Made by a program: the position numbers and the translations under genes. The notes beneath the pieces are model-generated. The model was not told the DNA's origin. It was given only the letters and a program-made list of their open reading frames with translations, and did no database searches. Below, in pieces: positions 1 through 32,000 of a stretch of 32,000 nucleotides of DNA. The stretch lies in NCBI GenBank assembly GCA_964640155.1, contig CAZXEQ010000006.1, positions 9,013 through 41,012 on the forward strand. The letters are read 5' to 3'. Position 1 is the stretch's first letter. Each line of letters opens with the position of its first letter. Source of the stretch: an uncultured bacterium. GTDB lineage: Bacteria > Auribacterota > JACPWU01.

Positions 1-55
1 CCTCACCTTCAATCCCTCCCCGGGTGTTACCATCGGTATGAATGATGATACTTTT
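1..55 (+). repeat. Copy 1 of an exact 55-nt direct repeat (partner at 742-796)
   Basis: Base-for-base identity cctcaccttcaatccctccccgggtgttaccatcggtatgaatgatgatactttt. Identity ends at nt 56 vs 797 (c vs g). Confidence 0.95.
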
Positions 56-1456
56 CAGGTAAATAATACTTTTACTTGGAGCGAAGGTCAGATTTCTGGG
101 GGGACGATTAAAGTGATTAAAGATCTCACTTATGATGCCAATGTCGATGGCGGTAATGGTTCTTCAGGTACTCTTCATTTGGCTCCTACCACCACTAAAA
201 CTTATACTCTTCCTGCATCTGCTCTTGTTCCCTCTTTCATTGTGGATACTAATGCTACGGTTAATACAGATGCAGATACCACGACTACTTTTGAAGGAAC
301 GATTCAAAATGTTGCGGGAACTTTAAATTTCAATGGCAGTGCTACGGTTGCTGGCACCACTACTCTATCAGGTGACTCTTCTACTACTTTAGCCAGTTCT
401 AAAACTCTTACATCCAGTAGTGATTTTAATCTTCAAGGTACTACCACTTCTTTTACTCTTTCCTCTTCTTCTACTTTTTCTACCTCAGGGACTTTTACTC
501 AGACAGGAGGGACTTTTACTTCTAATAATGCTGCTGTGACTTTCAACTATGTGGTAGACATCCAATCTGGAACTTTTAATTTATCTTCTGCAACTACTAC
601 CTTCAATGGCTATGCTCTTTTTAATGTCAGTGGTTCGGCTGATGCTACCATTAATCACAACAATGGCTCGGTTGTTGTCAGTCCTACAGGTAATATCGAT
701 TTCTATGCCGGTCCGGGTGCGGCTACCATTACTCTTTATAACCTCACCTTCAATCCCTCCCCGGGTGTTACCATCGGTATGAATGATGATACTTTTGAAG
801 CTGAAGGAAATCTTATTCTGAATGAAGGGTTTTTAAATTCCGGTGCCTTACGTTCGAAAGGAAATGTGACTGTTGGAACTGACTTTGATGGAGGAACTTT
901 CACTTCTCTCAAATTCATTGGAAGTAGCAATCAGAATTTTGATCTTACAGGAAACACAGGAGTTATTAACGCTGATATTACCATTAATAAATCGGCAGGA
1001 GAGGTCACACTTTTATCAGCACTTGTGATGGATGCAACTAATCAGGATCTATTTATCACTTCTGGAACTTTTAATTTATTTGGTCACAATTTGGATGTTA
1101 CTGGGGACAGTGGAACAATGGTCATTGATGCTGCTGGAACACTTCAACTACAAGGAAACGAAACCATCTCGGGAGGACCTGATAAGAACAGTGGAACTGT
1201 TATTTACAATGGAACAGAAAGTTATACAACTTCGCTAGCAGCAGGTAACACATATACTCACCTTACCTTTAATGGTTCTGGAGGCATCTGGGAACCTGAT
1301 GGAACTGTAAATGTGGAAGGAGATTTAACCATTGGAAATGGAATCTTAGATATCGATGGACAAGATCTTACAGTGAAAGGGACTTTTTCTAATGATGGAA
1401 CTTTAAGAGCTCAAGGAAATGAAACCATCTCGTTGGCCTCTAGCAATTCGGAAACC
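2..1456 (+). other. Beta-helix-like repeat region I of the giant protein
   Basis: Recurrent short motifs GTFT/GTFN/GTLN, NxxG and QGNETIS (twice, 264 nt apart). Very high Thr/Ser/Gly/Asn content. A ~247-aa unit is implied by the 741-nt repeat spacing. Confidence 0.5.
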
Positions 1457-4400
1457 AATTTATTTCTTTTTCATTTAAATAATGATCTTACTGATAGCGG
1501 CGCCCAAAATAAAACAGCTTCTTTGGGAGGAAGTGCTTCTTACACTGCTTCTGGAAAATACAGCGATGCAGTAAGCCTCGATGGAAGTGGTTACGTTGCT
1601 GTCAGTGATATGAATATGTCCACCACTCAAAGCTATACTGCCATGGCATGGTTCAAAGCTTCGGCGTTAGGCAGCAGCAACAATCAAATCATTGACACAA
1701 GAGCTTCAGGTTTTACAATACCTCTTCGTATGTTTATAAATAATGGAGAATTTGCCTGTTCCATTGAAACAGCAGGGGCCACCTACGCAACAGCAACATC
1801 AACCATTACCACTAACACCTGGTATCATGGGGCTTGTGTTTATAATTCAACTACACGCGTTTTATCTGCCTATCTTGATGGTACTTTTATTGGAAGTGTG
1901 ACCATTCCAGCTACAGATGTTTCTAGTACAGAATTTCATATAGGTGATGACCCTACTTTCAGCGGAGAAGGATGGACAGGGCTTATTGATGATGTGGTTG
2001 TTTATCCAAGAGTTCTAACGCCCACACAAATCAATACAGCCTACTCTTCTTCTTCAGAACATACTTACCTTACACTAACAGCGTATGATAATAATTCAGG
2101 AACTTTTGAATATGATGGATCTTCTAGCTATAGTTCTCTCTCAGGAGGAAATGATTATTATCATCTTGAAATTGATGGATCTGGAAGCTTCACACACACA
2201 AACACTTTAAATGTAGCAGGAAATTTAACCATTGCTCAGGGAACTTTGAACAGCAATGGACAAAATATTAACTTGAGTGGGAATTGGAATAATTCAGGAA
2301 CATATACCAGCGGCTCAAACACTGTGACCTTTGAAGGTCCTAACACTCAAACTCTCACATCGGGAGGGACAGGGACAGGCCAAGATTTTAATAATATCAC
2401 CATTTCAAAAGCATTGGGAACCGTTTCTCTACAAACAAACCCTCTTGATGTAGATGGAAATTTTACTTTAGATTCTGGGACTTTTTCTCAAGGGGATTTG
2501 ACCATAACAGTAGGTAATTTTATTATGAATAATGGAACATTTACAGGGGGTTCAGCTGCTGTTACTGTCAACACAGATTTCACACTTTCTGGAGGAGCGT
2601 TTACAAGCACCTCCAATACTTTAAATGTCTCAGGAGATTTTTCTCACACGGCAGGCACGTTTTTACATAATTCAGGAACTGTATCGCTATCTGGAGCAGA
2701 TCAAGATATTACGGGATCAACGACATTTTATCATTTCTCAAAAATTGTAGCTTCCTCCGCTGCTTTAAATTTTGAATCAGACTCTATTACAACTGTTGAA
2801 GGAACTTTAACACTCAAGGGTGCTGCAAGCAACCTCTTAAGCATTCGATCAAGCTCAGTAGGAACTCAAGCTAAAATTGATCCTCAAGGACCTAGAGTCA
2901 TTGAATATTTAGATGTCAAAGACAGTAACAATCTTACTTTACCTCAAATCTCCTGTGTAACAGGATGTATTAACTCTGAGAATAATCTTCAGTGGAATTT
3001 TACAGCCCCTACCATTGGCTTTACAACAACATCTACCAGTGGTTCTGAAAGTGTTACTCCTATTAGTATTGGAATTACATTATCGGAAAGCATTGATCAA
3101 ACAGTAACCGTTTCTTATGCAACTTCAGGAGGAACAGCAACAGGCAGTGGAACAGATTATACTTTACCCTCAGGAACAGCAACAATCGCTGCAGGAAGCA
3201 CAACCACAAATATTTCATTGGCAGTGGTAAATGATTCGACCGATGAATCTAATGAAACAGTGGCCATCACGCTTTCAAATCCAATCAATGCAACATTGGG
3301 AGCCAATACAATTCATACTTATACTATTCTTGATAACGACGATACGGTTGATCCTACACTAGATACAGACGGGGATGGATTAACGGATCAAGAAGAAGAA
3401 ATATTGGGAACAAATCCCAACAGTTCTGATACGGATGGAGACGGAATGCCTGATTTAGAAGAAGCCATTTCAGGAACTGATTCTAATGATTCCTCATCAT
3501 ACAATTCTATTCTCTTTCAAGATGATTTCTCAAATAATGCCAACCCCAAGGGATGGACTGAAAACTCTGACACAAGCAACAATGTTTCTTGGAATATCTC
3601 CGCAGGTAAACTAAATATGACAGCCACCAGTTCTGGCTACGCTTATTACAGCCCATCTACCTTGAACAGTTATATCTCTAGAGTTAATAAAATAGCCATT
3701 ACTTATGATGTTCAATTTTCAAATAGCAATGGTTGGGGTGGTCTTTGGTTATGGGGTGTATATATTGATATTAATAGGTTTCGTTCAGGAGTTAGAGATG
3801 TTTTAGCAGAGATAAGTACAGGCGTAGGAATGTATCACTTCTACAGTGGTATTCCTGACAATAATCAACATCACGTATTGATTCTTGTTTCAAAAGCATC
3901 TCCTTATTATAAAATGAGTCTTTACATAGACACCAAACCTATTTTCATTGATGAATCCATTGAAATCAGTTCTTTTCTGAGTAGTAGAGTCGGTCTTGTA
4001 TCCCCTTATTCAGCAGCAAATGCCATCTATGATAATTTTACAATTTGGGCTAATCCCAATCCAGCTTTGCTCCCCTTCTCAGAAGACTTTAGTACAGAAA
4101 GTTATGGATTATGGACCAGTTCTGGCAATAGCAATATTATATGGGATTTTAATGCCGGAAATCTTCAATCACAAAACTCTGTGTCTGGCTCAGGTTATGG
4201 CTATCTCCAACATGCATTAATGGATATTTCAGGAAAAGACGTTGTGATTGAATATGACACAAGATTCTTAGGAGGGACAACTTGGGGAGGAGTTTTGTGG
4301 AGAGGAATTGGTTGTGATGTAAATGTTAATCGTTCAGGGTGGAGAGATGGATCTTTTGAAGGGTATAATGGAACTTATCAGTTCTACACAGGGCTTTCAG

Positions 4401-5980
4401 CGAATGTACCTCATCATGTAACTTTGATGATTCGCCAAGATTCGCCTTTCTATTTATCTACTCTTTATGTGGACTCAACTCAAATTTTCAGCAATGAACC
4501 TATTCAGGTCAGTTCATTCCCCAATAAAACGATAGGATTTATATCCAATTATTTTGATGGAACTATTCTACGTGATAGTTTAGAGGTTCATGCCGCAGAT
4601 AATGGAGATAATTTAGGGCCTGTGTTTCTTCCTACTTCCAACAAAAATGTCAATATAGGTTCTGATCTAAGCTTTCAAATTGCCGCCGTAGATCCTAATT
4701 CGGATGCGATCACTTATTCTTCAACAAGTCTTCCATCAGGCTCATCTCTAGATAATAGTACAGGAATATTCTCATGGACTCCTTCCTCCACAGGAGTGTC
4801 TTCTGTAACTTTTGAAGCCAGTGATGGAATAGCAACAGATTCCCAAACAGTGAACATCTATGTGAATACTGCTACTGCAACAGATTCAACACTTCACCAA
4901 CAAACTTTTAGTGGAATTTCTATACCTAACAATTGGGATGAAACAGACACTAGCGCCAATGTCGATTGGTCTATCTCCAGTGATCAACTCAGAGCCACTG
5001 TTGTGGGATCAGGAGGTTATTCTTTTTTAACTCCTAATAACTGGAATGTCTCTGCAATCAGTGATGTAGCTATAGAGTATGATATCACCATGCCAGCTAA
5101 TTCATGGGGTGGATTCACTTATCGGGGTATTCATATTGATGTGAACACCATTCGATCAGGAATAAGAGATGGAGCATATGAAGGGCATGCCGGAACCTAT
5201 CAATGGTATTCAGGAATTTCAGCCAATACTCAACATCATATCATTGCTATTATCCATCAAGCTTCTCCTTATTATACTTGTGATCTTTATGTGGATGGAA
5301 AACCTTTCTTTAAAAATGAGCCTATTCAAGTGAGCAGTTTTCCTGATAATTTAGTAGGATTTGCATCCAATTATTATTCAGGCTCTGTCTACTTTGATAA
5401 TCTTACTGTAAAAGATATCTCTTTATTTTTAAGTGCTTCTTCGGACTTTGTAGCGTCTTATCTTTTTAATTCAAACAGTTTAAATAATTTCATTATTTCT
5501 GGATCTACAACGAATGTGATTTGGTCTATGAGCAATGGGGAGTTCATTTCCACTGTGGTGGGTTCAGGGGGATATTCTCATATTTATCCCTATGATTTAG
5601 ATATAGCCGGGAAAACTATTACGGTTGAATATGATGTTCTTTTCAATAAAACAGGCGATGGTTGGGGAGGATTTGATTATCGGGGTGTTCATATTGATAT
5701 CAATCCCAATCGTCATGGTATTAGAGACGGATCTTTCGAAGGATATTCTGGTACTTATAATTGGTATACAAGTACTATGACCAAAGGAGCCCCTCATCAT
5801 GTAATTTTAACTTTTACCCCTTCTTCTCCTTACACGCTGGTTAATCTCTCTGTGGATGGCAACTCTATTTTTACCAATGAACCTATTCAAGTTTCTTCTT
5901 TCCCTAACAAATCCGTAGGGTTTGCTTCTAATTATTTTTCTAGTAACATCTTTTGGGATAATTTAACTGTCATGGAATAA
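2..5980 (+). CDS. Giant modular cell-surface/adhesin-like protein, 5'-truncated by the window edge (at least 1992 aa in window)
   Basis: Frame 2 is open from nt 2. The peptide LTFNPSPGVTIGMNDDTF precedes and spans the ATG at 38 and recurs in frame at 742-796, so the ATG at 38 is internal. Stop TAA is at 5978-5980. The T/S/G/N-rich GTF/GTL repeats look like a parallel beta-helix, followed by LamG, Calx-beta, TSP3-like and Ig-like modules and four jelly-roll-like modules. No C-terminal sorting signal (LPXTG, PEP-CTERM or T9SS-like) is recognisable. Confidence 0.85.
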   Translation, partial: LTFNPSPGVTIGMNDDTFQVNNTFTWSEGQISGGTIKVIKDLTYDANVDGGNGSSGTLHLAPTTTKTYTLPASALVPSFIVDTNATVNTDADTTTTFEGTIQNVAGTLNFNGSATVAGTTTLSGDSSTTLASSKTLTSSSDFNLQGTTTSFTLSSSSTFSTSGTFTQTGGTFTSNNAAVTFNYVVDIQSGTFNLSSATTTFNGYALFNVSGSADATINHNNGSVVVSPTGNIDFYAGPGAATITLYNLTFNPSPGVTIGMNDDTFEAEGNLILNEGFLNSGALRSKGNVTVGTDFDGGTFTSLKFIGSSNQNFDLTGNTGVINADITINKSAGEVTLLSALVMDATNQDLFITSGTFNLFGHNLDVTGDSGTMVIDAAGTLQLQGNETISGGPDKNSGTVIYNGTESYTTSLAAGNTYTHLTFNGSGGIWEPDGTVNVEGDLTIGNGILDIDGQDLTVKGTFSNDGTLRAQGNETISLASSNSETNLFLFHLNNDLTDSGAQNKTASLGGSASYTASGKYSDAVSLDGSGYVAVSDMNMSTTQSYTAMAWFKASALGSSNNQIIDTRASGFTIPLRMFINNGEFACSIETAGATYATATSTITTNTWYHGACVYNSTTRVLSAYLDGTFIGSVTIPATDVSSTEFHIGDDPTFSGEGWTGLIDDVVVYPRVLTPTQINTAYSSSSEHTYLTLTAYDNNSGTFEYDGSSSYSSLSGGNDYYHLEIDGSGSFTHTNTLNVAGNLTIAQGTLNSNGQNINLSGNWNNSGTYTSGSNTVTFEGPNTQTLTSGGTGTGQDFNNITISKALGTVSLQTNPLDVDGNFTLDSGTFSQGDLTITVGNFIMNNGTFTGGSAAVTVNTDFTLSGGAFTSTSNTLNVSGDFSHTAGTFLHNSGTVSLSGADQDITGSTTFYHFSKIVASSAALNFESDSITTVEGTLTLKGAASNLLSIRSSSVGTQAKIDPQGPRVIEYLDVKDSNNLTLPQISCVTGCINSENNLQWNFTAPTIGFTTTSTSGSESVTPISIGITLSESIDQTVTVSYATSGGTATGSGTDYTLPSGTATIAAGSTTTNISLAVVNDSTDESNETVAITLSNPINATLGANTIHTYTILDNDDTVDPTLDTDGDGLTDQEEEILGTNPNSSDTDGDGMPDLEEAISGTDSNDSSSYNSILFQDDFSNNANPKGWTENSDTSNNVSWNISAGKLNMTATSSGYAYYSPSTLNSYISRVNKIAITYDVQFSNSNGWGGLWLWGVYIDINRFRSGVRDVLAEISTGVGMYHFYSGIPDNNQHHVLILVSKASPYYKMSLYIDTKPIFIDESIEISSFLSSRVGLVSPYSAANAIYDNFTIWANPNPALLPFSEDFSTESYGLWTSSGNSNIIWDFNAGNLQSQNSVSGSGYGYLQHALMDISGKDVVIEYDTRFLGGTTWGGVLWRGIGCDVNVNRSGWRDGSFEGYNGTYQFYTGLSANVPHHVTLMIRQDSPFYLSTLYVDSTQIFSNEPIQVSSFPNKTIGFISNYFDGTILRDSLEVHAADNGDNLGPVFLPTSNKNVNIGSDLSFQIAAVDPNSDAITYSSTSLPSGSSLDNSTGIFSWTPSSTGVSSVTFEASDGIATDSQTVNIYVNTATATDSTLHQQTFSGISIPNNWDETDTSANVDWSISSDQLRATVVGSGGYSFLTPNNWNVSAISDVAIEYDITMPANSWGGFTYRGIHIDVNTIRSGIRDGAYEGHAGTYQWYSGISANTQHHIIAIIHQASPYYTCDLYVDGKPFFKNEPIQVSSFPDNLVGFASNYYSGSVYFDNLTVKDISLFLSASSDFVASYLFNSNSLNNFIISGSTTNVIWSMSNGEFISTVVGSGGYSHIYPYDLDIAGKTITVEYDVLFNKTGDGWGGFDYRGVHIDINPNRHGIRDGSFEGYSGTYNWYTSTMTKGAPHHVILTFTPSSPYTLVNLSVDGNSIFTNEPIQVSSFPNKSVGFASNYFSSNIFWDNLTVME
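742..796 (+). repeat. Copy 2 of the exact 55-nt direct repeat (partner at 1-55)
   Basis: Identical 55-mer in the same reading frame, 741 nt (247 codons) downstream of copy 1. Confidence 0.95.
1460..2043 (+). other. LamG / concanavalin-A-like lectin domain (Laminin_G_3-like)
   Basis: LNNDLTDSG...ASLGG...G.YSDAVSLDGSGYV...YTAMAWFK...WYHGACVY...LSAYLDG...HIGDD...F.G.IDDVVVYPRVLT. This is the typical LamG_3 signature (candidate-value, 'W.H.a.vyd', 'lY.DG', 'iD.v.iy.r.Ls'). Confidence 0.7.
2050..3000 (+). other. Beta-helix-like repeat region II with a capping segment
   Basis: YYHLEIDGSG...LNVAGNLTIAQGTLNSNGQNINLSGNWNNSGTYTSGSNTVTFEG...FNNITISK..., ending IRSSSVGTQAKIDPQG..IEYLDVKDSNN. I recognise this repeat grammar from large bacterial surface proteins but cannot name the family. 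Confidence 0.45.
3005..3343 (+). other. Calx-beta domain
   Basis: TVTVSYATSGGTATGSGTDYTLPSGTATIAAGSTTTNISLAVVNDSTDESNETVAITLSNPINATLG...HTYTILDND. This matches the classic Calx-beta pattern (GTA..G.DY....GT..F..G.t...i.i.i.dD...E..E.f.v.Ls......lg). Confidence 0.8.
3350..3499 (+). other. Thrombospondin type-3-like Ca-binding repeats (2 copies)
   Basis: DTDGDGLTDQEEEILGTNPNSSDTDGDGMPDLEEAISGTDSND, i.e. two DxDxDGxxDxxE repeats. Confidence 0.75.
3509..4048 (+). repeat. Jelly-roll-like module copy A (most diverged), ConA-like/DUF1080-like (tentative)
   Basis: FQDDFSN...GWTE.....VSWNISAGKL...AITYDVQF...GWGGLWLWGVYIDINRFRSGVRD...HHVLILV...SPYYKMSLYID...F..ESIEISSF...VGL.S......YDNFTIW. It aligns with copies B-D. 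Confidence 0.6.
4064..4590 (+). repeat. Jelly-roll-like module copy B
   Basis: FSEDFS...WTSSG..NIIWDFNAGNL...VIEYDTRF...TWGGVLWRGIGCDVNVNRSGWRDGSFEGYNGTYQFYTG...HHVTLMI...SPFY.STLYVDS.QIFSNEPIQVSSFPNKTIGFISNYF. Confidence 0.6.
4616..4864 (+). other. Ig-like / cadherin-like (putative Ig, He_PIG-type) domain inserted between module copies B and C
   Basis: GPVFLP...VNIGSDLSFQIAAVDPNSDAITYSSTSLPSGSSLDNSTGIFSWTPSSTGVSSVTFEASDGIATDSQTVNIYV. This is the typical 'LP.G.sld..TG..sWtP' bacterial Ig-like pattern. Confidence 0.65.
4889..5413 (+). repeat. Jelly-roll-like module copy C
   Basis: ...NWDETDTSANVDWSISSDQL...AIEYDITM..NSWGGFTYRGIHIDVNTIRSGIRDGAYEGHAGTYQWYSG...HHIIAII..ASPYYTCDLYVDGKPFFKNEPIQVSSFPDNLVGFASNYYSGSVYFDNLTV. 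Confidence 0.6.
5447..5977 (+). repeat. Jelly-roll-like module copy D (C-terminus of the protein)
   Basis: ...NVIWSMSNGEF...TVEYDVLF...DGWGGFDYRGVHIDINPNRHGIRDGSFEGYSGTYNWYT....HHVILTF..SSPY.LVNLSVDGNSIFTNEPIQVSSFPNKSVGFASNYFSSNIFWDNLTV. Confidence 0.6.
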
Positions 5981-5984
5981 TCTT

Positions 5985-7022
5985 TTAAGAATTTATTTTT
6001 TGACCGATCACTTTTGCAGCTTCTAGAAAAGCTTTTGTGATGGCAGAAGAAGAATCTCTTACAACGATAGGAACACCTTCATCTCCTCCTACTCGAACAG
6101 CAGCTTCCAAAGGAATTTTTCCTAAGAAAGGAACTTTCATTCTTTCTGCTTCTTTATGCCCGCCACCCTCTCTAAAAATATCTGTTTTTTCTTGGCAATG
6201 AGGACAAACAAAATAACTCATATTTTCAATGATACCTAAAATTTCTACGTTGAGCTTTTGAAACATGACTACACCTTTTTTAGCATCAATTAAGGCAACA
6301 TCCTGAGGAGTCGTTACAATTACCGCACCACGAAGAGGAACCAATTGAACCAAAGATAATTGAGCATCTCCAGTGCCCGGCGGCAAATCAACAATCAAAA
6401 TATCTAAGTCTTCCCACTGCGTATCATATAGTAATTGTCGAATTGCTCCTGTTACCATAGGTCCTCGCCAAATTACGGGATTATCGCCTTCCATAAAAAA
6501 GCCTAAGGACATCATGTGGACGCCATGCTTAAAATGTGGAATCAAGCGATTATTGGGAGTCAAAGCGGGTCTTTCCTGAAGGCCCATCATCATAGGAATA
6601 CTGGGTCCATAAATATCACAATCCAATAGTCCCACTTTTTTTCCAATAAGATGAAGCGCACAGGCTAAATTAACTGCAACGGTCGATTTTCCAACTCCAC
6701 CCTTTCCACTGGCAACAGCAATAATGGTCTTCACGCCTGGAACTGGTTTTTGTTCTAACGTAGCTCGGTCAGCCGCAGGACGAACAGGATTTTCATTCGC
6801 AGAGAATTGAATTGCATTTGAGAAAACAGGTCGAATAGATTCACAGATGAGTTGTTCTATTTGGCTTCTTTTCTCAGGAGGTTCTGTTGTATAAGCAATT
6901 GAAATATGAATGGTCTTATCTTTAATTTCAACCCCTTTAATCAAACCAAAGGAAACAATATCTCGGCTAAAGCCAGGATATTTTATTTGTCGCAAAATAT
7001 TAAAAATTTCTTCCGATGTCAC
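5985..7022 (-). CDS. mrp: Mrp/NBP35-family Fe-S cluster carrier ATPase (ApbC-like) with an N-terminal DUF59/MIP18 domain
   Basis: Deviant Walker A AVASGKGGVGKST, a CPHC motif (YFVCPHCQEKTDIF) and an N-terminal DUF59-like segment. GTG start at 7020-7022 is preceded by GAGG 5 nt upstream. Stop is at 5985-5987. Confidence 0.9.
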   Translation of the reverse strand: MTSEEIFNILRQIKYPGFSRDIVSFGLIKGVEIKDKTIHISIAYTTEPPEKRSQIEQLICESIRPVFSNAIQFSANENPVRPAADRATLEQKPVPGVKTIIAVASGKGGVGKSTVAVNLACALHLIGKKVGLLDCDIYGPSIPMMMGLQERPALTPNNRLIPHFKHGVHMMSLGFFMEGDNPVIWRGPMVTGAIRQLLYDTQWEDLDILIVDLPPGTGDAQLSLVQLVPLRGAVIVTTPQDVALIDAKKGVVMFQKLNVEILGIIENMSYFVCPHCQEKTDIFREGGGHKEAERMKVPFLGKIPLEAAVRVGGDEGVPIVVRDSSSAITKAFLEAAKVIGQKINS

Positions 7023-7041
7023 ATTGACCTCTAAATTTAAA

Positions 7042-7455
7042 TTATTCGCCTATGATTTTAACAATCACTCGCTTCTTTCTCTGTCCGTCAAATTCCGCAT
7101 AATAAACTTGTTCCCAAGGCCCTAAATCTAATTTACCTTTTGTGATGGGGAGAACAACCTGATGGCCAATCAAAAGATTCTTTAAATGTGCATCTCCATT
7201 ATCCTCTCCTGTTTGATGATGCCGATAGGGTTTGCCTGAAGGAGCTAGTCGTTCAAGCATTTGATCAATATCAGAAATTAAACCTTCTTCTGCATCATTC
7301 ACATAGACACCTGCAGTAATATGCATTGCGGAAACCAAAACCAAACCTTCTTCAATATTACTTTTTTGCAATGCTTCTTCAACGCGAGGCGTAATATTGA
7401 TATAGTCCCTTATTTTTTCCGTATTAAGCCATAAGTATTCAGTAAATGATTTCAT
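7042..7455 (-). CDS. YjbQ/UPF0047 family protein (secondary thiamine-phosphate synthase-like)
   Basis: 137 aa with ..[19 protein letters not shown].......P......[15 protein letters not shown]....LPI..GKL.LG.WQ.....EFDG.R.R.V.VKI.GE, which is characteristic of YjbQ. Confidence 0.85.
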
Positions 7456-7464
7456 TATTTAATT

Positions 7465-8358
7465 TTATTCCCCATATCCTAATCTTTTTAAAGCCCTTTC
7501 ATCATTTCTCCAATCTTTTATCACCTTGACCCAAAGTTCAAGAAAAACCTTTTTTCCTAAAAGATGTTCAATATCTTTTCTACTTTCAGCCCCGATTTTT
7601 TTGAGCATTTCCCCTTTTTTTCCAATCAAGATGGATTTTTGAGAATCTCTTTCAATAAAAATAAGCGCCTTGATAAACCATAACTCTTTTCCTTCTCTTT
7701 CCTTCATCTCCTCAATTTCAACGGCTACAGCATGAGGAACCTCTTCTTCCAAAAAGTCCAAAGCTTTTTCTCGAATGATTTCCTTTACAAAAAACCGTTC
7801 AGGACGATCGGTCAGCTCTCCCTCAGTAAAGAAAGGTTCCCCTTCTTTCAAATTTTCAAAGATACGCATAAGCAATTGATCTAGATTTTCTGAAGTGACA
7901 CAAGAAATGGGAATAACTTCCTTAAATGAATACAATCGCAAAGCTTCATCCATCAGAGGAAGAATCTTTCTTTTATTAACTGCATCCACCTTATTGATAA
8001 GAGCAAAAGTTGTTTTTCCAAAGCTCTGAATATTCTCTATCAATTGTCTATCTTCACTTCCAAAACCAGAATGAACATCCGTCATCAAAAGAATAAGATC
8101 TGCCTCATGAAATGAACTTTTAGCTTGATGCATCATATATTGACCTAAAGAAAGTCTCGACTCATAAATCCCTGGCGTATCTACAAAAATAATTTGACCT
8201 TCAGGTTTAGACAAAACACCTAAGATTTTATCTCGTGTGGTTCCAGGTTTAGAATTAACAATGGAAAGCTTCTCTCCCAACAAACAATTCATAAGAGTCG
8301 ACTTACCCACATTAGGCTTTCCAACAATAGAAACATAGCCAGATTTATACATCATCAC
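7465..8358 (-). CDS. era: GTPase Era
   Basis: G1 GKPNVGKST, G3 DTPG, G4 NKVD and a C-terminal KH domain (VIKDWRNDERALKRLGY). The start is ambiguous: GTG 8358, ATG 8355 or ATG 8352. The string TAAAAGGTGATGATG gives an AAGG(TG) SD, which favours one of the ATGs. Confidence 0.92.
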   Translation of the reverse strand: MMMYKSGYVSIVGKPNVGKSTLMNCLLGEKLSIVNSKPGTTRDKILGVLSKPEGQIIFVDTPGIYESRLSLGQYMMHQAKSSFHEADLILLMTDVHSGFGSEDRQLIENIQSFGKTTFALINKVDAVNKRKILPLMDEALRLYSFKEVIPISCVTSENLDQLLMRIFENLKEGEPFFTEGELTDRPERFFVKEIIREKALDFLEEEVPHAVAVEIEEMKEREGKELWFIKALIFIERDSQKSILIGKKGEMLKKIGAESRKDIEHLLGKKVFLELWVKVIKDWRNDERALKRLGYGE

Positions 8359-8361
8359 CTT

Positions 8362-9144
8362 TTAGTTTTTTGTCTTTCTCACAATGGTTGTAAAAACACC
8401 CCTTAAAATACGAATATCTCTTGAACCCAACTGAGCCCGATGCATAAAATTTCGAATAGATTCCATAAGAGTCTCCGGTTTCCCCTTAGTGAAATAACCC
8501 AGATGCTCTAAAGTATCCTTTAAATGGCCAAACATTCCTTCAAACTCTTTTTGACTCGCAATATCTTTTGCTTGTTTTAAATTTTGAGTTCCAAATCCTA
8601 AGATTTCATGATTCTTTGTTTTAGTAGTTCCTTTCGCCTTTAAACGATCCTTAAGATTTAAACTTGCAACATAAATTTCATAAGCATAAACCATAACTGC
8701 TTGCGCCAAATTTAAAGAAGGAAAACTTGAATGGGAAGGAATGCATGAAATACTTTGGCAAAGGGCTAATTCTTGATTTTCCAAGCCTTGATCTTCTGGC
8801 CCAAAAACAATCGCAACTTTCATTCCAGCAGGTAAAGATCCTATTTTTTCTGCCACTTGTCGAGGAGAAAAAAATTGATTAAATCTTCGTCGTTTTCTAC
8901 GAGTGGTAGCTACAGTCCAATGAAAAGGTTTTATGGCTGTTTTTAAATTTCGAAATATTTTTGCTTTTTTTAGAATGGACATATCCCCTACAGCCATTTT
9001 TCTTGCCTCATCATTTTCAAAATCACAAGGATTCACAAGAATGAGTTGACTGAGACCTGCATTTTTCATAGCTCGAGATACAGAACCAATATTTCCAGAT
9101 TTTATGGTACGAACCAAAACGATTGTAATATCCGAAAGTTTCAT
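8362..9144 (-). CDS. trmJ: tRNA (cytidine/uridine-2'-O)-methyltransferase, SpoU/TrmH family, TrmJ-like
   Basis: The N-terminus ITIVLVRTIKSGNIGSVSRAMKNAGLSQLILVNP closely follows the TrmJ pattern (IVLVE.sH.GNiGs.aRAmK.mGl..L.LV.P). SPOUT knot region: LNLAQAVMVYAYE. Confidence 0.8.
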   Translation of the reverse strand: MKLSDITIVLVRTIKSGNIGSVSRAMKNAGLSQLILVNPCDFENDEARKMAVGDMSILKKAKIFRNLKTAIKPFHWTVATTRRKRRRFNQFFSPRQVAEKIGSLPAGMKVAIVFGPEDQGLENQELALCQSISCIPSHSSFPSLNLAQAVMVYAYEIYVASLNLKDRLKAKGTTKTKNHEILGFGTQNLKQAKDIASQKEFEGMFGHLKDTLEHLGYFTKGKPETLMESIRNFMHRAQLGSRDIRILRGVFTTIVRKTKN

Positions 9145-9209
9145 AGATCTTTAGCCCTGTTTTACTTGCCTTAAGTCGCGCAATTCATTATAGTTAAGAG
9201 AGGAGCGCT

Positions 9210-10160
9210 ATGCTAGCCAAACCTTCAAAAATCAAAGTTGGCTTAGCCCTTGGTGGCGGTGGAGCAAGAGGCTTAGCCCATATTGGCGTCTTAAAAACCC
9301 TTCAAGAAGCAAACATTCCCTTACAACTTATTGCAGGCACCAGCATGGGTGCAGTCATTGGAGGCACTTATGCCTTAACCCCTCATTATCGTACTCTCGA
9401 AGAGAAACTTTTTCGATTTCTTGAAAAAGAAACTTTATTTCGATTAGAATCTTTTTTCAGAAAAAGCGAAGATGATACTCGCCTTGCAGGATTAAAAAGA
9501 CTTGCAAATGTTTTACGTGAAATTTATTTATGGAAAGTAAGATCCAGCAAGAGATGGATGATTGATTCAGTTTTAATTGAAAAAATGATTCATGAACTTG
9601 TAGGAGAAGCCACTTTTCAAGATTGCAAAATTCCTTTTGTAACAATAGCCACCGATCTTTATTCTGGAGAAAGAATCGTTCTGAAAGAAGGTAAATTGAA
9701 AGAAGCTATTCTAGCTAGCTCTGCTATTCCTGGAACACTTCCCCCAGTAGAACTTTATGGCCGACTTCTTGGAGATGGGAGCATTATAGAACCGATTCCA
9801 GTGAATGTTACAAAAGAAATGGGAATGAATCTCGTTATTGCGGTTGATGTAGGACGGGAAGTTAAAAAGAGAAAAAAGTTCCGAAACATGATTGATATTG
9901 TCGTTCAAGCTGAAAATATTAAAAGTTATGAACTAAGTAAAATGAAACTTGCTCCTGCAGATTTAATCATCGAACCCGAAGTAGGACATATCAGTTGGGC
10001 TCATTTTTCAAAAGCCAGAGAATGTATTCGTCGGGGATCTGTTGCTACTTGGAATGCTATTCCTAAACTGAAATTATTAATGGCTGAACAAAAGAGAAAG
10101 AATTTTTTAGGGAAAATATTACCTTTTGGGAAAAAGTCTGAACCTAATAAACTAGCTTGA
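9210..10160 (+). CDS. Patatin-like phospholipase (RssA-like)
   Basis: Oxyanion motif GGGGARG, nucleophile elbow GTSMG (GxSxG) and catalytic Asp in LGDGS. ATG is preceded by AGAGGAG. Confidence 0.88.
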   Translation: MLAKPSKIKVGLALGGGGARGLAHIGVLKTLQEANIPLQLIAGTSMGAVIGGTYALTPHYRTLEEKLFRFLEKETLFRLESFFRKSEDDTRLAGLKRLANVLREIYLWKVRSSKRWMIDSVLIEKMIHELVGEATFQDCKIPFVTIATDLYSGERIVLKEGKLKEAILASSAIPGTLPPVELYGRLLGDGSIIEPIPVNVTKEMGMNLVIAVDVGREVKKRKKFRNMIDIVVQAENIKSYELSKMKLAPADLIIEPEVGHISWAHFSKARECIRRGSVATWNAIPKLKLLMAEQKRKNFLGKILPFGKKSEPNKLA

Positions 10161-10212
10161 ATAAAAATATTTCAAATTCAAAGCTAATCATAACTAAAAA
10201 AAGGATAAAAAC

Positions 10213-11568
10213 ATGAACCCAACGAAAAAAAGAATCATTCTAGCAAGCGGTGCAAGAACTCCCATTGGACATGTCAACAAATCCTTGGCTGACTTAAGAC
10301 CAGATGAACTCGGCACAATGGCTATTAAAAATGTGCTTGAGAAATCAAAAATAGATCCTAATGAAGTAGATGGTGTGCTCTTAGGTTGGGTTGGACAACT
10401 TAGCAATGCACCCAATATTGCAAGAGTTTGTGCTCTCAATGCAGGACTTCCAGAAAAATCCGTTGCTTATACGCTTCATGTCAATTGTGTTTCTGGAATT
10501 GAAGCAGTCGCTTCAGCGGCAAGACAAATTCTGGTAGGAGAAGGCGATGTATTTATTGCAGGTGGTACAGAAAGCATGAGTTCTTTCCCCTACTCCATTC
10601 GAGGCGCACGTCGATATCGAGGACTTAAAACACTCGATGACTTAAAAAAGAATTGGGATCATCTTCTCACCGATCCACATATTGAAATTGGAGACTGCAT
10701 GCTCGAAGGCTTGCGAGACCCCGTCAAAGGAATGATCATGGCTGAAACTGCAGAAATTTTAGCTCAACTCTATGATATTTCTAGAGACGAACAAGATGAT
10801 TATGCAGTACAAAGTTATCGAAGAGCCATTGATGGAATTCGTAAAGGGATTTTCAAATCCTATGTCCACCCTGTTGTTAAAAATGGACAAACGCTTCTAG
10901 AACAAGATGAAAATCCTCTTCAAAGAGAAGCTTTTGTTCTAGATCCTGAAAAAGCTAAAAAAGCTATCCCAATGTTTGATAATGAAGAATATCCTTTTAA
11001 GAAATTTTGGGATACTTATGGACATGAAATTCCAGGTAAAAAATTCATAGAAGGAAAAACAAAAGGGACTATTACACCTTTCAATTCATGTCCAAGAAGC
11101 GATGGAGCTGCTGCTGTCATCGTAGCATCTGAAGAGAAAGCAAAAAAATTAAAATTGGACATCATTGCCGAATTGAAAGGCTGGGGCTTTGCCGGAGTTA
11201 ATCCTGCCCTCATGGGAATGGGACCTGCCCACGCAGCACAAAAAGCTCTTAGTTGGATTAATATTCCTTTTGAGAAAATGGATATCATTGAACTTCATGA
11301 AGCATTTGCTGCAGGATGTTTGGCCATTTTTAAAGAGGGAAAGAAAAAATTTAATCATAATTGGGAATCCAAATGGAAAGAAGGTCGTGTGAATCCCTAT
11401 GGAGGGTCTATTGCTCTGGGCCATCCCTTGGCTGCTTCTGGTACACGCATTCTGCTCAATCTAGCTTATGAACTTAAAGCGGATCCCAAAGCAAAAATGG
11501 GTTTGGCAGCTGCTTGTGCAGCCGGCGGAGTTTCAGGAAGTGCAATTTTAGAAAAATATGAAGGATAA
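10213..11568 (+). CDS. Thiolase (acetyl-CoA C-acetyl/acyltransferase family), long form of 451 aa
   Basis: Nucleophile Cys in VNCVSGIEA, plus ELHEAFAA, GGSIALGHPLAASG and C-terminal ACAAGG. It looks ~50-60 aa longer than the typical thiolases I recall, with extra sequence mid-protein. Confidence 0.85.
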   Translation: MNPTKKRIILASGARTPIGHVNKSLADLRPDELGTMAIKNVLEKSKIDPNEVDGVLLGWVGQLSNAPNIARVCALNAGLPEKSVAYTLHVNCVSGIEAVASAARQILVGEGDVFIAGGTESMSSFPYSIRGARRYRGLKTLDDLKKNWDHLLTDPHIEIGDCMLEGLRDPVKGMIMAETAEILAQLYDISRDEQDDYAVQSYRRAIDGIRKGIFKSYVHPVVKNGQTLLEQDENPLQREAFVLDPEKAKKAIPMFDNEEYPFKKFWDTYGHEIPGKKFIEGKTKGTITPFNSCPRSDGAAAVIVASEEKAKKLKLDIIAELKGWGFAGVNPALMGMGPAHAAQKALSWINIPFEKMDIIELHEAFAAGCLAIFKEGKKKFNHNWESKWKEGRVNPYGGSIALGHPLAASGTRILLNLAYELKADPKAKMGLAAACAAGGVSGSAILEKYEG

Positions 11569-11673
11569 AATTAGGGGATTGTGGATAGTAAATTGTTAAA
11601 AACTATGATAATGAGAAATGATAATCAAAATATATTATCTTTTCCATTATTCCCCATCCACATAATAAATAAT

Positions 11674-13092
11674 ATGAAACCACATCCATTTCTCATCGCA
11701 GGTGAGTTTTGTCAATCTAAACAAACAGCAGACGTCATCAATCCATTTGATCAATCTCTTGTCGCTAAGGTCTGTCTTGCTGAGAAGTCTGACATTGAAA
11801 AAGCTATTCAAAAATCGGTAGAAGCTTTCAAAAAATCTAGAAAAATGGCTTCTCACGAAAGAGCTGATTTAATAAAAAAAATTGCTTTAGGAATTGCTGA
11901 TCGAAAAGAAGAGTTAGCTAAAACCATCGTCCAAGAAAATGGTAAGACCATACGCGATTGCCGTATGGAAGTCGACCGCGCTGTGATGACTTTTGAAATT
12001 GCAGCTGAGGAAGCTAAAAGAATAACTGGAGAAGTACTTCCTCTAGATTTAAGACCTGATGCAAAGGATCGATTTGGATTGGTCAAACGATTTCCCATTG
12101 GACCCATCACCGCCATCACCCCTTTTAATTATCCATTAAATTTAGCGGTTCATAAGATTGCTCCCGCCTTTGCCGTTGGGAATCCCGTCATTTTAAAACC
12201 ACCGACAGACACCCCCTTGAGCGCTTTATTATTAGGAGAAATCATCACTCAATGTTCTCCTCTTCCAGGACTTATCAGCGTGGTACCATCTCTTCATGAA
12301 AATTGTGATGCACTGATCACTGATGATCGAATTCAAATGATTAGTTTTACAGGAAGCCCTGATGTAGGGTGGAATATTAAAAAGAAATGTGGCCGAAAAA
12401 AGGTTACTTTAGAACTTGGAGGAAATGGTGGAGTGATTGTTCATGAGGATGCAGATCTCGATCTTGCTGTTTTAAGATGCGTTCGTGGAGCTTTTGCTTA
12501 TGCAGGACAAGTTTGCATTTCTGTACAAAGAATTTATATTCATCAGAAAATTTATAAAAATTTCATTCAGTTATTTCTTAAAGAAATAAAAAAATTAAAA
12601 ATGGGTGATCCCATGGATGAAGCAACAGACATTGGACCTATGATCAAAGAAACACAAGCCATTCGAGCCTGTGAATGGATTGAAGAAGCTGTAAGAGCTG
12701 GTGCTAAGCTTCTTACCGGAGGCAAACGTCGTGGAAGTTTTGTTGAACCTACTGTTCTAGAGAATGTTCCCAAGGGGACCAAGGCATGCGACAAAGAAGC
12801 CTTTGCGCCTTTGGTAGATGTATTTCCATATGAGAAATTTGAAGATGCAGTACAAGCTGTTAATGATACACCTTATGGACTACAAGCTGGCATTTTCACT
12901 CAAGATATCAATCGTATTCTCCATGCTTTCAATGAAATTGAGGTTGGAGGACTCATGGTCAATGAAGTTCCTACCTTTCGTTTAGATCATATGCCCTATG
13001 GAGGAGTTAAACATTCTGGGTTTGGTCGAGAAGGTCTCAAATATGCCATGGAAGAAATGACAGAACCTCGCCTCCTCGTATTGAAAGCTTAA
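11674..13092 (+). CDS. NAD(P)+-dependent aldehyde dehydrogenase family protein (GapN/lactaldehyde/succinate-semialdehyde DH-like)
   Basis: LELGGNG (catalytic Glu), GQVCISVQRIY (catalytic Cys), FTGS and PYG. I place the start at ATG 11674 (MKPHPFLIAGEF...), giving a typical 472-aa ALDH. The ORF track's GTG 11581 would add 31 aa of low-complexity sequence. Confidence 0.85.
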   Translation: MKPHPFLIAGEFCQSKQTADVINPFDQSLVAKVCLAEKSDIEKAIQKSVEAFKKSRKMASHERADLIKKIALGIADRKEELAKTIVQENGKTIRDCRMEVDRAVMTFEIAAEEAKRITGEVLPLDLRPDAKDRFGLVKRFPIGPITAITPFNYPLNLAVHKIAPAFAVGNPVILKPPTDTPLSALLLGEIITQCSPLPGLISVVPSLHENCDALITDDRIQMISFTGSPDVGWNIKKKCGRKKVTLELGGNGGVIVHEDADLDLAVLRCVRGAFAYAGQVCISVQRIYIHQKIYKNFIQLFLKEIKKLKMGDPMDEATDIGPMIKETQAIRACEWIEEAVRAGAKLLTGGKRRGSFVEPTVLENVPKGTKACDKEAFAPLVDVFPYEKFEDAVQAVNDTPYGLQAGIFTQDINRILHAFNEIEVGGLMVNEVPTFRLDHMPYGGVKHSGFGREGLKYAMEEMTEPRLLVLKA

Positions 13093-13098
13093 ACTCCC

Positions 13099-14325
13099 AT
13101 GAAAAAAAGTATTCTCCTCTCCCAATGGATTTTACCTGTTTGCAAACCACCCATTCAAGATGGAGCTATTGTTTTAGAAAATGGAAAAATCTCGGATGTT
13201 GGAGAAGCAAAAAAAATTCTAAAAGAAAATCCAAAATTGGAGGTAGAAGATTTGGGACCATCCATTCTTCTGCCAGGCTTAGTCAATGCCCATACCCATT
13301 TAGAATATTCATGTTTATATGAGCAAATTAAACCTCAGAAAAATTTTTCAGGTTGGCTTCTTGAAATCATTCAACTCAAAAAAAATATTTCTAAAAACCA
13401 AATTGTTTTAGGCATTCAAAAGCATATTATTTCTTTAAAAAAATTGGGAATTATCCTTGTAGGAGAAGTTACAAATACAGGCCTTGCAGCTCCTCTCCTT
13501 GAAGAACAAAAACTCTCAGGTAATATTTATTATGAGCTTGTCGGAGATTGTTCTTTTCAAGAATATTTAAATACCGAGAAAAAACTAAAAGAAGAAGCAC
13601 CTTCATTTCATATTTCTCCAGCCTGTCACGCTCCTCATACTGTCCCATTAGACATTCTCAAAAAAGTTAAAGCATATATTCATCAAAAGAGACTTTATAC
13701 TTCCATTCATCTCTCAGAATCCATGGATGAAAATAAATGGATTCAAAAACTGAATGGGTCTTTCTCTGATCTTATTCAAACCAAAGCTCTTTTACAAAAT
13801 CCTTTTTTTGGGAAAGGACTTAGTCCCACTCAATATTTATATAAAAATAATTTCTTATCCCCTAAGGTTCTTTGCGTTCACTGTGCACATCCCCTTCCCC
13901 AAGACTTTTCTCTACTTAAAAAAACCGGCTCTTACATTGCACTCTGCCCACGCAGCAATCAATACACAGGAACCGGTCTTCCTCCTATTAAAAAACTTTT
14001 AAAATATAAAATACTTCTTTGCCTTGGAACAGATAGTCTGGCGAGTAATGATGATTTAGATTTATGGAATGAAATGAGATTTTTTAAAAAACACTTCCCT
14101 TTTCTTACTCTTCCCTTTATTCTACGGATGGCTACGCTTCATGGAGCCCATGCCCTAGGTTTTGGAAATGAATATGGATCCATTGAAAAAGGTAAAAAAG
14201 CAAAATTAATTTTTATTAAAACAGGAAAAAAACAGGTTCAAGACCCTTATCAATTCTTAATGGCAGAAAAACATGAAATCTTTCATTACAATTCTCACGC
14301 GTTACGCTCGATTAATTCGATTTAG
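13099..14325 (+). CDS. Amidohydrolase of the MTA/SAH / aminodeoxyfutalosine deaminase type
   Basis: Metal ligands HxH in GLVNAHTHLEYS, IHLSESMDE (the H.aE...E signature of this deaminase group), VHCAH, and LGTDSLASNDDLDLWNEM (compare the lGTD..aSNn.ldm..Em pattern). Its position directly upstream of quinone prenylation and methylation genes supports a futalosine-pathway role. Confidence 0.7.
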   Translation: MKKSILLSQWILPVCKPPIQDGAIVLENGKISDVGEAKKILKENPKLEVEDLGPSILLPGLVNAHTHLEYSCLYEQIKPQKNFSGWLLEIIQLKKNISKNQIVLGIQKHIISLKKLGIILVGEVTNTGLAAPLLEEQKLSGNIYYELVGDCSFQEYLNTEKKLKEEAPSFHISPACHAPHTVPLDILKKVKAYIHQKRLYTSIHLSESMDENKWIQKLNGSFSDLIQTKALLQNPFFGKGLSPTQYLYKNNFLSPKVLCVHCAHPLPQDFSLLKKTGSYIALCPRSNQYTGTGLPPIKKLLKYKILLCLGTDSLASNDDLDLWNEMRFFKKHFPFLTLPFILRMATLHGAHALGFGNEYGSIEKGKKAKLIFIKTGKKQVQDPYQFLMAEKHEIFHYNSHALRSINSI

Positions 14326-15127
14326 CCACAGCATCTTTGCTCTCCCCTTTGCATTTGCAAGCGTTCTTCTCGTGTCAAAATATTTTCAAATTCGCTCCAT
14401 TAAAATTCTATGGATCCTCATTGCTATGATTTCTGCTCGCAGTGCCGCCATGGCTTTTAATCGTATGATCGATTCAAAAATTGACGCCTTAAATCCTAGA
14501 ACTGTAAAAAGAGAAATACCTCAAGGCATTATTAGCTGGAAAGGGGCATTAACACTTGCTGTTTCTTCTTCTCTTCTATTCATTTATTCTACTTTTCAAC
14601 TCAACATTCTTTGCGCCATTCTCTCCTTGCCAACACTTATTCTTTTTATATTTTATCCTTACACCAAACGCTTCACTTGGCTTTCTCATTTATTTCTAGG
14701 TTTGAGTTTAGGCCTGGCACCTCTAGGAGCGTGGGTTGCCTTTACCGAAAGCTTGCAAGGTCCTATTTTACTATTGGGGTTGAGTGTTCTCTTTTGGGTT
14801 GCAGGATTTGACATTATCTATTCTACACAAGATGTTGAGTTTGATAAATCTCAAGGTCTCTTTAGCATTCCAGCTCAATTTGGCATTCAAAAAGGTCTTA
14901 AAATAGCCATGATTTTTCACGGAATTGCTTTAAGTCTTCTTATTTGGACAGGCATTCTTTTTCATCTTTCTTTTGCTTATTTTTTAGGATGTTCATTTAT
15001 TGGAGCAATAATGCTTTACGAACATTCTTTGGTAAATCCAACTGATCTTTCAAAAGTTCAAACCGCTTTCAATGCCAATGGTTGGATCAGTCTTCTTTAT
15101 CTTGTGTCTACATGGATGGGATTATGA
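14273..15127 (+). CDS. UbiA-family aromatic polyprenyltransferase (MqnP-like, menaquinone via futalosine; alternatively 4-hydroxybenzoate polyprenyltransferase)
   Basis: About 8-9 TM helices, Asp-rich motif NRMIDSKIDALNPRT and a second motif YSTQDVEFD. The N-terminus IRFSHSIFALPFA resembles the MqnP-type subgroup rather than E. coli UbiA (R.DKPIG). It overlaps the upstream deaminase gene by 53 nt. Confidence 0.8.
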   Translation: MKSFITILTRYARLIRFSHSIFALPFAFASVLLVSKYFQIRSIKILWILIAMISARSAAMAFNRMIDSKIDALNPRTVKREIPQGIISWKGALTLAVSSSLLFIYSTFQLNILCAILSLPTLILFIFYPYTKRFTWLSHLFLGLSLGLAPLGAWVAFTESLQGPILLLGLSVLFWVAGFDIIYSTQDVEFDKSQGLFSIPAQFGIQKGLKIAMIFHGIALSLLIWTGILFHLSFAYFLGCSFIGAIMLYEHSLVNPTDLSKVQTAFNANGWISLLYLVSTWMGL

Positions 15128-15729
15128 CACAAAAAAGACTCGTTATTGCTATCACAGGTGCCAGTGGTATGCTGTACGCTGAAAGACTTCTAAAAGCCCT
15201 TTGTCAAGAAAATCATATCGTTGAACTTATCATGTCAGAGAATGCAAGAGATCTCTTACATTTTGAAATTGGTCTTAAAAAATCTCAAAACATGAAAGAT
15301 TTTTTAGAAAAAAAATATAATCTCTCTTTAAACCCCAAGACCTTCAAAATATTTTCAAACGATGATTTGGCCGCGCCTCCTTCCTCTGGCACGCATCATC
15401 ATGATGGCATGGTGATTATCCCTTGCTCCATGAAAACACTTTCAGCTGTAGCCACAGGAGCCTCTCGAGCTCTCATTGAACGAGCTGCGGATGTTTGCTT
15501 AAAAGAATCTAGAAAATTAATTCTGGTGACACGCGAAACACCTTTGAGTCGAATTCACTTAGAAAACATGCTTCGTGTCACCGATGCTGGCGGGAAAATC
15601 ATGCCTTGTGATCCTGGATTTTATATCAAACCCAAAAAAATTGAAGATCTTGCTGATTTCATCGCAGGTAAAGTTTTAAATCTTTTAGGAATTGAACATC
15701 TGCTTTTTAAACCATGGGGAAATGAATAG
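15124..15729 (+). CDS. ubiX: Flavin prenyltransferase UbiX (prenyl-FMN synthase; MqnL-like)
   Basis: RLVIAITGASG...IIPCSMKTL.A.A.G.....IERAADV.LKE.R.LILV.RETPL. ATG 15124 overlaps the UbiA stop (ATGA at 15124-15127). The ORF-track start at 15082 lies inside the UbiA gene. Confidence 0.9.
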   Translation: MTQKRLVIAITGASGMLYAERLLKALCQENHIVELIMSENARDLLHFEIGLKKSQNMKDFLEKKYNLSLNPKTFKIFSNDDLAAPPSSGTHHHDGMVIIPCSMKTLSAVATGASRALIERAADVCLKESRKLILVTRETPLSRIHLENMLRVTDAGGKIMPCDPGFYIKPKKIEDLADFIAGKVLNLLGIEHLLFKPWGNE

Positions 15730-15776
15730 TCAACGGTTGCCAGTTTTCGGTCTCCAGTAAAACCTTCTCCAAAAAT

Positions 15777-16445
15777 ATGAATAACAAAACAAATATAGCA
15801 AACATGTTTAGTCGAATTGCCGAGCGTTATGATTTGGCCAATGATTTATTAAGTCTCGGGACCCATCGTTTATGGAAAAAAAAAGCCCTTCGACTCTTAA
15901 ATCTTCAACCGAATGACTGTCTTTTAGATCTTTGTTGTGGAACGGGAGATTTTTTAATTCAAGTTCATCAAGGATACGCCATAGGAGCTGATCTTTCTCA
16001 GACCATGCTAAAAGAAGCACATAAAAGAAATTCCCATTTACCCCTTATATGTGCGGATGGAGAAATCCTTCCCTTCCATAATACCTCATTTAACAAAGTT
16101 ATTATCGGTTTTGGCATTCGTAACATCCCTCAAACAGTCAAAGCCTTGCAGGAAATACATCGTGTTTTAAAATCAGAGGGAAGACTTGTCATTTTAGAGT
16201 TTTCAAAACCACGATCGAAATTCTTCTCAAAATTTTATCTTTTTTATCTTAATAAGATTCTTCCTATTATTGGAGGCTGGATTTCAAAAGAAAAATCTGC
16301 CTACGAATACCTCGCTCAAACCATTCAAAGCTTTCCAGACGGAAAAGATTTTTTAAAACTAATGGAAATAAGTGGTTTTACAAAAATAAATGATACTCGT
16401 TTGAACTTTGGAATTGCTTCGATTTACGAAGGGAACAAGCAATAA
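15777..16445 (+). CDS. ubiE: Demethylmenaquinone/ubiquinone C-methyltransferase UbiE/MenG
   Basis: MFSRIAERYDLANDLLSLGTHRLWKK (the UbiE N-terminal signature), the SAM motif LDLCCGTGD, and ILEFSKP...YL..SI..FP. Confidence 0.88.
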   Translation: MNNKTNIANMFSRIAERYDLANDLLSLGTHRLWKKKALRLLNLQPNDCLLDLCCGTGDFLIQVHQGYAIGADLSQTMLKEAHKRNSHLPLICADGEILPFHNTSFNKVIIGFGIRNIPQTVKALQEIHRVLKSEGRLVILEFSKPRSKFFSKFYLFYLNKILPIIGGWISKEKSAYEYLAQTIQSFPDGKDFLKLMEISGFTKINDTRLNFGIASIYEGNKQ

Positions 16446-16538
16446 AGAGGCATCAAATTTTCGGGTTCAGAAGTGCGTGAGTATTCGCAACTTTTTGGTC
16501 ATCCATTGATCAGCCTCTTGTGCATAAGAGAACCCTTC

Positions 16539-19328
16539 CTAAAAACCATCTTCACTTGGAGGTGTCTTGACCGAAGCGGAGGGCTTTTCTGAACCAGAAG
16601 GTGCGACTTGAGTCTGAGTCTTTTGAATCTCAGGGCTTTGAGTTTGCAATGGAGTTTGAGTAGAAGTCTGTGATTGAGAAACCTCAGTCTTTGAAGAAGT
16701 TACAGATGTCGAGAAACCATTCATACTCACAATATAATCTCTAATCGCTCTTGTTTGCCAAACAGGATCCGCCAAAAAAGCATCTAACTCTGATCCAAAT
16801 AAATTTTCAAAGTATTGTTTTGTGTCTTTAAACTGAGGAGTTTTTAAAAGATTCGGGACAAAAGAAACACGCTTATCTCCCATTTTTGGAAAATTCGTCG
16901 GCATTTTTGTTCCAGGCTGTATTACTTCTGGTTCTAAAATCCAGCGAGCAATCCATTCATGCCTGAGACGATCTTTAGCTAAACCTAAATTAGGTCCCAA
17001 ATTCACCACTTGAGACCCTTTAGTAGATGGATCCATACTCACAGGGTGACAGGACATACATTTAAACATTTCAAAAAGTTTTTCCCCTGCTTTACGTTCA
17101 CGTTCAGGAACTTGAACATCTCCAAAATAATCAAATTCATAAGGATACTTTGCATCTGATAGTGATGAAAAATATGCCACAATGCTTGAAGCATCTTCAT
17201 CTGAAAGATTAAATTTCGGCATCCGCACCGTAAGCCAGGGTCTAATTAAAATAGGATTTTTCAAGAAGCTAAAAAGCCACTCAGGTTGAACTTTCGCACC
17301 TTCTCCCTCTAAACTAGGAGCAATTGCACTGCCCTTACCTTCAATGACATGACAGCCTGTACAGTTCAAGTCTCGAACTAAATTGCGCCCTTTCTCGATA
17401 GCATCTTCTTTTTTGGAAAGATTCTTTTTAAACTCGGACGGAATCTCCTTTTCTTCGCCACGGAAACTCGTCAACAAAGTAACCAGAGAATTGGCCTCTT
17501 CATCCGACAGATGAAAATTGGGCATCTTTTGTTCGATACGCTCCGTTGCATAAACTTGAGGATTTTTAATTTTATTAAAAGTCCAATCCCAAAGCGTATG
17601 AGGAATATCGTGCGCATAACCGAAAAAGAGAAGACTTAAATCCTTCGCTCCAAATGCTGTAAGTTCTGCACCCACGCGAGGTCTATTTTCAAGACCCGGA
17701 ACATTATGGCATCCAAAACATCCAAGGGACCCCATCAAATTCTTTCCCTTTTTTGCAAGGCCCACATCCACTGTTTCTGCCTTCGATGGATCCAGCCCCC
17801 AACTGTCATTTTTCAAAGTTATTAAATAACTGATCAAATGGGCAATTTCATCATCTTTAAGCCGCATGTTAGGCATTTTTCCATGAGGTAAATATTCACG
17901 AGGATTTTTTAACCAACGATACAGCCATTCTGGTCGAACTTTATTCCCCACATGTGTTAAATCAGGGGCAAAGGTTTCTCCTTCTTCACCTATTTTGTGA
18001 CAAGCAATACAAGCCAAATCTTTTACCAATTTTTTCCCTTCTTCTAGAGAACCCTTTTCTAAGGCCAATTTCTCATCACTCGTCATAGGAACGCTAGAGC
18101 TCAAACTTCCTAAATAATGTGCCATAGCCTTTGCTTCATCTTCTGTTACCTTAAATTGAGGCATACGTGTTGTTGGACTTAAACTTTTGGGATCTTTAAT
18201 CCAACGAGCCATCCAGTCCACAGTTGTTTTTTCGGAAATTTTGTCTAGTTCTGGTCCAACTTTTTTCGCATTTTCATATCCAGAAGCCAAATGACACCCC
18301 GAACAACCTAATTGGCCAAACAAGACTTTTCCTTGAGTTAATGTCGCGGCCTCTGGGACCTCCACTGTAGCATGACACTTCACGCAGGAGCTTTCTACCT
18401 TGTGATCCCTTAACAAAGGAAACTCCCAATGATGTACCTCTCCATGCGCATCCTTTACCGTTAAGGCAGATCCTTGTCCTCCATGGCAGGACGTACATCC
18501 AAATTTCTCTGGAGGGTGTTTTTTTAACAAAATATCAAGCTTGGGATGAGTTCGAAAGGGTTGTTCGTATTTTTGAGGATCTTCAAATCCGGGACGATCA
18601 ATCGCCAAATGACAGGTTTGACAACGATCTACTTTGTTTAAATCTTGGACAACAATCTGTTCAATTTTAGGACTTTTACGTTTTATATCTTTTACTTTTT
18701 TCTCAAGCATTTCGAGCTTGGTAGTCATCTGAATGATTTCTTTTTCAGTGTTTGAGACTTCTTCATCATGTGCTTGTACAATTCTCCACAAAGGAGCACT
18801 TTGATTCTCTACCTCTTTAATCTTAAGAGAAAGCTCATCTAATTCTTTTTGGTGTTGATCCACCTCCTGCTTTCGCCTATCAATATCTTTACTGTTTTCT
18901 AGTTTTGCTTTTTCAAAAAGATAATACACCGCATCAAAACGACTTTTCATGAATTGAGATTCTTTACCTAAATCTTCTAACTTATATTTTAGATCAGTGA
19001 GTTGATTTTTTGCTTGGATATAAGCTTTTTGTGCTTGAGAGTCTTGGGGACCCCCCTGAAGGGTTTTTAATTTTTCCTGAAGTGAACGATAAATTTTTTG
19101 CACTGCTTCTGATTCTAAATTTTGTTTCTCTATATTAAATTCCTCTGTCGCTTTTTCCAGCTCTAATTTAAAAAAAGTTTTTTGGAAATCTTTCCATGGA
19201 CGTCGATCAAAAGTCTCATCCCAAATCGCAAAAAGAGTAAGAAAAATAAGGCAAGCGACCGTAATAAAAAAAGGGATGCGAAAAGATTGCTCTTCTGTAG
19301 GTTTCTTTCGCCATTCATTTAAGCCCAT
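16539..19328 (-). CDS. Membrane-anchored octahaem cytochrome c: N-terminal TM helix, ~190-aa coiled-coil stalk, trihaem module, five tandem class-I monohaem domains and an S/T/Q/P-rich tail
   Basis: Eight CxxCH motifs: CQTCH, CTSCH, CVKCH, CSGCH, CIACH, CFGCH, CTGCH, CMSCH. The last five each sit in a repeated G..L...L.C..CH....G...P.L......V.P.W...W...P.......MP.F.L.D.E...L..YL unit with a distal MP (Met ligand). TM segment: IPFFITVACLIFLTLFAIW. Last gene of the Rieske/cyt b operon. Confidence 0.88.
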   Translation of the reverse strand: MGLNEWRKKPTEEQSFRIPFFITVACLIFLTLFAIWDETFDRRPWKDFQKTFFKLELEKATEEFNIEKQNLESEAVQKIYRSLQEKLKTLQGGPQDSQAQKAYIQAKNQLTDLKYKLEDLGKESQFMKSRFDAVYYLFEKAKLENSKDIDRRKQEVDQHQKELDELSLKIKEVENQSAPLWRIVQAHDEEVSNTEKEIIQMTTKLEMLEKKVKDIKRKSPKIEQIVVQDLNKVDRCQTCHLAIDRPGFEDPQKYEQPFRTHPKLDILLKKHPPEKFGCTSCHGGQGSALTVKDAHGEVHHWEFPLLRDHKVESSCVKCHATVEVPEAATLTQGKVLFGQLGCSGCHLASGYENAKKVGPELDKISEKTTVDWMARWIKDPKSLSPTTRMPQFKVTEDEAKAMAHYLGSLSSSVPMTSDEKLALEKGSLEEGKKLVKDLACIACHKIGEEGETFAPDLTHVGNKVRPEWLYRWLKNPREYLPHGKMPNMRLKDDEIAHLISYLITLKNDSWGLDPSKAETVDVGLAKKGKNLMGSLGCFGCHNVPGLENRPRVGAELTAFGAKDLSLLFFGYAHDIPHTLWDWTFNKIKNPQVYATERIEQKMPNFHLSDEEANSLVTLLTSFRGEEKEIPSEFKKNLSKKEDAIEKGRNLVRDLNCTGCHVIEGKGSAIAPSLEGEGAKVQPEWLFSFLKNPILIRPWLTVRMPKFNLSDEDASSIVAYFSSLSDAKYPYEFDYFGDVQVPERERKAGEKLFEMFKCMSCHPVSMDPSTKGSQVVNLGPNLGLAKDRLRHEWIARWILEPEVIQPGTKMPTNFPKMGDKRVSFVPNLLKTPQFKDTKQYFENLFGSELDAFLADPVWQTRAIRDYIVSMNGFSTSVTSSKTEVSQSQTSTQTPLQTQSPEIQKTQTQVAPSGSEKPSASVKTPPSEDGF

Positions 19329-19354
19329 CGTTCAATTTCCCTTTGTCCTTGGAG

Positions 19355-20227
19355 TTATACGTTAAACCAGGGGGTTACCCAGATATATTTGATATTAAAT
19401 GCATAGCGAAGAAACATTTTGATAGGAAGTCCCATCATACTCAAGAAAAGAAACACAAAAATAGAAAATCTCATCCATCCCATTTCTTGAAGCAACGGAC
19501 TTTTACGCCATCTCAAAATCAAATACCATAAAAAGCCTAAAGAATAATATGCTCCCAAAACAGCAGCACCAAACAAATTAGCAACCAGAGGAGAACGAAT
19601 TTTTAAAAGATCTGAGAGATTGACATTTGCTACTGCTACTACTTTATGAGGATCCCATTCTTCCGTAATCCAAAATAAATTCCATCCTGGACCTCGTAAA
19701 AAAGTTCCCACTATAATCATGGCCACCCACAACCCTAAAAAACCAAAACAAAAAATTAAAATAGCCTTCTTTCTTTCCTTAAAAGTGTAATAACCATTTC
19801 CCAATGGATTACGATCAATGTAAGGAATGGCCATCAACCCTACAATAATGAGTGTTGGCAAAACAACTCCTGCAATCCATGGATCAAAATAAACAAGCAT
19901 TTCCTGAAGTCCCAGAAAATACCATGGCGCTTTGCTCGGATTAGGTGTCACAGCAGGATTGGCAGGTAGTTCAAGCGGAGCATCTATGCCTAAAGACCAT
20001 GCAAAAAGAATGAGCAAAGTAATCAAAACAGACATGAACTCGGCTCGAACTAGATAAGGGAAAACAAAAACCTTATCTACTTCTTTACGAGGATCCGGCT
20101 TAACTCGATAACGGTCATTATGGAATGCCTGTTTTAAAGCCAAACTCAAAAAGAAAACCACAAGAAATAACATTCCAACAATAGGAATATTATCTGGCTG
20201 AGTAATAATTTTTAGAAAATGATTCAT
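19355..20227 (-). CDS. Cytochrome b C-terminal domain / subunit IV-like protein of a b6-type Rieske/cyt b complex (enlarged, ~6 TM, 290 aa)
   Basis: Qo-loop region NPSKAPWYFLGLQEMLVYF aligns with the PEWY(F) motif of cytochrome b / subunit IV. It is multi-TM and lies immediately downstream of the b6-like gene. Confidence 0.75.
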   Translation of the reverse strand: MNHFLKIITQPDNIPIVGMLFLVVFFLSLALKQAFHNDRYRVKPDPRKEVDKVFVFPYLVRAEFMSVLITLLILFAWSLGIDAPLELPANPAVTPNPSKAPWYFLGLQEMLVYFDPWIAGVVLPTLIIVGLMAIPYIDRNPLGNGYYTFKERKKAILIFCFGFLGLWVAMIIVGTFLRGPGWNLFWITEEWDPHKVVAVANVNLSDLLKIRSPLVANLFGAAVLGAYYSLGFLWYLILRWRKSPLLQEMGWMRFSIFVFLFLSMMGLPIKMFLRYAFNIKYIWVTPWFNV

Positions 20228-20232
20228 AGTTT

Positions 20233-20379
20233 AAAACCGTAGATAGCAATTCGTAATTCGCAGTTCGTTAAAATTAGTAGCTCGTAGTTCGCAATTCATA
20301 GTTCGTTGAAAACAGCTATTGGGTTAAGATAATTTTAGTTTTTATCTTTTGCGATCTACGATTTACTAACTACGAACTA
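20233..20379. repeat. Inverted tandem-heptamer element 1: about 9 copies of (T/C)A(G/A)TTCG, a 46-nt AT-rich spacer, then 4 copies of the reverse complement CGAnCTA
   Basis: Read directly. 20240-20267 is TAGATAG CAATTCG TAATTCG CAGTTCG. 20278-20305 is TAGCTCG TAGTTCG CAATTCA TAGTTCG. 20352-20379 is CGATCTA CGATTTA CTAACTA CGAACTA. The 28-nt arms are complementary at 22/28 positions. The element fills almost the whole cyt b6 / subunit IV intergenic gap. Confidence 0.85.
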
Positions 20380-20386
20380 CTTGTTT

Positions 20387-21253
20387 TTAAAGAGGACCTG
20401 ATATTCCTCCATCCTTCCTCACTCTCCAAAAGTGAATCGTCACAAAAACCAAGAGGAAAAATGGCAAAGCAATACAATGCAATACATAAAATCTCAAAAG
20501 CGTTGGAGCACCTACTTGTGTACCTCCCAAAAGTAAGAAGCGCACATCATTATCGGGTTGCATTCCAAGTTGAGGACCAAAAGGTCCTTCATGACCTAAA
20601 AGAGGCGTTGCACGGGCCATGTTTGTTCCCACAGTCACTGCCCAAATCGCTAGCTGATCCCAAGGAAGAAGATAGCCCGTAAAACTTAAAATCATTGTTA
20701 GAACTAAAAGAATGACACCCACACCCCAGTTAAATTCACGAGGTGGTTTGTAAGAACCGGTCATGAAGACACGAAACATATGAAGCCACACGGTGATAAT
20801 CATGCCATGTGCGGACCATCGATGCATATTTCTCAAAAGCATTCCAAAGGGAACATCAAATTGGAGATATTTCATGTCGCTATAAGCGTATTCAGCTGTA
20901 GGTCGATAATAAAACATCAAAGCAACACCGGTCACCAGAAGAATCAAGAAAAGAAAGAAACTTAAACCACCCATACACCAAGTATGCTTAAACTTGACTG
21001 CACCCCTGAGAACTTTTACAGGATGCAAATGTAAAAATACATTTCCAATAATCGCCAAAGTTCGATTTTTAGGTGTGTCTTTATAATCATGGCGAAACAT
21101 AGAACGCCAAACTTGCGTTTTACGCAATTTTTGACGCAAAGTTTCTTTCACAATAGGCGGCTTAGCAGTCTCCACAGGTTTTGATGCCGTCGGTGCTGCA
21201 CCCGTAGAAGCTGGTGATGATGTTGGTGATACAGGCTTATTATCTTCTGGCAT
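20387..21253 (-). CDS. Cytochrome b6-type (N-terminal, 4-helix) cytochrome b with a P/A/S/T-rich N-terminal extension
   Basis: Helix B haem ligands H-x13-H ([15 protein letters not shown]). Helix D H-x14-H ([16 protein letters not shown]), which is the b6/Firmicute-type spacing. WCMGG aligns with the YC(L/F)GG Cys that binds haem ci covalently. The split-gene organisation has a separate subunit IV. Confidence 0.88.
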
Positions 21254-21283
21254 TGATTTACCTTATCTTGATATTGATTTATA

Positions 21284-21847
21284 CTATATTTTGAGTAGCG
21301 CTTCTGGTTTATTCCACTCCCCTTTTTCAAATAGAAAAAGAGTGCCCTTATCAATCAATAATTGTCCATCGTCTGCAAGTGTAATTTTTACACGATCTAA
21401 AGCCCGAGGCGCAGGTCCTTCAAAATTAACCCCATCTCGACGAAAACCACTTCCATGACAGGGACATTTAAATTTATCCTCTACCGATAACCATACAGGC
21501 GTACAACCTAAATGGGTACACTTCGCAAGAAGGGCGTAAAAACCTTCCGAAGTTCGTGCAATCCATACACGCTGTTCAGAAGCCCAACGTGTGCTGATTT
21601 CTCCTGGAGGATATTCTTGAGGAAAACCCGCTTTAAAAATATTGGAAGGTTCAAAAAGCACTCGAGGGAAAAGATATCGCACAAGGCCCACCAGCCAGGA
21701 GCTCATCACAAGGCCAAAGAAATACCAGCCCGCTTTTACAAAAAAATCCCGTCGCGTATAAAGAGAAGCATCATCTTGAGACTGGATTTTCTTTTTTAAA
21801 TCTGGCTTTTTAACTTCCGCCGTAACATTCACTGGCTCAGTTGTCAT
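21284..21847 (-). CDS. Rieske [2Fe-2S] subunit with a Tat signal/anchor
   Basis: Box I CTHLGC, box II CPCHGS, twin-arginine motif TRRDFFVKAG followed by a hydrophobic helix. First gene of the operon. Confidence 0.9.
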   Translation of the reverse strand: MTTEPVNVTAEVKKPDLKKKIQSQDDASLYTRRDFFVKAGWYFFGLVMSSWLVGLVRYLFPRVLFEPSNIFKAGFPQEYPPGEISTRWASEQRVWIARTSEGFYALLAKCTHLGCTPVWLSVEDKFKCPCHGSGFRRDGVNFEGPAPRALDRVKITLADDGQLLIDKGTLFLFEKGEWNKPEALLKI

Positions 21848-21909
21848 TGACTTCCTAAAGATTAATAAAGCTTTGTAATCTAAATTGTTAAAAAATAATT
21901 TTGAGCTCG

Positions 21910-21938
21910 ATTATTTGATGTATTAATTCCAAAGTCAA
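21910..21938 (-). promoter_or_regulatory. Candidate sigma70-type promoter for the Rieske/cyt b operon
   Basis: On the minus strand: TTGACT (21938-21933), 17 nt, AATAAT (21915-21910), about 60 nt upstream of the Rieske ATG. Pattern match only. Confidence 0.3.
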
Positions 21939-21986
21939 TATTTTTTCATACTTGTTCAAACTTCTTACAAGTGAAATTCGTTTCCA

Positions 21987-22015
21987 TTGACAAATTTTAG
22001 TGAGAATCATACCCT
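21987..22015 (+). promoter_or_regulatory. Candidate sigma70-type promoter for the DUF59-kinase-receiver operon
   Basis: TTGACA (21987-21992), 17 nt, TACCCT (22010-22015). The -35 is perfect and the -10 is weak. Pattern match only. Confidence 0.25.
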
Positions 22016-22087
22016 TAGGTCGTTTTATTTTCCAGAAATAAAAATAATTTTTGATGATGAGCCACCTCAAGAAACAAGGTGAACGAA

Positions 22088-22402
22088 ATGGAAATGACTG
22101 ATACAAAAATAAAAGAAGTTAATGAAATACTTCAACAATGTTTTGACCCCGAAATCCCTAGTGTCAGTGTTGTTGACCTGGGCCTTATTTATGATATTCA
22201 AGTCCAGGGAGATCATGTTTCTATTAAAATGACTTTGACTGCAAGAGGTTGTGGAATGGCCAACATGATCTCAGATCAAATCAAAGTCATGGTTGAAGAC
22301 ATCCCTTGGGTTAAATCAGCCCAAGTCGACATTGTATGGGAACCCCCTTGGCATCCTGATCGCATGAGCGAAAAAGCTAAAAAAACTCTTGGATATGACT
22401 AA
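22088..22402 (+). CDS. DUF59/MIP18-family (SufT/PaaD-like) Fe-S cluster assembly-related protein
   Basis: ..DPEIPSVSVVDLGLIYDI......V.IKMTLTARGCGMANMI...I......I..V....V.IVWEPPW.P.RMSE.AK..LG is the classic DUF59 pattern with its conserved Cys. ATG 22088 has AAGGTG 6 nt upstream. The ORF-track start is GTG 22079. Confidence 0.85.
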   Translation: MEMTDTKIKEVNEILQQCFDPEIPSVSVVDLGLIYDIQVQGDHVSIKMTLTARGCGMANMISDQIKVMVEDIPWVKSAQVDIVWEPPWHPDRMSEKAKKTLGYD

Positions 22403-24278
22403 GGGCATTTATAAAGTCCTTATCATCGATCAAAACTCTCACGACATCTCGTTTTTTCAAAAAGTCTTTTCAGAAATCCGACCCACAACTTTTAACTTTG
22501 CATTTGAATTCGAAAAAAATCTAAACTCCAGTCTCTCTTATTTGACTCAAAATAAAGTTGATATTATTTTTTTAGATTTAATATTCCCCGCTCTCACCAG
22601 TTTAGAAGTAATACGAAAAGTGCGTGAAACAGCCATTGAAACACCCATCATCGTTCTAATGGAAAACAACGATGAAAAACTAGCACAAGAGATTCTCCAA
22701 CATGGAGTACAGGACTATCTCCTCAAAACCAGCATTCACTCCAAAATGCTTTCTCGTATCATCGTCCACTCCATCGAAAAAAAACGACTAGAAGAATCCC
22801 TACGATTGCAAAGCCAAATCGTCACCCATATGGCTGAAGGGGTATGTTTTGTTCGAGCTCGTGATGCAATGGTGGTTTACGCCAATTCTACATTTGAATC
22901 CATGTTCGGGTATTTTTCTGGAGAGCTTTTTAATAAACCTTTGTCCATTCTTTATGCACCCTCCTTTGAAAAAAGCGCTCCGGCTCAAGCTCAGGAAACG
23001 ATTCGACACCTTAAAAAGACAGGCAAATGGAATGGAGAAGTACATCATTTAAAGAAAGATGGATCCTCTTTTTGGTGCCAGGCAAATATTTCAACTTTTG
23101 AGCATCCAGAATACGGACTGATTTGGGTGGGCGTTTTTACAGACATTACCAAGCGTAAATTAGCTGAAGAAACTTTAATTCGAACAACTTCTGAGCTTCA
23201 AGCCATTTTCCATGCGTTCCCTGACCTTTATTTTCGACTGGGTGAGGATGGAACCATTTTAGATTATCATGCCGGCCAATCTAAAAACTTATTCTTGTCC
23301 TCCAAAGATTTTTTAGGACAGCGCATTCAGGACATTCTCCCCAACAAAATTGAAAATCAATTCAAACAAATCATCTCTCTTACTCATCAAAAAAAGGAAA
23401 TGGGTTCTCTGGAATATTCTTTAAATCTTCAAAATGAAGAAAACTTTTTTGAGGCTCGTATTCTTCCTCTTTTAAAAGATCAAGTTTTGGTGATCGTTAG
23501 GAATATTACTGAACGTAAAAAACTTGAAAAAATCAAAGATGAATTTATCAGCACTGTTTCGCATGAACTACGAACTCCCTTAAGCATTGTCAAAGAAGCC
23601 ATTAGCAGTTTAAAAGATGAACTCTTAGGACCGCTTAATAAGGAACAAGTTGAAGTTGTCGATATTGCAAATCGAAACGCCTATCGCCTCTGGAGAATTA
23701 TTAATGATATTCTTGATCTCTCAAAACTACAATCTGGCAAAGTTAGTGTTCATCCATTTTCTGTCAATATTGCTCAATTGATAAAGGAGGCAACACAAAG
23801 CTTTCAAACCATTGCTTCCAATAAAAATATACAGATTGATATAGAGTTACCGGAAGTGATTCCTTCTCTCATTTGCGATGGGAATCTGATTGAACGTGTT
23901 CTTGGAAATCTCTTGGATAATGCGATACGATTTTCTAAAAGTCATATTTTAATAAAAGCGGCTCTCACCCAGCAAAATCAGCAGGCATTAGGCAAAAAAG
24001 ATAAAAAAAATACTCCGATGCCTTCTAACTCTCATTTTATTCAAATCAGTGTTATGGATGATGGACCTGGTATTGATAAAAAAGACATTGAACATTTATT
24101 CGAAAAATTTCATCAGATTCACCGTCCGGTGGGAGGAGCTGGCTATAAAGGAACAGGGCTGGGACTCGCAATTTCTAAGGAAATCATTGAACTTCATCAG
24201 GGTAAAATCTGGGTTGAAAGTGCGCTTAAAAAAGGATCTAAATTTCACTTTAGTTTACCCGTCACATTAGGAGAATAA
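22395..24278 (+). CDS. Hybrid sensor histidine kinase: N-terminal receiver-like domain, two PAS domains, HisKA, HATPase_c
   Basis: REC-like VLIID....DIIFLDL...PIIVLM...DYLLKT. PAS modules end in DITKRKLAEE and NITERKKLEK. H-box is FISTVSHELRTPL. N-box LLDNAIRFS, G1 DDGPGI and G2 GTGLGLAISK are present. The ATG at 22395 overlaps the DUF59 stop (ATGACTAA). The ORF track starts at TTG 22389. Confidence 0.88.
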   Translation: MTKGIYKVLIIDQNSHDISFFQKVFSEIRPTTFNFAFEFEKNLNSSLSYLTQNKVDIIFLDLIFPALTSLEVIRKVRETAIETPIIVLMENNDEKLAQEILQHGVQDYLLKTSIHSKMLSRIIVHSIEKKRLEESLRLQSQIVTHMAEGVCFVRARDAMVVYANSTFESMFGYFSGELFNKPLSILYAPSFEKSAPAQAQETIRHLKKTGKWNGEVHHLKKDGSSFWCQANISTFEHPEYGLIWVGVFTDITKRKLAEETLIRTTSELQAIFHAFPDLYFRLGEDGTILDYHAGQSKNLFLSSKDFLGQRIQDILPNKIENQFKQIISLTHQKKEMGSLEYSLNLQNEENFFEARILPLLKDQVLVIVRNITERKKLEKIKDEFISTVSHELRTPLSIVKEAISSLKDELLGPLNKEQVEVVDIANRNAYRLWRIINDILDLSKLQSGKVSVHPFSVNIAQLIKEATQSFQTIASNKNIQIDIELPEVIPSLICDGNLIERVLGNLLDNAIRFSKSHILIKAALTQQNQQALGKKDKKNTPMPSNSHFIQISVMDDGPGIDKKDIEHLFEKFHQIHRPVGGAGYKGTGLGLAISKEIIELHQGKIWVESALKKGSKFHFSLPVTLGE

Positions 24279-24283
24279 AAAAA

Positions 24284-24688
24284 ATGACATCACAACATTT
24301 TAAAATTTTACTCATTGAGGATGAGGAAGATTTAAGCAAATTACTTTTACTTCGTTTTAGAAAAGCAGGTTTTGAAGCAGACTCTGCAAACAATGGGAAA
24401 ACAGGTTTAGAGAAAGCTATTTCATTTCATCCTGATCTTATTTTGCTGGATGTGATTATGCCAGGAATGGATGGATGGCAAGTTTGTGAAAAAATCAAGA
24501 AAACTCCTGACTTAAAGCAAACTCATGTTTTTATGGTAACTGCAGCTCCTTCAGTCGAACTTGAAGAAAAAGCAAAATTGCTTGGAGCCGATGGAATTAT
24601 TTTCAAACCTTTTGAAAATCAAGAGTTGATGAATCTGGTCTCTAAACTAATAGAGAAAAAGAAAACTCTTAATCATCCGCCTAGATAA
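24284..24688 (+). CDS. Single-domain (CheY-like) response regulator receiver
   Basis: ILLIEDEED, LILLDVIMPGMDG, FMVTA and IIFKPF. All canonical receiver residues are present and there is no output domain. Confidence 0.9.
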   Translation: MTSQHFKILLIEDEEDLSKLLLLRFRKAGFEADSANNGKTGLEKAISFHPDLILLDVIMPGMDGWQVCEKIKKTPDLKQTHVFMVTAAPSVELEEKAKLLGADGIIFKPFENQELMNLVSKLIEKKKTLNHPPR

Positions 24689-25389
24689 GCCTTTTTGACG
24701 TCGGGGTTTTGAATAAGACTCTCTGCTGTGTCTTCTAAAATAATTTTCCCCGTCTCCAAAACATAACCTCGATGTGCAAATTTCAAAGCCATATTGGCAT
24801 TTTGTTCAACTAAAAGAATCGTTAAGCCTTGCTGATTAATTTCTCGTATGTTTTTAAAAATAGCTTGAACCAAAATGGGGGCCAAACCCAAAGAAGGTTC
24901 ATCCATCAATAGCAGTCGAGGTCGAGCCATCAAAGCCCGACCAATCGCAAGCATTTGCTGCTCTCCGCCACTCAAAGTTGCGGCACTTTGGTTGAGACGC
25001 TCTTTCAAACGAGGGAAAAGAGAAAAAATTTTTTCAGTGTCTTCTTTAATCTGTTGTTGATCTTTTCTTAAATAGGCCCCCAAATCAAGATTTTCTCGTA
25101 CAGATAAATTAGGAAAAACCATTCTTCCTTCAGGAACTTGAGAAATGCCAAGTTTAACAATTTCATGAGGAGCGACCCCATTCAAGGAAACTTCTCCAGA
25201 GCGTGCAGCATAATTTAATTGACCCGAACTCGGGTGAATTAACCCCGAAATGGTTCTCAAAAGAGTTGTCTTTCCTGCACCATTGGCACCAATGAGAGTC
25301 ACCATTTCCCCTTCTCTCACTTCCAAAGAAACCCCATGAAGTGCTTGAACAGCACCATATGCCACTTTTAAGTTTTCGATTTTAAGCAT
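24673..25389 (-). CDS. livF: Branched-chain amino-acid ABC transporter ATP-binding protein LivF
   Basis: Walker A GANGAGKTT, signature LSGGEQQ, Walker B LLLMDEPS and the C-terminal LivF-type tail D..V..AYLG. I prefer ATG 25389 (AGGTGA SD 5 nt upstream) over the ORF-track GTG 25398, which is part of that SD. Confidence 0.9.
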   Translation of the reverse strand: MLKIENLKVAYGAVQALHGVSLEVREGEMVTLIGANGAGKTTLLRTISGLIHPSSGQLNYAARSGEVSLNGVAPHEIVKLGISQVPEGRMVFPNLSVRENLDLGAYLRKDQQQIKEDTEKIFSLFPRLKERLNQSAATLSGGEQQMLAIGRALMARPRLLLMDEPSLGLAPILVQAIFKNIREINQQGLTILLVEQNANMALKFAHRGYVLETGKIILEDTAESLIQNPDVKKAYLGG

Positions 25390-26149
25390 TTGTTTCACCT
25401 AAATATGCTTCTATAACTCTGGGATTACGCTGAATTTCCTCTGGACTACCCTGAGCAATCATCTCGCCATGATCCATGACGATAACTCTGTCTGAAAGAC
25501 CCATCACCACTTTCATGTCATGCTCAATCAATAAAATCGTGATATTAAACTCACGATGGAAACGAATAATAGATTGGCGCAACTCTTCTTTTTCAACCCT
25601 ATTCATCCCTGCAGCGGGTTCATCCAAAAGCAAAAGTCGTGGGCGTGTCGCCAGAGCACGTGCAATTTCTAAATACCGTTGCTTTCCATAGGGTAAATTG
25701 CAGGCATCTTCATGAGCAACATTGCTTAAACCAAATCGCTCAAGAATCTCATGAGATTTTTTTAAAGTTTCTTTTTCTTCTTGATAGAAACGAGGAAATC
25801 GAAAAATGGATCCCAAAAGTCCACGATTTAAGTAGATATAATGAGCCACACGCACATTATCCAAAACGCTCATTTTTCGAAAAAGGCGTATATTTTGAAA
25901 TGTTCTCGCAATCCCCTGCTTACAAATTTGGGAAGGTCTCAAGTCATTTAAACTTTTTCCGTCTAAAGAAATATGACCCTGATTTGGACAATAAACTCCT
26001 GTGATGAGATTAAAAACTGTGGTTTTTCCAGCTCCATTGGGGCCAATCAGGCCAATTAATTCCCCTTCTTTAATCGAAAAACTAAGATGAGAAACAGCTG
26101 TTAAGCCGCCAAAGGACAAAGTACAATTTTTAACTTCTAGAAGAGCCAT
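25382..26149 (-). CDS. livG: Branched-chain amino-acid ABC transporter ATP-binding protein LivG
   Basis: Walker A GPNGAGKTT, FGGL.A......F, Walker B LLLLDEPAAG, LIEHDM and the C-terminal VIEAYLG. GAGGGA SD is present. Confidence 0.9.
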   Translation of the reverse strand: MALLEVKNCTLSFGGLTAVSHLSFSIKEGELIGLIGPNGAGKTTVFNLITGVYCPNQGHISLDGKSLNDLRPSQICKQGIARTFQNIRLFRKMSVLDNVRVAHYIYLNRGLLGSIFRFPRFYQEEKETLKKSHEILERFGLSNVAHEDACNLPYGKQRYLEIARALATRPRLLLLDEPAAGMNRVEKEELRQSIIRFHREFNITILLIEHDMKVVMGLSDRVIVMDHGEMIAQGSPEEIQRNPRVIEAYLGETNA

Positions 26150-26168
26150 TTTACTTCCCTCTGTTGAC

Positions 26169-27155
26169 TTAAGTTTTTGAAGGGAAAATTTTGGATTTCA
26201 AATTACAAAATACATGGGTTGATCTAGCAAGCATCAAAAGAATCAAAATCACAGAATAAAGCACCATTCGATATTGGCTAAAAAATCTTAAGAATTCTGG
26301 AAGAATGGTTAAGATAATTGCAGAGATAACGCATCCCCAAATATTTCCCATTCCGCCCAGAACAACCATCACCACAATTTCAATGGATCTCATAAAGGTA
26401 AAAGAATTGGTATGAAGATAATGTACTTGATGAGCAAAAAGAGCACCTGCAATCCCGGCAAAAAAAGCACCAATAGCAAAAGCACCTACTTTATATTTTG
26501 TTGTATTAATACCAATCGACTCTGCAGCAATCTCATCCTCCCGAATGGCAAGAAAGGCTCGACCCTTCGTTGAACGAATGATATTGCAAATGACCATCAA
26601 GGTGGCATACACACAAATACCCACCCAAAAGAAATGAGTATAATCTCCAATCCCTGTAAGTCCCCTCGCGCCCCCTAAAGACTCAACATTCAAAATCAAA
26701 ACTCGAATAATTTCACCAAAACCCAGTGTTGCAATCGCCAGATAATCACCTCGTAAGCGTAAAACAGGAAGACCTATTAAGATCCCTATCACGGCAGATA
26801 AACAACCTCCCAAGCCTAAAGCAATCATAAAAAAAATGATTTTTGCCATAAACTCTGGTAAATGAAATATATGGATGAACCAAGTCATAAAAATTTTCTC
26901 TCCATACACTGTAAATGCTGCAGAAGCATACGCCCCAATAGCCATAAAGCCTGCATGTCCGAGAGAAAACTGACCTGTTTGTCCATTAATTAAATTGAGA
27001 CTTACCGCCAAAATGATATTAATCCCAATCATGAGCAGTATTTCTAGATAATAGGGATTCATCCAAAGGTTAATAAAATGATGAAGAAAGGCCAGCGCTC
27101 CTAAAACAAAGAGATTGATTCCAAATGTGAGCATCCAAAATCGTGTTTGCTTCAT
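26169..27155 (-). CDS. livM: Branched-chain amino-acid ABC transporter permease LivM
   Basis: Multi-TM with GQ.SLGHA.F..IGAY, LRGDYLAI.TLGF.EI and a position between livH and livG. Confidence 0.88.
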   Translation of the reverse strand: MKQTRFWMLTFGINLFVLGALAFLHHFINLWMNPYYLEILLMIGINIILAVSLNLINGQTGQFSLGHAGFMAIGAYASAAFTVYGEKIFMTWFIHIFHLPEFMAKIIFFMIALGLGGCLSAVIGILIGLPVLRLRGDYLAIATLGFGEIIRVLILNVESLGGARGLTGIGDYTHFFWVGICVYATLMVICNIIRSTKGRAFLAIREDEIAAESIGINTTKYKVGAFAIGAFFAGIAGALFAHQVHYLHTNSFTFMRSIEIVVMVVLGGMGNIWGCVISAIILTILPEFLRFFSQYRMVLYSVILILLMLARSTHVFCNLKSKIFPSKT

Positions 27156-27221
27156 AATAATGACCTAATTTTAATAAAAATAAATAACATCCTTAATTTT
27201 ACATTTTAATTTTTGATTTTT

Positions 27222-28124
27222 TTATACTTTCTCCGGACTACTTTTACCAAGTAACCCAGCAGGCTTCCAAAAAAGAATAAAAATTAAAATAAAAAATGCG
27301 ACTGCATCACGATAAGTGCTCGAGAGATAGCCGGAGACCAAAACTTCGACAATTCCCATAATCATACCTCCAAGAACTGCTCCAAAAATATTTCCAATTC
27401 CGCCCAAAACAGCAGCCACAAAAGCCTTCAGTCCAGGCATAATTCCCATCAAAGGTTCCACTTTAGGATTAGAAAGGCTTACCAAAAGGCCTGCAACCGC
27501 AGCCAAAGCAGAGCCCACAAAAAAGGTAAAACTAATAACTCGATTGACGGCAATTCCCATTAACCCTGCAACTTCATGACTAAATGAAACGGCACGCATC
27601 GCTCGCCCTATTCTTGTTTTCATCACAATCCAATGAAGTGCCAACATGAGGAGAAAAGAAACACCTAAAATTAAAATTTGAATATTATTAATAACCACGT
27701 CTTTCCAACGAAAGGCTTCTTTCACTGCAAAAAGAGGAGGAAAGAATTTTGGATCTGCACCAAAAATCAGTTGTCCTGCATTTTGCAACAAAAGAGAAAC
27801 ACCGATGGCTGTAATTAAAGCTGTTAAACGAGGAGAATTTCTTAAAGGACGATAACAAAATCTTTCAATAAGCATACCCAATAAACCACAAGTGAGCATT
27901 GCAAAAACAAAAACCAAACAAGCTTTTCCTAAACCTGGCGAAGAAGGAACTTTGAGCCAAATGGCCGAATAATAACCGACCATAGCCCCCAACATATAAA
28001 GATCACCATGGGCAAAATTGATGAGGCGCAACACCCCGTAAACCATGGTATATCCCAAGGCAATAAGGGCATAAATACTTCCCCAACTAATTCCATTGAT
28101 CAATTGCTGGATGAATTCTGACAT
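27222..28124 (-). CDS. livH: Branched-chain amino-acid ABC transporter permease LivH
   Basis: The N-terminus FIQQLINGISWGSIYALIALGYTMVYGVLRLINFAHGD matches the LivH signature. About 8 TM helices. Confidence 0.9.
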   Translation of the reverse strand: MSEFIQQLINGISWGSIYALIALGYTMVYGVLRLINFAHGDLYMLGAMVGYYSAIWLKVPSSPGLGKACLVFVFAMLTCGLLGMLIERFCYRPLRNSPRLTALITAIGVSLLLQNAGQLIFGADPKFFPPLFAVKEAFRWKDVVINNIQILILGVSFLLMLALHWIVMKTRIGRAMRAVSFSHEVAGLMGIAVNRVISFTFFVGSALAAVAGLLVSLSNPKVEPLMGIMPGLKAFVAAVLGGIGNIFGAVLGGMIMGIVEVLVSGYLSSTYRDAVAFFILIFILFWKPAGLLGKSSPEKV

Positions 28125-28127
28125 AAT

Positions 28128-28212
28128 CGTCGTGCGTATTGCGTCGTACGTACTGCGCCATAAATATTATATTGATTCACGCAGCACGCATCACGCAAAG
28201 CGCAGTACGGCC
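28128..28212. repeat. Inverted tandem-heptamer element 2: 5 copies of CGTnnTG, an AT-rich spacer, then 5 copies of CACGCAn (reverse-complement family nTGCGTn)
   Basis: Read directly. 28128-28162 is CGTCGTG CGTATTG CGTCGTA CGTACTG CGCCATA. 28178-28212 is CACGCAG CACGCAT CACGCAA AGCGCAG TACGGCC. GTACTGCGC (28150-28158) pairs with GCGCAGTAC (28200-28208). The element fills the entire gap between the binding-protein stop (28214) and the livH start (28124). Confidence 0.85.
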
Positions 28213-28213
28213 T

Positions 28214-29332
28214 TTAAGGTTCTACCCTTTTAAAAAACTTGAACTGGGCATTTTCAATTTTAAGAACGACCGCTGCTTTCTGAGCATTCCGATTTTCATC
28301 AAGCGTCGTTTTTCCAGAAATACCTTCAAGGTTCTTGGTCTGTGCTAAAGCATCTCGAATTTTACTCCCAGAAACAGAACCTGCCTGTTCAATCGCATGC
28401 ACAAGCATGTTGGCTGCATCATACCCTAAAACAGCCATGGCATCTGGAACTTCACCATATTTGTTTTTAAATTTTTGTATAAAATCCTGAATCAGAGGAC
28501 TTGGATCATCTGCAGCATAATGATTGCTAAAGTATGTTCCTTCTAGAGCCTCTCCACCAATTTCAATGGTACGTGGAGAATCCCATCCATCCCCACCTAA
28601 TAAATTCCCTTGATATCCTAATTCCCTAGCCTGACGAGCAATTAAACCCACTTCCGTGTAATACCCAGGAATGAAAATAGCTTCTGGCTCCTCGCTTTTG
28701 ATGGCCGTCAGTTGAGCTCTAAATTCAATATCCCCTTCTGAATAGGATTCGTTTGAAACAATTTCTCCACCCAATTCCTTAAAGGTTTGCTCAAAAAAGA
28801 GAGCCAATCCCATACTATAATCATTCTTAATATCTTTAAAAATAGCGGCTTTGCGAACTCCTAAAGTTTCGTAGGCAAATTTTGCCATGACTTCGCCTTG
28901 AAAAGGGTCAATAAAGCATACGCGGAAAATATAATCTCCGATCTCTGTCACCTTAGGATTAGTAGAAGCAGGAGTGATCATTGGAATCGATGCTCTCTGG
29001 CATTCAGGGGCAGCAGCTAAACTTCTAGAGCTTGCAACTTCTCCAATCACAGCGACGACTCGATCTCGTTTTAACAATTTTACTACAGCTGTTTTTGCTT
29101 CTTCTGGTTTACTCTGATCATCCTCAACAATCCATCGAAGTTTTTTACCAACAACACCACCCTTATCATTAGCTTCGGTCAATGCCAACTCAATTCCTTG
29201 CACCATGGAACGACCAAAAGTTGCTGTTCCCCCCGTCATCGATGCATAAACGCCAATGGCAACATCATCACTTTTCTTACCGCAGCCCCACAACATCACC
29301 AACATGGCAAGACACCATAAATATTTTTTCAT
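28214..29332 (-). CDS. Branched-chain amino-acid ABC transporter substrate-binding lipoprotein (LivJ/LivK family)
   Basis: Lipoprotein signal MKKYLWCLAMLVMLWGC (lipobox LWGC). Type-I periplasmic binding protein pattern (IG....lTG..a..G......G..lA..e.N..GG..G.....v..DD...P..A). First gene of the liv operon. Confidence 0.88.
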   Translation of the reverse strand: MKKYLWCLAMLVMLWGCGKKSDDVAIGVYASMTGGTATFGRSMVQGIELALTEANDKGGVVGKKLRWIVEDDQSKPEEAKTAVVKLLKRDRVVAVIGEVASSRSLAAAPECQRASIPMITPASTNPKVTEIGDYIFRVCFIDPFQGEVMAKFAYETLGVRKAAIFKDIKNDYSMGLALFFEQTFKELGGEIVSNESYSEGDIEFRAQLTAIKSEEPEAIFIPGYYTEVGLIARQARELGYQGNLLGGDGWDSPRTIEIGGEALEGTYFSNHYAADDPSPLIQDFIQKFKNKYGEVPDAMAVLGYDAANMLVHAIEQAGSVSGSKIRDALAQTKNLEGISGKTTLDENRNAQKAAVVLKIENAQFKFFKRVEP

Positions 29333-29429
29333 GAATGTTTCCTTTTTATATTATTTGATAAATTTCAACTTAAACTTTATCACTTATCACTGTCTTCTAT
29401 TTTGGCATTCATGCTATCATTTCTAAGTT

Positions 29430-30953
29430 GTGAAAAAAATATTTCTTATTACGATCAGTATCTTTTATTTACTTAATTTTCCCGTTCTGGCAGAAAATGA
29501 ACCTCCTCTACCAGAATATGCTCTGGGTTATGCCTATACCCCTCACTTTGCAAATCTCTTAAAGCGCACGGAAGAACTTTTGAGTTTCTTTGGCATGACA
29601 GGATCTAAAATACAAGAGTTCATGGCCACAGTACTCTTAAAAACTTCTCGACTAGAAAGTTTAGATTTAGAAAAAGACTTTTTTTATCTTCGTTTCAATG
29701 ACTCTGCATGTCCTAATCCATTTCTATATATGGTTCATGTTAAAGACAAAAATCTTTTTATCGAAAGTCTTGGAAAAGGACTTTTAGGAGGGAAAGGATT
29801 CATTCTAAAAGAACAAAACCGAAATCAACCCATACAAGAATACGTTGACGAAAAATCTTCTTTTGATCGCGAGGGTTATTTAAAGGCTTTGGAAAAAGGA
29901 GCTGCAGACCCTGTAAAGTTTCAAACAAAAATAAGCATTTCTTATTTTATCGCTTTTGTTGACTCCAAAGTCTTTGTTTCTGGAAATCGTGGACTCATTA
30001 AAATGTTTCTCAACAATCCTCTTAACCTAGGGAACATCTCTGGAAAAACCGATTGTCTTTTTATGATTAAACCTTCTTATCTTTATCAAGTGTATGGACA
30101 AGATCTTTCTTCTTTAAAGGAAAAAATAAAACCTATTCTAGAGAAAAATCAAAAATGGCTTCCGCCGATGATTCAATTCTTAGAAAATCAGGCTCAAAAA
30201 ACTCCAAAGATGAAATTAAATCTCACACTTAACGAAAAAAATTTAGAAATCAAAGTTGTTTTTCAACCAGATGCATCCTCTCCTTCTTCCGTCGCTCCTC
30301 CTCAAACTTCTATTCCAAAATCCCTACCTAACACTTGTATGAGCATGTTGAATGGATATTTAACTCCCTCGGAGCAATTGCTACAAAACATGCAATTAGG
30401 ACAGAATCCTCAAACCCAAAGCCTTCTTCAAGATTATTTTCAGCACATTGAAGGTCTTTTAAAACTATACACTTTTAGCGTCATAGACCAAAAAACAGCA
30501 TTTTTAATCAATCTCTCTCCTAAAAAAGGTGGAGAAGCAGCCCATCATAAACTGAGTCGCCTTCTTCAAGAGGGATATACTGCACAAATAAAAACACAAG
30601 GAACAGTAGAAGAGATTCAACTGGAAGGAAAAAAGTTTTACACTATCTTTGATAAAACAAATCAATGGATTGGGATAGGATTTAAATCTCCAGAAAGTTT
30701 TAAAACGGCTCTTCTTAATACAACGGACCCATCTTCATCTACAGGATTCGATGAATATACAAAAGCTATTGCTGGATTTCCTCAAGAAGTTTCTTTATTT
30801 TTCTATCATCGAACGCAGTCAAATTTCATCGCAGGATATAGCAAGAGAGAAAACAACGGAGCTATTTTGTTTTTGCGCCTGAATGCAAAATCATGGATTG
30901 ATACTTTAGCTCAGAAGAAAAAGATGAAAGAAGAGAAGAACGCTGGCAAGTAA
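29430..30953 (+). CDS. Hypothetical secreted protein (507 aa), no family recognised
   Basis: A long ORF with a GTG start. The in-frame stop TAA at 29424-29426 excludes an upstream start. Signal peptide MKKIFLITISIFYLLNFPVLA/ENE. Internal S/P-rich linker (DASSPSSVAPPQTSIP) and a Lys-rich C-terminus. I recognise no catalytic motifs. Confidence 0.6.
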   Translation: MKKIFLITISIFYLLNFPVLAENEPPLPEYALGYAYTPHFANLLKRTEELLSFFGMTGSKIQEFMATVLLKTSRLESLDLEKDFFYLRFNDSACPNPFLYMVHVKDKNLFIESLGKGLLGGKGFILKEQNRNQPIQEYVDEKSSFDREGYLKALEKGAADPVKFQTKISISYFIAFVDSKVFVSGNRGLIKMFLNNPLNLGNISGKTDCLFMIKPSYLYQVYGQDLSSLKEKIKPILEKNQKWLPPMIQFLENQAQKTPKMKLNLTLNEKNLEIKVVFQPDASSPSSVAPPQTSIPKSLPNTCMSMLNGYLTPSEQLLQNMQLGQNPQTQSLLQDYFQHIEGLLKLYTFSVIDQKTAFLINLSPKKGGEAAHHKLSRLLQEGYTAQIKTQGTVEEIQLEGKKFYTIFDKTNQWIGIGFKSPESFKTALLNTTDPSSSTGFDEYTKAIAGFPQEVSLFFYHRTQSNFIAGYSKRENNGAILFLRLNAKSWIDTLAQKKKMKEEKNAGK

Positions 30954-31084
30954 TCCAAAAAACCTCTCAAAAAGGTCCCAGGTGCAAGGCGCTTGCAAGC
31001 GACCGCGGAGGTGTACGTTTGATGGTACACCGCACAAGGGAGCGCAGTAAGGAACGTAGCAGATGGGCCTTTTTCAGAGGTTTT
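30954..31084. repeat. About 130-bp GC/CpG-rich long imperfect palindrome filling the convergent intergenic gap (element 3)
   Basis: The outer arm AAAACCTCTCAAAAAGGTCCCA (30959-30980) pairs with TGGGCCTTTTTCAGAGGTTTT (31064-31084), with one mismatch and one indel. Apical stem GGTGTAC (31010-31016) pairs with GTACACC (31025-31031). There is a perfect 10-bp palindrome GCTTGCAAGC (30991-31000) and CCGCGG at 31003-31008. An A-run lies on the left flank and a T-run on the right. Confidence 0.7.
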
Positions 31085-32000
31085 ACTTTTTCAAATCGCG
31101 AATCATTCTGGTTAGCAGTCGAACCCCAATCCCCGTTGCCCCTTTCACACAATAAGGTCTCTTCTCATCAGCCCAGGCTGTCCCAGCAATATCGAGATGG
31201 GCCCATGGAAAATTGACAAATTGCTTTAAGAACATGGCTGCGGTAATTGTTCCAGCTCCGCGAGAACCTACATTTTTAATTTCTCCCACATCGCCTTTAA
31301 TTTGATCAAAATATTCATCCCATAAAGGAAGCTGCCACGCACGTTCACCAGAATTTTCTCCCGCCTCCTTAATGAGATTAATCACTTTGTCATCATTTCC
31401 CATTAAACCAATCGCAAGTTGGCCTAGAGCAACGACACAAGCCCCGGTCAAAGTGGCCAAATCTACAACCATTTTAGGTTTATAGCGTTGGGCGTAAAAA
31501 AGACCATCCCCCAATAAAAGCCTTCCTTCCGCATCGGTATTTAAAACCTCCACGCTTTTTCCAGAACCCATCCAAATGACATCTCCTGGTCGCACCGCTG
31601 TTCCACTTGGCATATTCTCCGCAGCTGGAATAATCCCAACAATATGAGTTTTAAGTCCTAATTTTGCTACTGCACGCAAAATACCTGCCACAGCAGCTCC
31701 TCCAGCCATATCGTATTTCATTTTTTCCATGCCATCACTGGGTTTAATCGAAATACCTCCACTGTCAAAGGTTACACCCTTACCTACAAAAGCAAAATCA
31801 ACAGGAGATTTGGTATTCCCATATTCCAAAACGATGAATCGAGGTTCTTCAGCACTCCCCTGGGAAACGGCAAGAATCCCCCCCATTTTCATTTTTTGAA
31901 GTGCTTTTTTATCAAAAGCCTTAAAAGAAATCCCACATTCTTTGGCCATTTTTGAAATTCGATCGGCCAAAACACGAGGAGGAAGTTCATTCGCAGGACT
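31083..32000 (-). CDS. pepA: Leucyl aminopeptidase (M17, PepA), C-terminal catalytic domain; 5' end lies beyond the window
   Basis: NTDAEGRL, VGKGVTFDSGG, DMAGGA and ATLTGA motifs. The frame stays open to nt 32000 (…SPANELPPRVLADRI…, matching the M17 'PAN.LtP' region). The ORF-track start at 31970 is an internal TTG. Confidence 0.92.
   Translation of the reverse strand, partial: SPANELPPRVLADRISKMAKECGISFKAFDKKALQKMKMGGILAVSQGSAEEPRFIVLEYGNTKSPVDFAFVGKGVTFDSGGISIKPSDGMEKMKYDMAGGAAVAGILRAVAKLGLKTHIVGIIPAAENMPSGTAVRPGDVIWMGSGKSVEVLNTDAEGRLLLGDGLFYAQRYKPKMVVDLATLTGACVVALGQLAIGLMGNDDKVINLIKEAGENSGERAWQLPLWDEYFDQIKGDVGEIKNVGSRGAGTITAAMFLKQFVNFPWAHLDIAGTAWADEKRPYCVKGATGIGVRLLTRMIRDLKK

Follow-up and report, generated by a model that had tools for sequence, protein, structure and literature searches.

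A predicted ConA-like jelly-roll module, anciently duplicated into four copies, in a C-terminal cassette shared by proteins with unrelated heads

We found that the giant open reading frame of a surface-type protein, P0060, in the window (the whole 32,000-nucleotide stretch of DNA that was analyzed) ends in four copies of a module that duplicated long ago. The modules (A, B, C, and D) belong to a rare family and have the predicted fold of the ConA-like jelly rolls. One bridging protein links them to PF06439, the family variously called DUF1080, 3-keto-disaccharide hydrolase, or CBM66, and the same four-module cassette follows unrelated heads in other proteins. We lean, with modest confidence, toward the notion that the modules are unnamed PF06439-sister jelly rolls and that the cassette is a non-catalytic, multivalent glycan-binding tail used for targeting or anchoring. 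Such a role is suggested by the fold class, the architecture, and analogy with known systems.

Domains of P0060

P0060 is on the forward strand, as are all of its features given below, at positions 38..5980 (1980 amino acids as called; stop codon at 5978-5980). With the frame already open at base 2, translation may truly begin farther upstream than called. The N-terminal part consists of beta-helix-like repeats rich in T, S, G, and N, followed by a ConA-like Laminin_G_3 (LamG_3) domain (1580..2035; amino acids 515-666; Pfam E = 4e-25) and a Calx-beta domain (3005..3340; amino acids 990-1101; Pfam E = 1.3e-14). Two bacterial TSP3 repeats of the calcium-binding type (DxDxDGxxDxxE; 3362..3508; Pfam TSP3_bac E = 2.4e-10) form a conserved linker directly 5' of module A.

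The four modules, each ~176-181 amino acids long, occupy the extreme C-terminus: module A at 3509..4051 (amino acids 1158-1338), module B at 4067..4594 (amino acids 1344-1519), module C at 4889..5416 (amino acids 1618-1793), and module D at 5441..5977 (amino acids 1802-1980, the end of the protein). A first-pass annotation of this DNA had placed four modules at 3509-5977, exactly where we found them. A He_PIG Ig-like domain of 98 amino acids (4595..4888; Pfam PF05345, E = 3e-13), a feature absent from that annotation, lies between modules B and C.

We also considered whether the N-terminal repeats were those of a chlamydial Pmp-type autotransporter. There was no Pfam match of this kind in P0060; the sole match to Chlam_PMP came from one module in a scan of 47 modules of the family (E = 1). 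Scans of the window for Rfam families and tRNAs gave no matches. The genes near P0060 (Mrp, Era, SpoU, patatin, thiolase, aldehyde dehydrogenase, UbiA/X/E, cytochromes, Rieske, a two-component system, and a Liv ABC transporter) have housekeeping, respiratory, signaling, or transport roles and gave no functional support.

The four copies are old

The repeat is far beyond chance because even the least similar pair, A and D, aligned with a BLASTP E value of 4e-26 over 163 residues. Amino-acid identity between pairs of modules was 35.8-46.6%, and codon-aligned nucleotide identity was 49.4-58.4%. There were 37 columns that were invariant across the four copies, including WGG, R.G.RD, HH, SP, and E.I..SSF. 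The decapeptide NEPIQVSSFP is present in module B (4493-4522), module C (5315-5344), and module D (5876-5905), and is encoded by three different codon strings that match those quoted in the first-pass annotation exactly. Module A, already singled out there as the outlier, has DESIEISSFL instead (3950-3979).

Synonymous sites are saturated. That is, the same codon was used at 214 of the 418 identical residues (M and W left out), and codon usage alone predicts 199.6. In addition, modules from homologous proteins grouped by position. All A modules formed one clade and all B modules another; clades for C and D held only for P0060, P0001, and P0002. Modules at the same position in different proteins were 47-52% identical, compared to 39-41% for modules at different positions. 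Because the modules cluster by position across proteins, the four-fold duplication is older than these proteins. We rejected recent duplication or gene conversion on the grounds of the synonymous saturation together with the positional orthology. These results support an ancient duplication maintained under purifying selection, the explanation that had been proposed from the codon differences.

The predicted fold is that of L-type lectins

An AlphaFold2 (AF2) model of module C by itself was all-beta, with 16 beta strands (pLDDT 80.9, pTM 0.81). We compared this model to the PDB with Foldseek. The top 21 matches were legume lectins (E from 1e-6 to 7e-6, TMq 0.55-0.62). Further matches were Emp46p (TMq 0.67), a legume-lectin domain from M. 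jannaschii (7elv; TMq 0.64), YesU, and the GH16 endo-glucanase 3dgt. The top matches overall had E values of ~1e-6 and TM values of 0.55-0.72. The model of module C thus has the jelly-roll fold of L-type lectins. The ConA-like lectin/glucanase superfamily (CL0004) is defined by a two-sheet beta-jelly-roll of about 150-250 amino acids with weak similarity to several clan profiles. Here the model is all-beta, and members of the family had weak Pfam matches to PF06439, Laminin_G_3, TS_C, Laminin_G_2, and CBM_4_9. We conclude that the module is, as modeled, a ConA-like beta-jelly-roll domain. The first-pass annotation had likened it to ConA-like or DUF1080-type jelly rolls, and the AF2 model, the L-type lectin matches, and the PF06439 scores of distant family members all agree with this.

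The best structural matches were L-type lectin domains (PF00139; Emp46p/ERGIC-53; the SraP L-lectin module; 7elv), and there is a local likeness in sequence. A profile of the four copies had a weak local match to legume lectins in the PDB (43 residues, E = 0.012-0.06). The matched stretch is the metal-loop segment VEFDT...HIGIDVNSIRS; vaIEYDv.F....WGG..yrGihIDVNtiRsG in the modules corresponds to VAVEFDTF....WDP..qHIGIDVNSIRS in legume lectins. In legume lectins and ConA, the Mn2+ and Ca2+ ligands are the Glu, Asp, Asn, Asp, and His of the segment VEFDT...N..WDP...H. Modules A-D keep only the Glu and Asp of this set, in IEYD. In all four copies WDP is replaced by WGG and the metal-binding His position is Gly. 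The modules also differ from L-type lectins in being about 60 residues shorter and only about 10% identical, and they had no Pfam match to the legume lectin model (PF00139). A profile search of the PDB with an alignment of 47 modules gave 0 matches.

A rare family with one bridge to PF06439

Even with a cutoff as loose as E <= 10, no model in Pfam or NCBIfam was matched by any of the modules A-D; the first-pass annotation had likewise not recognized the motif set as a named family. When 1.84 billion representative proteins were searched exhaustively with an HMM, only 56 relatives were found (~50 cluster representatives), mostly from PVC bacteria (Chlamydiota, Verrucomicrobiota, and Lentisphaerota) and a few from archaea. 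A word-indexed search for homologues of the four-copy profile gave no matches, a sensitivity artefact since a single-sequence search and the exhaustive HMM search gave relatives. No locus was confirmed when GTDB species genomes were searched with module alignment A1; with P0001 as the query, this search found only loci with single-module PVC relatives. The single-module relatives are inside proteins of 1,500-3,200 amino acids from Verrucomicrobiota or Lentisphaerota. These proteins have GH42/GH14-like domains at the start, and also LamG_3, BNR, and DUF1080 domains.

DUF1080 and CBM66 are one domain under two names, and Planctomycetes have an expanded set of DUF1080 domains (PMC5673643). We found PF06439 matches in 8 of 47 family modules and Laminin_G_3 matches in 7 of 47. 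None of A-D is a member of PF06439 by its gathering threshold (26.8 bits), as none matched the model at E <= 10. Among the modules that were scanned individually, the most distant relative, P0096, had a full-length PF06439 match above the threshold, at 44.8-49.6 bits. The four-copy HMM retrieved P0096 with E = 8.7e-13, and hhalign aligned a 15-module profile to the P0096 module over 159 columns (probability 99.3%, E = 4e-20). The module family is therefore demonstrably homologous to bona fide PF06439 members, via P0096. A second PF06439 domain (P0087, residues 914-1073) gave no hhalign alignment to the module profile, so the homology depends on a single bridging protein. When two PF06439-type sequences were compared to the PDB with phmmer, matches were marginal only (the CBM66 levanase 4b1l, E = 0.054; the DUF1080 structure 4jqt, E = 0.071).

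The modules resemble PF06439 in several ways. Both are ConA-like jelly rolls of about 170-190 amino acids, and strand by strand they follow one grammar: an N-terminal F..g..gW.....W.v..G.L, a central acidic strand (IEYD in the modules, LEFD in PF06439), a DG/NG turn, and a C-terminal G.vGf...v.fDN..v. Each is expanded among PVC-group bacteria, often within large extracellular multidomain proteins. These comparisons of sequence support the view that, in the ConA-like superfamily, the family is a small and unnamed branch that is sister to PF06439 and has diverged from it. The HMM search suggested in the first-pass annotation thus did retrieve relatives, and they are rare; the family is not isolated, since P0096 bridges it to PF06439.

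One cassette behind different heads

Modules A-B-Ig-C-D are at the extreme C-terminus of six proteins: P0060, P0061, P0001, P0002, P0003, and P0004 (truncated inside module A). All cassette homologues have the He_PIG Ig-like domain in this position, and the cassette ends 0-4 residues from the end of module D. The TSP3 linker also precedes the cassette in P0001, P0002, P0003, P0061, and the partial protein P0064, which has TSP3 followed by A and a truncated B. P0001 and P0061 share a 501,885-bp contig, and the two cassettes have 60.7% identity. Two TSP3 repeats, four modules, and one Ig-like domain make up a fixed C-terminal unit, TSP3-TSP3-A-B-Ig-C-D.

The heads of these proteins, which come from a few related bacteria, are unrelated. 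One type is a GH14/GH42-like TIM barrel with fn3, and another is Pur_ac_phosph_N with Metallophos. P0064 has a matrixin M10 domain with fn3, and P0060 has the beta-helix-like repeats, LamG_3, and Calx-beta. Signal-peptide-like N-termini are present in P0001, P0002, and P0064.

SLH triplets, CWB2 triplets, and tandem CBMs are tandem anchoring or targeting repeats found on diverse enzymes. The cassette resembles these systems, including CBM22-1/CBM22-2, in that one multi-module tail is behind unrelated heads within one genome. Its fold and sequence are unrelated to those of SLH and CWB2, and the likeness to all these systems is by architecture only. With an AF2 model of the full cassette (pTM only 0.49), Foldseek found no global architectural match. 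There were local matches only, to the SraP L-lectin adhesin, tandem CBM22, trans-sialidase lectin domains, laminin LG, and BoNT Hc, all of them lectin- or CBM-bearing proteins.

Possible functions of the cassette

The notion that we favor is that the cassette is a lectin/CBM array and a putative multivalent glycan binder. Secreted or surface enzymes and adhesin-like proteins would be kept by it at a polysaccharide target, and candidate targets are a substrate or a host glycan, or else the envelope of the cell itself. A shared tail for glycan targeting or anchoring is thus the probable role, and not something radically new. No established concept is challenged; tandem ConA-like jelly rolls are a common feature of the ends of extracellular proteins. 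The work does define a small, unannotated domain family between DUF1080/CBM66 and L-type lectins, and a conserved multi-domain tail common to several secreted enzymes of uncultured, poorly known Chlamydiota-like bacteria. If the tail binds a defined glycan, that would be a clue to the attachment targets or the food of these organisms, and would also provide a new lectin/CBM scaffold and make the case for a new Pfam entry or CAZy CBM entry.

A bolder version, which we consider doubtful, is that environmental Chlamydiota-like bacteria use the cassette as a system of surface display or anchoring that had gone unrecognized. The four lectins, of a new DUF1080-related family and with a distinct, non-redundant role for each position, would serve as a dedicated "address tag" that tethers unrelated secreted enzymes (glycosidase-like, phosphatase, metalloprotease, and adhesin-like) to a specific glycan of the envelope or of a host. 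It would be a functional analogue of SLH or CWB2 anchoring.

It is possible, but unlikely, that the cassette binds no glycan and is instead a site of protein-protein interaction or a purely structural stalk, for example for oligomerization or for docking to a partner in the outer membrane. ConA-like and LamG domains often bind proteins, and the full cassette had matches of the laminin LG and neurexin type. The fixed order A-B-Ig-C-D and the positional orthology suggest modules that are not interchangeable, as in a shaped scaffold, and the pTM of the five-domain model hints at some packing between modules. However, the best fold matches are sugar-binding lectins, and the family is found repeatedly alongside GH-like, LamG_3, CBM_4_9, BNR, and DUF1080 domains. 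Furthermore, strongly conserved polar residues are within the strands of each module and not only at the linkers.

A little less likely still is that the modules are enzymes, either 3-keto-glycoside lyase/hydratases of the DUF1080 type or GH16-like glycanases, and that the tail is four catalytic domains. BT2157 (BT2), a member of PF06439, is a metal-dependent 3-keto-alpha-glucoside 1,2-lyase/hydratase with a jelly-roll catalytic channel, and conserved channel residues are Glu103, Asn134, Glu164, Gln166, Tyr190, Lys245, Gln273, and His275. Since the nearest named family contains true enzymes, catalysis by the modules has to be considered; the conserved charged residues E63, D65, D84, R89, R93, D94, H116, and E144 (module C numbering) could be catalytic, and the GH16 enzyme 3dgt is among the fold matches. 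In contrast, A-D had no match at all to the PF06439 model. As judged by eye, the hallmarks of 4jqt (NSG, E.D/E.Q, G.IALQ.H) and the BT2 channel residues other than Glu103 appear to be replaced: NSG by WGG, FEID by LDVN (E.D/E.Q by D.N), GGIY by GWRD, and ALQ.H by GF.S.Y, with HH and NEPI among the motifs that the modules have in place of those of the channel. The acidic residue of the LEFD/IEYD strand is the only one that appears retained, also by eye. Characterized PF06439 enzymes are encoded in clusters with Gfo/Idh/MocA oxidoreductases and a sugar-phosphate-isomerase-like lyase; no such partner was found near P0060, and the modules, without this 3-keto-glycoside pathway context, form a fixed four-copy C-terminal cassette. 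Four tandem copies C-terminal to other catalytic heads are typical of CBMs and not of catalytic domains.

That the block is a secretion or sorting signal, possibly cleaved, like the T9SS C-terminal domain, is highly improbable: it is always at the extreme C-terminus and is common to otherwise unrelated secreted proteins of one genome, but known sorting domains are all far smaller than its roughly 820-880 amino acids, single modules are mid-protein in giant proteins of other PVC bacteria, and P0001, P0002, and P0064 already have signal-peptide-like segments at the N-terminus.

For a glycan-binding tail, the ligand would probably be bound on the concave face of the sheet. Polar residues conserved in the family are predicted to lie there on adjacent strands: those at positions 63, 65, 84, 89, 93, 94, 116, and 144 named above, together with N86, S160, and Y162. 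By analogy with legume lectins and DUF1080, Ca2+ may be coordinated by an acidic E/D pair. The first-pass annotation had proposed a site that included the conserved EG. This part of the proposal did not hold up: the EG...GTY segment is not conserved across the family and is in the lowest-confidence loop of the AF2 model.

Four modules at the end of a giant ORF

We found four copies of one module at the C-terminal end of the first ORF of the window (38-5980, + strand, 1980 aa; with an open frame from base 2 onwards, it may start further upstream). Alignment of the repeats placed module A at 3509-4051, B at 4067-4594, C at 4889-5416 and D at 5441-5977 (all + strand), within the last 823 residues and exactly where the first-pass annotation had reported a four-fold repeat. 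Modules B and C are separated by a 98-aa He_PIG Ig-like domain. On the N-terminal side of the modules are Laminin_G_3, Calx-beta and two TSP3 repeats, set among T/S/G/N-rich repeats that had no match in Pfam.

The T/S/G/N-rich repeats (38-1579 and 2036-3004; ~840 aa) are nearly cysteine-free and look like the passenger of a parallel beta-helix adhesin. Another pair of imperfect repeats lies among them, at 1132-1171 and 1393-1432. There is also an exact direct repeat of 55 nt (100% identity) in the N-terminal part of the ORF, at 1-55 and 742-796. The peptide LTFNPSPGVTIGMNDDTF is found at aa 236 as well as at the edge of the window. Possible explanations are a recent duplication, within the ORF, of a unit of ~247 aa, continuation of the ORF upstream, or an assembly artefact.

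A conserved cassette on different proteins

None of modules A-D matched Pfam or NCBIfam, even at E <= 10, in agreement with the earlier impression that no named family covers them. When 1.84 billion representative proteins were searched exhaustively with an HMM, 56 reached E <= 1e-3, of which 13 reached E <= 1e-30. Six have the full four-module arrangement: the window's own protein (P0060), P0061, and P0001 through P0004. In these, A, B, Ig, C and D follow in order and end at the C-terminus (P0004 is cut off within module A). In every protein in which the upstream sequence is present, two TSP3 repeats come before module A, completing what we call the cassette. P0062, P0063 and P0064 are fragments or truncated; P0064 has TSP3, then A and a truncated B. 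The remaining relatives have one module each, rarely two, in proteins of 500-4000 aa. Named sources are MAGs of Chlamydiota (P0004, P0064), Verrucomicrobiota and Lentisphaerota, and one Thermoplasmata archaeon. The best named relative of the Era GTPase that neighbours the giant ORF is also from a Chlamydiota MAG (61% identity). The source of the window is therefore probably a deep Chlamydiota-like PVC bacterium.

The carriers have different N-terminal parts. P0001 and P0002 have a GH14/GH42-like TIM-barrel region plus fn3, P0061 has a purple-acid-phosphatase-type metallophosphoesterase plus other domains, the partial P0064 has a matrixin metalloprotease plus fn3, and the window protein has beta-helix-like repeats, LamG_3 and Calx-beta. 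P0001, P0002 and P0064 have signal-peptide-like N-terminal segments. P0001 and P0061, whose cassettes are 60.7% identical, are encoded on a single contig of 501,885 bp. Thus, two or more different enzymes of one genome have the cassette.

Single-module relatives from Verrucomicrobiota are giant proteins with a GH42/GH14-like start plus LamG_3, BNR, MAM-like and DUF1080 domains. Two of these (L002, 3026-12475; L008, 3254-12982; 3150-3243 aa) also have a beta-propeller, and share their GH-like head with P0001 and P0002. Upstream of P0001, on the same strand, are two family-2 glycosyltransferases and a B12-binding radical SAM protein (402-3874 of its locus), possibly a polysaccharide-related neighbourhood.

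The duplication is old

Module pairs are 36-47% identical in protein and 49-58% in DNA; the least similar pair gave a BLASTP E value of 4e-26, and 37 columns are invariant across the four copies. As first described, the peptide NEPIQVSSFP is conserved with three different codon spellings; copy A has DESIEISSFL. The same codon was used at 214 of 418 identical residues. About 200 are expected from codon usage alone, indicating that synonymous sites are saturated. Across proteins, modules group by position (47-52% identity at the same position vs 39-41% between positions), with clean clades for A and for B, and C and D clades only for the window protein, P0001 and P0002. Therefore, the four-fold duplication predates the divergence of the cassette proteins, with the four positions remaining distinct. 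Both results fit the initial view that the duplication was not recent.

Predicted fold and relation to PF06439

An AlphaFold2 model of module C, built from the four-copy alignment, was all-beta (16 strands; pLDDT 80.9, pTM 0.81). Foldseek found 235 PDB matches at E <= 0.001: legume lectins first, then Emp46p, an archaeal legume-lectin domain, YesU (galectin-like), a mycobacteriophage fibre domain and a GH16 glucanase. Leading matches had E ~ 1e-6, TM 0.55-0.72 and ~10% identity. The model and these matches identify the module as a ConA-like jelly roll. The four-copy profile matched legume lectins in the PDB weakly (E = 0.012) over the metal-loop segment, where IEYD...WGG..YRGIHIDVNTIRSG aligned with VEFDT...WDP..HIGIDVNSIRS.

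We scanned 47 family modules one by one with Pfam. Eight matched PF06439 (3-keto-disaccharide hydrolase, formerly DUF1080), seven matched Laminin_G_3, and a few matched TS_C, CBM_4_9 or Laminin_G_2. The module of the most distant relative, P0096, matched PF06439 over its full length (44.8-49.6 bits; threshold 26.8) and also aligned with the cassette-module profile (hhalign probability 99.3%, E = 4e-20). Since P0096 matches both profiles, the family is a divergent branch next to PF06439. The bridge is one sequence, as a second PF06439 domain (P0087, 914-1073) gave no hhalign alignment with the module profile. In essence, the first-pass annotation was right: the repeat is ancient and four-fold, and its unit is a jelly roll of the ConA-like/DUF1080 type, outside all named models.

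BT2157, a PF06439 protein, acts on 3-keto-glycosides; first described as a hydrolase, it was later described as a 3-keto-alpha-glucoside 1,2-lyase/hydratase, with a metal-containing channel lined by Glu103, Asn134, Glu164, Gln166, Tyr190, Lys245, Gln273 and His275 (PMC8121099; bioRxiv 10.1101/2024.03.25.586180). PF06439 also overlaps with CBM66, a non-catalytic module, and has expanded in Planctomycetes (PMC5673643). Compared by eye, the modules keep the strand pattern of the DUF1080 sequence 4jqt, but have WGG for NSG, D.N for E.D, GWRD for GGIY and S.Y for LQ.H. The one residue that they seem to keep is the acidic one in the LEFD/IEYD strand.

A putative glycan-binding tail

Positions kept family-wide (module C numbering) are F7, W16, W27, L34, G43, Y44, Y64, D65, G74, G75, R79, G80, G91, D94, H116, L133, D136, E144, I146, G157, S160, Y162, D170 and N171. 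The EG..GTY stretch highlighted in the first-pass annotation is confined to a sub-group and falls in the model's lowest-confidence loop. In the model, the conserved residues that are acidic or basic map to consecutive hairpin strands (59-67, 73-78, 81-86 and 89-94) and to strands 116-124, 138-146 and 156-159. These residues are too polar for a hydrophobic core, which favours a functional surface, possibly with Ca2+.

We infer a role for the cassette as a multivalent, non-catalytic tail that binds glycans and would target or anchor its carrier. This is based on the lectin-like fold neighbours, a position and multiplicity typical of CBM arrays, and the repeated partnership with glycosidase-like and other ConA-like domains. 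It is possible, though doubtful, that Chlamydiota-like bacteria use the cassette as a four-lectin tag dedicated to anchoring a set of secreted enzymes at the surface. In a model of the whole cassette every domain was folded (mean pLDDT 75, pTM 0.49), and the PDB matches were local and to lectin- and CBM-bearing proteins only. A role of the cassette as a protein-protein or structural scaffold is unlikely. Catalysis by the modules, which kinship with PF06439 might suggest, is quite improbable: by eye, the DUF1080 catalytic motifs appear to be absent, and the gene neighbourhood of the giant ORF in the window has no 3-keto-glycoside context. That this C-terminal cassette is a sorting signal is very improbable.

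What is new here is best described as an unnamed sub-family adjoining DUF1080/CBM66, with its modules arranged in a C-terminal cassette that is conserved and reusable. This is of use for annotation, and as a candidate new CBM or anchoring module, but would not surprise a specialist.

Other genes in the window

A 507-aa ORF (29430-30953, + strand) had no Pfam match at E <= 1e-5. Genes for a UbiA prenyltransferase, a UbiX-type flavoprotein and a UbiE/COQ5 methyltransferase lie in a row at 14273-16445 (+ strand), a quinone biosynthesis cluster in which the first two ORFs overlap. A respiratory cluster (16539-21847, - strand) encodes a Rieske protein, a split cytochrome b (separate ORFs for the C- and N-terminal parts) and a multihaem cytochrome c of 929 aa with three Cytochrom_C domains and FixO-like and Cytochrome_C7-like stretches. 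This cluster is notable, given that the closest named relatives of the genome are Chlamydiota MAGs.

Follow-up and report, generated by a model that had tools for sequence, protein, structure and literature searches.

An inverted array of tandem heptanucleotides in a Rieske/cytochrome b operon: a probable STRR-like repeat with a possible RNA-hairpin role

Here we describe the anatomy, predicted fold, family membership, and positional bias of an inverted array of tandem heptanucleotides located between a cytochrome b gene and the subunit IV gene downstream of it, together with the turnover of such arrays among relatives. The element is very probably one copy of a dispersed, STRR-like heptanucleotide array family in its inverted-pair form. 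From its fold and position we infer that it may also function as an RNA hairpin, a claim that we hold with slightly less than even confidence. The combined statement, which joins the family identity to the hairpin function, we regard as evenly balanced.

Anatomy and predicted fold of the element

The window, that is, the whole 32-kb stretch of DNA analysed, carries the operon on its minus strand (Table 1). The first-pass annotation had set the repeat inside a cytochrome b operon. That setting is right, but the operon is not a cyanobacterial b6f operon, as it consists of genes for a Rieske protein, a split cytochrome b, and a multihaem cytochrome c. The cytochrome b–subunit IV gap is 159 nt long, and the other two junctions of the same operon measure 30 and 26 nt. 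The long gap contains three arrays of four units each, which lie exactly where they had been placed at first reading, and Tandem Repeats Finder (TRF) gives a period of 7. An independent Logan assembly of the locus (L001) is identical in sequence, so the arrays are no assembly artefact.

Table 1. Coordinates of the operon genes, the parts of the heptamer element, and the second array in the window.
Feature	Position	Strand	Details
Rieske protein gene	21284-21847	-	
Cytochrome b N-terminal (b6-like) part, upstream gene	20387-21253	-	PF00033
Hairpin 5' arm (operon mRNA)	20349-20387	-	Heptamers 20352-20379; mRNA UAGUUCG UAGUUAG UAAAUCG UAGAUCG; + strand CGATCTA CGATTTA CTAACTA CGAACTA
Spacer/loop	20306-20351	-	46 nt, 76% A+T, no 7-periodicity
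Proximal 3' arm (block A)	20267-20305	-	Heptamers 20278-20305; + strand TAGCTCG TAGTTCG CAATTCA TAGTTCG
Distal 3' arm copy (block B)	20229-20266	-	Second duplication copy; heptamers 20240-20267; + strand TAGATAG CAATTCG TAATTCG CAGTTCG
Subunit IV-like / cytochrome b C-terminal protein, downstream gene	19355-20227	-	PF00032; no Shine-Dalgarno sequence
Multihaem cytochrome c gene	16539-19328	-	929 aa
Second inverted heptamer array	28128-28209	-	Unit CGTNNTG; ABC transporter operon gap

The two left blocks are copies of a 38-nt tandem duplication (20229-20266 / 20267-20304) with 71% identity, and their heptamers are separated by a 10-nt break, equivalent to a phase slip of 3 nt. A recount of the 28-nt arms gave the same 22/28 matches as before; extended to 36 nt, the arms are 78% complementary and stand 46 nt apart. 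The lag-7 autocorrelation of the gap is 0.47, compared to a maximum of 0.44 over all lags in 5000 shuffles. The gap had been called almost entirely and strictly periodic. Its periodicity holds, but only 84 of 159 nt (53%) fall within arrays and the units are degenerate, so the description was overstated. A CpG does recur at a fixed phase, in 10 of the 12 units. There are 10 CpG in a stretch of 147 nt, and the CpG observed/expected ratio of the window as a whole is 0.67.

The 5' arm begins approximately 6 nt past the cytochrome b stop codon (20387-20389), and stop codons follow in all three frames within 24 nt of it. At the other end, the last array stops 12 nt short of the subunit IV ATG with the block B terminus ...GCUAUCUACGGUUUU, which is common to the family member at the ABC-transporter junction of the relative L205 (see below). 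A 22-codon ORF within the 3' arms, which starts with an ATG at 20298-20296 and stops 4 nt ahead of the subunit IV ATG, was set aside; it has no ribosome-binding site and is composed of repeat units. The missing Shine-Dalgarno sequence of subunit IV had earlier been singled out and taken to suggest a translational gate. The sequence is indeed missing, but roughly every second gene of the window is without one, so its absence here is unremarkable and the argument for a gate is weak.

As RNA, the operon-sense strand of the gap is predicted to fold into one long imperfect hairpin of -39.9 kcal/mol (z -4.9), and none of 200 shuffles folded as well. The antisense strand reaches -37.5 kcal/mol (z -3.1). 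The predicted stem would be about 30 bp long, with interruptions, and would cover nearly the whole gap from stop to start. The minimum-free-energy fold also places a small inner stem-loop within the spacer at approximately 20326-20348. Pairing in several registers, as anticipated from the tandem units, is seen in the fold as well: the proximal block (-35.1 kcal/mol), the distal block (-29.2 kcal/mol), and parts of both are all possible partners of the 5' arm, and block A is the main one (21 expected pairs vs 8 with block B).

Two alternative 3' partners are what an attenuator or partial terminator might use, with a distal-block hairpin plus UUUU ending some transcripts and the proximal pairing serving as anti-terminator. 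There is a U4 right after the distal block, and in the L205 family member a U7 comes next, directly ahead of the ATG. However, a terminator scan of the cytochrome b–subunit IV gap returned no site, and an A/U-rich stem, a 46-nt spacer, and a run of only four U do not make an intrinsic terminator. The U-tract is also missing in most of the related elements described below (the window's ABC-transporter element, L206, L208, and the metagenome arrays: GGAGG comes next), and no sensor or leader peptide is evident. We thus consider attenuation improbable. Promoter-like matches in the region were not above those in shuffles; one antisense match lies at 20306-20333. Rfam at gathering thresholds gave no match in the window, and in E-value mode MIR8562 (25.7 vs 211 bits) and GlsR9 (19.5 vs 95) scored far below threshold.

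The window contains a second inverted heptamer array, built on a different unit. It reads CGTCGTG CGTATTG CGTCGTA CGTACTG, followed by a 22-nt A+T-rich loop and the inverted array, with arms of 30 nt, and it fills an 89-nt gap in an ABC transporter operon, between the genes for the substrate-binding protein and the first permease. Its sense fold is -39.2 (z -5.9) to -40.2 kcal/mol, compared to -31 to -33 kcal/mol for the antisense, so that in each of the window's two elements the sense strand gives the more stable fold. As the CGTNNTG array occurs in the same window, the phenomenon cannot be explained by a single reader specific for the TAGTTCG sequence. The third gap of the ABC transporter operon (27156-27221) appeared 7-periodic at first. 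It proved to be simply A+T-rich and without a fold (z +1.5), and was rejected as an element.

Turnover of array units among relatives and distribution across bacteria

The clade of the window is thinly sampled, and its named members, identified through housekeeping and operon proteins, are MAGs labelled Chlamydiae/Chlamydiota at NCBI. We compared four syntenic relatives, L205 to L208. At the cytochrome b–subunit IV junction, L206 (subunit IV 84% identical, gap 113 nt) has GGGGATW... / ...AATCCCC arrays, L207 (75%, 142 nt) has CAGTCAA / GGTCAAC arrays, and L208 (74%, 79 nt) has TAGTCGW / CGAACRA arrays. The lag-7 values of these three gaps range from 0.39 to 0.62, the last being that of L208. 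In L205 (88%, 89 nt) the gap is only weakly periodic and looks decayed. The element is absent from L123 (cytochrome b 81% identical), which has a gap of 27 nt, so the hairpin is dispensable. The closest relative (cytochrome b 93% identical) is uninformative, as its contig ends 27 nt past the stop codon.

The ABC-transporter junction gives a second comparison. Between the window and L205, the flanks of this junction match base for base around gaps of 89 and approximately 93 nt, yet L205 carries an inverted array of the TAGTTCG family there (z -4.4) in place of CGTNNTG. The L205 array aligns with the element at the window's cytochrome b junction, with the variants TAGTTCG, TAGTTAG, and TAAATCG in common, and the two share both termini, AAAACAGTARTTCG... 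and ...GCNATCTACGGTTTT. Inverted termini, AAAACAGTA...TACGGTTTT, occur in two family members; a MITE would have terminal inverted repeats together with a target-site duplication. Comparing the window and L205 at the ABC-transporter junction for compensatory change gave 5 two-sided pairs vs 0-2 in slid controls, a weak signal given that it comes from two sequences with shifting registers.

Each relative has 5-7 heptamer arrays per approximately 20 kb, nearly all in co-directional intra-operon gaps, and the same loci contain zero arrays at periods 8 and 9. Some units are present at two loci within one relative's genome. Taken together, these are dispersed heptamer-array families in which the unit that occupies a position changes, whereas positions and architecture are retained. 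Conservation at orthologous junctions thus applies to architecture and position and not to sequence, and other copies of the family do exist. Variation in copy number at the same junction, for which a comparison had been suggested at first reading, was not seen between near-identical assemblies (the window and L001 are the same, as are the L208 and L209 junctions), so a role in phase variation is unsupported.

These observations bear on the possibility that the element is selfish or neutral and does nothing at this site, being a MITE-like or conversion-driven repeat that inserts in, or is tolerated only in, short gaps downstream of genes. The hairpin would in that case be a by-product of propagation, for example via single-stranded DNA hairpins. 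Such a repeat would fit the finding of the TAGTTCG family at different loci of related genomes with termini in common, and the change of junction occupant among relatives at 74-88% identity, one of which has none. A possible target-site duplication, the direct repeat TTTAAA flanking the window element, is unconvincing: on the cytochrome b side, TTTAAA is the conserved gene end in all relatives, and the ABC-transporter junction shows no duplication. The element has no linked transposase. In addition, the ABC-transporter arrays of the two genomes have near-equal length and position with different units, which is odd for independent insertions. We return to this alternative below with the data from operon junctions.

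Beyond the clade, an exact search for three tandem YARTTCG units, with one genome per species, found at least 120 stretches, where chance would give approximately 17 by our own estimate. Among the matches listed, 56/120 were cyanobacterial by record title, mostly Nostocales, followed by 19 from Bacteroidota (Chitinophaga and others), 13 from Acidobacteriota, 6 from Planctomycetota, and 5 from Chloroflexota, with the rest scattered. TAATTCG was the dominant unit among the matches listed; many of them were near-perfect (AATTACG)n...(CGTAATT)n hairpins, and some, such as L063, had both the arm order and the unit of the window. The pattern also occurs in viral contigs (83 stretches), which would again suit a selfish repeat.

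This distribution refutes the reading of the element as a one-off slippage product or chance inverted repeat without relatives, which we give almost no probability. The window does have only one TAGTTCG-family locus, the only one there with the YARTTCG unit. However, a scan of the window for three YARTTCG units with up to 3 mismatches found 7 matches, all in the gap, where 0.01 would be expected by chance. The second inverted array in the window, the TAGTTCG-family copy in the 88% relative L205, and the stretches found in reference genomes also stand against it.

We then surveyed the class as a whole in 874 kb around 120 pattern-seeded loci. This sequence has 295 arrays of period 7, compared to 6, 12, 10, and 4 arrays at periods 5, 6, 8, and 9, and 117 of the 295 are built on unrelated units. 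A reverse-complement partner (at least 17/21 matches, within 250 nt) accompanies 116 of 335 arrays (35%). The corresponding controls were 1 for reversed and 9 for complement-only partners (0.3-2.7%), and direct copies numbered 38. Of the 335 arrays, crude ORF calls put 158 between co-directional genes, 52 between convergent genes, 17 between divergent genes, and 57 within ORFs. Although genic sequence makes up 83% of the total, only 17% of arrays are in ORFs. Elements that are tolerated in transcribed 3' and intercistronic regions would be expected to show such a distribution.

The same context bears on whether the element is an array of DNA binding sites for a protein or a methylase, as the first-pass annotation had suggested. 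The protein would be a heptad-binding regulator of the omega/ParB type or a global regulator, and the methylase one directed at CpG/TTCG. Heptad operators of the omega/ParB type have one heptad sequence per regulator and are found at promoters. Here one region has several units, the element lies inside an operon, and divergent, promoter-bearing gaps rarely contain arrays. The spacer between the arms is variable, and the units differ both inside the 32-kb window and from one relative to the next at a given junction. The CpG at a fixed phase and the presence of the YARTTCG unit in many phyla are points in favor of binding, as is the annotation of the paired heptanucleotide arrays of Geobacter as putative global-regulator sites (PMC2700814). 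On balance, we regard a binding array as very unlikely.

Structured gaps at operon junctions and the possible hairpin role

We examined 80 metagenome contigs encoding relatives of subunit IV at up to 60% identity, and defined a gap as structured at z < -3. Cytochrome b–subunit IV gaps were structured in 21/46 cases, with 7 rich in period 7, and subunit IV–cytochrome c gaps in 19/45, with 19 rich in period 7. The figures were much lower for Rieske–cytochrome b gaps (3/42 structured, 2 period-7 rich) and for neighbouring co-directional gaps on the same contigs (4/47 structured, 2/47 period-7 rich). In the subunit IV–cytochrome c gaps, inverted arrays of the form (GTCGTTR)n...(YAACGAC)n are often found and stop just ahead of GGAGG. 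Many of the cytochrome b–subunit IV gaps in the metagenome contigs have G+C-rich nested palindromes instead.

The strand on which these gaps fold better could indicate selection at the RNA level. Of 43 strongly structured operon gaps, 30 fold better on the sense strand, with a mean difference of -3.4 kcal/mol (Wilcoxon p = 0.0008, which is optimistic because the 43 hairpins are phylogenetically related), and G-U pairs favor the sense strand by 166 to 118. For the seeded set, with 33 co-directional gaps, the bias is non-significant (20 vs 13, p = 0.10). It is mixed in the immediate clade, where the sense strand is better in 7/10 and L207 and L208 fold better antisense. As a sign of RNA-level selection, the sense-strand bias is not robust.

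Set against a selfish or neutral repeat, the enrichment of structured gaps at operon junctions (33/99 vs 4/47 neighbouring gaps on the same contigs) and the sense-strand bias of the 43 operon hairpins are both unexpected. The weakness of that bias in two of the three data sets is in its favor. Together with the evidence from relatives, this leaves a selfish or neutral repeat as a less likely explanation, though the most serious of those opposed to an RNA-hairpin role.

Functional precedents are REP/BIME elements and intercistronic stem-loops, which set segmental mRNA stability, as in E. coli malE-malF and the Rhodobacter puf operon. REPs are dispersed extragenic hairpins of co-directional and convergent gaps, rare in divergent ones, and can shield upstream mRNA from 3' exonucleases. 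Their arms are a conserved palindrome in many copies, and they are linked to RAYT transposases. The window element resembles REPs in its hairpin and positional bias, but its arms are tandem repeats, unlike the REP palindrome.

In the RNA-hairpin reading that we prefer, the arrays probably grow and shrink by slippage, as may have happened when the 38-nt block was duplicated here, and the arms remain complementary. Gene conversion among copies, or MITE-like mobility, may spread the family and homogenise it between loci. The element would be co-transcribed within the Rieske/cytochrome b/subunit IV/cytochrome c operon and would form an A/U-rich imperfect hairpin reaching from 6 nt past the cytochrome b stop to 12 nt before the next ATG. 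It would most likely act as a REP-like intercistronic stem-loop, serving as a barrier to 3'-5' exonucleases and/or as an RNase III-type processing site. The predicted folds support the intra-operon mRNA hairpin that was first suggested from the repeats. Occupancy from position -12 upstream may also uncouple downstream translation, so that initiation there would not depend on initiation at the upstream gene or would be weaker than it. The outcome would be to set the relative output of Rieske protein and cytochrome b versus subunit IV and cytochrome c. For this purpose the hairpin would matter, and the unit sequence itself would not.

Relation to known heptamer repeats and significance

Known since 1990, heptanucleotide repeats are the most over-represented class of long simple repeat in bacteria. 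An excess of heptamers among the simple repeats of bacterial genomes has been described (PMC4692102). The STRR of filamentous cyanobacteria are usually 7-bp repeats, are capable of forming hairpins, and occur between hupS and hupL, where transcript stabilisation or translational coupling has been proposed for them (PMC2670836). The window element is similar in its tandem 7-nt units, its intergenic and often intercistronic location, its place in an operon for a membrane redox enzyme, and its capacity to form a hairpin, and in both cases there are several unit families per genome. To our knowledge, YARTTCG is not among the classical STRR units, and as a string it was not found in the literature searched. 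The element is not an STRR in the strict sense (Mazel et al. 1990), given its unit and a host clade of MAGs labelled Chlamydiae rather than a cyanobacterium. In the broad sense it is STRR-like, having head-to-tail 7-nt units in a non-coding intergenic position. The likeness to STRR and to REP-type hairpins drawn in the first-pass annotation is therefore well founded.

That annotation also knew of no described family with the inverted-array form. The form has in fact been described already, in the cyanobacterial STRR (PMC2670836), in Xanthomonas (PMC4692102), and in Geobacter (PMC2700814). In Xanthomonas, the unit GGGAATC forms 70-75 convergent inverted array pairs per genome that are capable of forming stem-loops (Rehm et al. 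2015, PMC4692102). The Xanthomonas arrays are intergenic, mostly of approximately 4 units, and mostly transcribed, and between close species their position is kept while length and sequence vary (PMC4692102). The window element has the same inverted pairing, with two arrays of the same unit close together on opposite strands. However, the Xanthomonas units are G-rich and form G-quadruplexes, which TAGTTCG/CGAACTA, without G runs, cannot.

Geobacter metallireducens has heptanucleotide and octanucleotide arrays, mostly in pairs (Aklujkar et al. 2009, PMC2700814). Like the window element, these are multicopy sets of 4-5 tandem heptanucleotides that are depicted as going down one strand and up the other, though the units, MTYCTGA and GGACCGG, are different. 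The TAACTGA direct repeats of Beggiatoaceae, Cyanobacteria, and Bacteroidetes (MacGregor 2015, PMC4679880) are also intergenic tandem heptamers with a patchy spread across phyla, often just upstream of start codons and missing at the same site in close relatives. These differ in being nearly all direct repeats (169 direct sets and one indirect), and they have been proposed as single-stranded binding sites rather than hairpins (PMC4679880).

A broader hypothesis, which we consider speculative and unlikely, is that inverted heptamer arrays form a self-renewing class across phyla, made and kept by a dedicated process and retained as interchangeable hairpin modules that tune operon stoichiometry. 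Candidate processes would be hairpin-templated copying between arms with conversion between dispersed copies, or an enzyme that lays down 7-nt units. The signature of such a class would be the pattern described above, in which orthologous junctions (cytochrome b–subunit IV and ABC transporter) keep position, length, and architecture while the unit is replaced, and in which YARTTCG, mostly as TAATTCG, recurs in Cyanobacteria, Bacteroidota, Acidobacteriota, Planctomycetota, Chloroflexota, and others.

The locus adds a host lineage outside the usual ones, and it provides a comparative series in which the same two operon junctions carry inverted arrays of different units in genomes 74-88% identical, with one unit family moving between junctions. 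The same junctions and architecture with different units are the most useful lead, and they make a testable prediction, namely that the hairpin matters and the unit does not. If the RNA-hairpin role is true, these repeats would be a general and evolvable way to set expression ratios within operons; if it fails, they would be a widespread selfish repeat.

Heptamer arrays at operon junctions of the window and its relatives

Arrays of inverted tandem heptamers also occupy junctions other than the cytochrome b–subunit IV gap. Within the ABC transporter operon of the window, the gap between the substrate-binding protein and permease genes is filled by a second array with the unit CGTNNTG, and the orthologous gap in the syntenic relative L205 holds a TAGTTCG-family array in its place. 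Four further arrays were found in the syntenic relatives L208, L205, L206 and L207, in the Rieske–cytochrome b, aldehyde dehydrogenase–thiolase, ABC transporter operon and UbiE–flavoprotein gaps. Their units differ again from those of the window, with a lag-7 autocorrelation, the gauge of heptamer periodicity, of 0.46-0.52. The contig of the closest relative by cytochrome b (L122, 93% identity) stops 27 nt past the stop codon, short of the junction itself, as would be expected if a repeat at that point disrupted short-read assembly.

Locations of arrays, hairpins and neighbouring features
Feature	Location	Details
Second inverted array	window 28128-28209	unit CGTNNTG; arms 30 nt, loop 22 nt
Inverted array, intra-operon gap	L208 8995-9105	
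Inverted array, intra-operon gap	L205 18585-18664	
Inverted array, intra-operon gap	L206 845-974	
Inverted array, intra-operon gap	L207 15063-15158	
Contig end past cytochrome b stop	L122 1695-1721	
(GTCGTTR)n...(YAACGAC)n arrays	L141, L143, L145, L154, L164, L177, L193, L200	~3910-4050 in most
(AATTACG)n...(CGTAATT)n hairpins	L014, L016, L077, L079, L116, L119, L121	Chitinophaga
(AATTACG)n...(CGTAATT)n hairpins	L028, L108	Pyrinomonadaceae
(AATTACG)n...(CGTAATT)n hairpins	L047	Chloroflexia
Viral region with YARTTCG arrays	L242 (IMGVR_UViG_3300020045_012626) 4795-9095	
1980-aa protein	window 38-5980	Laminin_G_3, Calx-beta, bacterial TSP3 repeat
Quinone-biosynthesis-type and FeS-assembly-P genes	window 13099-16445 and 22079-22402	
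23-nt tandem repeat	window 19237-19281	1.9 copies; TRF score 60
Promoter-like match	window 20306-20333, + strand	TTGAAA, 16 nt, GATAAT

Surroundings of the cytochrome operon

Quinone-biosynthesis-type genes (UbiA prenyltransferase, flavoprotein and UbiE methyltransferase) are convergent with the cytochrome operon, and a FeS-assembly-P gene lies upstream and divergent; this neighbourhood is kept in L205-L208. The multihaem cytochrome c gene contains an internal tandem repeat at its 5' end. The spacer of the main element contains a promoter-like match directed antisense, into cytochrome b; the count of such matches around it was not above that in shuffles. The 1980-aa protein is likely to be a large surface protein or adhesin.

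Distant phyla and viral contigs

The heptamer of the main YARTTCG element recurs in distant phyla, where it forms (AATTACG)n...(CGTAATT)n hairpins that are close to perfect; in Chitinophaga a second, unrelated long hairpin is often nested inside. The literature searched for the AATTACG/CGTAATT repeat strings gave no match. Several YARTTCG arrays per contig were also seen in some viral contigs (L242, L212, L244), giant-virus bins among them; one contig has five arrays within 4.3 kb, spaced roughly 1.3-1.5 kb apart.

Repeats at the same operon in metagenome relatives

The subunit IV–cytochrome c gap of relatives from soil and peat metagenomes repeatedly contains inverted arrays of the form (GTCGTTR)n...(YAACGAC)n. 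The number of units varies, and a GGAGG ribosome-binding site starts a few bases past the end of the arrays. The cytochrome b–subunit IV gap of G+C-rich relatives (L143, L148, L165, L167, L169, L184) holds a different repeat, a long nested palindrome based on GTGGGGACAGCCGCCCTCGGCTGTCC...GGACGGCCGAGGGCGGCCGTCCCCAC with a folding energy as low as ~-100 kcal/mol. At this junction, the palindrome looks like a REP/MITE-type family.

Follow-up and report, generated by a model that had tools for sequence, protein, structure and literature searches.

We found that the 89-nt gap between a livK-like gene and a livH-type permease gene of an uncultured Auribacterota bacterium is filled by inverted heptamer arrays, with five units per arm. 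The element (28128–28212, read on the minus strand) is one member of a class of heptamer-array hairpins that is widespread, occurring in many bacterial phyla, yet hardly described. Our best explanation, to which we assign about an even chance, makes it two heptameric simple-sequence-repeat arrays in inverted orientation that together span the whole gap, with an origin at the DNA level and a role as an intercistronic stem-loop. Positions refer to the window, i.e., the whole 32-kb stretch of DNA that was analyzed.

Both flanking genes lie on the minus strand. The livK-like gene (28214–29332) encodes a 372-aa periplasmic substrate-binding protein (Pfam Peripla_BP_6, 1.1e-64) with a TAA stop codon at 28214–28216, and the livH-type gene (27222–28124) encodes a 300-aa permease with its ATG at 28122–28124. 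An original prediction, made from the letters alone, had placed the element 1 nt past this stop and 3 nt before this start; upon rechecking the letters, that placement, the coordinates, and the heptamers proved exact. On the plus strand, positions 28128–28162 read CGTCGTG CGTATTG CGTCGTA CGTACTG CGCCATA and positions 28178–28212 read CACGCAG CACGCAT CACGCAA AGCGCAG TACGGCC. The arms had been ordered along this strand; the letters stand, but the genes lie on the opposite strand, so the sense 5′ arm is the G+T-rich 28178–28212 (GGCCGTA CTGCGCT TTGCGTG ATGCGTG CTGCGTG) and the sense 3′ arm is the A+C-rich 28128–28162 (TATGGCG CAGTACG TACGACG CAATACG CACGACG). The AT-rich loop between them (28163–28177, minus strand) reads AATCAATATAATATT in the sense direction, including one C. 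It had been described as a 15-nt, AT-only spacer, of which the length is correct but the composition is not, as AATATTATATTGATT contains one G and the AT-only run is 14 nt (28160–28173). The perfect pairing proposed for GTACTGCGC (28150) with GCGCAGTAC (28200) was confirmed, the two being complements, and a repeat search returned 30-nt arms (28128–28157 and 28180–28209) with 73% complementarity.

Within the element, the match fraction was 0.61 at a lag of 7 nt and 0.71 at 14 nt, compared with 0.05–0.31 at other lags. Lag-7/14 matches numbered 64/98, versus 26.2 ± 4.2 after shuffling (20,000 shuffles; p ≤ 5e-5), and Tandem Repeats Finder detected periods of 7 and 14. The sharp CpG and GC island noted earlier was also recovered: with 12 CpG, the element is the sole 85-nt stretch of the window to be so CpG-dense, with a CpG observed/expected ratio of 2.1 (0.67 for the window) and a GC content of 0.52 (0.38 for the window).

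The sense RNA of the gap is predicted to form a 25-bp mRNA stem-loop (28128–28209, minus strand), in which helices of 3, 4, 6, and 12 bp are separated by 2 × 2 internal loops. The computed energy of −39.2 kcal/mol (z −4.0), equalled by 1 of 200 shuffles, agrees with the stable hairpin that had been anticipated. The antisense RNA reached −31.2 kcal/mol (z −2.7), and folding with DNA parameters gave −20.7 (z −2.35) with the topology of the sense RNA. The stem foot reads CGU...ACG and is situated 4 nt past the livK-like stop and 3 nt ahead of the livH ATG. Because the modeled stem extends this close to the ATG, the livH initiation region would be occluded, as had been proposed. No Shine-Dalgarno motif precedes livH. 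Its absence had been pointed out earlier; the motif is indeed lacking, but only ~8 of the 25 genes in the window have one, which makes livH unexceptional here.

Comparison with Rfam produced no match at gathering score anywhere in the window, and a known RNA family was rejected for the element; below threshold, the sole hits were to hairpin models of miRNAs (24.9 bits, with a cut-off of 80 bits) and are spurious. A scan of the minus strand found no promoter-like site in the gap that could serve as an internal promoter. An intrinsic terminator was also rejected, given the lack of a T-run and of any site at the element in a terminator scan.

The window contains other heptamer arrays. A sister element in the gap between two cytochrome b genes (20228–20386, minus strand) consists of inverted TAGTTCG/TAATTCG-type heptamers with a predicted energy of −41.2 kcal/mol (z −5.1), in keeping with the common architecture that had been claimed for the two. 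It carries an additional, unpaired A/C-rich array adjoining the downstream start codon. The livH–livM gap holds an AT-only array (27156–27221, minus strand; AAAAATC AAAAATT AAAATGT AAAATTA in the sense direction), and the same gap is only 7 nt long in the relative L002. Three distinct units (TGCGTGN, TAGTTCG, and AAAAATN) are present in this one window.

In five relatives (LivK identity 74–95%), the orthologous livK–livH gap also contains a heptamer hairpin, with mutually unrelated units; a Candidatus Auribacterota MAG is the nearest genome, with 95% LivK identity. The units are TAATTCG/TAGTTCG in L002 (a 95%-identity relative), AAAATCA in L005, GTGAGNN in L008, TCCGTAT in L210, and of the GGGGCTA type in L004, the last parsed by eye and missed by our census detector. 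The L002 hairpin is followed by TTTTTTT, and the 3′ arm of the L005 array is T-rich, opposite to the usual composition. Across these junctions, the flanking codons can be aligned while the gap sequence cannot. The window and L002 are 84.6% identical across 11.6 kb, and the element has been replaced, not diverged, at ~85% genome identity. The hairpin is missing in two relatives, L212 (4-nt gap) and L213 (non-heptamer spacer), which indicates that the element is dispensable.

At least five different units occur in L008 alone, and unit families recur within genomes, with GTGAGNN, AAAATCA, and TCCGTAT each found three times in L008, L005, and L210, respectively. Heptamer hairpins of the same lineage also occupy H–M and G–F gaps, a gap at cytochrome b, and spacers between convergent or divergent genes; a role specific to the binding protein therefore cannot account for the class. 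The cytochrome b element of the window and the livK–livH element of L002 have one unit family in common (TAGTTCG/TAATTCG), which could instead mean mobility. Several sets of assemblies are near-identical (window/L001, L002/L003, L005/L006/L007, L008/L009/L011, and L210/L211; 99.99–100%). These are independent assemblies from other samples with 100% identical arrays, which rules out an assembly artefact. They show no 7-nt indels, being too alike to reveal any, and slippage in progress was not seen; this weighs against the best explanation.

A census of 83 loci (1.25 Mb, many phyla), with arm periodicity assessed by transition-neutral scoring, yielded 285 inverted repeats, compared with 111 in Markov shuffles. 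The best arm period was 7 in 35 of the 285 and in none of the shuffled repeats, with any other period accounting for at most 8. Together with the non-homologous hairpins of the five relatives, this bears out the earlier suggestion of a generative mechanism or family. Positive loci (20/83) included Thermoanaerobaculia, Zixibacteria, Fibrobacteria, Gemmatimonas, and Tepidisphaerales. The repeat unit is locus-specific, differing at almost every site.

The geometry of the class is regular. Arms average about four units (median 30 nt, or 4.3 units; mode 4). Whichever strand is read, the 5′ arm is rich in G+T (26/33 heptamer hairpins, p = 0.0013; the split among other inverted repeats was 107 vs 126). 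In metagenomes, all 22 inverted pairs of TGCGTGN arrays were ordered TG..CA. Counts of how single TGCGTGN arrays point with respect to start codons at 120 metagenome loci (12 vs 4) are unreliable, since crude ORF calling in high-GC DNA placed 71/129 arrays "inside" a reading frame. Stem feet lie within a few nt of the flanking stop and start codons, with a median stop-to-stem distance of 5 nt and a median stem-to-start distance of 7 nt in 12 livK–livH heptamer gaps; read by eye, the last 20 nt of these gaps contain no Shine-Dalgarno motif. By spacer type, 18 heptamer hairpins were co-directional, 7 convergent, and 3 divergent. Sense-strand mismatches comprised 29 G–U and 28 A–C, and the ratio was equally flat in the control class (80 vs 81), leaving this test for RNA-level selection powerless and uninformative.

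Among 71 livK-type operons, the K–H gap has a median length of 77 nt, versus medians of −4 to 7 nt for H–M, M–G, and G–F. K–H gaps of at least 40 nt occur in 45 of the 71, compared with 6–14 such gaps at each other junction, and 21 of 44 long K–H gaps fold with z < −3. We read these lengths and folds as selection for a spacer after livK and count them in favor of the best explanation. The analogy with malE–malF drawn previously is upheld by these lengths with respect to position; its binding-protein specificity is not, as other junctions are filled too.

Among the long simple-sequence repeats of bacteria, those with a heptamer unit are the most over-represented. The element displays the features of inverted heptameric pairs (Mrazek 2007; Rehm 2015), namely at least three head-to-tail 7-nt copies, convergent arrays capable of forming a stem-loop, and polarity, but not one dominant G-tract unit per genome. 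Tandem 7-nt intergenic repeats have been described for Xanthomonas (GGGAATC) and Nostoc (GGGGA(C/T)T) (Rehm et al. 2015, PMC4692102). GGGAATC shows a preference for about four units, forms 70–75 convergent pairs per genome as potential stem-loops, favors gaps between co-directional genes, and varies in length and sequence among close relatives; its G-rich strand is coding immediately after stop codons and non-coding immediately ahead of start codons (PMC4692102). Rehm et al. were unable to assign the Xanthomonas repeats a regulatory role and saw no link to mobile elements (PMC4692102). The tandem units, the approximately four-unit mode, the convergent pairs, the polarity, the co-directional preference, and the variation between close relatives all hold here. 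In contrast to the single dominant G-tract unit per genome of Xanthomonas and Nostoc, which was read as a G-quadruplex, our units differ locus by locus, most (TGCGTGN, TAGTTCG, AAAATCA, etc.) lack G-quadruplex capacity, with TGCGTG having no G-tract, and the lineages are uncultured phyla.

In a second system, marine Beggiatoaceae, Cyanobacteria, and Bacteroidetes carry direct repeats of TAACTGA (MacGregor 2015, PMC4679880). Arrays of 2–6 units end ~1 nt before start codons, the genes downstream mostly lack a Shine-Dalgarno motif, and strains differ by indels in 7-nt steps; a translational role was proposed, with S1, Csp, or CsrA suggested as binders (PMC4679880). Our arrays likewise adjoin start codons lacking a Shine-Dalgarno motif. 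However, TAACTGA is a single unit, nearly always direct and without a hairpin (only one inverted case is reported, in BOGUAY), whereas the units here are inverted and varied.

The STRRs comprise three fixed units of ~100 copies each per genome, whereas the units here are locus-specific. STRR heptamers of heterocystous cyanobacteria are said, after Mazel et al. 1990 and Vioque 1997, to be tandem and located in non-coding DNA. Vioque 1997 reportedly found that the units lengthen a helix of RNase P RNA, i.e., that both stem arms are occupied. A cyanobacterial STRR/HIP1 origin was rejected for our element; the window has 0 HIP1 sites, hence no cyanobacterial signature, and the organism belongs to Auribacterota.

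REPs have a genome-wide consensus, a conserved GTAG foot, and a link to RAYT transposases, and they lack internal 7-nt periodicity. Like the REP/BIME of malE–malF, the element is an extragenic palindrome after the binding-protein gene of an ABC-transporter operon, a position at which more binding protein than membrane components would be expected. Unlike REP, BIME, and REPIN sequences, it has a 7-nt periodicity and, as far as the window and the other loci show, no genome-wide consensus, GTAG foot, or RAYT; GTAG and CTAC are both absent from its sequence. With the unit varying by locus and no other copy in the available sequence, the REP-type reading suggested in the original prediction had to be abandoned. 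A REPIN consists of two inverted repeats flanking a short spacer (PMC3116915). Two papers on Clostridia (PMC9045158, PMC4423207) describe stem-loops or internal terminators after binding-protein genes that set ABC-transporter stoichiometry. The selective RNA processing and stabilization operons and the ABC-importer operons of those papers resemble ours in that the binding-protein cistron ends in a stable stem-loop; the hairpins described there are ordinary ones without tandem repeats and their effect was measured, whereas that of our element is only inferred.

The element likely originated at the DNA level, through 7-nt slippage plus inverted copying. Arrays would arise in place via 7-nt replication slippage, with arm complementarity maintained by inverted duplication or by template switching within the palindrome. 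Growth would occur mainly at the outer ends until halted by coding sequences, and such a halt would explain why elements exactly fill their gaps. Across the class, outer unit pairs are more alike (5.5/7) than inner ones (4.5/7; p = 0.004). In the 28128–28212 element uniformity is higher among the inner units, contrary to the class-wide trend for outward growth, and this counts against the best explanation.

As for its role, the element would likely act as an intercistronic mRNA stem-loop that lowers and couples permease expression. In the polycistronic mRNA, it would form a long imperfect stem-loop (−39 kcal/mol) that may end or protect the livK segment, either as a 3′ stabilizer or as an RNase III-type processing site, and would bury the livH start region, itself lacking a Shine-Dalgarno motif. 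The stem foot is 4 nt from the livK stop, and a ribosome that terminates at that stop could open the outer helices. The expected outcome would be low permease synthesis, coupled to that of the binding protein.

A somewhat unlikely alternative is that the element is a neutral by-product of slippage and palindrome-templated copying wherever non-coding DNA tolerates it, with no role in livK/livH expression and with gaps filled for no reason other than that growth is checked by coding sequence alone. Heptamer hairpins do occur in every kind of spacer (co-directional, convergent, and divergent), turn over completely between relatives, are absent from L212 and L213, and have no G–U excess on the sense strand, and the Xanthomonas repeats yielded no identifiable regulatory role (PMC4692102). 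However, K–H is the sole junction of the operon to keep a long structured spacer across phyla, and strand-independent polarity and a four-unit mode call for a constraint in addition to random slippage, albeit one that a mechanistic bias could provide. In addition, a modeled stem of −39 kcal/mol situated 3 nt from a start codon would hardly be without translational effect. It is highly improbable that the element acts as an intrinsic terminator or attenuator stopping most transcripts after livK: the stem tail in the window reads AUU–AUG without a U-tract, the scan found nothing at the element, a 15-nt loop and three internal loops are atypical of intrinsic terminators, and U-rich tails are the minority in the 12 orthologous or analogous gaps. 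What recalls a terminator is the strong GC-rich stem directly after a stop codon, the TTTTTTT behind the L002 counterpart, and the internal terminators that one Clostridia paper (PMC9045158) credits with setting ABC-transporter stoichiometry.

The A/C-rich 3′ array could also, when single-stranded, be a platform for an OB-fold RNA-binding protein (S1 or cold-shock-type), with about one domain per heptamer, creating a Shine-Dalgarno-independent initiation site to which the G/U-rich 5′ array would be a built-in antagonist. Consistent with this, the A/C-rich array is always on the side of the downstream start codon, those starts lack Shine-Dalgarno motifs, the cytochrome b element has its extra unpaired A/C-rich array beside a start codon, and TAACTGA arrays end ~1 nt before starts without the motif (PMC4679880). 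We nonetheless consider it unlikely, as some arrays have the opposite composition (L005, T-rich 3′ arm) and units differ at nearly every locus, so the putative binding would have to be almost sequence-blind. Insertion of a non-autonomous REP, REPIN, or MITE hairpin, moved by a transposase encoded elsewhere, is quite unlikely as well. Whole gaps are swapped between relatives, unit families recur within L008, L005, and L210, and the TAGTTCG/TAATTCG elements of the window cytochrome b gap and the L002 livK–livH gap have similar ends (AACAGTA... and ...ATCTACGGTTTT). Yet these two same-family elements differ in loop and length, their loops being unrelated, and by eye no target-site duplication flanks the window and L002 elements. 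Furthermore, the TGCGTG array has no second copy in the 32-kb window or among 88 other loci, no window ORF has a transposase domain, and REPs lack the internal 7-nt periodicity. The study of Xanthomonas saw no link to mobile elements (PMC4692102).

Beyond the best explanation, we tentatively put forward a more general reading, itself rather doubtful: a general DNA process, independent of sequence and self-reinforcing, may give rise to inverted heptamer arrays, whose stems would then be used by cells. A short palindrome would stall replication, slippage on both sides would duplicate the outermost 7 nt of the stem, and arm complementarity would be preserved by template switching, with the longer stem causing more stalling. 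Outward growth in 7-nt steps until coding sequence is reached would continually create new ~28-bp stems in many phyla, which could be used as RNase III-type intercistronic sites and for translational coupling at genes without a Shine-Dalgarno motif. If this self-reinforcing process is real, the four-unit preference and polarity in Xanthomonas would be unrelated to G-quadruplexes.

Two detailed studies of heptamer repeats left the function to be elucidated, and one ascribed the four-unit preference to G-quadruplex formation. The window and its relatives follow identical rules of position, polarity, and size with units incapable of forming G-quadruplexes, and the unit varies both between gaps and between relatives in uncultured phyla (Auribacterota, Thermoanaerobaculia, Zixibacteria, Fibrobacteria, and others). 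The question thereby moves from sequence binding to the process that makes 7-nt-periodic hairpins and to what a stem of 28 bp does where two genes meet. A natural test bed exists in the single orthologous junction, which has been solved independently many times. Heptamer stems also cause errors in gene calling and assembly. Should they govern processing or coupling, they would represent a common, overlooked means of setting operon subunit ratios.

The livK-like binding-protein gene (28214-29332, minus strand) is followed by the permease gene livH (27222-28124, minus strand) and then by livM, livG and livF. The 89-nt livK-livH gap (28125-28213) contains the array layout described in the original prediction, namely two mutually complementary arms of five heptamers each around a 15-nt spacer. 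The perfect complementarity of GTACTGCGC and GCGCAGTAC was reproduced, as were the edges of the element, 1 nt past the TAA stop codon and 3 nt short of the ATG. The spacer contains one G and is thus not AT-only, as had been stated, and the assignment of arms was corrected to place the sense-strand 5′ arm at 28178-28212. The 7-nt periodicity is far above chance: 64 of 98 positions matched at lags 7 and 14, compared with 26.2 ± 4.2 expected from 20,000 shuffles, with match fractions of 0.61 (lag 7), 0.71 (lag 14) and 0.05–0.31 (other lags). The proposed CpG island is the most CpG-dense 85-mer in the whole window. The lack of a Shine-Dalgarno sequence ahead of livH is real but ordinary here, because the 4-mer is present in only ~8 of 25 window genes.

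As anticipated, the sense RNA of the gap is predicted to fold stably (−39.2 kcal/mol, z −4.0), forming four helices (3+4+6+12 bp) separated by 2×2 internal loops. The antisense RNA is predicted to fold less stably (−31.2), while DNA parameters give −20.7 with unchanged topology. Searches of the window for Rfam families, tRNAs and HIP1 sites found none.

The same architecture, with a different heptamer (TAGTTCG/TAATTCG), was confirmed in the cytochrome b gap (20228-20386; predicted fold −41.2 kcal/mol, z −5.1). The surrounding operon (16539-21847) carries genes for a Rieske protein, a multi-haem cytochrome c of 929 aa and a split cytochrome b, whose N- and C-terminal parts are in separate genes with the heptamer hairpin between the two; such a bc-type complex is unusual for a candidate phylum of the PVC group. 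An AT-only array of heptamers (sense AAAAATC AAAAATT AAAATGT AAAATTA) lies between livH and livM (27156-27221).

We then compared relatives. The closest genome, the MAG Candidatus Auribacterota bacterium SZ_szas25bin.51 (95% LivK identity), shares 84.6% DNA identity with the window over 11.6 kb, followed by groundwater MAGs labelled 'Chlamydiae bacterium' (76–77%). Codons on either side of the livK-livH gap can be aligned among relatives, whereas the gap sequence cannot. Inverted heptamer arrays occupy this gap in five of seven relatives, each with a different unit: TAATTCG/TAGTTCG in L002 (LivK identity 95%), a GGGGCTA type in L004 (83%; parsed by eye, missed by the detector), AAAATCA in L005 (77%), GTGAGNN in L008 (76%) and TCCGTAT in L210 (74%). 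A heptamer hairpin is missing from L213 (75%), which has a spacer without heptamers, and L212 (74%), where the gap is only 4 nt. The unit family of the L002 livK-livH element is that of the window's cytochrome b element, and the L002 cytochrome b gap carries a further, different unit. In L002, the livH-livM gap is 7 nt compared with 66 nt in the window, indicating recent gain or loss of ~60 nt. Heptamer elements were 100% identical across independent assemblies from other samples, which rules out assembly artefacts and hypervariability over short time scales. Among the heptamer arrays of L008 lies one inverted array with an 8-nt unit (14702-14785; GTCTAAGT GCTTAAGT GTCTAAGT GATTAAGT ... ACTTAAGC); the period is therefore not strictly 7. 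Separately, a GC-rich (0.53) spacer between convergent genes (30954-31082; L002 2267-2417) is shared by the window and L002 with 83% conservation, which sets it apart from the heptamer elements. The spacer is edged by a 20-nt inverted repeat, 90% complementary (AAAACCTCTCAAAAAGGTCC / GGGCCTTTTTCAGAGGTTTT), has no counterpart in Rfam, and may represent a small RNA or bidirectional terminator.

The expectation that such elements reflect a family or generative mechanism rather than coincidence was borne out by a census of 83 non-redundant loci (1.25 Mb of LivK homologues with flanks, from many phyla of the genome collection). A strand-neutral inverted-repeat finder, followed by determination of the best-fitting arm period, yielded 285 inverted repeats versus 111 in Markov shuffles. 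Period 7 fitted best in 35 (shuffles, 0), and any other period in at most 8. Positive loci came from Thermoanaerobaculia and other Acidobacteriota, Zixibacteria, Fibrobacteria, Gemmatimonas and Tepidisphaerales. Many hairpins sit exactly between a livK-type stop and a livH-type start; convergent and divergent spacers also hold them. By eye, arrays occupy about half of the longer intergenic gaps in the Auribacterota-type loci compared here. An exact-pattern metagenome scan for TGCGTGNTGCGTGNTGCG found at least 120 stretches, so the window's unit is common in environmental DNA; among the matches listed, TGCGTGN arrays stand alone in some cases and form inverted pairs in others. In Thermoanaerobaculia, the AGTCCTT/AGTCCGT family is reused across different genomes and a CAGCTGT/CAGCTGA family recurs after livK (related sites: L035 2350-2482, L040 4598-4672, L053 4587-4667, L061 3554-3659), so that families are shared within a lineage although different between loci.

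The class obeys common rules. Paired arms have a median length of 30 nt, or 4.3 units (mode, 4), around loops with a median of 24 nt. A G+T-rich 5′ arm characterises 26 of 33 heptamer hairpins (p=0.0013), whereas other inverted repeats showed no bias (107 vs 126), and all 22 inverted TGCGTGN pairs among the metagenome matches listed run TG-array to CA-array. This polarity is identical from either strand, so that the upstream gene is followed by a G/U-rich array and the downstream gene is preceded by an A/C-rich one. In 12 heptamer gaps at the livK-livH junction, the median distance from the stem foot was 5 nt to the preceding stop and 7 nt to the following start, and reading the last 20 nt of each gap revealed no Shine-Dalgarno sequence.

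Among heptamer repeats, the longest-known are the STRR sequences of cyanobacteria. In Xanthomonas, GGGAATC repeats form 70–75 convergent inverted pairs per genome, favour gaps between co-directional genes, and vary in length and sequence among close species; their G-rich strand is coding just past stop codons and non-coding just ahead of start codons (Rehm et al. 2015, PMC4692102). Those authors found no function, ascribed a four-unit rule to G-quadruplex formation, and passed on the proposal that the replicative polymerase slips in steps of 7 nt (PMC4692102). The livK-livH element obeys the same rules, but its unit is locus-specific, no G-quadruplex is possible, and the lineages differ.

The original assignment to REP-type elements was not supported, because the copies lack a consensus (none was found among the orthologous gaps compared), the element has no GTAG foot, and no second copy of the TGCGTG array exists in the 32-kb window or 88 other loci. 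A mobile element in general is very improbable. Repeats of other kinds do occur: the livK-livH gaps of L052 and L063 (Acidobacteriota-type) share a perfect 20-bp hairpin after livK (GGGGACAGACCCCAATTTCC ... GGAAATTGGGGTCTGTCCCC), a true REP-like shared sequence unlike the heptamer type, and L008 carries two 96% identical copies (3340-3473 and 16446-16582) of a ~137-nt palindromic, MITE-like element (…CCCCTAGTAGTCGCCCGATTCATCGGGCAATCCATGCAAGGGGCACAAGGCTGCCCCATAAATGGGGCGACTAC…) with no relation to heptamer arrays. Direct TAACTGA repeats ending ~1 nt ahead of start codons without Shine-Dalgarno motifs have S1, Csp or CsrA as suggested binders (MacGregor 2015, PMC4679880); for the heptamer hairpins, a protein-binding array is improbable. 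In Clostridia, subunit ratios are reported to be set by stem-loops or internal terminators after binding-protein genes (PMC9045158, PMC4423207). Our scan found no terminator-like or promoter-like site in the livK-livH gap, and we consider a transcription terminator barely plausible.

The structure, position, class and turnover of the element are established. For its origin, we propose that 7-nt slippage built the arrays and that a DNA-level inverted-copy or template-switch process would maintain Watson-Crick complementarity of the arms, which extends to the variable positions of the units (e.g., L008). Adjacent units are more similar at outer than inner ends (5.5 vs 4.5 of 7, p=0.004, with detection bias possible), consistent with stems that grow at the foot; in the element of the window itself the trend is reversed. 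Comparing G-U with A-C mismatches, as a test of selection at the RNA level, gave no asymmetry in either the heptamer or the control class. A purely neutral origin is unlikely in our estimate. Across 71 operons, the median livK-livH gap is 77 nt versus −4 to 7 nt at the three other junctions, and folds with z<−3 occur in 21 of 44 long livK-livH gaps.

We infer that livK-type operons require a spacer after livK, in which the stem would either shield the livK portion of the mRNA or lead to its processing. In a Zixibacteria chromosome (L033), the 543-nt livK-livH gap (11165-11707) forms one long stem (heptamer arms GAATGAC... / ...TATCCGT) whose loop contains a 123-aa gene (ORF 11241-11612, plus strand) for a 23S-rRNA-intervening-sequence protein (PF05635, 5e-30). 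The arrangement resembles that of RNase III-excised rRNA intervening sequences, here within an mRNA operon, and hints by analogy that RNase III may act on heptamer stems, a lead toward processing. The stem would also bury the livH start; a ribosome halting 4 nt from the stem foot would melt the outer helices, briefly exposing the start region. Permease synthesis would thereby be kept low and coupled.
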